A stretch of DNA of 51,130 bases from an uncultured Muribaculaceae bacterium. GTDB lineage: Bacteria > Bacillota_I > Bacilli_A > RF39 > UBA660. Each line of letters starts with the position of its first letter. Position 1 is the first letter of the stretch. Positions 1-51,130 of the stretch are shown piece by piece. The stretch is from the NCBI GenBank assembly GCA_964553605.1, contig CAZKKR010000002.1:1-51130 (forward strand), given 5' to 3'. The notes under the pieces are model-generated. The model was not told the DNA's origin. It saw only the letters and a program-made list of their open reading frames with translations, and did no database searches. The translations under genes were made by a program, and so were the position numbers.

Positions 1-142
1 TGAGCCTAAGGATGAACCAACTACGAAAGAAGAAAAAAAAGTGAAACAAAATAATGAAATGCCAGTTATTTTATTTATAGTAATTGGTGCAGCTGTGACT
101 GTAATAATTATTATATTTATTGTTTTTAGAAAGAAGAGATAG
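1..142 (+). CDS. 3' end of an ORF that starts upstream of the window. K/E/P/T-rich stalk, one C-terminal TM helix and an RKKR tail (membrane-anchored surface protein, partial)
   Basis: Frame 2 is open from base 2 to TAG 140-142: ...EPKDEPTTKEEKKVKQNNEMPVILFIVIGAAVTVIIIIFIVFRKKR*. The stop lies 1 nt before the ATG of the next gene, so the operon continues upstream of the window. Confidence 0.4.
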   Translation, partial: EPKDEPTTKEEKKVKQNNEMPVILFIVIGAAVTVIIIIFIVFRKKR

Positions 143-143
143 T

Positions 144-2969
144 ATGAAAAAAAGAATAATTTATTTTTTGATATTAGTAACACTTTTTTGCTCATCATTT
201 GGGAGTGTAAAAGCTGAGGGAGCTAATGCTGATGATTATGATCCTAACGGTCCTGGTGGTGGACAAGTCGGTGGTGCATGTTTATATGATAGAAGAGATT
301 TATGGTGCAATAGATGGAAGAGCGTTCATATGAGTGTTGCAATAGTTTATTATGATGGTAAAAAAAATAATGATGGTACACCAACGAAACCTCAAGTAGT
401 TGGCAACATGCAAAAGTATTACTATTTGTCTGATATGTGGGGTGGAGATGGAGATGCAAATTGTTTGACGTCACATACTTGCGGATATCCATCTCATGTA
501 GATGAAACTAGGAGAGACGCAAATGGAAATGTTTGGAAACACCCATGGATGAGCAGAGGTGAGGACGGTAAAGTTGTGCTTTTCTCTAGTGAATATTTTC
601 ATTATGATACTGTTAGAGCTAATAGCTCTGATCTTAGTGTGCGAAAAGCAACATTTAGAAATTATGTAAAACATGAGTTTGGATATGATATTGACGCAGA
701 TCCTGATCAATTATTTGTAAAAGAAAGTTGTGAGGTTGATGTTAATAATCCGGGCAACTGTTATGGCAAACCAGGCTATCGTCTCAGGGCTGAAATTCAT
801 GGTTTAAATGGCTCTGGACACTCTAAACCATTGCAATCAATTGATTATTGGGGCGGCGATCTTAATGGTCCGGAAATGAGAGATGCATCTAATTCTATGA
901 CTGTTGAATGGCCAGACATTAATTACGGCTGTAGTAGTTATGGTACTGAGCGTCGTGGTAATGGGGTTGTGTGTAAAGATCGTAGCAGAGATAATTTGAA
1001 CTGTCTTAGAAATAGAAATTGTGGTTGGGGAATATGGCTTGTAGATATTTCTAAATATATTCAACCTGGTTATGATTATTCATTAGATATGGCTTGCGTA
1101 AACTGTGATTCAACGCTTTCTGATAGTAAGGCTGTTGTTCTTCAGGATACAACTAACTGGGAGGCTATAGAAGCAAGTCCTAGAATGACAGGAATAAAAA
1201 ATGCTCCAACATATTTCTATAAAAGCGGATATGGAACATTTTGTAGAGAGGAATATCATTTCTTTTTTCCAAATCAGAATGATAAAATTAAGGTTCAATT
1301 AGGTAGATATTTTACTTTAAATGCTAAACAAGAAGATCTTAATGTTGCGGGAGCAGACATACCGAACTTTAAACCAATTAAAGTTAAAAAAATTAGACAG
1401 TGTCGTAAAGGTGATTTGAGTAAATTTAATAATGATAGTTTTGCTAATTTTAGATCATGTGCTCCAGATATTGAAGTTTATTATAAAAACGAAAATGTAT
1501 ATGAATATAATAAAGATTGTTCTAAAAAATTAGAGAAATATACAGTTGAATCAGCTACAAGTAAGATAGAAAATAATCAATTAACACAAACGGCAATTTT
1601 CTATTATACTTTGCCAAAAGATACTTATAGATATATTCAAAAATTTGATGGAAAATCTGTTGACTTTTTGAAAGAAGATGTTGCTGGAGATGATTTAAAA
1701 GTTGGTAATTTCCCTGTAGCATTTAAATCTAATAAGGAAAGAAATAAAGCTAACGAAAAAATTATTGATATTAAATTCACATTTAGTTTTAATAGTTTGA
1801 ATAAATGTAATTTTTCAAAATTTGATGAAGCTTATACTGAGAAAAATGATTATTTTTCAACAACAGGAACAACTATACAAATCGAGGATAATATTTATAA
1901 GAAATACATTAATGGAAAATCTGATGCGAATAACAATATAAATGATAGTGCTTGTGTCAAATTATTCGGATCTGCAAGTGCTGCTAGGTCTTGTATCGAT
2001 GATAAATCTAGTAAGTCTAGAACAATAAATAAAATGGGTAGGTGTTTTGCAGAATTTCCTAAAATAAGTGGAACGACAAGTTGCCGTTTCACAGGTAGTT
2101 CGTATGCCTGCATGATTACAGATTGTAGCCCAACTGATCCTGATTATAATCCAGTAACTAAAACTTGTAATGGTGGAAAACCAGATTTCTGTGATGAAAC
2201 TACTGCTGGAAAAGGTGATTACAAAGATTTAGTTTGGGATCCTGAAACTAAACAATGTGTAGGAAAATGTAATCAAAGTAATGCTGGAACCGGAAAATAT
2301 AAAGACTTAGTTTGGGATCCTATTAAAAAAGTTTGTGGTACTTGTACTAAAGATACTGTTGGAACCGGAATATATAAAGGTCTAGTATGGGATGAAGTTA
2401 ATCAGAAATGTGCGCCAAAACCTAGTGATAAGTGTGAATTAGACTGTCCTACTTATAATGGTGAAAAGGCGTGTTGTGAAGATGCTTCTGGACGTTCTTT
2501 CTGCGGACTATTTATCGGTAAGAAAAAAGTTTGTCCAGGCAAACCAGATATACCAAATATGTCAAACTTAGTATTTAGACAGATTGATAAAAATAATCCT
2601 TTTACAGCACAGGATGGTGGTAATAGGCAAACTGGTGATAACTGGTGTGATAGAACAGATGCAAATACGAATGATTGTAGTACAGAAAATAAAATTGTAA
2701 CTACAGTTATTAAAGAAAGCAACATTAGTGAAGAAGATGCAATGTATAGAGTAACGTTAGACTCTGAAGATATTAGCGCAATTAGAAATTATAACAAAAA
2801 ACACGATTATGATGATTTTACATTAAGATGTTCTAAAAATGAAAAAGACAATACTTATGGTAGTAATTGTATTAGTGAGAAATTTTATAGTGAAACTAAT
2901 TTAACGCTTAGTGGACAATGTGGTGGTGCTAATCACAATGTTGGTTCATTTAATAATTGTGTAAAGTAG
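144..2969 (+). CDS. Large secreted cysteine-rich protein (941 aa), family not recognised. Candidate adhesin or filament-associated protein of the downstream pilus/T4SS locus
   Basis: Track ORF 120-2969. ATG 144 gives a classical Sec signal peptide MKKRIIYFLILVTLFCSSFGSVKA/EG. About 42 Cys in the mature chain by hand count. No TM segment or wall anchor at the C-terminus. Three tandem ~25-aa repeats near residue 700. Confidence 0.7.
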   Translation: MKKRIIYFLILVTLFCSSFGSVKAEGANADDYDPNGPGGGQVGGACLYDRRDLWCNRWKSVHMSVAIVYYDGKKNNDGTPTKPQVVGNMQKYYYLSDMWGGDGDANCLTSHTCGYPSHVDETRRDANGNVWKHPWMSRGEDGKVVLFSSEYFHYDTVRANSSDLSVRKATFRNYVKHEFGYDIDADPDQLFVKESCEVDVNNPGNCYGKPGYRLRAEIHGLNGSGHSKPLQSIDYWGGDLNGPEMRDASNSMTVEWPDINYGCSSYGTERRGNGVVCKDRSRDNLNCLRNRNCGWGIWLVDISKYIQPGYDYSLDMACVNCDSTLSDSKAVVLQDTTNWEAIEASPRMTGIKNAPTYFYKSGYGTFCREEYHFFFPNQNDKIKVQLGRYFTLNAKQEDLNVAGADIPNFKPIKVKKIRQCRKGDLSKFNNDSFANFRSCAPDIEVYYKNENVYEYNKDCSKKLEKYTVESATSKIENNQLTQTAIFYYTLPKDTYRYIQKFDGKSVDFLKEDVAGDDLKVGNFPVAFKSNKERNKANEKIIDIKFTFSFNSLNKCNFSKFDEAYTEKNDYFSTTGTTIQIEDNIYKKYINGKSDANNNINDSACVKLFGSASAARSCIDDKSSKSRTINKMGRCFAEFPKISGTTSCRFTGSSYACMITDCSPTDPDYNPVTKTCNGGKPDFCDETTAGKGDYKDLVWDPETKQCVGKCNQSNAGTGKYKDLVWDPIKKVCGTCTKDTVGTGIYKGLVWDEVNQKCAPKPSDKCELDCPTYNGEKACCEDASGRSFCGLFIGKKKVCPGKPDIPNMSNLVFRQIDKNNPFTAQDGGNRQTGDNWCDRTDANTNDCSTENKIVTTVIKESNISEEDAMYRVTLDSEDISAIRNYNKKHDYDDFTLRCSKNEKDNTYGSNCISEKFYSETNLTLSGQCGGANHNVGSFNNCVK
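2205..2432 (+). repeat. Three in-frame tandem repeats of about 75-78 bp inside the Cys-rich protein gene
   Basis: AGKGDYKDLVWDPETKQCVGKCNQSN / AGTGKYKDLVWDPIKKVCGTCTKDT / VGTGIYKGLVWDEVNQKCAPKPSDK. The nucleotide similarity is visible directly (ggaaccggaa...tttgggatcc). Confidence 0.8.
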
Positions 2970-2980
2970 GTGGTGATTAA

Positions 2981-3382
2981 ATGAAGGAATCGTTTTGGGG
3001 AATATTTGTTATATTCCTTGGAGTTCTCGGAATAACATTTATAGTGTTATTTCAAAATCTTACTAATACTGATCAGCATAATACGCAACTTTTGCAGGAA
3101 GTTACAGAGGCTTCAATGAGAGATGCAATTGATTATGCTAATTATAGAGCAACGGGTGTAATTAAAATTAACCGAGAAAAATTTGTTGAAAATTTTATTA
3201 GGAGATATGCCGAAAGTGCGAGCCGCTCTAGAAAATATGAAATTATTTTTTACAGCATAAATGAAACACCACCGAAAGTTAGTCTTGCAGTTAAAAGTGG
3301 TGTTACGGGTATTAATAACAGTACTGAGGTTGATTTTGATTTAACTAATAAGATAGATGCAATTCTAGAGACGCCATATTAA
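2981..3382 (+). CDS. Pilin-like or pseudopilin-like small protein (133 aa) with an N-terminal hydrophobic helix
   Basis: RBS GGTGGTGA 6 nt upstream. The N-terminus MKESFWG-IFVIFLGVLGITFIVLF shares the M-[KR]-E-[SA]-x(1-4)-G leader with the three pilin-like genes at 7818, 8097 and 8579. Confidence 0.5.
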   Translation: MKESFWGIFVIFLGVLGITFIVLFQNLTNTDQHNTQLLQEVTEASMRDAIDYANYRATGVIKINREKFVENFIRRYAESASRSRKYEIIFYSINETPPKVSLAVKSGVTGINNSTEVDFDLTNKIDAILETPY

Positions 3383-3408
3383 TAAAAGAGAGAAAAGGAG
3401 AAGACAAT

Positions 3409-4476
3409 ATGAATAATTTATTAGAATCATTTAAGAGATTTTTCAAAAACAAAAATACTGTAACCATAATCGGAGTAATTGTTATATTGGTGTTACTTTA
3501 TATTGGTTATAGTTCACAAATCAATAAGGCTGTTAATCCAGTTACAGTATATGTAGCTACGGAAACAATTCAGCCACGTACGGAAATAACAAGTGATATG
3601 GTGCAAACTATAGATATGCCTAATATCTCTGTTTCAGAAGACGTACTTTTATCCAGAGATTCAATTGTTGGACGTTATTCTAACATAAACTCTGTAATTC
3701 CAAAGGGAAGCATGTTTTTCAAAGATATGGTTGTAGATAAACAAGATCTTCCTGATGCACCTTTTATGAAATTAAAGGAAGGTAATGTAGCTTATAACTT
3801 CCCTGTTGATATGCAAACGACATATGGTAACTCAATTTTCCCTGGGAAATTTGTTGATATTTACATGAAAATTGGTAATGGTGCTGACGAAAAAGTTATG
3901 ATAGGTAAACTTATTGAAAATGTTGAAGTTTTAGCAGTTAAGGATTCTGCTGGTAGAGCTGTATTTGAAAATACTAGTGAAGAAAGAACTCCTGCTATGA
4001 TGATAATTGGATTATCACAAGATCATTATAATTTACTTATCAAAGCATATTATTTAAGTGATTTAGGTGTAGTACTTTATCCAGTACCTAGAGAAGCAGG
4101 AAGCGCTAATCAAGCTACAGCTTCTACACAAGAACTTAAAGAATATATTGAAGCTCATTCTATAAACATTCAGACAATCACACCAACAAATGATGCTGGT
4201 ACAGCGACTGACAAATTACTTCCAACAGCAACAGAAACTGGTGGTAGTATTAATAAAGTTACAATTACTTATCCTAAGGGCTGTGGAAGTACTTATACAT
4301 GTACTTATTCTAAAGATGGTGGTAAAGCTACTACAGTTAAAAAAACTACGCAAACAATTACTTATACCACTAATGGAACTTTAATTGCGACAGTTACAGA
4401 AAAAGATGGAACCGCTCACACTTTAACTACTAGTGTACCACTTAATGCTAATTCAACTACGGAGAATGTAGGTTAA
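3409..4476 (+). CDS. cpaB: Flp pilus assembly protein CpaB/RcpC-like (SAF domain) with a Thr-rich C-terminal extension
   Basis: N-terminal TM, then VTVYVATETIQPRTEITSDMV...IVGRY...IPKGSMFFKDMV (SAF-like). Further on, PGKFVDIYMK...ENVEVLAVKD...MMIIGLSQDHYNLLIKAYYL..GVVLYPVPR matches the CpaB pattern as I remember it. Lies directly upstream of the ATPase. Confidence 0.75.
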   Translation: MNNLLESFKRFFKNKNTVTIIGVIVILVLLYIGYSSQINKAVNPVTVYVATETIQPRTEITSDMVQTIDMPNISVSEDVLLSRDSIVGRYSNINSVIPKGSMFFKDMVVDKQDLPDAPFMKLKEGNVAYNFPVDMQTTYGNSIFPGKFVDIYMKIGNGADEKVMIGKLIENVEVLAVKDSAGRAVFENTSEERTPAMMIIGLSQDHYNLLIKAYYLSDLGVVLYPVPREAGSANQATASTQELKEYIEAHSINIQTITPTNDAGTATDKLLPTATETGGSINKVTITYPKGCGSTYTCTYSKDGGKATTVKKTTQTITYTTNGTLIATVTEKDGTAHTLTTSVPLNANSTTENVG

Positions 4477-6047
4477 TGGATACTAATTTCGATCAAATAG
4501 ATTTTGGGGCTCTTAAACCTTATCTAGATGACGATGATGTTACAGATATTTCATATGATAATGATGGACAAATACATTTAAAAACATTATCAAAAGGAAT
4601 ATTTAGAGTAGATAATCCAGCAATTAATAATGCTTTTATGGAAAAACTAGCCTTTCAGTGTTCAAATGTTATGGGTAAAACATTTAACATGGCTCATCCT
4701 TTTTTGGACGCTGAAAGTGCTGAACTTCGTTTGGCGTTTATTCATGATTCTGTTTCTCGAAATGGAATCGCTTGTGTTGTGCGTAAAACGCCAGCAAAGA
4801 TTCGACTTCAAAAAGAAAAAATTCTTGCTGATAAATATGTTGAATTAGATATATTAGATTTTTTAGAGCAATGTGTTTTAGGACATTGCAACATGATTGT
4901 CAGTGGAGAGACTGGTTCTGGTAAAACTGAGCTTGTCAAATATTTGGCATCTAAGATTGCCGAAAACGAAAAAGTTATAACTATTGAAGATACTTTAGAG
5001 CTTCATTTGGATAGAATTTTTCCTCATAGAGATATCGTATCAATGAAGACTAATAATATTGCTTCTTATACTGATATTCTTGAGGCTTGCATGCGACAGA
5101 ATCCAAAGTGGATACTTCTTTCGGAGGTTCGTAGTGCGGAAGCAGTTTTGGCTGTTCGTAACTCTATTTCTTCTGGGCACTATATTCTATCAACAATTCA
5201 TGCTGATAAAGCGGCTTCAATTCCAAACCGTATGTATAGTTTGCTTGAAACTAATCAGGATTTGGAACAATTTATGAGCTCTATTTGTAGATATATTCAA
5301 ATTGGTATTTATGTTAGAGGTTATACTGATAAAGCAACTCATAATTTTAAAAGAGAGATTGCGGAAGTTACCGAATTTTACGTAACAAATGATACTAATG
5401 AAGCTAAACATAATATTATTTATCGTAAGGGTGCAGATGGAAAGGTAATTAGAAATAATCCTAGTCCATACTTGATTGATTATTTAGAGGTTCAAGGTGT
5501 ATTTTTACCTAAAGAACTTCAGAATATGGTTGGTGATGATTCGAAAGATAGTGAAGCTCCAGCTGTAGTTCAAAAAGCTCTTAGCGAAGATGATATATTT
5601 GATAATCAAACCGTTACTTTTAATAGTAATGGGGCAAAAATTGAAATAAATGATCAGGTTGAGAAGGAAATTCAACAAACGGCTACTAACGAAGGGCCGG
5701 CAGCTAAAGAGGAAGCTTTAGATGATGAACTTATTAATGAACCAGTATTTCCAACTGCTGATGTAAAACCGGCAGAACCTCAACCAACTGTTCAACAGAC
5801 GCCAGTGCAGACTGTTACGGCACCAGTTAATACTAATCCAGTAAACGCTGCTGCAGTAAATAGTGTGCCAAGACCAGCACCTGTTACGGCGCCAGTTATG
5901 AATGGTGTGACTACGCCTACTGTTAATGCAGTGCCTGGTGCTACACAAAATGTGGCAAATCCTGCTCAGTCAGTTATAAATGTTAACGCACCTGGGGTTA
6001 TTAATGGACAAACAGGTAATGATAAAGTAGAAAAATTATTTGGATAA
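4476..6047 (+). CDS. tadA: CpaF/TadA-family (VirB11-superfamily) secretion ATPase with a ~170-aa low-complexity C-terminal extension
   Basis: Walker A GETGSGKTE, Walker B-like WILLSEVR, His-box STIHA. TAATG stop/start overlap with cpaB at 4474-4478. Followed by two TadB/C-like genes. Confidence 0.85.
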   Translation: MDTNFDQIDFGALKPYLDDDDVTDISYDNDGQIHLKTLSKGIFRVDNPAINNAFMEKLAFQCSNVMGKTFNMAHPFLDAESAELRLAFIHDSVSRNGIACVVRKTPAKIRLQKEKILADKYVELDILDFLEQCVLGHCNMIVSGETGSGKTELVKYLASKIAENEKVITIEDTLELHLDRIFPHRDIVSMKTNNIASYTDILEACMRQNPKWILLSEVRSAEAVLAVRNSISSGHYILSTIHADKAASIPNRMYSLLETNQDLEQFMSSICRYIQIGIYVRGYTDKATHNFKREIAEVTEFYVTNDTNEAKHNIIYRKGADGKVIRNNPSPYLIDYLEVQGVFLPKELQNMVGDDSKDSEAPAVVQKALSEDDIFDNQTVTFNSNGAKIEINDQVEKEIQQTATNEGPAAKEEALDDELINEPVFPTADVKPAEPQPTVQQTPVQTVTAPVNTNPVNAAAVNSVPRPAPVTAPVMNGVTTPTVNAVPGATQNVANPAQSVINVNAPGVINGQTGNDKVEKLFG

Positions 6048-6060
6048 AGGAGGCTAAAAG

Positions 6061-6966
6061 ATGACATTTTTAATATTTATTATTGTTTTGGCAATTACTA
6101 TATTTATTATTTTGTATAGAAATAATAGTAATACTAATAATGTTTATAAATTTATTAATGCTAAAATTAATTTTGCATATGAAAGATTTGCTCCTTATTC
6201 ATTTAAAATTGTTAGAGAAAAGGTAAAAGAACTTGGACAAGAATATACACCTAGACAATATGCGATTCAAATTGTAACTTTTGCGGCTGGTGCAGCAATT
6301 GTCACATATTTATATTTTTATAACATAGTTGTTTCACTTATTTATGCGGTGGTTGCTGTTCTTGTGATTCCATATTTGACGTATTTACGTTGTAAAAGAC
6401 TTTACAGTGAATTTATATGTGAACAAATTCAAGTTTATACAACTAATACTATTATGGAATTTGCCACAACACAATCTTTTGTTAAGGCGTTAGAAGGTGT
6501 ATATGAGTCTGATGTTCTTGAAGATCCTGTCAAAGCTGATGTAAGAGCGATGATTGATATGGCCTATGAAAATGGTACTATTGATCAGTCTTTAGATTAC
6601 ATGAATGCAAAATATGATTTTTACATTGTAAGAAATATGCATCAATTATTCTTACAGATAACTAATGAAGGTTCTAGAGATGCGGGAGAATCACTTGAAA
6701 ATATGAGCCAAGATATTGATATGCTTGTTGAAAGTGTTTATCGTGACCGCATTGATAGAGCTGGTTTCCATAAAAAGTTTTTACAATTCGGTATTATTTT
6801 GTACTTGATGGTTATGCTTGTACAATTTATGCTGGGAATTGAAACTTATAATGAGATGCTTAATGATTGGTGGGTAAGATTACTTTTACACGGAATAATT
6901 TGGCTTAATACGTATTTCTTACTATCAGGTGAAAAATATTATAATGAAGATGTGGGGGCGGAATAA
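6061..6966 (+). CDS. tadB: TadB-like (T2SS-F family) polytopic platform protein
   Basis: RBS AAGGAGG. Topology is an N-terminal TM, a TM pair, a ~130-aa cytoplasmic domain and two C-terminal TMs. Position is immediately after the ATPase. Family assigned by topology and synteny, not by a motif. Confidence 0.6.
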   Translation: MTFLIFIIVLAITIFIILYRNNSNTNNVYKFINAKINFAYERFAPYSFKIVREKVKELGQEYTPRQYAIQIVTFAAGAAIVTYLYFYNIVVSLIYAVVAVLVIPYLTYLRCKRLYSEFICEQIQVYTTNTIMEFATTQSFVKALEGVYESDVLEDPVKADVRAMIDMAYENGTIDQSLDYMNAKYDFYIVRNMHQLFLQITNEGSRDAGESLENMSQDIDMLVESVYRDRIDRAGFHKKFLQFGIILYLMVMLVQFMLGIETYNEMLNDWWVRLLLHGIIWLNTYFLLSGEKYYNEDVGAE

Positions 6967-7760
6967 TGAATACGAGTTTTATATTTATATTTATAGGTAT
7001 TATTTTAATATTTTTGCTCGAATATAATCAACATTTTAGTTCCCGTAAATTCATTCAAGAAAATGCGCCTTATTTTAAGGGGTTAATGGAAGATGATTAT
7101 GAGTTTTTAGTTAAGGTTAAATATTCTGGAGATGTCGATATTGAAAAATTATTTAATCAAAGAGTGAGAAATGGATTAGTAGTAATTGTATTTTTCTTCT
7201 TTATATTTTTAAATAAATTATCATTTGCATATATATTACTTTCATTTTTAATTGGATTTGGAATGTTTAAACTTCCTTATATTTCACTTAAGAATTTTTA
7301 TAAGGCAAATTTACATAAAATTAATTTGATGTTGCCATATTATTTAAAGGGGCTAGAGATTTTAATTCAGCACTATACAGTTCCAGTAGCTTTAGCCAGA
7401 AGTATTAATACGGCTCCAGAAATTTTTAAACCAGGGCTAGAAAAATTAATCGCAAAAATCGATGCTGGTGACTCTAGTGTTCAACCTTATATGGATTTTG
7501 CTAATGAATATCCAGTTAGAGATTCAATGCGAATGATGCGACTTTTATATCGTTTAGGTTTAGGTAGTCAGGAAAATAAACAAGAACAGTTAATGATGTT
7601 TTCAAGAACTATCTCAACTTTACAGAATAAAGCTCGTGAGCAAAAGTATAAAGAGCGTTTAGATAAAATGGAAAACAAAACCATGTTCATGCTATTTGGT
7701 ACTGGTGGAGGTATTCTTGCATTTTTACTTTTGTCAATGATGATGATGATGAACTTTTAA
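6966..7760 (+). CDS. tadC: TadC-like (T2SS-F family) polytopic platform protein
   Basis: TAATG overlap with the previous gene. Topology similar to the previous gene (N-terminal TM, TM pair, soluble domain, C-terminal TM). Ends in a Met-rich helix LLLSMMMMMNF. Confidence 0.55.
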   Translation: MNTSFIFIFIGIILIFLLEYNQHFSSRKFIQENAPYFKGLMEDDYEFLVKVKYSGDVDIEKLFNQRVRNGLVVIVFFFFIFLNKLSFAYILLSFLIGFGMFKLPYISLKNFYKANLHKINLMLPYYLKGLEILIQHYTVPVALARSINTAPEIFKPGLEKLIAKIDAGDSSVQPYMDFANEYPVRDSMRMMRLLYRLGLGSQENKQEQLMMFSRTISTLQNKAREQKYKERLDKMENKTMFMLFGTGGGILAFLLLSMMMMMNF

Positions 7761-7763
7761 ATA

Positions 7764-7791
7764 TTTACAAAATAGAAAATTATGTTATAAT
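7764..7791 (+). promoter_or_regulatory. Candidate sigma-A promoter for the pilin-like gene (TTTACA, 16 nt spacer, TGtTATAAT extended -10)
   Basis: tttaca at 7764-7769 and tgttataat at 7783-7791, in the 57-nt gap before the 7818 gene. Confidence 0.45.
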
Positions 7792-7817
7792 TAAAAATAG
7801 AGGGAAGGTGAGAAAAT

Positions 7818-8036
7818 ATGAAAGAAGCAGCTGGTGAAGCTAACTTAACAGTTGTAGCTATTATTTTAATTGGAGTTGTTGTGGCTGTAGTTACACCACT
7901 TGTATCAAGTTTGATGAGTAACACTGCAAAAAGAGCTTGTTGTACTGATGCGGGAGGTGTTTGGAAAGGTAGTGGTTGTCAAAATATTACTGACCAAAGC
8001 AGTTACACTTCTTGTATTAATTCAACAAAAAAATAA
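7818..8036 (+). CDS. Flp-like small pilin candidate (72 aa), atypical
   Basis: RBS GGGAAGGTGAG. MKEAAG/EANLTVVAIILIGVVVAVVTPLV is a short charged leader ending in Gly plus a hydrophobic helix. The ~40-aa C-terminal part carries 4 Cys (CC..C..C). Size and position (after tadC, before the pseudopilins) fit a major Tad pilin, but the Flp G/xxxxEY motif is absent. Confidence 0.6.
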   Translation: MKEAAGEANLTVVAIILIGVVVAVVTPLVSSLMSNTAKRACCTDAGGVWKGSGCQNITDQSSYTSCINSTKK

Positions 8037-8049
8037 ATTTTTAAAAAAC

Positions 8050-8074
8050 GCTTGCAAACTAAGCAAGCTTTTCC
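8050..8074 (+). terminator. Weak hairpin with T-run after the pilin-like gene (attenuator or partial terminator)
   Basis: gcttgc (8050-8055), 7-nt loop, gcaagc (8063-8068), then tttt. Only a 6-bp stem. Confidence 0.4.
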
Positions 8075-8096
8075 TTTAAAAGAGGGGTGATTAGGT

Positions 8097-8573
8097 TTGA
8101 GAGAAAGTATTGGTAGTGCATTTTTATATAATATAATTTTTGTTTTTATAATAATTGTTTTTGGCTTGCTTTCTGCCACTATCAGTTATTATAAAGGCTT
8201 TAAAGTAAATACTCGAATACTTGCTTCAATTAATAAATTTAGTGGTTATAATGATTTGGCTAATAAAGAGATTGAAAATTATTTATCTAGTATAGGCTAT
8301 ACAGTTAACTCAAATAATGATAAGTGTTCTGCGGACCGAGGCAAAGGAGAATTAGTGAGACCTTCAGGAACAAATTCTCCATCTAATTATTTGTACTGCG
8401 TATATTACATTGCAAATGATAATTCCAAAAGTAGTGTTAAAAGTAATGGAAATTATTACAGTTATGGAGTAAAAAGTTATATATATGTTGATTTACCAAT
8501 TGTCGGCAAATTTAAAATTCCTGTTTATTCAAAAGGCGAAAGAATTTATAGATTTAGTGATTCAAAGGGGTGA
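8097..8573 (+). CDS. TadE/TadF-like pseudopilin candidate, paralog 1 (158 aa)
   Basis: TTG start with RBS AGAGGGGTGA. MRESIG/SAFLYNIIFVFIIIVFGLL leader plus helix. Clear paralogy with the next ORF (YYKGFKVNTRI.. vs YSKAFKVKNYI..; SIGYTVNS vs EIGYRVNS; YLYCVYY vs YQYCIYEF; VDLPIVG vs FDVPIVE). Conserved Cys pair. Confidence 0.55.
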   Translation: MRESIGSAFLYNIIFVFIIIVFGLLSATISYYKGFKVNTRILASINKFSGYNDLANKEIENYLSSIGYTVNSNNDKCSADRGKGELVRPSGTNSPSNYLYCVYYIANDNSKSSVKSNGNYYSYGVKSYIYVDLPIVGKFKIPVYSKGERIYRFSDSKG

Positions 8574-8578
8574 GGTAA

Positions 8579-9046
8579 ATGAAAGAAGCTATTGCTAATG
8601 CCGGGGTGTTTAATTTAGTTGCTATTTTTGTGGCAATTTTGATTGCCTTCTTTATTGGATCATTAGGATATTCTAAAGCTTTTAAAGTTAAAAACTATAT
8701 TGTTAATGAAATTGAAAAGAGTGGTTATGAATCTAAGGATCGAGCAAATATTAACAAATCTATCGATTCATGGCTTAAGGAAATAGGTTATAGAGTTAAT
8801 AGTGGTTATAATAAAATTAACTGTCCGGTAATAAATGATTCCCGCGTGTCTAATGGGGGAAGTGCTTTAAATAATGAGAGCAAATATCAGTACTGTATAT
8901 ATGAATTTGTAACGAAAAATGGACTTAAAGAATCAAAATATTATAGGGTAGTTGCTTATATGTATTTTGATGTTCCTATTGTTGAAGATATAATTCGTGT
9001 ACCAGTTGTTGGAGAAACTGCGTCTTTTACTGATATAAAAAGTTAA
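8579..9046 (+). CDS. TadE/TadF-like pseudopilin candidate, paralog 2 (155 aa)
   Basis: RBS GGGGTGAGG. MKEAIANAG/VFNLVAIFVAILIAFFIG. Paralog of 8097-8573. Confidence 0.55.
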   Translation: MKEAIANAGVFNLVAIFVAILIAFFIGSLGYSKAFKVKNYIVNEIEKSGYESKDRANINKSIDSWLKEIGYRVNSGYNKINCPVINDSRVSNGGSALNNESKYQYCIYEFVTKNGLKESKYYRVVAYMYFDVPIVEDIIRVPVVGETASFTDIKS

Positions 9047-9058
9047 GGAGGATGAAAA

Positions 9059-10066
9059 GTGAACGTAATAATTGCAAATAAATATCGTGATGCTTTAGCC
9101 GATTTAGATGTTGAAGTTATAAAGAAACTAGAGGGTGAATTTACCGTTAATGAAATCATTGAAACTTTTAAGAATTTTTTCTTTCAAAAGATGATTTTAG
9201 ATATTACTGCACTAAAGGATTATAAAAATATTAAGACTTTGCAGCAATTAGCTTTTTCACTAGCTACAGATAAATTGATTTTGCTTTTAGATGGTTCACC
9301 AGAAACATCTAATCCGGAATATTTATCTGATTTGATATCAATGAATATTTATAATTTTACAATGAACGTTGAGGGTGTAAAATGGCTTTATGAACATCCG
9401 AATAGTTATCGTGATGTTGCCCAGTATCATCAATTAGATACTGATCATCAAGCTGTTCAAACCGTAGTTAATACGGCAGGTGCAGCACCTCAAGAATATA
9501 GTAAAAACACAGTTGTTTGCTTCAAAAATGTAACAGAAGGAGCAGGGGCGACTACTTTAGTATATATTGCTAAAAAACAACTCGAAAAAAACTATAAAGT
9601 CGTAGCTATTGAGCTTGATAAACACGATTTTATGTATTATGATGATAAAAATTTAGTTAGTGTGTCAAGTTCTGAGCTTGGTAATACTATTGCTAAATAT
9701 AGCAACATGGATATTATATTAGTTGATGCTAATAAAAGTATTTCAGCTGAAGGGCTTTCTAATGAAATAATTTATTTAATTGAGCCTTCTAAAATAAAAC
9801 TAAATAAATTACTTGCTAAAAACCCATCAGCTTTATCTAATGTTAAAAATAAAAAGATTGTGCTTAATAAATGCGCTCTTACTAATCAAGATGTGTCTGA
9901 TTTTGAATATGAAACAAAATTAAATGTATTTTTCAAATTACCAGCATTAAATGATCAAAGTTCAGACAATAAAGAATTAGACGAATTTTTAGGCAAATTA
10001 GGCTTTTATAAACAAACAGCTAGTGGTACAGGTGAAAAAAAAGGCGTTACGGGACTATTTAAATAG
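9059..10066 (+). CDS. TadZ/CpaE-like protein: N-terminal receiver-like region plus a ParA/MinD-like domain with a degenerate P-loop
   Basis: GTG start with RBS AAGGAGG. VVCFKNVTEGAGATTLVYIAKKQLEKNYKVVAIELD sits where MinD/ParA proteins carry KGGxGKT/S, but the lysine is missing. Position in a tad cluster. Confidence 0.5.
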   Translation: MNVIIANKYRDALADLDVEVIKKLEGEFTVNEIIETFKNFFFQKMILDITALKDYKNIKTLQQLAFSLATDKLILLLDGSPETSNPEYLSDLISMNIYNFTMNVEGVKWLYEHPNSYRDVAQYHQLDTDHQAVQTVVNTAGAAPQEYSKNTVVCFKNVTEGAGATTLVYIAKKQLEKNYKVVAIELDKHDFMYYDDKNLVSVSSSELGNTIAKYSNMDIILVDANKSISAEGLSNEIIYLIEPSKIKLNKLLAKNPSALSNVKNKKIVLNKCALTNQDVSDFEYETKLNVFFKLPALNDQSSDNKELDEFLGKLGFYKQTASGTGEKKGVTGLFK

Positions 10067-10074
10067 TCTTTTTT
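10053..10074 (+). terminator. Palindromic hairpin with T-run overlapping the stop codon of the TadZ-like gene
   Basis: gactatttaaatagtc (16-nt perfect palindrome, 10053-10068) followed by tttttt. Confidence 0.45.
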
Positions 10075-10100
10075 CTTTTTGTAAAGTGGTTTTCCGGCTA

Positions 10101-10130
10101 TTGACATTTGTTTTAAAAAACTGTATATTT
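10101..10130 (+). promoter_or_regulatory. Strong sigma-A-type promoter upstream of the VirB2-like gene pair
   Basis: TTGACA at 10101-10106, 17-18 nt spacer, tgTATATT at 10122-10130. AGGAGG RBS at about 10142. Confidence 0.6.
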
Positions 10131-10157
10131 AATATATAAAGAGGAGGAGTGAAATTT

Positions 10158-10514
10158 ATGGATTTAGTAAATTTATTGGCAGCAGTATCGGATATAGACT
10201 GTGGTGGCGTTAAAATTCCTGGAGGAGTTGCAGGCCTTGTACGTACTGTTATATTTATAATTCAAGTAGTAGTGCCTGTATTATTAATTTTGTGGGGAAT
10301 GCTTGATTTTGCAAAAGGTATTATAGGCGCTGATGAAGATAAGATTAAAGCTGGTCAAAAGAAATTTATTCAAAGACTTATTGCCGCTATCGTTGTATTC
10401 TTAGTCGTAGTGGTTGTTCAATTAGTAATTACTGCTGTTGGTGGATTATCTAGTGGTAGCGATGGTAATGATGCAACTAGTGCTTGGGAATGCGCTAAAA
10501 AAATTATTGGATAA
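10158..10514 (+). CDS. VirB2/TrbC-like two-helix pilin-like T4SS protein, paralog 1
   Basis: ATG 10158 (10 nt after AGGAGG) is preferred over the track GTG 10149. Two hydrophobic helices (VIFIIQVVVPVLLILWGMLDF and LIAAIVVFLVVVVVQLVITAV) are joined by a charged loop KGIIGADEDKIKAGQKKFIQR. One Cys lies before helix 1 and one after helix 2. Confidence 0.6.
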   Translation: MDLVNLLAAVSDIDCGGVKIPGGVAGLVRTVIFIIQVVVPVLLILWGMLDFAKGIIGADEDKIKAGQKKFIQRLIAAIVVFLVVVVVQLVITAVGGLSSGSDGNDATSAWECAKKIIG

Positions 10515-10529
10515 TAAGAGGGCGAGAAT

Positions 10530-10892
10530 ATGATTAATTTATTGTCACAGGCTACTTTATGTAATGGCGTATTAGTTCCAAATGAATTATTTAATATTGT
10601 TCATGTTTTGATAAACGGAATTAAAATTGTTGTACCAATATTACTTATTATATGGGGAATGCTTGATTTTGCAAAATCTGTAATTGCTAAAAATGAAGAT
10701 GATGTAAAAAAATATCGTAAGAATTTTATTCAAAGAGTTATTTCTGCCATTATTGTATTTTTCTTAGTTTTTCTTGTGCAACTTGTTATCAATTTAGTGG
10801 CAAGTGTTGAAGATACAACTAATGATCAGGGACAAACAGTTAGTGATGTTTGGAGCTGTAGTAAGAAATTTATTAATGGTGTAAATAATTAA
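10530..10892 (+). CDS. VirB2/TrbC-like two-helix pilin-like T4SS protein, paralog 2
   Basis: LLIIWGMLDFAKSVIAKNEDDVKKYRKNFIQRVISAIIVFFLVFLVQLVI aligns with paralog 1 (LLILWGMLDFAKGIIGADEDKIKAGQKKFIQRLIAAIVVFLVVVVVQLVI). Same Cys pair. Confidence 0.6.
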   Translation: MINLLSQATLCNGVLVPNELFNIVHVLINGIKIVVPILLIIWGMLDFAKSVIAKNEDDVKKYRKNFIQRVISAIIVFFLVFLVQLVINLVASVEDTTNDQGQTVSDVWSCSKKFINGVNN

Positions 10893-10896
10893 ATTT

Positions 10897-10932
10897 AAAA
10901 AGACAATATTATTGTGCATTGTCTTTTTTTTT
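10897..10932 (+). terminator. Rho-independent terminator or attenuator after the VirB2-like gene pair
   Basis: aaaaagacaat (10897-10907), 10-nt loop, attgtcttttt (10918-10928), T-run to 10932. Confidence 0.5.
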
Positions 10933-10940
10933 GTTATAAT
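10932..10940 (+). promoter_or_regulatory. Extended -10 element TGtTATAAT, candidate internal promoter for the T4SS core genes
   Basis: ttgttataat directly after the terminator, about 37 nt upstream of ATG 10977. No good -35 seen. Confidence 0.4.
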
Positions 10941-10976
10941 GTAAATAGTAGAAAACTATTTAAAGGAGCATATTAT

Positions 10977-11972
10977 ATGAAGAAGAAATATGGTTTATTG
11001 TTTTTATTGTGTTTATTAATGTTTTTTTGCGTGAATATTGATGGAGCACAGGCACGTCTTGATGAAGGCGGAGGGGGTAAAGTTACTAAAAATGATGGTC
11101 CAAAAAGCTGTTTATATTCTGGTACGCTTCCATCATATAGTGTTGATTCTACCAGTTCTGCAGCAGCTATTGCATTAACTTACGATTGTACTTATCCTAC
11201 TTCACCTAAGTGTAAGGCTGAGTATTATGCTGTTAAGCATTCAGAAACTTCATCTAGTGGGACCGTAAAATTTACTTTGGATAATAGTTATGCTTTCGCA
11301 AATGATACTAATATGAGTCATTTCTACAACAATACTATAGGTATTTACTGTCCTGCTTATCTTTATGTGGGAACGGTTTATGATGGTACTTCAGCAACAT
11401 ATAATATGTATTATACTAATGCTACTCGTGCAGCTACTGTTTTTCATTCAAAAACTTTTAGTGGTGATGTTAATAGTGCTGCTGACAAACTAGCCAAAGA
11501 AGGTGGAAGTTCTAGCCGCGGTGATTCTGATAGCACTGAAAATCAAGATATGACAGATGATATAAAGAAACGTGCAAAAGAAGAACGAGAAAAACAAGGC
11601 AATAGCAATATAGATACAACGCAAATAAATTGTTCTGAAGTTTTAGGCGATAAATTTACTACATTTTTAAAATCTGCTTTTTTAATTATATCAGTTGGAG
11701 GAATAGTTCTTCTTATAGTGTTTGCTTCTTTAGACTTTATTAAGGTCATTACCGCCAGTGAAGATAATGCTATGAGTGAGGCATTCAAGAAGGTTAAGAA
11801 CAGAATTATTGCGGTAATAATTTTGCTACTACTCCCACTTTTAGTTAATTTTTTAATAGGAATTGTAAACAAAAGTGCAACGGTAGTCGAAACTGTTGAT
11901 TCTTCGACTGGAAAAACAGTGAAAAAAGAAATTAAAATCGGGAAATTAGACGATTGTAATATTGCTAAATAA
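10977..11972 (+). CDS. Secreted domain fused to a C-terminal VirB2-like two-helix module (331 aa). Candidate minor or tip subunit
   Basis: ATG 10977 (RBS AAAGGAG) gives the signal peptide MKKKYGLLFLLCLLMFFCVNIDGAQA/R. The track start 10914 lies inside the terminator. The C-terminal FLKSAFLIISVGGIVLLIVFASLDFIKVITASEDNAMSEAFKKVKNRIIAVIILLLLPLLVNFLIGIV is a third copy of the 10158/10530 module and keeps the flanking Cys pair. Confidence 0.6.
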   Translation: MKKKYGLLFLLCLLMFFCVNIDGAQARLDEGGGGKVTKNDGPKSCLYSGTLPSYSVDSTSSAAAIALTYDCTYPTSPKCKAEYYAVKHSETSSSGTVKFTLDNSYAFANDTNMSHFYNNTIGIYCPAYLYVGTVYDGTSATYNMYYTNATRAATVFHSKTFSGDVNSAADKLAKEGGSSSRGDSDSTENQDMTDDIKKRAKEEREKQGNSNIDTTQINCSEVLGDKFTTFLKSAFLIISVGGIVLLIVFASLDFIKVITASEDNAMSEAFKKVKNRIIAVIILLLLPLLVNFLIGIVNKSATVVETVDSSTGKTVKKEIKIGKLDDCNIAK

Positions 11973-11984
11973 AGGAGGAATAAT

Positions 11985-14069
11985 ATGTTTAATATACTTG
12001 CGCCATGGGATGGCTTGTTTGACACAGCAAAAGATGCTGCCGGTGAAATAATCACTAATGCGCTTCATTCTATTTGTTTTGCTATTGATCATATCGTTTA
12101 TTCACTTATTCCTAGATTGTATAGGTTGATTGTTTCTTTGGCGAATGTTGACTTATATACGAATAATGAAGCAATTTCGACGTTAATGAATAGAGTTTAT
12201 ATACTTGTTGGTATTTTTATGTTGTTTAAACTTGCTTTTTCTATTATTCGATATATTGTTGATCCAAATTCTTTTTCTGATCAGACAAAAGGTTTTACGA
12301 ATTTAGTGAAAAGAGTATTAATTGCTTTAGTTTTACTTGTTACAACGCCTTGGCTATTCGGAAAAATGTATGAACTGCAAGGTATTATTTTAAATAGTAA
12401 TATTTTACCTAATTTAATTTTAGGAACGAGTGATGATGGAGTTTCTAGTTTGGATTCAGCTGCAATTGATGTTCAATTTTTAGTGTTTAGTCCATTTTTT
12501 ACTGTAAATCCGGTTGGAGAATTGTCAGATTGTGCTTCTAGTGATAATTATCCTTTGGCAAATATTTTAGGTAGTACTGATATGGCTCTTGCGAGTGATG
12601 GTGAAGGAAGTTGTTTAGATGCGTTTGCTAAAGCCATGGACGCTGATGAGAGTGTACAGGCAAGTAATGTGACTATTGAACAGTTTTTTAAGGATGATTC
12701 ATCAACTGATGCTGATACCCGAAGTTTTGGATCTTTGGGAAGTTTATTATATATGAAAATAAATGGAGGAGCAGATTATGCAATAAGCTATTTGCCTATC
12801 GTTTCTACAATTTGTGGTGGTTATTTAGTGTTTTTGCTTTTATCATTTTGTATAGACATAGCTGTTCGTGCAATAAAACTAATGTTTTTACAAATTCTTT
12901 CCCCTATTGCTTTTATTACATCGGTTGATCCTACTTCTTCATCAGGAAATGATAAATTAAAGGACTGGGGAAAAGAGTGTTTAACAACATTTTTATCTTT
13001 ATTCTTGCGTTTAGCGGTTGTGTATATGGTTATTCAAATGGTTAAAGTTGTTACATCAAAAATGTTTAGGGGCTCACTTTATTATGAGGGATTTAAGGAT
13101 AATGCTAATTCAGCAATGAACATATTTGTTTATATTTTCTTAGTTTTAGGTGCTTTCCAAGTAGCTAAAAAAATACCAGATTTGCTTGAAAAAGCTCTTG
13201 GTATAAAGATGAGTGGAGAATTGAGTATGAACCCATTTAAAAACAGTTTTGTTGCTGGAGCTGCAGGAGCTGCTGCTGGTTTTGGCCTTGCTGGTGTGGG
13301 TTCAGGACTTGCCAATATGTGGGCTTTTGGCGCAAATACTACTAACAGATTAAAACAATTTAAAGAAGATGGTGGAGTTCAAGCACTTGCGGGAAGCGCA
13401 AAAACTTATGGAGATGCTTGGAAGTTCAATTTGGAAACAATCAAAGATGTTAAGAATGTTGATGGCTTTAGAAATAAAATTGGTCATTTAAGAGCAGGTT
13501 TTCAATTATCTAAGGAGCAGCGAAGATCAACTGCAATAGGAAAAGCTTTACATGGAGTAGCACAAACTATGTCTTCAGCTGGTGGAATTGTTACTGGGGC
13601 TGCCTCAGGAGCTGCCAGAGGAACAGTTTCAAGCTATGGTAAAAAAGGTAAAGATATTATGCATTCAGCAGGCAGTGCTGTAAATAGAGTGACAGATATT
13701 CGTAATGATAGAGATAAGAGGGTTGAAGGTAGATTTGAGGGCAAAGATAGTGTGTTCTCAAGAAGACAAGTGCTTAAAGATACAATAGATAAGGCTGCTG
13801 GAGTTAAAAATAAAGATCACGGTGTAGGTCTTGCCGGAGAACAAATTAAATCTAAGCAGCTCGAGCTAAAAAGTTTAGAGTCTCAGTTAACACAAGCCAA
13901 TTATCTTTTGCAAGAAGCTAGAGCAAGGGGAGCAGATTCTTTAACTGTTTCTAATCTTGAACAGCAGGTTAAAGATCTAGAAAAGGATTATAGACAAAAA
14001 GATAAGGAAATTAAAGAGCTTCAAGATGCGGCTAACCAAATACCTGGTTTTGGAAAAGATAAAAAATAG
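11985..14069 (+). CDS. VirB6/TrbL-like polytopic T4SS membrane protein with Gly/Ala-rich and coiled-coil C-terminal regions (694 aa)
   Basis: RBS AAGGAGG. Several predicted TM helices across residues 20-440. AGAAGAAAGFGLAGVGSGL segment. C-terminal heptad-like LELKSLESQLTQANYLLQEA...VKDLEKDYRQKDKEIKELQ. Position next to the VirB3-like and VirB4 genes. Assigned by topology and synteny. Confidence 0.5.
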   Translation: MFNILAPWDGLFDTAKDAAGEIITNALHSICFAIDHIVYSLIPRLYRLIVSLANVDLYTNNEAISTLMNRVYILVGIFMLFKLAFSIIRYIVDPNSFSDQTKGFTNLVKRVLIALVLLVTTPWLFGKMYELQGIILNSNILPNLILGTSDDGVSSLDSAAIDVQFLVFSPFFTVNPVGELSDCASSDNYPLANILGSTDMALASDGEGSCLDAFAKAMDADESVQASNVTIEQFFKDDSSTDADTRSFGSLGSLLYMKINGGADYAISYLPIVSTICGGYLVFLLLSFCIDIAVRAIKLMFLQILSPIAFITSVDPTSSSGNDKLKDWGKECLTTFLSLFLRLAVVYMVIQMVKVVTSKMFRGSLYYEGFKDNANSAMNIFVYIFLVLGAFQVAKKIPDLLEKALGIKMSGELSMNPFKNSFVAGAAGAAAGFGLAGVGSGLANMWAFGANTTNRLKQFKEDGGVQALAGSAKTYGDAWKFNLETIKDVKNVDGFRNKIGHLRAGFQLSKEQRRSTAIGKALHGVAQTMSSAGGIVTGAASGAARGTVSSYGKKGKDIMHSAGSAVNRVTDIRNDRDKRVEGRFEGKDSVFSRRQVLKDTIDKAAGVKNKDHGVGLAGEQIKSKQLELKSLESQLTQANYLLQEARARGADSLTVSNLEQQVKDLEKDYRQKDKEIKELQDAANQIPGFGKDKK

Positions 14070-14083
14070 AGAGGGGTTAAATT

Positions 14084-14398
14084 ATGAACTTTTTAATACC
14101 AGCCAATTCAAAAAAATCAATGTTAATATTTGGGGTTTTTGATATGTTTGATTTAATTTTATTTGCTAGTGGAATTGGGATATCATTAATATTATTATTA
14201 ATAATAAGTCCCTCTTCATTGCTTGGAGCTATAATTGATGTTACTCCAGCACTAGTTTGTGGTTTTCTGGTACTTCCGATACCTAATTATCGGAATACTA
14301 GAATATTAATTAGAGAGGCGTATAGATTTTATACACGAAGGGAAAAATTTGTTTGGAAAGGTTGGTGTGTGGCTAGTGGCACAAGAGAAGAGAAGTAA
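14084..14398 (+). CDS. VirB3/PrgI-like small T4SS membrane protein (104 aa)
   Basis: IPANSKKSMLIFGVFDMFDLILFASGIGISLILLLII, a second TM and a basic tail. Size, two-TM hairpin and location immediately upstream of VirB4, as for Tn916 Orf17 and ICEBs1 ConD type proteins. Confidence 0.5.
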   Translation: MNFLIPANSKKSMLIFGVFDMFDLILFASGIGISLILLLIISPSSLLGAIIDVTPALVCGFLVLPIPNYRNTRILIREAYRFYTRREKFVWKGWCVASGTREEK

Positions 14399-14921
14399 GT
14401 ATACAAATGATTTTATACCTGTTAGTTCAATAACTAATGGGGTTATTATGTTAGATTCTAATGAAAAAGTTACAGGAATAAAAATATTTCCTAGGAACAT
14501 ATTTATTCTTGATCCTGAAACAAGGAATTTAATTATTAATAATTTAAGAAATGTTTATAATGTAATTGATTATGAATTTTGGATTATTGCGGCTGATAGA
14601 CCAGTTGATATAACAGCTTATTTATCTAGGCTTCAGCTTTTGTATAACTCACAAACCAATCCTGTTAAAAGAAAACTAATAATGGATGATATAAATAAAG
14701 CTAATATGTTTACAACTAATAATGTTGTTGATACGGAATTTTATTTACTATTTAAAGAAACTGATATGGATAGGATACAAAAGAAAATTAGAACTTTGAT
14801 ACAGACTTTTGCAAGTGCAGGGCTTAATGCAACGCAGACATCTAATGATGATTTGAGAATTATTTTAGATAATTTCTTAAATGGTGGACAAACTACTACA
14901 TTTGGGACGGTGATGAGTTAA
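14349..14921 (+). CDS. N-terminal domain of a monoderm-type VirB4 ATPase, encoded as a separate ORF
   Basis: DFIPVSSITNGVIMLDSNEKVTGIKIFPRNIFILDPETRNLIINNLRNVYNVIDYEFWIIAADRPVDITAYL resembles (from memory) the N-terminal segment of ConE/TcpF/Orf16-type VirB4 proteins. 190 aa plus 594 aa equals the usual ~780-aa length. The true start is uncertain (in-frame GTGs at 14367 and 14376). It overlaps the previous ORF. Confidence 0.5.
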   Translation: MFGKVGVWLVAQEKRSKYTNDFIPVSSITNGVIMLDSNEKVTGIKIFPRNIFILDPETRNLIINNLRNVYNVIDYEFWIIAADRPVDITAYLSRLQLLYNSQTNPVKRKLIMDDINKANMFTTNNVVDTEFYLLFKETDMDRIQKKIRTLIQTFASAGLNATQTSNDDLRIILDNFLNGGQTTTFGTVMS

Positions 14922-16705
14922 TGGATATTAAGACACAAATTGCTCCTAAGGGGTTAGAGTTTAAACCAGATGGTTTTGTATCAAGTGATAAACATTCAAC
15001 AATATTAACTGTTATATCTTATCCAAAAGTTATTAGTCCAGGTTTTTTAGCTAATTTAACTAGTATGGCAGGAATTAAAATGGTTGCTAAACATTTACCA
15101 CTTCCTTTTGATGTTATTTCTAAGATGATTAATAAAGAAATTGCTGATTTAAAAGTGCGTTATCAAGAGGAACATGATTTAACTATTCAAGAAAAGATTC
15201 GTCAGGATTATGAATCTTTAGAAGCTTTTATTAAACAACTTGCAGCCAGTCAGTCTAAAATATATGATTTCCAGTTACATTTAATGGTAACGGCTGATTC
15301 ACAAGATGAGCTTACTGCTAAAAAATTACAATTAAAAAGCTATTTAGAGGCTATGGAAATGAAAGCTGTTCCTTTGAGATTTGAACAGGAAACTGTTTTA
15401 AAATCTATGATACCAATTTTTCCTAAACAAGAAATTGAAGAAAGAATAGGAACACCAATTCCAGCTCCTACTTTAGCTGCTATGTATCCATATGTATTTG
15501 ATAGTGTTAAAGACCCAGGGTTATCTACATTACTTGGTGTAGACTTTTCTGGTGGTATAGTTTTATTTAACCAATTTTTGTATCAAACACAAAAAGAACA
15601 TAATAGAAATAATGCTAATATGATTTTACTAGGTACTTCTGGTTCTGGTAAATCAACAGCTGCTAAATTATTAATTAGATCACATATTAGAAACGATTAT
15701 AAAATAGTTATTATCGATCCTGAAGGGGAATTTGAAGATATGACTAGACTTTATGGTGGAGATTTTATCGATTTAGGTAAAGGTGGAGACTTTGGTATGA
15801 TAAATCCACTTGAAGTTATCATAGATGCTGATGAAGACGAAATTAAACAAGGTATGGGATATGCGGTTTTAACTAGATCTTTACAAACAGTAAAGGCATT
15901 TATGAAATATTATGATCCTTCTATTACTGAAGATATTCTTAATGTGTTTAGCGGGGTAGTTCAAGAAACATATAAAAGATTTGGCATTGATTTTAATACA
16001 GATTTTACTAATTTTACATCTCAAGATTATCCAACTTTAAAAGATGTTTATGCAACTGTTAGAGGTAAAATAACAGCAATGCCTGATCAAAATAGAGAAA
16101 GAGATATTTTGGAAAACTTGGAGTTAAAGCTCCGTCCATTAATATCTGAGTTAAGATATTATTTTGACGGAAAAACTACAATTTCTCCAAAGAGTAATTT
16201 TATAGTATTTAACATTAGAGAACTTATGAATGCTGATGAAAATATTAGAAATGCGCTATTCTTTAATGTACTTAAATATGCATGGAGTTTAACTCTTGAT
16301 GTTAATATAAATACTATATTGACTGTTGATGAAGCACATGTACTTTTATCTGGTAAAAATACTTTGGGTGCTGAATTTTTGGCGCAAGTTCAAAGACGTG
16401 CTCGTAAGTATAATACTGGTACTATTATAATTACACAGCAACCAACAGATTTTAGCGATCCTGCTGTAATTACTCAAGGAAAAGCTATATTTGATAATGC
16501 TTCATATTATTTAGTAATGGGGCTTCGTAAGCAGGCGACAGCGGATTTAGCTAAATTAATAGATTTAAATGATAATGAGATAGAGAGTATAAAGGGATTT
16601 ACTCAAGGACAAGCACTATTTGTCTGTGGTAGTAAACGTATGACAATAGATGTCGTTGTTACTGAACAAGAATTAGATTCATTTGGAAGTGGCGGCGGAC
16701 TATAA
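14921..16705 (+). CDS. virB4: VirB4-family T4SS ATPase (C-terminal ATPase part, 594 aa)
   Basis: Walker A LLGTSGSGKST, Walker B ILTVDEAHVLL, RRARKYNTGTIIITQQPTDF. TAATG stop/start overlap with the preceding ORF at 14919-14923. Confidence 0.9.
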   Translation: MDIKTQIAPKGLEFKPDGFVSSDKHSTILTVISYPKVISPGFLANLTSMAGIKMVAKHLPLPFDVISKMINKEIADLKVRYQEEHDLTIQEKIRQDYESLEAFIKQLAASQSKIYDFQLHLMVTADSQDELTAKKLQLKSYLEAMEMKAVPLRFEQETVLKSMIPIFPKQEIEERIGTPIPAPTLAAMYPYVFDSVKDPGLSTLLGVDFSGGIVLFNQFLYQTQKEHNRNNANMILLGTSGSGKSTAAKLLIRSHIRNDYKIVIIDPEGEFEDMTRLYGGDFIDLGKGGDFGMINPLEVIIDADEDEIKQGMGYAVLTRSLQTVKAFMKYYDPSITEDILNVFSGVVQETYKRFGIDFNTDFTNFTSQDYPTLKDVYATVRGKITAMPDQNRERDILENLELKLRPLISELRYYFDGKTTISPKSNFIVFNIRELMNADENIRNALFFNVLKYAWSLTLDVNINTILTVDEAHVLLSGKNTLGAEFLAQVQRRARKYNTGTIIITQQPTDFSDPAVITQGKAIFDNASYYLVMGLRKQATADLAKLIDLNDNEIESIKGFTQGQALFVCGSKRMTIDVVVTEQELDSFGSGGGL

Positions 16706-16719
16706 AAAGGTGATTTAGT

Positions 16720-17601
16720 ATGAATTTTTTTAAACGTGCAACTTCATTATTAAAAACCAATAAAGGACAATCTGCCGGGGAACAAACTGTTAATACACTA
16801 AAAAAACTTGCTTTAAGGAATATTGGTGTTACGTTATTATTACCCGGTTTTTTCTTTATTCTTGTTTTTGCTGTTATAGCTTTGACGTTGCTTTCAAGTT
16901 TTGGTTATAAACTTGATGTAATGCAACTTGTTGATCCTTATAATTCTGTGAGTATTGGGGTTGATTTAAACTATGATCTTGAAGAATATTATGATTTAAG
17001 TAATGCGGCTACTGAGTCTTCAGGTAATCCCTCTTCTGATTTTAGAGGAACAGATGTTGGTTCAGTAAGTGCTTTTAACCAGCATATCATTGATTCAGTT
17101 GAAGCAGCTGGTTATGGAACTAGACAAGGCGTTGTAGCAGCTGGAATGGCTTTAGTTGGTGATTATATAAAGTATACTGGTCACCGAGTTATGTATGATC
17201 AAAGTACGAGGCAAGCAACTTCCACCTCTGGAATTGTTGATGAAAACTATTTAGCGTTAGATTGTTCTGGTTTTGTTTTTTGGTCACTTTATAATGGAGG
17301 TTTTTATGTCCCCGATGATTTAGCTGTTGTTCAAACTGATTATATATATGCTTGGTCAAATAGTAGGGGGTATTCTTCCGCAATTAAAGGTGGTCAACCT
17401 GGTGATTTTCTTGTTACTATGGGAAAAGGACATATTATTTTAATAGTAGGAACATATGCCTCTGGCTATTGGTGTTTAGAAGAAATGGGTTGGGGTGTAG
17501 GTGCGGAAGTAACCAAAAGAGAATATAGTGATCTTTCAAGTTATGTTCGTATTGATATGACTAACTATTATAATGATTCTAGTAATGTGAGGGATAAGTG
17601 A
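16720..17601 (+). CDS. Membrane-anchored NlpC/P60-family cell-wall hydrolase (T4SS-associated, CwlT/TcpG-like role)
   Basis: N-terminal TM (VTLLLPGFFFILVFAVIALTLL). Catalytic Cys context LALDCSGFVFWSLYNGG and His context GDFLVTMGKGHIILIVG. Confidence 0.8.
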   Translation: MNFFKRATSLLKTNKGQSAGEQTVNTLKKLALRNIGVTLLLPGFFFILVFAVIALTLLSSFGYKLDVMQLVDPYNSVSIGVDLNYDLEEYYDLSNAATESSGNPSSDFRGTDVGSVSAFNQHIIDSVEAAGYGTRQGVVAAGMALVGDYIKYTGHRVMYDQSTRQATSTSGIVDENYLALDCSGFVFWSLYNGGFYVPDDLAVVQTDYIYAWSNSRGYSSAIKGGQPGDFLVTMGKGHIILIVGTYASGYWCLEEMGWGVGAEVTKREYSDLSSYVRIDMTNYYNDSSNVRDK

Positions 17602-18314
17602 TGAAAAAATATTTAATATTATTAGTTTGTTTATTTCTAATTACGGGGTGTGATGTCACGTATAATTTAGATATTGATGGTATTAAATATGATGAGACCG
17701 CAAGTATTATTGAAAAATACGAAAATGTTGATGATACTAGGACACTTGATCGTCTTTATAATTTATTTAACGTTTATGTGAATAAACCTATACCTATTTC
17801 TACCTTATCTCCTTTTATTTCGGAAACCAACGAAAAAGTAAAAGGTGTTGCATATTATGATGTTAAAAATTTATCTACAGATGATAGTTTTGGCATGGAA
17901 TTAATTGGTAATTTCGATGATACGAATGAGATGTCTGATTCCAATGTTTTGGCCTTTGCAGTAGGGAAAAAGGATATTAAAAAGGATAAGGAAAATGTTA
18001 TTATAAATGTTCAAAATTTTAAAATATTTAAGCAGTTTGATAATATAGATAATGTAACTGTTAATTTAAAAACAAAAAATAAAGTTATCAGTCATAATGC
18101 TGATAAAGTATCTAAAAACATTTATACATGGTATATTAATAAAAACAATTACAAATCTAAAATAATCAATATTGAATATAAAGCTATTAGTAGACTGATT
18201 GATTTGAATAATCCAATGATTAGATTTACAATTGTTATTGCAGTATTATTATTTATTAGTGCTATAGTATATTTATTATTTAATAATCTTTATAAGAAAA
18301 AAAATGCATTATAA
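17601..18314 (+). CDS. Lipoprotein with an additional C-terminal TM anchor (L-type paralog 1, about 237 aa)
   Basis: Lipobox LITGC. C-terminal FTIVIAVLLFISAIVYLLF followed by KKKN. ATG 17601 overlaps the hydrolase TGA (GTGATGA); the track start is GTG 17598. Paralog of 22494-23210 (TGCxxxYNLDI...; N[LI]KT.xKV..[HN]NAD.V..NIYTW.I). Confidence 0.7.
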   Translation: MKKYLILLVCLFLITGCDVTYNLDIDGIKYDETASIIEKYENVDDTRTLDRLYNLFNVYVNKPIPISTLSPFISETNEKVKGVAYYDVKNLSTDDSFGMELIGNFDDTNEMSDSNVLAFAVGKKDIKKDKENVIINVQNFKIFKQFDNIDNVTVNLKTKNKVISHNADKVSKNIYTWYINKNNYKSKIINIEYKAISRLIDLNNPMIRFTIVIAVLLFISAIVYLLFNNLYKKKNAL

Positions 18315-18340
18315 AAAACGTTTGTTTAAAACGTTTTTTT
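18313..18340. terminator. Bidirectional A/T-flanked hairpin between convergent genes
   Basis: aaaaaacgttt (18313-18323), loop gttta, aaacgtttttt (18329-18339). Confidence 0.5.
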
Positions 18341-18842
18341 ATTTTATAAATTTAGGATTGGTTTTACTATTTTGAAAAATGCTTTTCATTTCTTTTTCAA
18401 ATTTTTCTGTTTCTTGTTTTAGTAAATTACATTTTGCTTCTAGACCGACGCTGGTTACTATTTTGCAGTCAAACTTTTTTTTCTTATATGTCGATTTCAA
18501 ATAAGAAATGCCTTGATTTCCATAAGAGTTTATACCATATAATTCTAGACCTCCTGTTATGTCACCATTACTATCGTAGCTGACATAAATTAAGGAGTTT
18601 TGCTGTTCACTAAGTTTTGTTGTTTTTGTTAAAATATGATTATTCTCTAGTACTGTGTAATATAAGTCATCAGTAGGGTCTGTACTATAATTATTATCTT
18701 TTAAATATTTTTCAAATTTTTGAGTATTGACTTTTATTAAGTGTTGATTAAAGAAATAAATTCCTATTATTACAGCGATAATAATAATAAATGTTATAAT
18801 TATTATTCTTACGATTTTTTTAACTTTTATTTCGTTTTCCAT
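18339..18842 (-). CDS. N-terminally TM-anchored small protein (167 aa), unknown function. The only minus-strand gene in the 30-kb locus
   Basis: ATG at 18842 preceded by AGGTGA (the track ORF extends to 18887). MENEIKVKKIVRIIIITFIIIIAVIIGIYFF, then a ~130-aa soluble domain. Confidence 0.6.
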   Translation of the reverse strand: MENEIKVKKIVRIIIITFIIIIAVIIGIYFFNQHLIKVNTQKFEKYLKDNNYSTDPTDDLYYTVLENNHILTKTTKLSEQQNSLIYVSYDSNGDITGGLELYGINSYGNQGISYLKSTYKKKKFDCKIVTSVGLEAKCNLLKQETEKFEKEMKSIFQNSKTNPKFIK

Positions 18843-18902
18843 TTTATCACCTATTATAATTATAGCAGCTATGTAAATTTTATACAATATTAATTTATTT
18901 GT

Positions 18903-18931
18903 TTTACTTATTAATTTATAAATGTTATAAT
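18903..18931 (+). promoter_or_regulatory. Candidate promoter of hydrolase cassette A (TTTACT, 17 nt spacer, TGtTATAAT)
   Basis: tttact 18903-18908, tgttataat 18923-18931. The same element recurs at 23250 and 27710. Confidence 0.45.
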
Positions 18932-20560
18932 TATATTATAGGTAAAATGTTATGTAAGTAGGAAGGTGATATAGATGGTATTAAAGAAAAAGACATCTAT
19001 ATTTGTATTAATTTTAATTTTGGTTTTACCATTTAAACATGTTTTAGCGGCTCCAACTAAGGAGTTTAAGAAAGAAACTTTTTGTTATTTGTGTAAATAC
19101 AAAAAAAGCGATGGGCTTATGTATGTAAAAGAAAAACAATTTTATCGTAAAGTTGAGCTTTTAAAATCTACATATGGTAACAGTATTGATGAAATTGCTT
19201 TGGCTGCATCTGTGTTACATCGTTATGGTACTGATGAAGCTTATAATAAAGTTTATGAAAGTGATTTTAATGAGGATTCATACAAAGCAAGAGCTAAAGG
19301 TTTTTCAAAATTGCTTACTAGTTCTTCAGATGATACTTCCTCATTATCTGAGGATGAGTCAAAAGCTGTGCAAGAAAATGAAAAAATAGATTTATTAACA
19401 CTTGCGGCGATAGTGATGGCTGACTCTAATCATCACGGTGTATATAGCGATGTTTGTTTTAGAGATGCCCTTGCTGGAAACAGATTAGTAGGAAACGATG
19501 AAAGTAGTATTTTTGGTTCTTTATTAAATGCGATTACTTGTAAAAAAGAGGCAAAGGGAACTAGCTCTTATGAAGGGGATAGCAGTATAGTTGCTGCTGA
19601 ATCTAACAAATTGCGTCTTAAAAATTTAAAAAAAGTTTGTGAAAATGGTTTTGTTGGTGGTCTTTATAATGGTATTTCAGATTTAACTGATGAAAAACAA
19701 AAGGAAGCCAAGAAAAAAGTTTATGCTCAGCAAATAATAGATTTAGCTAATTATTATAAAAAATTATATAGTAAAGATGATTCTAGTTGTAATATTAATA
19801 TAGCTGGGGCAACTGGGGATTTTGCAAATTGGAAGCAAGCTGATCCTGCTTGGGGAAGTGTAAATATGGGAGGGACCCCTAATGTTGCCAGATATGGTTG
19901 TATGATAACTTCTATTGCTATGCAAATTGCCCGTTCAGGGACACAAATTGGACAGTTACCTAGTGGATATACAGAGTTTAATCCAGGGGCTTTCGCTACT
20001 AGTTTAAGTAGTCATGGTGGCTTTGCTGCTGATAGTGCCAATTTTACTGGAACAGGATTTCAAACAATTGCACCTAATTGGCGTATGATTGATATGGTGG
20101 AAGTTAGTTATGCTGATGATAGCAGATTAGCTGATATGATAGCAAAAGAGCTTTCTGAACCTTATGATGGAAAGTATCAAAAATTTATAATTTTAAGAAT
20201 ACAGGCTACGGGACATCCTCAACATTGGGTTGCTGTAAATGGCGTTGAAAACGGACATGTGACTGTATTTGATCCTGGATCAAGCGGTGTTGGTAATACT
20301 TTGAGCGAGGGATATAGTAATTTAGTTATTAATGGTTATAAAGTGATGTATGCCACTGATGTTATGTTTGGACAGACCGGGACTAGTGCTAGAAGTACTT
20401 GTACAAGTAGTTATGGTACAGGAGCCATTCAGATTCCATCTCCATATGGTGCCGGTGGTTATACGGTAACGGAAATTGATGTATGGAATTGGTTATATGA
20501 TTGCCGAAAAGTTTATGATGAATGGATTGCTAAAGGGGCAAAACATGATAATGGACTTGC
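18903..20560 (+). repeat. Direct repeat copy 1 (about 1658 bp): promoter, RBS and the first ~529 codons of hydrolase gene A
   Basis: Offset of 4347 bp to copy 2. Lines compared by eye are identical, and the first mismatch I found is 20561 (g) vs 24908 (a). The translated products are identical through residue ~559. Confidence 0.85.
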
Positions 20561-22469
20561 GACAATCGATGGAAGATATTTAATTGCATGTACTTCGACT
20601 TTTGGAAAAGTTGGCGATAAAATTGACTTCTTCTTAGAAGATGGTACAAGAATTCCAGCAATTATGTTTGACACGAAAAACCCACATGATGCAAATTATA
20701 ACCAATGGGGGCATTCTGATGGTGGTAATGTTATAGAGTTTGAAGTTTTATCTTCTTATTATCATAGATATGGAAATCCTGGTAGTAGTGAATGGTTTCC
20801 TCAGTGGGCAGGAAAAAGAGTTTCTAGTGCTACTAATTTAGGTGGCGGGGGAAGTAGTCAAGTTTCTTCTAGTAGTAATCAGGTTTCAAATAATGTGTGT
20901 GAGACAAAACGCGATGGTGATTTGATAGCAAAACTTGCTGTTGCAGTTGCACCTACTGCTGCACCAGATTCTCGTATTTCTGTAGATCATTATAAAACAA
21001 AAAGCGATGATTCAAGAGCAAAAGCATATAATGATATTTTTTATCAAACTATTGCTAAGTATCCTTCTGATGGTGGTGGAAACCCTAATGCTAGGGGTGA
21101 TGGTTATAATAATCCTGCTTATGCTTCTTGTGCACAAGCAGCAGCTGCCATTATAAGGGCTACGGTTGATCCAGATATTTCTAGTGGGAACCCTACTTCT
21201 ATGGAGCAGTATTTAAAAAATAATCCTGAAAAATGGATTAAAGCTGGCGAACTAAAAGCTGGTGAAAAATTTACTGATAAGTGCAAACCTGGAGATTTAT
21301 TACTTACTGTTGATAATTCTGGTGATAGTGGTCATGCAATGATTTATGTTGGTAAATATGCTAAAAACAATTTTCCTAATACTAATGGCGTTGTATGGGA
21401 AGCTGCTAATGATATGTCTGGTAGATATCTATATCCAGGAATTACTGATAAGAAATCTTGGAGTTCTACTATGGCTATTTGGAGACCAACTGGTAAAGGT
21501 AGTTTCTATTATCCATTTATTGATATTAGTAAGTATGTTGATATAGATGTTTCTTGCAAAAAGAATAATAGTAGTGGTCAAGTATGTATTAATGGACAAG
21601 CAGTGGATGGTAATAATGGTGTTGGAAGTACTAATATGAATTATAGTAATGCTGTGGAAATTCCTGACTATTTGTGGAAAAACCATGTTAGATGGGATAC
21701 TGATCCTAGTATAGTGGTAGTAGATGATAGTGGTAATGTTCTTGCACAGAGGAAACCAAATGTCAGAAGAGAAGGAGCATCTACTACAAAAGTATTTTCT
21801 GGATATGCAGCACTTAAACTTTTAGATGTTAATAACGATGTTGTGACTACTACGCAATTTATTTGTAGTAACACAGACAATAGCAAAGGTGTTGCAGTTG
21901 GAACTAAAACGTCTGTTGTTGACGCGGCGACTCGAGATTTCCCCGGTTCTGATAATGCTAGAGCCGATAGTATTCCTTTGGCGATAGGTTATAAATATTA
22001 TAGTGGTTCTAGTGATAAAGATGCATATACTGTAGGTTTGGAAAAAATGAATAATCTTTATAGGCAAATAGGATGTACTAATACTAATATAGGAAGTGGA
22101 AGTGGAGTAATTTCTTTCAATGATTCTGGATGGAGGTCCCAGGATATTTATGGTATTCAGACATATTCTGATGGAACTGGACATACGGCTAATGATTTAG
22201 CACTAGTTACAATTGAAGCTATGAAAGATGAAAATTTTGCAGGTCATTTTAGTAATAGAAATAATGAAGGATTATTTTATATTAAAAGTGGAACTGGTCA
22301 TTGTGGCCATGGTATTTGGGGATTTAATCATAATGGGAAAAGATATTATATTTCTATTTTAGGTATGAACTGCAATTGGAGTCAAGGGTCTCATGATGTG
22401 AAACATACCTCAAAGGAACGAACTGTGAAAGATATTTATAATTGGGTTATTACTGATTTAATTAAATAA
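18975..22469 (+). CDS. Secreted multi-module peptidoglycan hydrolase A (1164 aa): unknown N-domain, C39-like Cys peptidase, 3D/DPBB-like region, NlpC/P60-like module, serine DD-peptidase/beta-lactamase-fold domain
   Basis: Signal peptide MVLKKKTSIFVLILILVLPFKHVLA/AP. WKQADPAWGSV...ARYGCMITSIAMQIA...HWVAVNG..VFDPGS (C39-like). RYLIACTSTFGKVGDKIDFFLEDGTRIPAIMFDTKN..NVIEFEV (3D-like). ASCAQAAAAII...KPGDLLLTVDNSGDSGHAMIYVG (P60-like). REGASTTKVF (SxxK), GSDN (SxN), IKSGTG (KSG). Confidence 0.75.
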   Translation: MVLKKKTSIFVLILILVLPFKHVLAAPTKEFKKETFCYLCKYKKSDGLMYVKEKQFYRKVELLKSTYGNSIDEIALAASVLHRYGTDEAYNKVYESDFNEDSYKARAKGFSKLLTSSSDDTSSLSEDESKAVQENEKIDLLTLAAIVMADSNHHGVYSDVCFRDALAGNRLVGNDESSIFGSLLNAITCKKEAKGTSSYEGDSSIVAAESNKLRLKNLKKVCENGFVGGLYNGISDLTDEKQKEAKKKVYAQQIIDLANYYKKLYSKDDSSCNINIAGATGDFANWKQADPAWGSVNMGGTPNVARYGCMITSIAMQIARSGTQIGQLPSGYTEFNPGAFATSLSSHGGFAADSANFTGTGFQTIAPNWRMIDMVEVSYADDSRLADMIAKELSEPYDGKYQKFIILRIQATGHPQHWVAVNGVENGHVTVFDPGSSGVGNTLSEGYSNLVINGYKVMYATDVMFGQTGTSARSTCTSSYGTGAIQIPSPYGAGGYTVTEIDVWNWLYDCRKVYDEWIAKGAKHDNGLATIDGRYLIACTSTFGKVGDKIDFFLEDGTRIPAIMFDTKNPHDANYNQWGHSDGGNVIEFEVLSSYYHRYGNPGSSEWFPQWAGKRVSSATNLGGGGSSQVSSSSNQVSNNVCETKRDGDLIAKLAVAVAPTAAPDSRISVDHYKTKSDDSRAKAYNDIFYQTIAKYPSDGGGNPNARGDGYNNPAYASCAQAAAAIIRATVDPDISSGNPTSMEQYLKNNPEKWIKAGELKAGEKFTDKCKPGDLLLTVDNSGDSGHAMIYVGKYAKNNFPNTNGVVWEAANDMSGRYLYPGITDKKSWSSTMAIWRPTGKGSFYYPFIDISKYVDIDVSCKKNNSSGQVCINGQAVDGNNGVGSTNMNYSNAVEIPDYLWKNHVRWDTDPSIVVVDDSGNVLAQRKPNVRREGASTTKVFSGYAALKLLDVNNDVVTTTQFICSNTDNSKGVAVGTKTSVVDAATRDFPGSDNARADSIPLAIGYKYYSGSSDKDAYTVGLEKMNNLYRQIGCTNTNIGSGSGVISFNDSGWRSQDIYGIQTYSDGTGHTANDLALVTIEAMKDENFAGHFSNRNNEGLFYIKSGTGHCGHGIWGFNHNGKRYYISILGMNCNWSQGSHDVKHTSKERTVKDIYNWVITDLIK

Positions 22470-22493
22470 TTTGTTTAGAAAGGGGTTATCAAT

Positions 22494-23210
22494 GTGCATA
22501 GAAATTTAATTAAAACAATATGTTTATTATTTGTTTTGCTTGTTTTAACTGGTTGTAATGCAGAATATAATCTTGATATTTCTGATAATAAAATTGTGGA
22601 ATCAACTAATATTTATGCTGAAGAAAGTGACTTAGATATTATTGATGAAGATGGTTTTGCTATTGATAATCCTTTTTCAAATGTTGATGATTTTATTGAT
22701 TATAATTATTCAATAGATTATAGAGCTTTTAATTATAATTTTAATAACGAATCTAATTATGAAAAAGCAAAAATCAATGATTCTAATGGGCAAGGGATAA
22801 ATTTAAGATATACTTATGATTTTGAAAATTTTGAAAATTCTTATTTTCTAAATAAATATTTTTCAGAAAATTCTTACACTATTAATGATAGGTTTATTAT
22901 AATAGATTTAAATGATTTTAATGGTGTTTATTATTTGAATTCAGGAAACAGTTTAAACAACTTAGCTATAAATATAAAAACTAATTTAAAAGTTTTAGAA
23001 AATAATGCTGATAGTGTTACTGACAATATATATACGTGGGTTATAGATGAGGATAATGTTAATGAAAAAAGTATATATATAAAAATTAAAAAAAATGTAA
23101 ATTTTACTAATTTCTTTATTGGTTTTGGTATTATCGTTGGTTTAGGGCTTGTTATCACATTGTTAGTATTTTATATTAGGAAGAAAAATCTTGAGAACAA
23201 TAGTATTTAA
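22494..23210 (+). CDS. Lipoprotein with a C-terminal TM anchor (L-type paralog 2, 238 aa)
   Basis: GTG start. Lipobox VLTGC. C-terminal FFIGFGIIVGLGLVITLLVFY followed by IRKKN. Paralog of 17601-18314. Confidence 0.7.
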   Translation: MHRNLIKTICLLFVLLVLTGCNAEYNLDISDNKIVESTNIYAEESDLDIIDEDGFAIDNPFSNVDDFIDYNYSIDYRAFNYNFNNESNYEKAKINDSNGQGINLRYTYDFENFENSYFLNKYFSENSYTINDRFIIIDLNDFNGVYYLNSGNSLNNLAINIKTNLKVLENNADSVTDNIYTWVIDEDNVNEKSIYIKIKKNVNFTNFFIGFGIIVGLGLVITLLVFYIRKKNLENNSI

Positions 23211-23240
23211 ATTTCAGTTATTTTACTGAAATCTTTTTTT
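23211..23240 (+). terminator. Rho-independent terminator after cassette A
   Basis: atttcagt (23211-23218), loop tatttt, actgaaat (23225-23232), then cttttttt. Confidence 0.7.
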
Positions 23241-23249
23241 ATTTAATAA

Positions 23250-23278
23250 TTTACTTATTAATTTATAAATGTTATAAT
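23250..23278 (+). promoter_or_regulatory. Candidate promoter of hydrolase cassette B (identical to the 18903-18931 element)
   Basis: tttact...tgttataat at 23270-23278. Confidence 0.45.
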
Positions 23279-24907
23279 TATATTATAGGTAAAATGTTAT
23301 GTAAGTAGGAAGGTGATATAGATGGTATTAAAGAAAAAGACATCTATATTTGTATTAATTTTAATTTTGGTTTTACCATTTAAACATGTTTTAGCGGCTC
23401 CAACTAAGGAGTTTAAGAAAGAAACTTTTTGTTATTTGTGTAAATACAAAAAAAGCGATGGGCTTATGTATGTAAAAGAAAAACAATTTTATCGTAAAGT
23501 TGAGCTTTTAAAATCTACATATGGTAACAGTATTGATGAAATTGCTTTGGCTGCATCTGTGTTACATCGTTATGGTACTGATGAAGCTTATAATAAAGTT
23601 TATGAAAGTGATTTTAATGAGGATTCATACAAAGCAAGAGCTAAAGGTTTTTCAAAATTGCTTACTAGTTCTTCAGATGATACTTCCTCATTATCTGAGG
23701 ATGAGTCAAAAGCTGTGCAAGAAAATGAAAAAATAGATTTATTAACACTTGCGGCGATAGTGATGGCTGACTCTAATCATCACGGTGTATATAGCGATGT
23801 TTGTTTTAGAGATGCCCTTGCTGGAAACAGATTAGTAGGAAACGATGAAAGTAGTATTTTTGGTTCTTTATTAAATGCGATTACTTGTAAAAAAGAGGCA
23901 AAGGGAACTAGCTCTTATGAAGGGGATAGCAGTATAGTTGCTGCTGAATCTAACAAATTGCGTCTTAAAAATTTAAAAAAAGTTTGTGAAAATGGTTTTG
24001 TTGGTGGTCTTTATAATGGTATTTCAGATTTAACTGATGAAAAACAAAAGGAAGCCAAGAAAAAAGTTTATGCTCAGCAAATAATAGATTTAGCTAATTA
24101 TTATAAAAAATTATATAGTAAAGATGATTCTAGTTGTAATATTAATATAGCTGGGGCAACTGGGGATTTTGCAAATTGGAAGCAAGCTGATCCTGCTTGG
24201 GGAAGTGTAAATATGGGAGGGACCCCTAATGTTGCCAGATATGGTTGTATGATAACTTCTATTGCTATGCAAATTGCCCGTTCAGGGACACAAATTGGAC
24301 AGTTACCTAGTGGATATACAGAGTTTAATCCAGGGGCTTTCGCTACTAGTTTAAGTAGTCATGGTGGCTTTGCTGCTGATAGTGCCAATTTTACTGGAAC
24401 AGGATTTCAAACAATTGCACCTAATTGGCGTATGATTGATATGGTGGAAGTTAGTTATGCTGATGATAGCAGATTAGCTGATATGATAGCAAAAGAGCTT
24501 TCTGAACCTTATGATGGAAAGTATCAAAAATTTATAATTTTAAGAATACAGGCTACGGGACATCCTCAACATTGGGTTGCTGTAAATGGCGTTGAAAACG
24601 GACATGTGACTGTATTTGATCCTGGATCAAGCGGTGTTGGTAATACTTTGAGCGAGGGATATAGTAATTTAGTTATTAATGGTTATAAAGTGATGTATGC
24701 CACTGATGTTATGTTTGGACAGACCGGGACTAGTGCTAGAAGTACTTGTACAAGTAGTTATGGTACAGGAGCCATTCAGATTCCATCTCCATATGGTGCC
24801 GGTGGTTATACGGTAACGGAAATTGATGTATGGAATTGGTTATATGATTGCCGAAAAGTTTATGATGAATGGATTGCTAAAGGGGCAAAACATGATAATG
24901 GACTTGC
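23250..24907 (+). repeat. Direct repeat copy 2 (about 1658 bp)
   Basis: See copy 1 at 18903-20560. Confidence 0.85.
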
Positions 24908-32245: not shown

Positions 32246-34372
32246 ATGGAAGAAAAGGTGCTAGAATATATAACAAAACACAATAAAGCAGTTACTTATG
32301 AAGAAATTGCTACTGTATTAAGTGATGAAGAACTTCCACAACTAGCGAAAACTTTAGAAAAATTAGAAAAAGAATTAAAGATAAGACTTACTAATAAAGG
32401 TAAATATGAAAAATTTAATGATAAGATGAAAAAAATAGGAATATTTGCTGGTAATAAAAAAAGTTTTGGCTTTGTAGTTGTCGATGGTGTTAAAGATGAT
32501 TATTATGTTGCAGCTGAAAATGTAAACGGAGCAGTTGACGGCGATGAAGTTATTATTAAAATTATTGATGAAGGTAGGCATGAAGCTATAGTTTCATCAA
32601 TTAATAAGCGTAATATGAGTAATACTTTAGTTGGGGAATTATACGTTAAAGATCAAAAGAACTTTATTGAACTTGATGACGATAAATTAAAAATTGTTGT
32701 TGAAATCCCTAATGATAAGTTAAACGGAGCAGTTCCTGGACATAAGGTAATTGTTAAGATAGAAAATAAAATTGAAAAAAGCAATTATTATGAAGGGGAA
32801 GTTACAAGAGTTTTAGGTCACAAAGATGATCCAGGAGTTGATATTTTATCTATTGCTGCCAAATATCAAGTAAATGATATTTTCCCTGAAGAAGTGGATG
32901 AAGAACTTAAAAATATTCCAAGTGAAGTTTTAGAGGAAGAACTTAAATCAAGAAGAGATTTAACTAGTGAAATGATTTTTACAATCGATGGCGATGATAC
33001 CAAAGATATTGATGATGCAATTAGTATTAAAAGACTTGATAATGGAAATTATTTATTAGGTGTACATATTGCTGATGTTAGTCATTATGTAAAACCAAAT
33101 ACAGCTTTATATGAAGAAGCTTATGAACGAGGAACAAGTAATTATTTGGCTAATACAGTAATTCCAATGCTTCCACATCAACTTTCAAATGGTATATGTT
33201 CATTAAACCCAGATGTTGTTAGACTTACTATTTCTTGTGTAATGGAAATAGATCAAAAAGGTAATACTTTAAGTAGTGATATTTTTGAAAGTTATATTAA
33301 ATCTAGAAAACAAATGACATATAAAAATGTTAATAAAATTTTAGAAGAAAATATTATTCCAGAAGGTTATGAGGAGTTTGTTTCTGACTTAAACTTAATG
33401 AAAGAGCTTGCTTCAATAATACGAAAAACAAAAGTTGAAAAAGGTTATATTGATTTTGATGTCGATGAACCTAAAGTTATTACTGATGAAAACGGAAAAG
33501 CAATTGATATTGAAAAAAGAGTAAGAGGAATAGGTGAAAATTTAATTGAAGACTTTATGATAGCGGCTAATGAAGCTGTTGCCACAACAATTACTTATAT
33601 GGATCTTCCTTTTATCTACCGTGTTCATGGCCGACCTGATGAAGATAAATTAAAAAGATTTTTGGGCTTTTTAAGTGTTTTGGGTTATAAAGTAAATGCT
33701 AATATGAAAAATATTACACCTAAAACAATTCAAAGCATTTTAGAACAGTTAAAAGACAAAAAAGAATATCCTGTTTTATCTAATATGCTTTTAAGAAGTA
33801 TGATGAAAGCAATATATGATAATACTAATATTGGTCATTTTGGTTTAGCAAGCAAATTTTATACACATTTTACTTCACCAATTAGAAGATTTCCTGATTT
33901 AACTGTTCATAGACTACTTAGAACATATTTGTTTGAACATAAAATTGATAATTCGACTGTTGATTATTTTAATGAAGAACTTCCAATTATCGCTAAAAAA
34001 TCATCTGATAGAGAAAAGGCTGCTGATGACTGTGAAAGAGATGTTACAGATATGAAGATGGCTGAATATATGGAAAGTCATATAGGTGAAGTTTACAAAG
34101 GAATGATAAGTACCGTTACAAGTTATGGTATGTATGTTGAATTACCTAATTTAGTAGAAGGACTTGTTAAAATTGACAGTATTGATGATGACTATTATAC
34201 TTATGATGAAAGCACATATAGTTTAATTGGTAAAAAAAGTAAAAAAAGATATGTTCTTGGTATGACAGTAGAAATAGTTGTTGAAAGTGTGGTAAAAGAA
34301 AAAGGGCTTATTAATTTTATACTAAACAAAGGTGATAAAAATGGAAATAAACAACCGCAAAGCAAAGCATAA
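32246..34372 (+). CDS. rnr: Ribonuclease R
   Basis: 708 aa. RNB-domain motifs [16 protein letters not shown] and [10 protein letters not shown]-terminal S1-like domain [20 protein letters not shown]. Located upstream of smpB as in many Firmicutes. Confidence 0.92.
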
Positions 34373-34775
34373 TTATCAGATTTTTGAAACCATTGAAGCT
34401 GGTATTGTTTTAACTGGAACGGAAATAAAATCTATTAAAGCTGGTAAAGCTAATATTAAAGATAGTTATGCGAATATTAAAAATGATGAAGCTTTTCTTA
34501 TAAATATGCATATTAGTAGTTATGATAATGGAAATATTTTTAATCATGAAGAGACTAGGACTAGAAAACTACTTTTACACAAAAAAGAAATTTATAAACT
34601 ACGTGATAAAATAAGATTAGAAGGTTATACTTTAATTCCTTTAAAAGTATACTTAAGCAAAGGAAAAGCTAAAATTATGCTTGGTGTATGCAGGGGTAAG
34701 AAAGATTACGATAAAAGAGAGGATATTAAAAAACGTGATATTGAAAGGGATATCCGTAGTAGACTAAAGAAATAA
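34341..34775 (+). CDS. smpB: SsrA-binding protein SmpB
   Basis: [27 protein letters not shown]...LLLHKKEI. Immediately upstream of the tmRNA gene. Start is ATG 34341 or GTG 34332. Confidence 0.92.
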
Positions 34776-34776
34776 T

Positions 34777-34805
34777 TTGTCAAAAAAACGGTTATATGTT
34801 AAAAT
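34777..34805 (+). promoter_or_regulatory. Candidate ssrA promoter (TTGTCA, 17 nt spacer, TGtTAAAAT)
   Basis: ttgtca 34777-34782, taaaat 34800-34805 preceded by tgt. About 17 nt upstream of the mature tmRNA 5' end. Confidence 0.55.
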
Positions 34806-34821
34806 ATAACTGTTTAAAAAC

Positions 34822-35170
34822 GGGCCCGTCTTGGTTTCGACAGAAATAGGGAGATTTAAACTGCAAGTCGGAGAGACACGTTAAGTCTAACTTAAATATA
34901 ACTGGAAACAGAAATAATTACGTACCTTCATTTGCCTAAGGTTGGCATGGTACACTTCTTTAATTTTTAGCTCACAAAAAATTTTAGAAGTTCGCTTTTA
35001 GTGAGATATATCATTATTTAGCCTAGAAGTAGTGATGAATTTTATAGGCTTACTAATAAAATAGTTGTTAGTTACTAATTTTTATTAGGAAATTTTATAA
35101 CTAACTAAACTTGTAGATGTTTACTTTGAAGTATTTTTGGACAGGAGTTCAATTCTCCTCGGGTCCACCA
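34822..35170 (+). ncRNA. ssrA: tmRNA (transfer-messenger RNA)
   Basis: The 5' GGGCCCG pairs with the 3' CGGGTCC-ACCA, including a G3:U wobble (alanine identity). 5' ...TTGGTTTCGACAG. T-arm GGAGTTCAATTCTCC. Candidate tag ORF GGA AAC AGA AAT AAT TAC GTA CCT TCA TTT GCC TAA (34904-34939) encodes (A)GNRNNYVPSFA. Length about 349 nt. Confidence 0.9.
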
Positions 35171-35205
35171 TAGGTAATTAGTCTATTTATTAGATTTTAT
35201 ATATA

Positions 35206-35229
35206 AAAGGTTAATTTTGATTAACCTTT
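35206..35229 (+). terminator. Hairpin downstream of ssrA
   Basis: aaaggttaat (35206-35215), loop tttg, attaaccttt (35220-35229). Weak T-tract. Confidence 0.5.
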
Positions 35230-35720
35230 ATTGTTTAATTTGGGGTGAGTGTGTGCAAGTATTTAGAATATGTGATAAAGCTGAAGTGGATAAAATATTT
35301 AAAGATATGGATTTTAAAGATATTGGGGCTTCTGGAAAAATGCATAAAAGAAAGCCGGGAGAAGCTACGGTTAATAATCATGTCTACGATGAAGATGAAA
35401 TGTATATGCATTTTTTTCCAAAATTTAGCGATTTATTTTATATAAATTTAGAAAAAGGGAAATGCGTTTGTACATATGATATTCCTGAAGAAATATTAGA
35501 TGCAAGTTTGGGTTATGGTGAATATATGGATTTATTTACTTATAGCATTCCGCGAAAAGTACCAGAGTATTGTATAAATAATAAATTATTAAAATTTGAA
35601 TATCTTACTCAAGTTAAATTATTAACTAATGATATTTCTTATATTGATTTTTTAAGTGAAGAACCGCTTGATGATTTTTATGAACTTATATATTCAAAAC
35701 AAGCATCTAAACATAAATAA
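35217..35720 (+). CDS. Hypothetical cytoplasmic protein
   Basis: Track ORF. The TTG start lies inside the ssrA terminator hairpin, so the real start is probably downstream (for example in-frame GTG 35253 after GGGGTGAG). No family recognised. Confidence 0.45.
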   Translation: MINLYCLIWGECVQVFRICDKAEVDKIFKDMDFKDIGASGKMHKRKPGEATVNNHVYDEDEMYMHFFPKFSDLFYINLEKGKCVCTYDIPEEILDASLGYGEYMDLFTYSIPRKVPEYCINNKLLKFEYLTQVKLLTNDISYIDFLSEEPLDDFYELIYSKQASKHK

Positions 35721-35740
35721 TTTTTGATAGAGGTGTTATA

Positions 35741-36493
35741 GTGAATCAAATTTTTGATATTAATATTAATATTATGGAAAATATAGATTTGGATATAATA
35801 AAAGATATAGAAGAAAAGTGTAAGACAGGAAAATCTTTAACTAAAGATGAGTCTTTATATTTTTTAAGTTATATTTCATATAAAGTTCGTGATTTACTAA
35901 TAAAAAGTAAAAATGAAAACGTAGATGAATATAATTTTTCCGGAGATTGTACTAATGCCCAGTCTATGCTTAAATACTATTTTGATGATTTAGGACTAAA
36001 AAGTATTCCTGTACAGACAAACCGCATATTCTTTAATGTTATCCAACATTCTTTTATAATTGTTTATCTGCTAGAGGAAGATGATTTGGTTCCTTATATA
36101 GTTGACCCAACTTATAATCAGTTTTTTGATATTGATAAATGTCTGGCATCAAAATATGTTATTAAAGATGGTATTATTAAATGGACACCCGATCCAGGGT
36201 ATTTTGTTTTAAAAGCAGATGAAGAAAAACAAAATATTATTAAAAAACTTTTAAAATATGGATTTATGGAAATGACTAGAGATAATGCGATTATTTATGG
36301 TGATAGTTTTTATTTCACACAAACAGGACTTCCTAAAAGTGTTTATGATGTTCTTTCAAGTTTAAATGGACTTTATTTAAAATTTTTTTTAAGTAGTAAT
36401 TTTGAAGTTTCAAAAAGTAAAGATAATCTTAAGAAAAATAATTTACTTTTAGAGCCTTTAAAAAATAATAAAAAAGCAGCAAAAACAGTATAA
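35741..36493 (+). CDS. Hypothetical protein with a transglutaminase-like/papain-fold Cys-His-Asp signature
   Basis: GTG start after AGAGGTG. FSGDCTNAQSML..(35 aa)..IQHSFIIVYL..(13 aa)..YIVDPTYNQFF matches the C...H...D spacing of transglutaminase-like cysteine peptidases. No signal peptide. Confidence 0.5.
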   Translation: MNQIFDININIMENIDLDIIKDIEEKCKTGKSLTKDESLYFLSYISYKVRDLLIKSKNENVDEYNFSGDCTNAQSMLKYYFDDLGLKSIPVQTNRIFFNVIQHSFIIVYLLEEDDLVPYIVDPTYNQFFDIDKCLASKYVIKDGIIKWTPDPGYFVLKADEEKQNIIKKLLKYGFMEMTRDNAIIYGDSFYFTQTGLPKSVYDVLSSLNGLYLKFFLSSNFEVSKSKDNLKKNNLLLEPLKNNKKAAKTV

Positions 36494-36535
36494 TTTTTAG
36501 TAAATATTCCAAACTATTTATTAAGGAGGGATTTT

Positions 36536-37162
36536 ATGAAAAAATTATTCTGTTTTTTATTTATTTTACTTGTACTTTCTGGTTGTGGTAATATGAATAA
36601 TACTCCAACAAAAAAAGTTGAAGCATTTTTAAATAAATATCAAACAAATGATAAAGATGTTATGGATGATTTAAATGATGTTTTGCTTTTTGATAGTGAT
36701 ATGACGGACAGTGAAAGAAATGATTATCGTGAGTTTATGAAAAAACATTATCAGGATATGACATATAAAATTAAAGATGAAACTATTGATGGTGATACAG
36801 CCACGGTAGAAGTAGAAATAACTGTTCGCAGTTATGCAGATAAGGTAAATGAAGCTAATAATTATAGATTAGAAAACGCATCAGAATTTGATACTGATAA
36901 TACTTTTGCTTCGTATAGACTTGATAAGTTAAAAGATGTAAAAGATACTGAAACTTATACAATTAATTTTTATTTAAATAAGATTGATGATGAATGGGTA
37001 ATTAATCCAATATCTTCAGATGACGAAAGTAAAATAAATGGACTTTACGGTGTTAATGATATAAATGATTCGGTTATGGATACTACAGAATCAGATAGTA
37101 CTAAACAAGATTCGAATGTTGTTACCGATAATGCACAGAATGCCGATAATAATGCCTCTTAA
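36536..37162 (+). CDS. Putative lipoprotein, acidic, unknown function
   Basis: RBS AAGGAGGG. Lipobox LVLSGCGN. Confidence 0.65.
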   Translation: MKKLFCFLFILLVLSGCGNMNNTPTKKVEAFLNKYQTNDKDVMDDLNDVLLFDSDMTDSERNDYREFMKKHYQDMTYKIKDETIDGDTATVEVEITVRSYADKVNEANNYRLENASEFDTDNTFASYRLDKLKDVKDTETYTINFYLNKIDDEWVINPISSDDESKINGLYGVNDINDSVMDTTESDSTKQDSNVVTDNAQNADNNAS

Positions 37163-37217
37163 ATATTAAATGGACATATTTTGTCCATTTTTTGTATATA
37201 ATTTTTTAGGTGAAATA

Positions 37218-38246
37218 ATGAAAAAGATATTAATTATATTGTTATTAATTCCAATTAATGTTAAGGCTTTTGACACCTCGGCAAAATCGGCGATTTTAAT
37301 GGATATGGATAGTAACCGAATACTGTATGGTAAAAATATAAATTATACTCAAAGTGTGGCTTCGATATCTAAAATTATGACTGCTATTTGTGTTATTGAA
37401 AACACTAACATAAATAAAAGTGTGATAGTAGGTGAAGAGGTATTAAAGTCGTATGGTTCGGGCATTTATGTGCAAATTGGTGAGAGGTTAAAAATAAAAG
37501 ATTTACTATATGGTCTTATGATGCGAAGTGGTAATGATGCCGCGTTAGTTTTAGCTAAGAATACATCTGGTAGTGTTTTAAAATTTGTGGATATGATGAA
37601 TGAAAAAGCAAAGAAGCTCGGAATGAAAAACACCATTTTTAACAACCCTAGTGGGTTAGATGAAAAAGAATTTAAAGGTAACTTTTCTTCAGCTTATGAT
37701 ATGGCTTTACTTATGAGTTACGCGATGAAAAACAAGCATTTTAGAAAAATAGTTAGTACGAAAGAATACAATTTAAAAACAAATAAAAATGTTTATAAAT
37801 GGAAGAATAAAAATAAACTTTTATATTCATATAAATATATGTTAGGGGGGAAAACCGGGTTTACTAAAAAAGCAAAGCGAACTTTAGTTACAGCGGCTTC
37901 TAAAAATAATCTTAATTTAGTAGCAGTAACAATTAATGATGGAAATGATTTTAAAGATCACGTAGATTTATTTGATGAGGCTTTTTCAAAATATAAAAAT
38001 TTTCTTTTACTAAATAAAGGAACTCTTTCAATTATTGGTGAAAATTATTATAGCGATGATAAACTATATATTAAAAATAAAATTACTTATCCACTTATTT
38101 TAGATGAAGAGTCTTTGCTTAAAATGAAATATGAGTTAGAGAAAAAGAGACATTATAAAAATAAAAGTAAAGTTGGAAGTGTAAAGATTTATTTGGGTGA
38201 TCAAATTATAAGAAATGAAAATATTTATGTTAAGGCTAAATCATGA
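37218..38246 (+). CDS. dacB: D-alanyl-D-alanine carboxypeptidase (S11), DacB-like sporulation PBP
   Basis: SxxK SVASISKIM, SxN MRSGND, KTG GGKTGFT. Signal peptide from ATG 37218 (the track ORF starts at 37170). Followed by spmA and spmB as in Bacillus subtilis. Confidence 0.88.
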   Translation: MKKILIILLLIPINVKAFDTSAKSAILMDMDSNRILYGKNINYTQSVASISKIMTAICVIENTNINKSVIVGEEVLKSYGSGIYVQIGERLKIKDLLYGLMMRSGNDAALVLAKNTSGSVLKFVDMMNEKAKKLGMKNTIFNNPSGLDEKEFKGNFSSAYDMALLMSYAMKNKHFRKIVSTKEYNLKTNKNVYKWKNKNKLLYSYKYMLGGKTGFTKKAKRTLVTAASKNNLNLVAVTINDGNDFKDHVDLFDEAFSKYKNFLLLNKGTLSIIGENYYSDDKLYIKNKITYPLILDEESLLKMKYELEKKRHYKNKSKVGSVKIYLGDQIIRNENIYVKAKS

Positions 38247-38815
38247 TTAATAAGCTATGGACTTTTTTAATTATTATAGGTTCGTTATTTTTAATTATTA
38301 ATGGTAAATTTGATATTTTAAATAAGCAAATTTTAACTAGTGGGAAAGTGACTTTAGACTTATTAATTCAAATTTTCCCCTTAATAGCGCTTTGGCTTGG
38401 AATAATGAATATTGCTAAAAAAGCAGGATTATTAGACAAAATTTCAAAATTTATTACACCATTTTTAAGAAGATTATTTCCAAAAATTCCAGAAGGACAT
38501 GAGGCTTTTGGGTATATATCTTCTAATATTATCGCTAATATATTTGGACTTGGAAATGCGGCAACGCCATTTGGTATTAAAGCTATGGAATCTATGCAAG
38601 AATTAAACGAAAACAAAGAAGAAGCTAGCATTAGTATGATTACTTTTTTAATTATAAACACTTGTGGCTTTACTTTAATTCCAACAACTATTATTTCACT
38701 TAGAATGCTTCATAAAAGTAAGAGCCCTACTAGTATTGTTTTACCATGTATAATTGTTAGTTTTTTGTCTTTAGTTTTTGGTCTTGTTATTGATAGGTTG
38801 TGGTCTAAAAAATGA
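38243..38815 (+). CDS. spmA: Spore maturation protein A
   Basis: ALWLGIMNIAKKAGLLDKISKFITPFLRRLFPKIPEGHEA...NIFGLGNAATPFGIKAMESMQELN closely follows B. subtilis SpmA as remembered. ATGA overlap with dacB. Confidence 0.88.
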   Translation: MINKLWTFLIIIGSLFLIINGKFDILNKQILTSGKVTLDLLIQIFPLIALWLGIMNIAKKAGLLDKISKFITPFLRRLFPKIPEGHEAFGYISSNIIANIFGLGNAATPFGIKAMESMQELNENKEEASISMITFLIINTCGFTLIPTTIISLRMLHKSKSPTSIVLPCIIVSFLSLVFGLVIDRLWSKK

Positions 38816-39321
38816 GTGATTTGTTCATTCCTTTAATTGTTTTATTTGTGATAGTATATGGCTTTTTTAATAAAATAAACATTTATGATGCTTTTACTGA
38901 GGGCGTGATGGAAAGTTTTCCAATGATTAAAAAAATGTTCCCCTCACTTTTAGCTATGATTTTAGCAGTGAATATTTTTAGAAGTAGTGAGGTAATTGAT
39001 TATATCTTTTCTTTTTTTAAACCACTTTTTTTAATATTAAAAATTCCTTTTGAAGTTTTACCTATGGCAATTATGAGACCGCTTTCAGGTAGTTTTGGTC
39101 TGGCATTTTTAAATAACATATATGAAATATATGGACCAGATAGTTATATAAGCGTGCTTTCTTCAGTTATTCAAGGTTCAAGTGATACGACTATTTATAT
39201 AATAACTTTATACTTTGGAACTATAGGAATAAAAAAAATAAAATATGCTTTATGGGTAGGCTTACTTGCCGATTTATTTATGATTATTATTAGTTTAATA
39301 GTAGTTCCACTTTTTTTTTGA
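38812..39321 (+). CDS. spmB: Spore maturation protein B
   Basis: Overlaps spmA by 4 nt. Polytopic nucleoside-recognition-like membrane protein in the canonical dacB-spmA-spmB order. Confidence 0.85.
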   Translation: MSDLFIPLIVLFVIVYGFFNKINIYDAFTEGVMESFPMIKKMFPSLLAMILAVNIFRSSEVIDYIFSFFKPLFLILKIPFEVLPMAIMRPLSGSFGLAFLNNIYEIYGPDSYISVLSSVIQGSSDTTIYIITLYFGTIGIKKIKYALWVGLLADLFMIIISLIVVPLFF

Positions 39322-39362
39322 CATAATAGTTTTCATAAAGTATAATCTAATTGGTGATTTTC

Positions 39363-40079
39363 ATGGAAAGACTTCAAAAAATTATTGCAAATAGTGGATA
39401 CTGTTCAAGGAGAAAAGCAGAAGAGTTAATAGAAAATGGTAAAGTTTTTGTAAATGGTGAGAAAGTTACTAGTTTAGGGGTTAAAGCTAGTTATAGTGAT
39501 CAAATAACAGTTAATGGTTGCAATTTAAAATTAGAAAATAAAGAATATGTTTTACTTTATAAACCAAGAGGAGTTATTACTACTACTAATGATGAAAAAG
39601 GGCGAAAAACAGTTTTGGATTTAATTGAGACTACTAATAGATTATATCCAGTTGGAAGACTTGATTATGATACTAGTGGGGCTTTAGTTTTAACAAATGA
39701 TGGAGAGCTTACCAATCTGCTTATTCATCCTAGTAGTAATATTGAAAAAGTTTATGTTGCTAAAATTGAAGGACTTGTAAAGCCAGAGCTTATTAAAAAG
39801 ATGTGTGCTGGTGTTATAATAGATGGTAAAAAAACAGCTAAAGCTAAAGCTAAAATAAAAAAAATAGATAAAAAGAAAAACTCTTCAATAGTTGAGCTTA
39901 TAATTCATGAAGGGAAAAATCATCAGGTTAAAAAAATGTTTGAGGCTATAGGTTATAAGGTTATTAAATTAAAACGTGAAAAATTTGCCGGACTTACTTT
40001 AGCTGGACTTACTTCTGGTAAGTATAGACATTTGACTATAAAAGAAGTTAAAACTCTTTATTCGTTAGGTAATGAATAA
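39363..40079 (+). CDS. rluB: rRNA pseudouridine synthase, RluB/RsuA family
   Basis: S4 domain ERLQKIIANSGYCSRRKAEELIENGKVFVNG. Catalytic GRLDYDTSGALVLTNDGEL. ATG 39363 after GGTGA. Confidence 0.88.
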   Translation: MERLQKIIANSGYCSRRKAEELIENGKVFVNGEKVTSLGVKASYSDQITVNGCNLKLENKEYVLLYKPRGVITTTNDEKGRKTVLDLIETTNRLYPVGRLDYDTSGALVLTNDGELTNLLIHPSSNIEKVYVAKIEGLVKPELIKKMCAGVIIDGKKTAKAKAKIKKIDKKKNSSIVELIIHEGKNHQVKKMFEAIGYKVIKLKREKFAGLTLAGLTSGKYRHLTIKEVKTLYSLGNE

Positions 40080-40169
40080 TGTGACAAACAGTTGTAAATA
40101 AGCAATTGTTTTTTTCTTTATTATGTTTGTAATATGATATAATGATTTTGAATTATAGGGAGTGATAAT

Positions 40170-40988
40170 GTGAAAAAGAAAATATTTATTTTGGGTCTTG
40201 TTTTTTGTGTTTTAATGGTTAATATTAGTAGTGTTTTGGCTAAAGAGGTTAGCTTTGCCGATTTAAAAACACGCTTTATTCAACTTATTAATGATAGTAA
40301 TTATACTATTACGGACACTGATAATAAAGTTACTATAGCTTTAACGAATGAAACTCATGGGCCTTACTCAATTGAATTTAATTATGCCGAAAATGTTGTC
40401 TCTTATGTTAATAATAGAGATGTTTCAGAGGCAACGGATCAGCAAAAAGTATACTATGCACAAGTGGATTATTATTTTGTACTGGCTCTTATATATACTT
40501 TATTTGATGTATATGATATAAGACCTGATGCTGAATTTAGTGATGATGATTATGATGAGATGGGAGTTACAATAGAAACAAGCGATGAAATTAGTTGTAG
40601 GACCGAGAATAATTTGGAAGTTTCTACAGAACCTATTACTTCATTTAGTATAGATTTAACTAAATTTAACAATTATACTTTAAATTTTCAAGATGCTGAA
40701 AATTCAGTTGACGGGGAGCAGCTTATAGCTTTTTTAAAGTCGATGATGAATCCTATGAATGACAATGTTTTTTCTTCTGAAAATTTAGATGATTTTAGTG
40801 ATTTGTTTGATGTGGATTTAGATATTGAACAAGAGACTAAAGATGATATTCAAGTAGTTAACCCTGAAAAGAAATCTGTTGTAAAGGTTCCGGCTACAAA
40901 AGCAAATTCAATGTATATGTTAATTGGCATTCCTTTAGTAGCTGTTGCGGTTGGGGTTTTAGTTTATTTTATTATTTTAAAAAGATAA
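40170..40988 (+). CDS. Secreted acidic protein with a C-terminal TM anchor, unknown function
   Basis: GTG start after GGGAG. Signal peptide ...NISSVLA/KE. C-terminal MLIGIPLVAVAVGVLVYFIILKR. Confidence 0.6.
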   Translation: MKKKIFILGLVFCVLMVNISSVLAKEVSFADLKTRFIQLINDSNYTITDTDNKVTIALTNETHGPYSIEFNYAENVVSYVNNRDVSEATDQQKVYYAQVDYYFVLALIYTLFDVYDIRPDAEFSDDDYDEMGVTIETSDEISCRTENNLEVSTEPITSFSIDLTKFNNYTLNFQDAENSVDGEQLIAFLKSMMNPMNDNVFSSENLDDFSDLFDVDLDIEQETKDDIQVVNPEKKSVVKVPATKANSMYMLIGIPLVAVAVGVLVYFIILKR

Positions 40989-41016
40989 AAACTATTTCAT
41001 TTGAAATAGTTTTTTT
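40987..41016. terminator. Bidirectional terminator between convergent genes
   Basis: aaaaactatttca (40987-40999), loop tt, tgaaatagttttt (41002-41014). Confidence 0.65.
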
Positions 41017-41197
41017 ATTCTTCAGCACTTATTGCTTCGGTTGGGCAACTTTCTTTAGCTGTTTTTACATCGTCATTTACTTCTTGTTTTACAGCTTTTG
41101 CAAGTCCATCATCATCAAATTCAAAAACTTCTGGAGCTATTGCTGTACAAGAACCGCAACCAATACATTTTGTTTTATCAACTTCAACCTTTGCCAT
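41015..41197 (-). CDS. Small [4Fe-4S] ferredoxin (60 aa)
   Basis: CIGCGSCTAIAP...ESCPTEAI (CxxCxxC...CP). RBS AGGAGG upstream on the minus strand. Confidence 0.88.
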   Translation of the reverse strand: MAKVEVDKTKCIGCGSCTAIAPEVFEFDDDGLAKAVKQEVNDDVKTAKESCPTEAISAEE

Positions 41198-41303
41198 AAT
41201 TTAATCCTCCTATAAAAATTATAAATAAATAATTTGGAAAAAGCAAGTACATACTTTTAAAAATAGTTAAATTATGATATTATTATTGTAGGAGGCGATA
41301 CCT

Positions 41304-42065
41304 ATGTCATCAAGAATGGAAAGATATAGAAATAAAACTGTAAAATCATCAAGATCAAGTCGTAATAAGAGTTTATATAACAGTATATATTCTTATGATG
41401 ATAAGTATAGCAACATTGAAGGTGTGGCTTCTATAGACAAAGAAAATGAAATAGATATTTCAAAAGTTAAAAGGATGCTTGAGGATAGAGAAAATACTAA
41501 TAGAAGAAGGTTGCGCAGTTCTTCCTATGAAAACACCGATGAATATCCAGTTTTGAAAAATCGTTATAAGGAAGATACTAATCGTAATTATGATATTGTA
41601 GATGTTTTAAAAGAGGCGAAAGAGAAAAAAGAACCAGATAATAAAGAACGTGTTTTAAATAATACTAACTATGATATTTTGAAAAAACTTAATTTAAAGT
41701 CTTCCAATAGTGATGATGAAAATAGGGAAGAGGATTTGAAAGATTTAATTGAAACAATATCAAATACTAGTTTGTTAAATAAAAACAGTGAAGAAACTTC
41801 AACTGATATGTTTAGTGATTTGATGGATGACGATACAAAAGTTGGAGATGTCAAAGATTTTACAGAATTTACTTCTATGAATAGTAAAACAATGGATGAT
41901 TCATTTTTTACCGGAGGAGTTGGGCTTAAAAAAGCCGATTTTATTGAAGGTGGCACGAAAAAGGGTTCATTTGTTAAAACTTTGTTTTTAACTATAATTA
42001 TTTTGGCAATTATTGCTGGAGCGGCTATTTTTGCTCTTAAGTACTTTCATATAATAGACTTTTAA
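41304..42065 (+). CDS. Hypothetical basic/acidic low-complexity protein with a C-terminal TM helix
   Basis: RBS GGAGG. TLFLTIIILAIIAGAAIFALKYF near the C-terminus. No family recognised. Confidence 0.55.
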   Translation: MSSRMERYRNKTVKSSRSSRNKSLYNSIYSYDDKYSNIEGVASIDKENEIDISKVKRMLEDRENTNRRRLRSSSYENTDEYPVLKNRYKEDTNRNYDIVDVLKEAKEKKEPDNKERVLNNTNYDILKKLNLKSSNSDDENREEDLKDLIETISNTSLLNKNSEETSTDMFSDLMDDDTKVGDVKDFTEFTSMNSKTMDDSFFTGGVGLKKADFIEGGTKKGSFVKTLFLTIIILAIIAGAAIFALKYFHIIDF

Positions 42066-43113
42066 TAAGAGTTATTAATGGTATTCCGCCTAATATTATA
42101 AGTGTTATGTAAATAAATGGAGTGGTGAAAAAAGGTTCGCCACTTTTATAATTTATGATTAATATGTTACTAATTATAAAAATGAATAAGCAAATAAACA
42201 ACACATATTTATTTGTTTTTTTATTCACATGGAAATTTGTGTAAATGTTTTCTTTTAAATAATGAATCATTATTATTATTTCTATAAATATGGCGAAAAT
42301 GGTTTCTATTGATAAGCAATTTTCAATTCTATCGAATACCCCTAAGATGCTTACTCTTTTTAATATTTGAAAGGCAGGATATTCATATAATGAGGCTAAG
42401 TTGATACCAAATGAGCAAATGACGATGATAGCTATAATGAATATACTTAATGAAGATACTAAATACATTATTAGGCTATTTTTACTAGAGTAGTTTTTTA
42501 TTTTGGTTTTGGGAATTATATTTAAATAATACAATTTTATTATATTACTACCAGTAAATATAAATGCACATTTAAATATATTATTGATGTTATTTGTAAA
42601 TATAGGTTTTACATTACTAATATCTATATTTCCTATAAGTCCGAAAAATATTAAAAAATAAAAGAAAGTGGAAACATAAAATAGCATTAAACTTATTCTA
42701 CTAATAATATGCATATCTTTTGTACTTGTGTAACAGATTGGAATTATTAAAGATAAGCTTATTATCCAAAGGCTTGTTTTATATAAAAAAAGGGAATTTG
42801 CAAATTTTATTAAAATTAAAAAAGTATATGTTACAAGTAGAAGTGTGCAGATAAAGATAAGAACATTAATTATTTTTCCTAGCTTTGGCCATAGTTTATT
42901 ATTTAAAGATATTATATTGTCGTTTGGAAATTTTTGTTTTAGGTATTCATATATAAGAAAAGGAATTAATCCTATTATTATTCCAAATATAATACTTATC
43001 CATGAATCTTCTTTAACATAATATATAATACTTGTTAATGTTAATTCAGTGAAACAAGCTCTAATTAAAAACCAAATCAGTGTATGATATTCAAAAGTGC
43101 TTATTTTTTTCAT
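42037..43113 (-). CDS. Spore germination protein, GerAB/GerKB-type permease subunit
   Basis: 358 aa with about 10 TMs, last gene of a ger operon. The 3' end overlaps the convergent 41304 gene by 29 nt. Confidence 0.8.
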   Translation of the reverse strand: MKKISTFEYHTLIWFLIRACFTELTLTSIIYYVKEDSWISIIFGIIIGLIPFLIYEYLKQKFPNDNIISLNNKLWPKLGKIINVLIFICTLLLVTYTFLILIKFANSLFLYKTSLWIISLSLIIPICYTSTKDMHIISRISLMLFYVSTFFYFLIFFGLIGNIDISNVKPIFTNNINNIFKCAFIFTGSNIIKLYYLNIIPKTKIKNYSSKNSLIMYLVSSLSIFIIAIIVICSFGINLASLYEYPAFQILKRVSILGVFDRIENCLSIETIFAIFIEIIIMIHYLKENIYTNFHVNKKTNKYVLFICLFIFIISNILIINYKSGEPFFTTPFIYITLIILGGIPLITLIKSLLYEST

Positions 43114-44279
43114 ATTTCACCATCTTTCAATGTTTTAGTAAGGGATGATGTCGATATTATTTTGGTATTGGCATGAATGGTTACTTTAAAATTTTTGAAA
43201 TACTTTTCATTCCACTTATTTTTTATTTTTTTCCATCTTTGAGGATAGTTTTTATATATCATATTACCAAAACCAAAAATATCACTTTGATATTCATATT
43301 GCATATTTTTTATTACTTTTTTTAAATCTTTTTTAATGTTTTTATTCCAAAACTTTTCAATATTTTCAATTTCTTTTTCGTTATTTAAGTTTATTTCCCC
43401 ATTTGCTTCATAAATAGTCCCTTTCATTTTTACATATATATCGGCGGCATTTTTATTTTTTAATTTTATTTTTGTTTTTAAGGAATTTGTAAAAATATTT
43501 AACAAATTATTTTTATAATTGATAGTATATATTAGTTCTTTAGATTCATTGTTTAAAATATAAATAGCGTCAGTTTCTTTTTTGGTTGCGGTTTTTATTA
43601 ATTTATCATTTTTGTATATAGCTAGAGGACCTAAACTTAAATATGCTTTAGGCTGCGCTGTTTCTAAATTTTCTGTTTTACTTCCTTCTTTAACAGGTCC
43701 ATTTATTTTTATAGTTGGCATTGTTGCTTCATAACCTGGTTTTAGAACTTTTCCTATGAAATTGGTGTAGGAGGCTGTATCATTAATTGAATTAGAATTT
43801 TTATTTGATTCTATTAAGGTTGCTATACTTTGAGATGGAAAAGATTCTAATGGTGAAACAATTTTTAAAACATCTCCAGCTTTATTATTATTTACCTCTA
43901 TTAAGTAAAATTTATTTCTGGACTGAGGTTCTCTCATCCACCAATCTGCCACTTTAAGAAAACCTTCTTTGCCAATTTTTTCTGATATAACAATGACATT
44001 TATGTGACTAAAATATAATTGTTTTGGAGTTTTTTTATCAATTTTTTTAATGGCTTCAGCTATGCTTTTTCCGCTAGCTTGATATATAGTTGTTTTGGCT
44101 TCTCCTTCTTTGCTGGTTGTTCCATCTTTTGGTGAATTAGCAATTAATAAAGTTACTTCATATTTGTTTTCTTTTTTGTCGATACCTGCGGCTGTTACAA
44201 TTGATAGTTTATTTAATTCAGCATAATCATTACATCCACAGAGGATTAAACAAACACCTAATGTTAATATTTTTTTCAT
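43110..44279 (-). CDS. Spore germination protein, Ger(x)C-type lipoprotein subunit
   Basis: Lipobox LILCGCNDYAELNKLSIVTAAGIDKKENKYEVTLLIAN, typical of the Ger(x)C N-terminus. Confidence 0.85.
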   Translation of the reverse strand: MKKILTLGVCLILCGCNDYAELNKLSIVTAAGIDKKENKYEVTLLIANSPKDGTTSKEGEAKTTIYQASGKSIAEAIKKIDKKTPKQLYFSHINVIVISEKIGKEGFLKVADWWMREPQSRNKFYLIEVNNNKAGDVLKIVSPLESFPSQSIATLIESNKNSNSINDTASYTNFIGKVLKPGYEATMPTIKINGPVKEGSKTENLETAQPKAYLSLGPLAIYKNDKLIKTATKKETDAIYILNNESKELIYTINYKNNLLNIFTNSLKTKIKLKNKNAADIYVKMKGTIYEANGEINLNNEKEIENIEKFWNKNIKKDLKKVIKNMQYEYQSDIFGFGNMIYKNYPQRWKKIKNKWNEKYFKNFKVTIHANTKIISTSSLTKTLKDGEI

Positions 44280-45736
44280 TTTTTCTCTCCTTGTTTGATT
44301 ATATTTTTAATGTGGACATATTTTGGCCTTTTATAGATATTTGGTATGGCAGATTTTATTATGGCATCTTTATTGTCATCTATATCAAAAGGGGCAAGGG
44401 GCGCCAGAAAAGAGGTATTTAAATTTTCCAGTGAAGCCATTTTGGTTATCCATATCAAAGTCATTGATAATATTCCGATAGCCCCCAACATGCTTGAAGC
44501 TATAATAAAAAGAAAGCGCCAAAATCTAATACCATTTATAAAATCACTATCTTGAAATATAAGACTACATATTGATGTTATAGCGACAATTATAATAGTA
44601 ATGGGTGATACTATAGAAGCATCTACAGCAGCTTGACCTAGCACTAAAGCGCCAACTATACTCATAGCTGTACTCATATTGGTTGGACTTTTTAAATCGC
44701 TTTCTCTTAATATTTCAAAAATGGTCATGAATATAATTATTTCAAAAAAAGTGGGAAAGGGAACACCTTCTCTTTGAACAGCAAGGGATATTAATAATTT
44801 GTCCGGTATAGTATTTTGATCGTAGGTGGCAACAGCTATATATATTGCGGGTGTTAATATGGTGATTATTAAAGCAAAAAATCTTAAAATTCTGGTAAAT
44901 GTTATATTTATGGCTTTTTCATTTTGATCTTCGGGAGATCTAATAAAATCTAAAAAAATGGTCGGTAAAATTAATACAAATGGGCTATTTTCAACTAGAA
45001 TTATTATTTTTCCATTTAATAATTCCTGGCAAGCGGTGTCTGGCCTTTCACTACTTTTTATTTGAGGGAAAATGGACTTTTGAATAGTTAGATAATCTCT
45101 TATATTCCCACTATCTAATATGCCGTCTATATTAATTTTTTTTAATCTTTTTTTTATTTGAATAATTTTTTTATTATCGGCAACCCCATTTATATAGGCA
45201 ATGGTTGTTTTTGTTTTTGTTCTTTTTCCTATTTTGATTTCTTCAAACCAGAGGTTAGGGTCTTTTATTCTTTTGCGTATTAGGCCAAGATTTTTAGCAT
45301 GACTTTCAGTAAAACTATCTTTTGATCCTCTAATTATGGGTTCACTTGTTGACTCGGTTATTCCTCTATCTAAAGGTGCTTTAGTTTCCATTACTATAGC
45401 TTGCTTATTGCCTTCTACGATAACTATTGTAAAACCACTTGATAAGTAATACGGAAATTTATTAAAATCTTCTATCACAAATAACTGACTATTAAATAAT
45501 TTATTTTTTAATGTGTTAAATAAACTACTAAAGATATTTTTATTTTTTAAAGTGTCTACCGTACTTTTAACAATGAAATCACTTATGGTATTTGCTTGGG
45601 ATGTGCTTTCTAAAAAAAGGAAACCAATTTTATTTCCTTTAATTTTTATTATTCTTGTAACAATATCGGAACTATTTCCATATATGCTTTTTATATCTTT
45701 TATTACTTTATCTATGTTTTTACTTATCCTTTTCAT
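44276..45736 (-). CDS. Spore germination protein, GerAA/GerKA-type subunit
   Basis: 486 aa. PDTACQELLNGKIIILVENSPFVLILPTIFLDFIRSPEDQNEK and C-terminal TM bundle. Operon order is A-C-B, as in gerK. Confidence 0.88.
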   Translation of the reverse strand: MKRISKNIDKVIKDIKSIYGNSSDIVTRIIKIKGNKIGFLFLESTSQANTISDFIVKSTVDTLKNKNIFSSLFNTLKNKLFNSQLFVIEDFNKFPYYLSSGFTIVIVEGNKQAIVMETKAPLDRGITESTSEPIIRGSKDSFTESHAKNLGLIRKRIKDPNLWFEEIKIGKRTKTKTTIAYINGVADNKKIIQIKKRLKKINIDGILDSGNIRDYLTIQKSIFPQIKSSERPDTACQELLNGKIIILVENSPFVLILPTIFLDFIRSPEDQNEKAINITFTRILRFFALIITILTPAIYIAVATYDQNTIPDKLLISLAVQREGVPFPTFFEIIIFMTIFEILRESDLKSPTNMSTAMSIVGALVLGQAAVDASIVSPITIIIVAITSICSLIFQDSDFINGIRFWRFLFIIASSMLGAIGILSMTLIWITKMASLENLNTSFLAPLAPFDIDDNKDAIIKSAIPNIYKRPKYVHIKNIIKQGEKK

Positions 45737-45756
45737 GCGATCACATCTTTCTTTTT

Positions 45757-45763
45757 TAGTATG
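45757..45763 (-). promoter_or_regulatory. Possible forespore-type -10 element (CATACTA) upstream of the ger operon
   Basis: The minus strand reads gaaCATACTAaaaaag about 20 nt upstream of the gerAA-like ATG. It matches CATxxTA, but I found no convincing -35. Confidence 0.25.
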
Positions 45764-45809
45764 TTCAAATATTTATAAGATATGATATAATTTTATTGGA
45801 TGTGATTAT

Positions 45810-46328
45810 ATGTCTTTAAATTTCATTTTGGCTCAAATATTTGGACTTGTTGCCGTGACACTTATGATTACAAGTTTTCAATGTGATGATAAAAATAAAT
45901 TGCTTAAAATTCAAATTTTTAGTTGTTTTTCATATGCACTTCAGTACCTTTTCTTAGGGGCAATTTCTGGGTTTTTAATGAATATTGTGTCTTCTATTAG
46001 GAATGCTATTTTTAAAAAATATGATAATAAAAAGGCTCCTTTGTGGGTACTTATATTGTTAATATTTTTAATAACTTTTTTATCTTTATTTGGATATAAA
46101 GGAACTGTTAGTTTACTTCCAACTGTAGCTATGTTGGCTTATAGTTTTGCAGCTTGGACTGCTGATATTAGATTAATAAGACTTATGCAGGTGTTGTCGG
46201 GAATATTATTTTTGATTTATGATATTATTTCTTTAGCTATTATTGGGGCAATCGGGAATTTTATTTTGGTTATTTCGGTATTAATTTCAATATATAGATT
46301 TGATATAAAGGGTAAGAAACATGAATGA
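45810..46328 (+). CDS. YgjV-like inner membrane protein
   Basis: 172 aa with about 5 TMs. N-terminal LAQIFGLVAVTLMITSFQ pattern recalled for the YgjV family. Confidence 0.5.
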   Translation: MSLNFILAQIFGLVAVTLMITSFQCDDKNKLLKIQIFSCFSYALQYLFLGAISGFLMNIVSSIRNAIFKKYDNKKAPLWVLILLIFLITFLSLFGYKGTVSLLPTVAMLAYSFAAWTADIRLIRLMQVLSGILFLIYDIISLAIIGAIGNFILVISVLISIYRFDIKGKKHE

Positions 46329-47487
46329 AATTATATGTGAACGATTAGATGATTTTGGAAGAGGGATAGGACATGTTAACGGGAAAGTGATTTTTATTCC
46401 CGATTTTTTGCCTTCCGAAAAAGCTTTGGTTAATGTTATTTTGGATAAGAAAAAATTTATGATAGGAGAAATTGCTGATTTAAAAGTCAAATCTAAAGAT
46501 AGGGTTTGTTTTGACTGTCCTTATGATAATTGTGGATGTTCACTTAAAAATTATAATTATGAAAAATCTCTTCAATACAAAAAGAATAAGGTTGAAGGAA
46601 TTTTAAAGAAGTTTGCGAATATAGATTTTAATATTAAAGAAATAGTTCCTTGTTTAAATCTTCCTAATTATAGAAATAAGATAACACTGAAAGTTAGAAA
46701 AGGGAAACTTGGATATTTTAAAAATGATTCTAATGAGTTAATTGAAATTGATAAGTGCTTAATTGCAAATAATAAAATTAATGATGTAATTAAGGTTTTG
46801 AAAAAAGAGAATTTATTAAACGTTAAAGAAATTGTAATTAAAGCTATGGATGAAGTAATGATTATAATTGATGGCGTTATGGATATTACTAATCTTAAAA
46901 AAATTGCCGATTCTATATATATGAATGATGATCTTGTTTATGGTAAAGAAAAAATTTTAAATCATATTTTAGATTATAAATTTTTGGTATCGAAAGATTC
47001 TTTTTTTCAAGTCAATAATGAAATTACCGAAAAACTTTATTTAAAAATTTTAGAATTTGCTGGCAAAGGAGATACTTTGTTAGATTTATACTGTGGAACA
47101 GGAACTATCAGTTTATGTTTAAGTAGTAATTTTAAAAAAGTAATTGGTGTTGAAATAAATAAAGAAGCTATAGAATGTGCGAATGAAAATAAAGAAATAA
47201 ATAAAATTAATAATGTTAGTTTTATATGTGGTGATGCAAATAAGATAGATAGTAATGCTGATATAATTGTTGTTGATCCAGCTAGAGCAGGGTTAAAAGA
47301 AGAGGGAATTAATAATATATTATGTATAAAACCAAGTGAATTAATATATGTTTCTTGTAATCCTGTAACACTTGCTAGAGATTTAAAACAATTCAGTAAA
47401 CTTTATGATGTTAAAGATATAGTTTTATTTGATATGTTTCCTTTAACACACCATGTGGAAACAATCGTGAAGTTAGAAAGGAGATAG
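46321..47487 (+). CDS. 23S rRNA (uracil-C5)-methyltransferase, TrmA/RumA (RlmCD-like) family
   Basis: TRAM-like N-terminus ERLDDFGRGIGHVNGKVIFIPDFLPSEKALVNVI. Cys cluster CFDCPYDNCGC. SAM motif LLDLYCGTGT. C-terminal YVSCNPVTLARD. Confidence 0.85.
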   Translation: MNEIICERLDDFGRGIGHVNGKVIFIPDFLPSEKALVNVILDKKKFMIGEIADLKVKSKDRVCFDCPYDNCGCSLKNYNYEKSLQYKKNKVEGILKKFANIDFNIKEIVPCLNLPNYRNKITLKVRKGKLGYFKNDSNELIEIDKCLIANNKINDVIKVLKKENLLNVKEIVIKAMDEVMIIIDGVMDITNLKKIADSIYMNDDLVYGKEKILNHILDYKFLVSKDSFFQVNNEITEKLYLKILEFAGKGDTLLDLYCGTGTISLCLSSNFKKVIGVEINKEAIECANENKEINKINNVSFICGDANKIDSNADIIVVDPARAGLKEEGINNILCIKPSELIYVSCNPVTLARDLKQFSKLYDVKDIVLFDMFPLTHHVETIVKLERR

Positions 47488-47488
47488 T

Positions 47489-48211
47489 GTGATGGAAGAA
47501 AGGCATGAAACATACGCTGGAACAAAAATTATTTTATTACTTTTAGTAATTTGTGGTATATTTGTATTTAAATTATTATATGGACCTTTTATGGGAAAAA
47601 TAGAAAAAAGAAATGTAAAAATTGCCACTATAAATTATTTAAACAAAAAATATGGTGATCATAATTATGAAATTATTAGTATAGAATATAATTATGATAA
47701 AGGTATTCTTTTTGGTTATACTAATCCTTATGGGTATGTTGTAAGATTTACAAGTAATGTTGTAAATCAATCTTCGTTATATGTCAGCGGTCTTACTCCA
47801 AAAAAATATAGATTTAGAGATAATTTTTTACACGATTATTTATCTGAGTTATACTCTAATTATTGGAAAATAAGTGATATAGCCCCTGTTGAAGATATGC
47901 AAACGTATTTTCTTGAAAAAATACAAAAAGAATTTGATCCAAATTGTGAAACAGTGGTGATCAAACATCCAAAAATAGTTATTCCAAATGATTTTGGAAG
48001 ACTTCCAACTATAGAAGAGTTAGAAAATAATATTCATTTTTATACAGTAGATAGTTTAACTTTTACTTTGTCAGCAGATGTGGCAAACGAAGAAGAATAT
48101 GAAAAAAAACTAAAGGCGTATTTGGAAAAAGAATTTGGCAGTAGCTGGCAGATAACAGTTTTTTCTAATGGGAAAATTCATTGTTACAGATCTTATTACG
48201 GGGTGTCATAA
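47489..48211 (+). CDS. N-terminally TM-anchored hypothetical protein
   Basis: GTG 47489 or ATG 47492 after GGAG. TM KIILLLLVICGIFVFKLLYG. Confidence 0.55.
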   Translation: MMEERHETYAGTKIILLLLVICGIFVFKLLYGPFMGKIEKRNVKIATINYLNKKYGDHNYEIISIEYNYDKGILFGYTNPYGYVVRFTSNVVNQSSLYVSGLTPKKYRFRDNFLHDYLSELYSNYWKISDIAPVEDMQTYFLEKIQKEFDPNCETVVIKHPKIVIPNDFGRLPTIEELENNIHFYTVDSLTFTLSADVANEEEYEKKLKAYLEKEFGSSWQITVFSNGKIHCYRSYYGVS

Positions 48212-48384
48212 CAAGAATTAAATATGTGTATTACAATATGTTATATTCTTTTATTTTAATTACTTTGTTTTTTACATAAATTTTACATAAATAAATATTA
48301 TTAATAATGAGTCTTATAAAAAGATAAAAGTATTGCACTTTTATCTTTATTTTGTGTTATACTATAAGTTGGGAAGGTGAGAAA

Positions 48385-51012
48385 ATGAAATATGTTTATT
48401 CCTTTAAAGAAGGAAACAAAAGCATGCGTGAAACACTAGGTGGTAAAGGTGCTAACTTGGCTGAAATGACAAGTATTGGTCTTCCTGTTCCACAAGGTTT
48501 TACGATAACAACTGAGGCTTGCCTTAAATATTATGAAGATAAAAGCACGCTTTCAGATGAGGTAATGAGTCAGGTTAAAGAAAAACTGGCTGAACTAGAA
48601 GAAATTTCTTCTAAAAAATTAGGAGATCCTAAAAATCCTTTGCTGGTATCAGTAAGATCTGGAGCCCGTGAATCAATGCCAGGAATGATGGATACAGTTC
48701 TTAATTTAGGTATGAATGATGAAGTGGCTAAGGGATTTTCTAAAATAACTAAAAATGAAAGATTTGTTTTTGATAGTTATCGAAGATTTATTCAAATGTT
48801 TGCTGATGTCGTAAAAGGTTTTCCTAAAAGTGATTTTGAGCATCAATTTGATAGAATTAAGGAAGATAAGGGAGCAAAATTTGATACAGATTTAACTGCT
48901 GAAGATTTAAAAGAAGTAGTTGATATTTATAAAAAAGAATATAAGAAACACGCTGGAGAAGATTTTCCACAAGATCCTACTATCCAGTTAAAAGAAGCAA
49001 TTCAAGCTGTATTCCGTTCTTGGAATAATGATCGTGCGAAAACATATCGAAGACTTAATGATATTCCAGATGATTGGGGTACTGCAGTTAATGTACAACA
49101 AATGGTATATGGAAATACTGGGGATAATTCAGGTACTGGTGTTGCTTTCACAAGAAATCCAGCTACTGGTGAGAAAAAATTATTTGGTGAATTTTTAATT
49201 AATGCTCAAGGTGAGGATGTGGTTGCTGGTATTCGTACTCCAGAACACATTGATAAATTAAAAAAGGTTATGCCAGATTGTTATAATGAATTTGTCAAAA
49301 TTTGTGATATTTTAGAAAAACATTACAAAGATATGCAAGATATGGAATTTACGATTGAAAATGGTAAATTATTTATGCTTCAAACTCGTAATGGTAAAAG
49401 AACAGCAAGTGCGGCTTTAAAAATTGCTACTGCATTTGTAGAAGAAGGCGCAATTACAAAAGAAGAAGCACTATTACGTGTAAATCCTCGTGATTTAGAT
49501 CAATTATTGCATCCTGTTTTTGATGAAAAAGCATTAAAAAAAGCTGCGGTTATCGCAACTGGATTAGCTGCTTCACCAGGTGCTGCAACTGGCCATATTT
49601 ATTTTAGTGCTGAAGATGTTAAAAAAGCATATGATAAAGGTGTTAAAAATATAATTTTAGCTAGAATGGAAACTTCTCCAGAAGATATCGAAGGAATGAA
49701 TTTAGCTCAAGGTATTTTAACTTCACGTGGTGGAATGACTTCACATGCAGCTGTAGTTGCCCGTGGTATGGGAACTTGTTGTGTTGCTGGATGTGGTGAA
49801 ATTGTAATTAATGAAAGTAAAAAAACTTTAACTACAAAAGATGGCAAAGTATTTAAAGAAGGAGATTATTTAAGCTTAGATGGTTCAACTGGTTTTGTTT
49901 ATGGCGAAGAAGTAAAAGTAAAAGAACCAGAAATTTCAGGTGATTTTGAAACATTTATGAGCTGGGCTGATGAAAATAGAACTTTAAAAATTTATACTAA
50001 TGCTGATAGTCCTAGAGATGCTAAACAAGCTAATAAATTTGGAGCAGAAGGTATTGGTTTATGTAGAACTGAGCACATGTTCTTTGATGAAAAAAGAATA
50101 TTTAACTTTAGACGTATGATTACAGCTAAAGATTTAGAAACAAGAAAAGAAGCTTTATCTAAAATTCTTCCTTATCAAAGAGAGGATTTTGAAGGATTAT
50201 TTACGGAGATGGATGGAAAATCTGTTACTATTCGTTTCTTAGATCCACCACTTCATGAATTCTTACCTCATGAAGATAAAGAAATAAAAGCTTTAGCACC
50301 TACTTTAAATATGAGTTTTGATGAATTAAAAGATAGAGTTAATTCATTAAAAGAATTTAATCCAATGATGGGTCTTCGTGGATGCAGACTTTCAATTATT
50401 TATCCAGAAATTGCAGAGATGCAAACTAGAGCAGTAATTGAAGCGGCTGTAAATGTTTCTAAAAAAGGAATTAAGGTAAATCCAGAAATTATGATTCCTC
50501 TTGTTGGTGATAAAAATGAACTTAAATATGTTAAGGAAGTAGTAGTTAAAACTGCTAAAGAAGTTCTTAAAGAAAATAAAGCTGATATTGCTTATAAAAT
50601 TGGAACAATGATAGAAATACCAAGAGCTGCACTTCTTGCAGATGAAATTGCTAAAGAAGCGGAATTCTTCTCATTTGGTACTAATGATTTAACACAGATG
50701 ACTTATGGTTTTTCACGAGATGATGCAGGTAAATTCTTAACAGAATATTATAATAAACATATTTTTGAAAACGATGTATTTGCTACATTAGATCAAACTG
50801 GCGTTGGTAAACTTATTGAGATGGCTGTTAAATTAGGTAAGAAGACAAGAAAAGATATTAAGCTTGGTATTTGTGGTGAACATGGTGGAGATCCTAAATC
50901 TATTGATTTTTGTCATAGAGTAGGACTTACTTATGTTTCTTGTTCTCCATTTAGAGTTCCAGGAGCTAGACTTGCTGCTGCGCAAGCTGCAATCAAAGCA
51001 AAGAAGAATTAA
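48385..51012 (+). CDS. ppdK: Pyruvate, phosphate dikinase
   Basis: MKYVYSFKEGNKSMRETLGGKGANLAEM. Phosphohistidine loop GGMTSHAAVVARGMG. C-terminal GICGEHGGDP. ATG 48385 after GGAAGGTGAG (the track ORF starts at 48352). Confidence 0.95.
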   Translation: MKYVYSFKEGNKSMRETLGGKGANLAEMTSIGLPVPQGFTITTEACLKYYEDKSTLSDEVMSQVKEKLAELEEISSKKLGDPKNPLLVSVRSGARESMPGMMDTVLNLGMNDEVAKGFSKITKNERFVFDSYRRFIQMFADVVKGFPKSDFEHQFDRIKEDKGAKFDTDLTAEDLKEVVDIYKKEYKKHAGEDFPQDPTIQLKEAIQAVFRSWNNDRAKTYRRLNDIPDDWGTAVNVQQMVYGNTGDNSGTGVAFTRNPATGEKKLFGEFLINAQGEDVVAGIRTPEHIDKLKKVMPDCYNEFVKICDILEKHYKDMQDMEFTIENGKLFMLQTRNGKRTASAALKIATAFVEEGAITKEEALLRVNPRDLDQLLHPVFDEKALKKAAVIATGLAASPGAATGHIYFSAEDVKKAYDKGVKNIILARMETSPEDIEGMNLAQGILTSRGGMTSHAAVVARGMGTCCVAGCGEIVINESKKTLTTKDGKVFKEGDYLSLDGSTGFVYGEEVKVKEPEISGDFETFMSWADENRTLKIYTNADSPRDAKQANKFGAEGIGLCRTEHMFFDEKRIFNFRRMITAKDLETRKEALSKILPYQREDFEGLFTEMDGKSVTIRFLDPPLHEFLPHEDKEIKALAPTLNMSFDELKDRVNSLKEFNPMMGLRGCRLSIIYPEIAEMQTRAVIEAAVNVSKKGIKVNPEIMIPLVGDKNELKYVKEVVVKTAKEVLKENKADIAYKIGTMIEIPRAALLADEIAKEAEFFSFGTNDLTQMTYGFSRDDAGKFLTEYYNKHIFENDVFATLDQTGVGKLIEMAVKLGKKTRKDIKLGICGEHGGDPKSIDFCHRVGLTYVSCSPFRVPGARLAAAQAAIKAKKN

Positions 51013-51027
51013 TATATAATTATTAGA

Positions 51028-51053
51028 AGACTAGAAAAATCTAGTCTTTTTTG
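51028..51053 (+). terminator. Rho-independent terminator after ppdK
   Basis: agactag (51028-51034), loop aaaaat, ctagtct (51041-51047), then tttttt. Confidence 0.7.
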
Positions 51054-51130
51054 TTCAGAAAATAGTAAACTTACGATTATTTGAAACTCTACTAACACTG
51101 TGGATACAATTAGTAATTTTTATATTATAA

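Follow-up and report, generated by a model that had tools for sequence, protein, structure and literature searches.

The window analysed here, a stretch of 51,130 nucleotides, encodes three copies of a small two-helix module next to the genes of a T4SS. The modules are T4SS pilin-like subunits in a Bacillota host; that they build a filament, and that a disulfide joins their ends, we infer. On balance, we lean towards the view that they are paralogous subunits of a Gram-positive (monoderm, MPF-FATA-like) T4SS, that the ends of each are stapled by a disulfide, and that the third gene product, ORF3, uses its copy to display a variable domain. A 2025 review of T4SSs describes VirB2 and VirB5 as absent from Gram-positive systems, with Patescibacteria as the single exception, and a pilus has been shown for no Bacillota T4SS (PMC12857230). 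The host is placed among the Bacillota by spore-germination genes in the window and by relatives labelled Erysipelotrichaceae, Bacilli, CAG:822, and Ca. Coprosoma.

Three Paralogous Modules

The open reading frames of the modules (10158-10514, 10530-10892, and 10977-11972) lie where the original prediction had placed them, and their features are collected in Table 1. For ORF1, the ATG at 10158 is preferred over the GTG at 10149 of the ORF list because the GTG abuts an AGGAGG box, while the ATG follows about 10 nt past it. ORF1 and ORF2 share 45% identity; with these two, the C-terminal part of ORF3 shares 26-28%, and the motifs L-L-I...L-D-F-x-K...K...R-x-I recur in it. A family HMM was built from an alignment (A4) of free-standing members only, with ORF3 left out. 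In a six-frame translation of the whole window, it detects exactly three copies, with E-values of 4.5e-49 for ORF2, 2.7e-43 for ORF1, and 2.7e-12 for the ORF3 module. Since the copy in ORF3 is found by a model free of ORF3, the third copy is homologous and not a chance match. The earlier proposal that the three modules are homologous helix-loop-helix hairpins is supported. Homologs of ORF2 number 405, and ORF1 is only 64% identical to its counterpart in the related genome L002, against 97% for VirB4. In the best explanation, the core subunit is ORF2, which is conserved, and ORF1 is a variant of it that evolves fast.

Table 1. Features of the module genes and of the surrounding cluster.
Feature	Position	Strand	Description
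Tad-like pilus locus	3409-10066	+	directly upstream of the modules
Promoter-like site TTGACA-17-TATATT	10101-10129	+	11/12 positions match; upstream of the two free-standing genes; pattern only
ORF1	10158-10514	+	118 aa, free-standing two-helix module without signal peptide; Cys15 and Cys112
ORF2	10530-10892	+	120 aa, free-standing two-helix module, the best conserved among the three; Cys11 and Cys110
AT-rich terminator-like hairpin	10897-10932	+	stems 10897-10907/10918-10928 (11 bp), then U-run
Extended -10-like element TGTTATAAT	10932-10940	+	before the fusion gene; identical in L002; pattern only
ORF3 signal peptide	10977-11054	+	residues 1-26, MKKKYGLLFLLCLLMFFCVNIDGAQA; hydrophobic stretch after KKK
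ORF3 extracytoplasmic domain	11055-11621	+	residues 27-215; predicted beta-rich, four Cys, hypervariable among relatives
ORF3 C-terminal module	11622-11972	+	residues 216-331; Cys219 and Cys327
VirB6-like polytopic membrane protein	11985-14069	+	weak matches to pLS20_p028, MMCAP2_0566, Mbov_0396
VirB3-like, VirB4 N-domain, and VirB4 ATPase genes	14084-14398, 14349-14921, 14921-16705	+	
VirD4-type coupling protein	27824-30088	+	T4SS-DNA_transf E 4.7e-59; conju_CD1115 310 bits (cutoff 250)

The original prediction had also set the two free-standing genes between a promoter and a terminator. Both patterns are present and both are kept in L002, where two substitutions in the hairpin stem remain G.U-compatible. 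Two such sites occur within 7.5 kb, this one included; promoter-like hits as a whole are exactly as numerous as in shuffled sequence, so the pattern by itself is weak evidence. The hairpin is itself weak (dG -8.2 kcal/mol, z -2.5) and was missed by a consensus scan. That ORF1 and ORF2 are high-copy structural subunits may be suggested by sequence patterns of this kind only.

Relation to the T4SS Pilins

The modules belong to a very large, mostly metagenomic family. A profile search returned 9,328 clusters (50% identity) at E<=1e-3 and 3,519 at E<=1e-10, and the sources include samples from the gut of ruminants, a MAG from chicken gut, and further metagenomes. The sole recurrent Pfam match is PF18895 (T4SS_pilin), which is found in 49 of 150 family representatives at E<=1e-3, with a best E of 5.5e-11. 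The window proteins score 14.1 (ORF1), 22.6 (ORF2), and 24.7 bits (ORF3, E 2.5e-5), none reaching the gathering threshold of 26.6, and precomputed matches to the same entry (PF18895.6) are present on ORF3 and several orthologs. The PF18895 model spans the two helices alone, without the Cys-bearing flanks. Judged from these scores, the family borders PF18895; that the window modules belong to the metagenomic family is shown at the profile level. A second link leads to NCBIfam NF045849, the "Mbov_0395 family pilin-like conjugal transfer protein" (cutoff 40), for which ORF2 scores 16.7 and ORF3 22.8 bits, with no match for ORF1. A minus-strand ORF (18339-18887) with a weak match to the same mycoplasma models was considered as a fourth module and rejected, as it encodes a single-pass protein.

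The description of the modules as VirB2-like holds in part. It is backed by the T4SS cluster, the PF18895 link, and the weak mycoplasma link in NCBIfam, but homology to canonical VirB2/TrbC proteins is undetectable. PF04956 (TrbC/VirB2) has no match among the window proteins or the 150 family representatives, and hhalign of A4 against a VirB2 alignment gave a probability of 0.2%, the latter alignment being a shallow one of three sequences (Agrobacterium, Acetobacter, and Acidiphilium, from Ti-type and Acetobacteraceae plasmids). When all PDB sequences were searched with a profile, only a spurious designed-repeat match came up. The 9.4-kb core had no match among plasmids and phages by megablast, nor did ORF2 and one distant family member among plasmids by tblastn. 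A scan of a genome collection, for which the query was the poorly conserved fusion protein, returned three loci only.

Predicted Fold and Topology

In the AF2 model of ORF2, helices 18-52 and 56-90 form a hairpin (pLDDT 75.6) with tails at 60-66, and small N- and C-terminal strands adjoin at its open end (confidence 60-74). AF2 places the helices of the ORF3 module at 219-259 and 265-299, and hydropathy agrees with the two-helix architecture. Both methods give two hydrophobic helices and a short charged turn, as in PF18895. Foldseek of the ORF2 model against the PDB yielded non-significant helical-hairpin matches, with a Pyrobaculum conjugative pilin at rank 7 (E 4.9).

Lys and Arg residues number 0 in the N-tail and 7 in the inter-helix region. 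The N-segment of ORF1 and ORF2 is only 11-15 residues long and has no signal peptide; its export is assumed. Paralogs in the related locus L004 have cleavable signal peptides that end just ahead of the Cys, and in ORF3 a signal peptide and a 190-aa domain precede helix 1. The charge distribution and the signal peptides of the paralogs and the fusion support the earlier proposal that the two Cys share one side of the membrane, the outer one.

A Cysteine Pair at the Ends of the Module

Conservation of the Cys pair, likewise expected from the original prediction, proved to be near-invariant. Exactly two Cys occur in 119 of 120 ORF2 orthologs and in 76 of 78 further ones, and across 32 free-standing members, with identity down to 31%, C11 and C110 never vary. 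Of 147 family representatives, 144 carry both, and the remaining three are truncated or frameshifted. The fusion homologs keep both in 34 of 34 cases, even though their N-domain is not alignable; C219 is invariant in alignment A5, and the C-terminal Cys is found in all 34 ORF3 homologs. Among short-tailed representatives, 96 of 107 have one N-side Cys together with one (41) or three (55) Cys in the tail. Given this odd count, the tail needs one partner outside the tail. In the same cluster, the Flp-like pilin and the minor pilins also have an even number of Cys in their exposed parts.

The N-side and tail Cys probably form an N-to-C disulfide that joins the ends of the module. This proposal is drawn from conservation and Cys parity, not geometry, and is favoured because both ends are placed outside by the charge distribution and by the signal peptides in paralogs and fusion. 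The bond would be intramolecular, as we infer. The window and the region upstream encode no thiol-disulfide oxidoreductase (thioredoxin, DsbA, VKOR), and a thioredoxin/PedC-like gene is nearby in one distant locus only, L020. A gut anaerobe is the presumed host. We rejected the view that the N-side Cys is that of a lipoprotein, as the preceding residues are not a lipobox and ORF1 and ORF2 are without a signal peptide. No account of a Cys pair in T4SS pilins was found in the literature.

The Fusion Protein and Its Outer Domain

The signal peptide of ORF3 is conserved across 34 homologs, with 23 of 26 residues identical in L002. The domain that follows is not alignable across the same 34 homologs and is only 17% identical between the window and L002, while VirB4 is 97% identical. 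Near-unrelated surface domains beside such a VirB4 in two related genomes point to strong diversifying pressure on the exposed parts, which bears on partner or host specificity. AF2 predicts strands at 43-147 and helices at 165-208 with modest confidence (64.8), and Foldseek of this model against the PDB, VirB5/TraC entries included, gave no match at E<=0.001, a weak negative at that level of confidence. The VirB5-like role suggested for the fusion found no support from homology; the resemblance is positional, and the outer domain is predicted to be beta-rich, without a match among solved structures.

Gene Neighbourhood

The Tad-like locus upstream of the modules encodes RcpC/CpaB, a TadA-type ATPase, two membrane proteins, a Flp-like pilin, two minor-pilin-like proteins, and a TadZ-like protein. 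It is followed by the modules, the VirB6-, VirB3-, and split VirB4-like genes, a hydrolase, and, further on, the VirD4-like gene. The Tad-then-T4SS order also occurs in L002, L004, L012/L013, and L015, and the same gene order is found in distant relatives with modules of about 40% identity. In each of the related loci examined, the modules remain linked to VirB6/VirB3/VirB4 genes, and these loci carry arrays of 1-7 module paralogs. Counterparts of the VirB6-like protein in L004 and L014 carry TrbL_4. The NCBIfam VirB4_plasma model is split over three ORFs (3-76, 98-276, and 295-891), a three-gene split (PrgI_like, TraC-like, ATPase) shared with L004, L012, and L014, and the best match of the VirB4 pieces in the window is the Mbov_0397 model (E 1.4e-99). 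Neither a relaxase nor an integrase was found in the window or in the 7 kb upstream. No account of this Tad-T4SS supercluster was found in the literature; the CPR "Pam" pilus (preprint) was considered and set aside as an unrelated pilus.

Proposed Assembly and Its Alternatives

Each module would be a hairpin of two helices of about 35 residues, with the Lys/Arg-rich turn in the cytoplasm and the N-segment and C-tail outside the membrane. A disulfide would staple the two free ends at the outer face, oxidation taking the place of the cyclisation of T-pilin and RP4 TrbC, and members with three tail Cys would form a second, intra-tail disulfide. In ORF3, the module may serve as a membrane or fibre anchor that displays the hypervariable, beta-rich domain, exported by its signal peptide, on the cell surface. 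The adjacent VirB6-like protein would recruit the subunits, which would then form a pilus or else a short conduit that crosses the wall.

The modules could instead be membrane-resident channel subunits of the T4SS, similar to PrgF, in which the Cys pair stabilises a small extracytoplasmic cap and the fusion is an anchored surface protein. We consider this possible, if somewhat unlikely. In pCF10, the two-helix PrgF (75 aa) is encoded just upstream of PrgH (VirB6-like), PrgI (VirB3-like), and PrgJ (VirB4), and it aligns with the module over its full length; however, the alignment reaches only 4.4 bits, the family HMM has no significant match among pCF10 PrgD-PrgM, and PrgF lacks both the Cys and the outer segments. 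Gram-positive T4SSs outside Patescibacteria are not known to form pili (PMC12857230), and the complete Tad-like pilus locus adjoining the modules could supply adhesion. Against a channel stand the sole recurrent profile link, which is to a family named as pilins, and helices of about 35 residues, which exceed what a bilayer needs. The divergent paralog arrays also look more like pilin arrays than like fixed channel subunits, as do the display domains that 74 of 147 representatives carry at the N- or C-terminus.

The disulfides might also be intermolecular, with the N-side Cys of one subunit bonded to the tail Cys of its neighbour in a covalent polymer that would functionally parallel the sortase pili of Gram-positive bacteria. 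Parity, with one N-side and an odd number of tail Cys, fits such a bond as well as an intramolecular one, and both Cys are on the same outer side; AF2 nevertheless sets the N- and C-terminal strands of the same chain side by side (confidence 60-74), which favours contact within the chain. We think the polymer quite unlikely. It is most improbable that the modules are unrelated small membrane proteins (an MscL-like channel, a holin, or a bacteriocin immunity protein) that lie beside T4SS genes by chance. ORF2 does match the uncharacterised phage family phrog_25692 (E 8e-7) and, weakly, MscL. The MscL scores are below all cutoffs, at 21.9 bits in Pfam (cutoff 27.4) and at most 27.2 in NCBIfam, far under the 71-197 bits required there. 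No holin or bacteriocin immunity family in Pfam, NCBIfam, or PHROGs has a profile match, and the conserved linkage to VirB6/VirB3/VirB4 genes also argues against chance. Opposite-side Cys, a non-conserved pair, and matches to an unrelated family, each of which the original prediction had named as evidence against itself, were thus not found.

The preferred reading, disulfide-stapled subunits of a monoderm T4SS, can be extended, though we think the extension rather unlikely. Small-genome gut Bacillota would carry a chromosomal, relaxase-less Tad-T4SS supercluster that builds a true VirB2-type fibre from "pseudo-cyclic" pilins, with pilin-fused surface domains that diversify rapidly. Such a Gram-positive conjugative-type pilus would serve cell-cell interaction and not plasmid transfer, and, if true, would have its parallel in the epibiotic Patescibacteria with their essential T4SS and pilin array.

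In ordinary Bacillota, a very large family related to the Patescibacteria pilins is linked to T4SS genes, which suggests that more monoderm T4SSs have pilin-like subunits than had been assumed. The family offers a system nearer to the culturable Firmicutes in which to ask what pilin-like subunits do across a thick cell wall. The Cys pair, with its 1+1 or 1+3 parity, makes a simple and testable structural prediction. If true, the disulfide staple would reach the closed-ends pilin design of cyclic T-pilin and TrbC by a second chemical route.

Comparison with Known Systems

PF18895 comprises the VirB2-like pilin arrays of Patescibacteria T4SSs (PMC12102498; reviewed in PMC12857230). The window modules share with them a two-helix hairpin of about 70 residues and an arrangement as divergent tandem paralogs beside the VirB6/VirB3/VirB4 genes of a monoderm-type T4SS. 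Both systems are chromosomal, have no relaxase nearby, and occur together with a type IV-class pilus system. They differ in that the window belongs to a Bacillota host, its proteins score just under the PF18895 threshold, and its T4SS genes are physically fused to the Tad-like locus in one co-oriented supercluster.

The mycoplasma ICE protein Mbov_0395 is likewise a small two-helix protein that adjoins VirB6-like (Mbov_0396) and VirB4 (Mbov_0397) genes. None of the window proteins reaches the cutoff of its family, so they are not members, and the mycoplasma element is a mobile ICE, unlike the window cluster with no relaxase or integrase in the region searched. PrgF of Enterococcus faecalis pCF10 is encoded at the same place with respect to VirB6-, VirB3-, and VirB4-like genes and a hydrolase, and like the modules it is a two-helix hairpin whose turn is charged. 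Each of the two systems has a coupling protein of the CD1115 family. PrgF is distinguished by its length of 75 aa and by its want of cysteines and outer segments.

Head-to-tail cyclisation is known from T-pilin and RP4 TrbC. As in the VirB2/TrbC proteins (PF04956), the modules are small hairpins of two hydrophobic helices with a basic turn, encoded just before virB3-virB4-type genes. Sequence similarity to them is not detectable, ORF1 and ORF2 are without their long signal peptide, and no cyclase (TraF-type) gene was seen. In mature T-pilin and RP4 TrbC, the ends are covalently joined by a peptide bond, whereas those of the window modules are probably joined by a disulfide, and joining through side chains would leave the N- and C-termini free to carry extra domains.

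VirB5 is a mainly helical, separate protein. ORF3 resembles the VirB5/TraC tip proteins in that it is predicted to be exported, is encoded beside pilin-like and VirB6-like genes, and has a variable outer domain, all of which would suit a minor or tip subunit; in contrast to them, that domain is predicted to be beta-rich and is covalently fused to a pilin-like module.

Three hairpin subunits beside a type IV secretion system

The modules of ORF1, ORF2 and ORF3 are T4SS-associated hairpin subunits related to PF18895, with a conserved and outward-facing pair of cysteines. ORF1 and ORF2 are free-standing copies of the module, and ORF3 carries it at the C terminus behind a signal peptide and an outer domain. 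All three are real open reading frames and sit within a 30-kb block of co-oriented genes. For the start of ORF1, the ATG at 10158 chosen in the original prediction agrees better with the AGGAGG box than does the GTG at 10149.

Features of the Tad-like and T4SS-like gene block, with identity to the related locus L002
Feature	Coordinates	Strand	Size (aa)	Identity to L002	Remarks
Tad-like pilus locus	3409-10066	+			Complete-looking; directly upstream of the pilin-like genes
RcpC/CpaB, T2SSE/TadA ATPase, two polytopic membrane proteins					Tad-like locus
Flp-like pilin			72		Tad-like locus; four Cys
Promoter-like site before Flp-like pilin gene	7764-7791				TTTACA-16-TATAAT with TG extension
Terminator hairpin after Flp-like pilin gene	8050-8068				GC-containing
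Two minor-pilin-like proteins					Tad-like locus; common MKE[AS]xG N-terminus
TadZ-like protein			335	90%	Tad-like locus; read from sequence, no profile match
Promoter-like site before ORF1	10101-10129				TTGACA-17-TATATT
ORF1	10158-10514	+	118	64%	
ORF2	10530-10892	+	120	90%	
Extended -10-like element	10932-10940				Identical in L002
ORF3	10977-11972	+	331	Signal peptide 23/26; outer domain 17%; module 35%	
VirB6-like polytopic protein			694	41%	Downstream of ORF3; weak pLS20_p028, MMCAP2_0566, Mbov_0396 matches
VirB3/PrgI-like; VirB4 N-domain (TraC-like); VirB4 ATPase	14084-16705		104; 190; 594		
NlpC/P60-like hydrolase					Downstream of VirB4 genes
Single-pass membrane protein	18339-18887	-	~170		Sole minus-strand gene in cluster
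Two large proteins	18975-22469; 23322-26837		~1,170 each		Weak Peptidase_S11 (D-Ala-D-Ala carboxypeptidase-like) signatures
VirD4-type coupling protein					Further downstream; full CD1115 family member, 310 bits (cutoff 250)

Family membership

ORF1 and ORF2 are 45% identical, and the last ~115 residues of ORF3 share 26-28% identity and the same motifs with them. When all 51 kb are translated in six frames, an HMM of 32 free-standing family members, ORF3 excluded, hits three places and no more (E values 4.5e-49, 2.7e-43, and 2.7e-12). This confirms the three homologous two-helix modules first noticed in the sequence and argues against a chance likeness of hydrophobic segments. ORF2 has 405 close homologs; in 34 homologs of ORF3 the module is conserved and the N-terminal domain is unalignable. 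Searched with a profile, 1.84 billion cluster representatives yielded 9,328 proteins at E<=1e-3, of which 3,519 reached E<=1e-10. In the alignment of free-standing members, those that lack a signal peptide, ORF1 and ORF2 among them, have in common an M-[DEN]-L-x-N-[VIL]-L motif at the N terminus, before the Cys, in which the Leu is at least 90% conserved; it might serve as a short leader or a recognition tag, or belong to the mature cap.

The proposed kinship with T4SS pilins shows as matches of the window proteins to two families, at scores below their cutoffs, and fails for canonical VirB2/TrbC, to which no link was detected. PF18895 ("Type IV secretion system pilin"), the sole recurrent Pfam match, scores ORF1 at 14.1, ORF2 at 22.6, and ORF3 at 24.7 bits, all below its gathering score of 26.6 bits. 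Matches to the NCBIfam "Mbov_0395 family pilin-like conjugal transfer protein", known from mycoplasma ICEs, are weak, ORF2 scoring 16.7 bits and ORF3 22.8 bits where the cutoff is 40 bits. Among the best 150 representatives, 49 match PF18895 at E<=1e-3 (top E 5.5e-11) and no other family is meaningfully recurrent. By these matches the family overlaps or borders PF18895, the window proteins lying on the sub-threshold side. Neither the window proteins nor the 150 representatives match PF04956 (VirB2/TrbC), and hhalign against an annotated VirB2/TrbC alignment (Ti-type, Acetobacter, and Acidiphilium plasmids) gives a probability of 0.2%. The PDB holds no detectable sequence relative, and Foldseek with the AF2 model returns non-significant helical hairpins only, rank 7 being a Pyrobaculum conjugative pilin (E 4.9). 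ORF2 also has a match at E 8e-7 to phrog_25692, a family of phage proteins whose function is unknown, and hairpin relatives may occur on phages or phage-plasmids as well.

Topology

Each module has two hydrophobic stretches. In ORF2, Lys and Arg are absent from the N-segment and number seven in the inter-helix region, AKSVIAKNEDDVKKYRKNFIQR; by the positive-inside rule this places the turn in the cytoplasm and both ends outside. An outside position for the N side of helix 1 is independently confirmed by paralogs in L004, a related locus, whose ordinary signal peptides end 2-6 residues before the conserved Cys (VNA/VTCG, AFA/VNINGCEG), and by ORF3, where a signal peptide and a 190-residue domain precede helix 1. 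Charge distribution, signal peptides, and ORF3 architecture thus bear out the expectation that both Cys lie on the same, outer side. In the AF2 model of ORF2 (mean pLDDT 75.6; tails 60-66), two helices of 35 residues each (18-52 and 56-90) make up a hairpin, with short strands (8-11, 14-17, and 103-105) and a helix (107-116) at the open end. Of 147 assessable representatives, 73 are free-standing, 38 have an extra N-terminal domain as in ORF3, 32 a C-terminal one, and 4 both; CHAP and NlpC/P60 domains occur in two members each. Cargo is thus tolerated at either end, as it should be if both face outward.

The cysteine pair

The cysteine evidence is the strongest part of the finding, and the anticipated conservation of the pair is clear. 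Exactly two Cys are present in 119 of 120 ORF2 orthologs and 76 of 78 further ones. One Cys precedes helix 1 and one follows helix 2 in 144 of 147 representatives (the three exceptions are truncated or frameshifted), and both are at least 90% conserved among the 150. In the fusion alignment the N-side Cys is invariant and the C-terminal Cys is found in 34 of 34 homologs. The 32 free-standing members, which diverge to as little as 31% identity, share just four invariant columns: those of both Cys, one Pro, and one Leu.

Cysteine parity is an argument beyond the original prediction. Among the 107 short-tail representatives, a single N-side Cys goes with one tail Cys in 41 and with three tail Cys, typically C-x2-C-x5-8-C, in 55. 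In these 96 the tail thus always has an odd number, and the N-segment supplies the missing partner. Odd whole-protein totals mostly involve signal-peptide or transmembrane Cys, or truncation. Counts are even in the mature part of ORF3 (4+2), its L002 counterpart (4+2), and the L002 ORF1 (3+1), as they are in what is exposed of the Flp-like and minor pilins. Such evenness is a signature of disulfide-bonded exported proteins; this sequence pattern favours a link between N-segment and C-tail, and the conserved pair probably forms a disulfide. Such a disulfide may lie within one chain or join neighbouring chains, and the subunits may polymerise. The window contains no oxidoreductase gene. In a single case, the distant locus L020, a thioredoxin/PedC-like gene (7683-8102, minus strand) lies two genes upstream of the pilin-like gene, and its product could be the oxidoreductase for the Cys pair.

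The fusion protein

L002 comes from a sheep-jejunum "Bacilli bacterium" MAG. Across the compared stretches (window 10158-14069; L002 8553-12631), the signal peptide and module of ORF3 are conserved and its outer domain is not; VirB4 is 97% identical between the two loci. Judged by these identities, the predicted surface-exposed parts are hypervariable or swapped as cassettes. The AF2 model of the outer domain, which has four Cys, is beta-rich at modest confidence (64.8), and Foldseek with the ORF3 model found no solved relative. Position and variability fit the suggested role as a tip or minor subunit, or a role as an adhesin; nothing ties ORF3 to VirB5, to which that role had been likened.

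Expression signals

A promoter and a terminator had been proposed around ORF1 and ORF2, and both patterns are present. The site before ORF1 is one of two 11/12 promoter matches in 7.5 kb, the other preceding the Flp-like pilin gene, although promoter-like matches overall are as numerous as in shuffled sequence. ORF2 is followed by an AT-rich hairpin of 11 bp with a U-run (dG -8.2 kcal/mol, z -2.5). Directly after it, 37 nt before the ORF3 start, the extended -10-like TGTTATAAT may give ORF3 and the downstream T4SS genes their own promoter. All three elements are kept in L002, with two wobble-compatible stem substitutions, which is weak evidence because the neighbouring DNA is ~90% identical anyway. 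This layout would fit stronger expression of ORF1 and ORF2 but is no proof of it. The signals around the Flp-like pilin gene mirror those around ORF1 and ORF2.

Gene neighbourhood

The window (G+C ~30%) carries housekeeping and sporulation genes of Firmicute kind: RmuC, RNase R, SmpB, and tmRNA; a DacB-type carboxypeptidase, SpmA/B-like genes, and a pseudouridine synthase; and a gerA/gerB/gerC-type operon. No prepilin peptidase was recognised in the Tad-like locus. Counterparts of the VirB6-like protein in other loci carry TrbL_4. The VirB4 ATPase matches the Mbov_0397 model at E 1.4e-99, and the three split-VirB4 genes jointly span the 894-position mycoplasma VirB4 model. This three-gene split recurs in every related locus examined and is therefore a natural arrangement, not decay or a pseudogene. 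The two ~1,170-aa proteins, the second with a C39-like peptidase signature as well, may be wall-remodelling factors or effectors; M23, CHAP, SpoIID, or C39_2 proteins hold their position in related loci. The minus-strand gene is conserved in L002 and in another related locus, L005; its product is single-pass, has weak MMCAP2_0566/Mbov_0396 matches, and was rejected as a pilin-like module.

The order Tad, pilin array, VirB6/B3/B4 is repeated in the window's own ruminant-gut metagenomic contigs, in L002, and in the related loci L004, L012/L013, and L014/L015, where the modules are only ~40% identical. Arrays in related loci reach ~7 genes, and L020 has the T4SS part without a Tad locus. Relatives that bear names are Ca. 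Coprosoma intestinipullorum, "Firmicutes bacterium CAG:822", and MAGs of Erysipelotrichaceae and Bacilli, some with loci on 1.4-1.5 Mb contigs. The 7 kb upstream of the window ends at scpA-scpB, and the 40-kb cluster runs between these genes and a far flank with rmuC, RNase R, smpB, and tmRNA (1309-9989 in L016, upstream of the window; 30571-35170 in the window). The upstream edge bears a TED (thioester) domain adhesin and a 941-949-aa protein without a family match. Neither a relaxase nor an integrase was detected in the window or the 7 kb upstream, and the cluster borders have no integrase, relaxase, or tRNA gene.

Comparison with known systems

The modules extend pilin-like T4SS subunits into Bacillota and are embedded in an undescribed Tad-T4SS supercluster, and their Cys pair gives a sharp, testable structural prediction. 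T-pilin and TrbC are cyclised head-to-tail. The proposed disulfide between the two ends of a module would be a functional analogy to this cyclisation, without evidence of homology. The positional counterpart on pCF10 is PrgF, a hairpin of 75 aa that lacks Cys and precedes PrgH, PrgI, and PrgJ; the modules show no significant similarity to PrgF. Closest in function and architecture is the VirB2-like pilin array beside a monoderm-type T4SS in Patescibacteria, which was found with the same Pfam model and is essential in one species (PMC12102498, PMC12857230).
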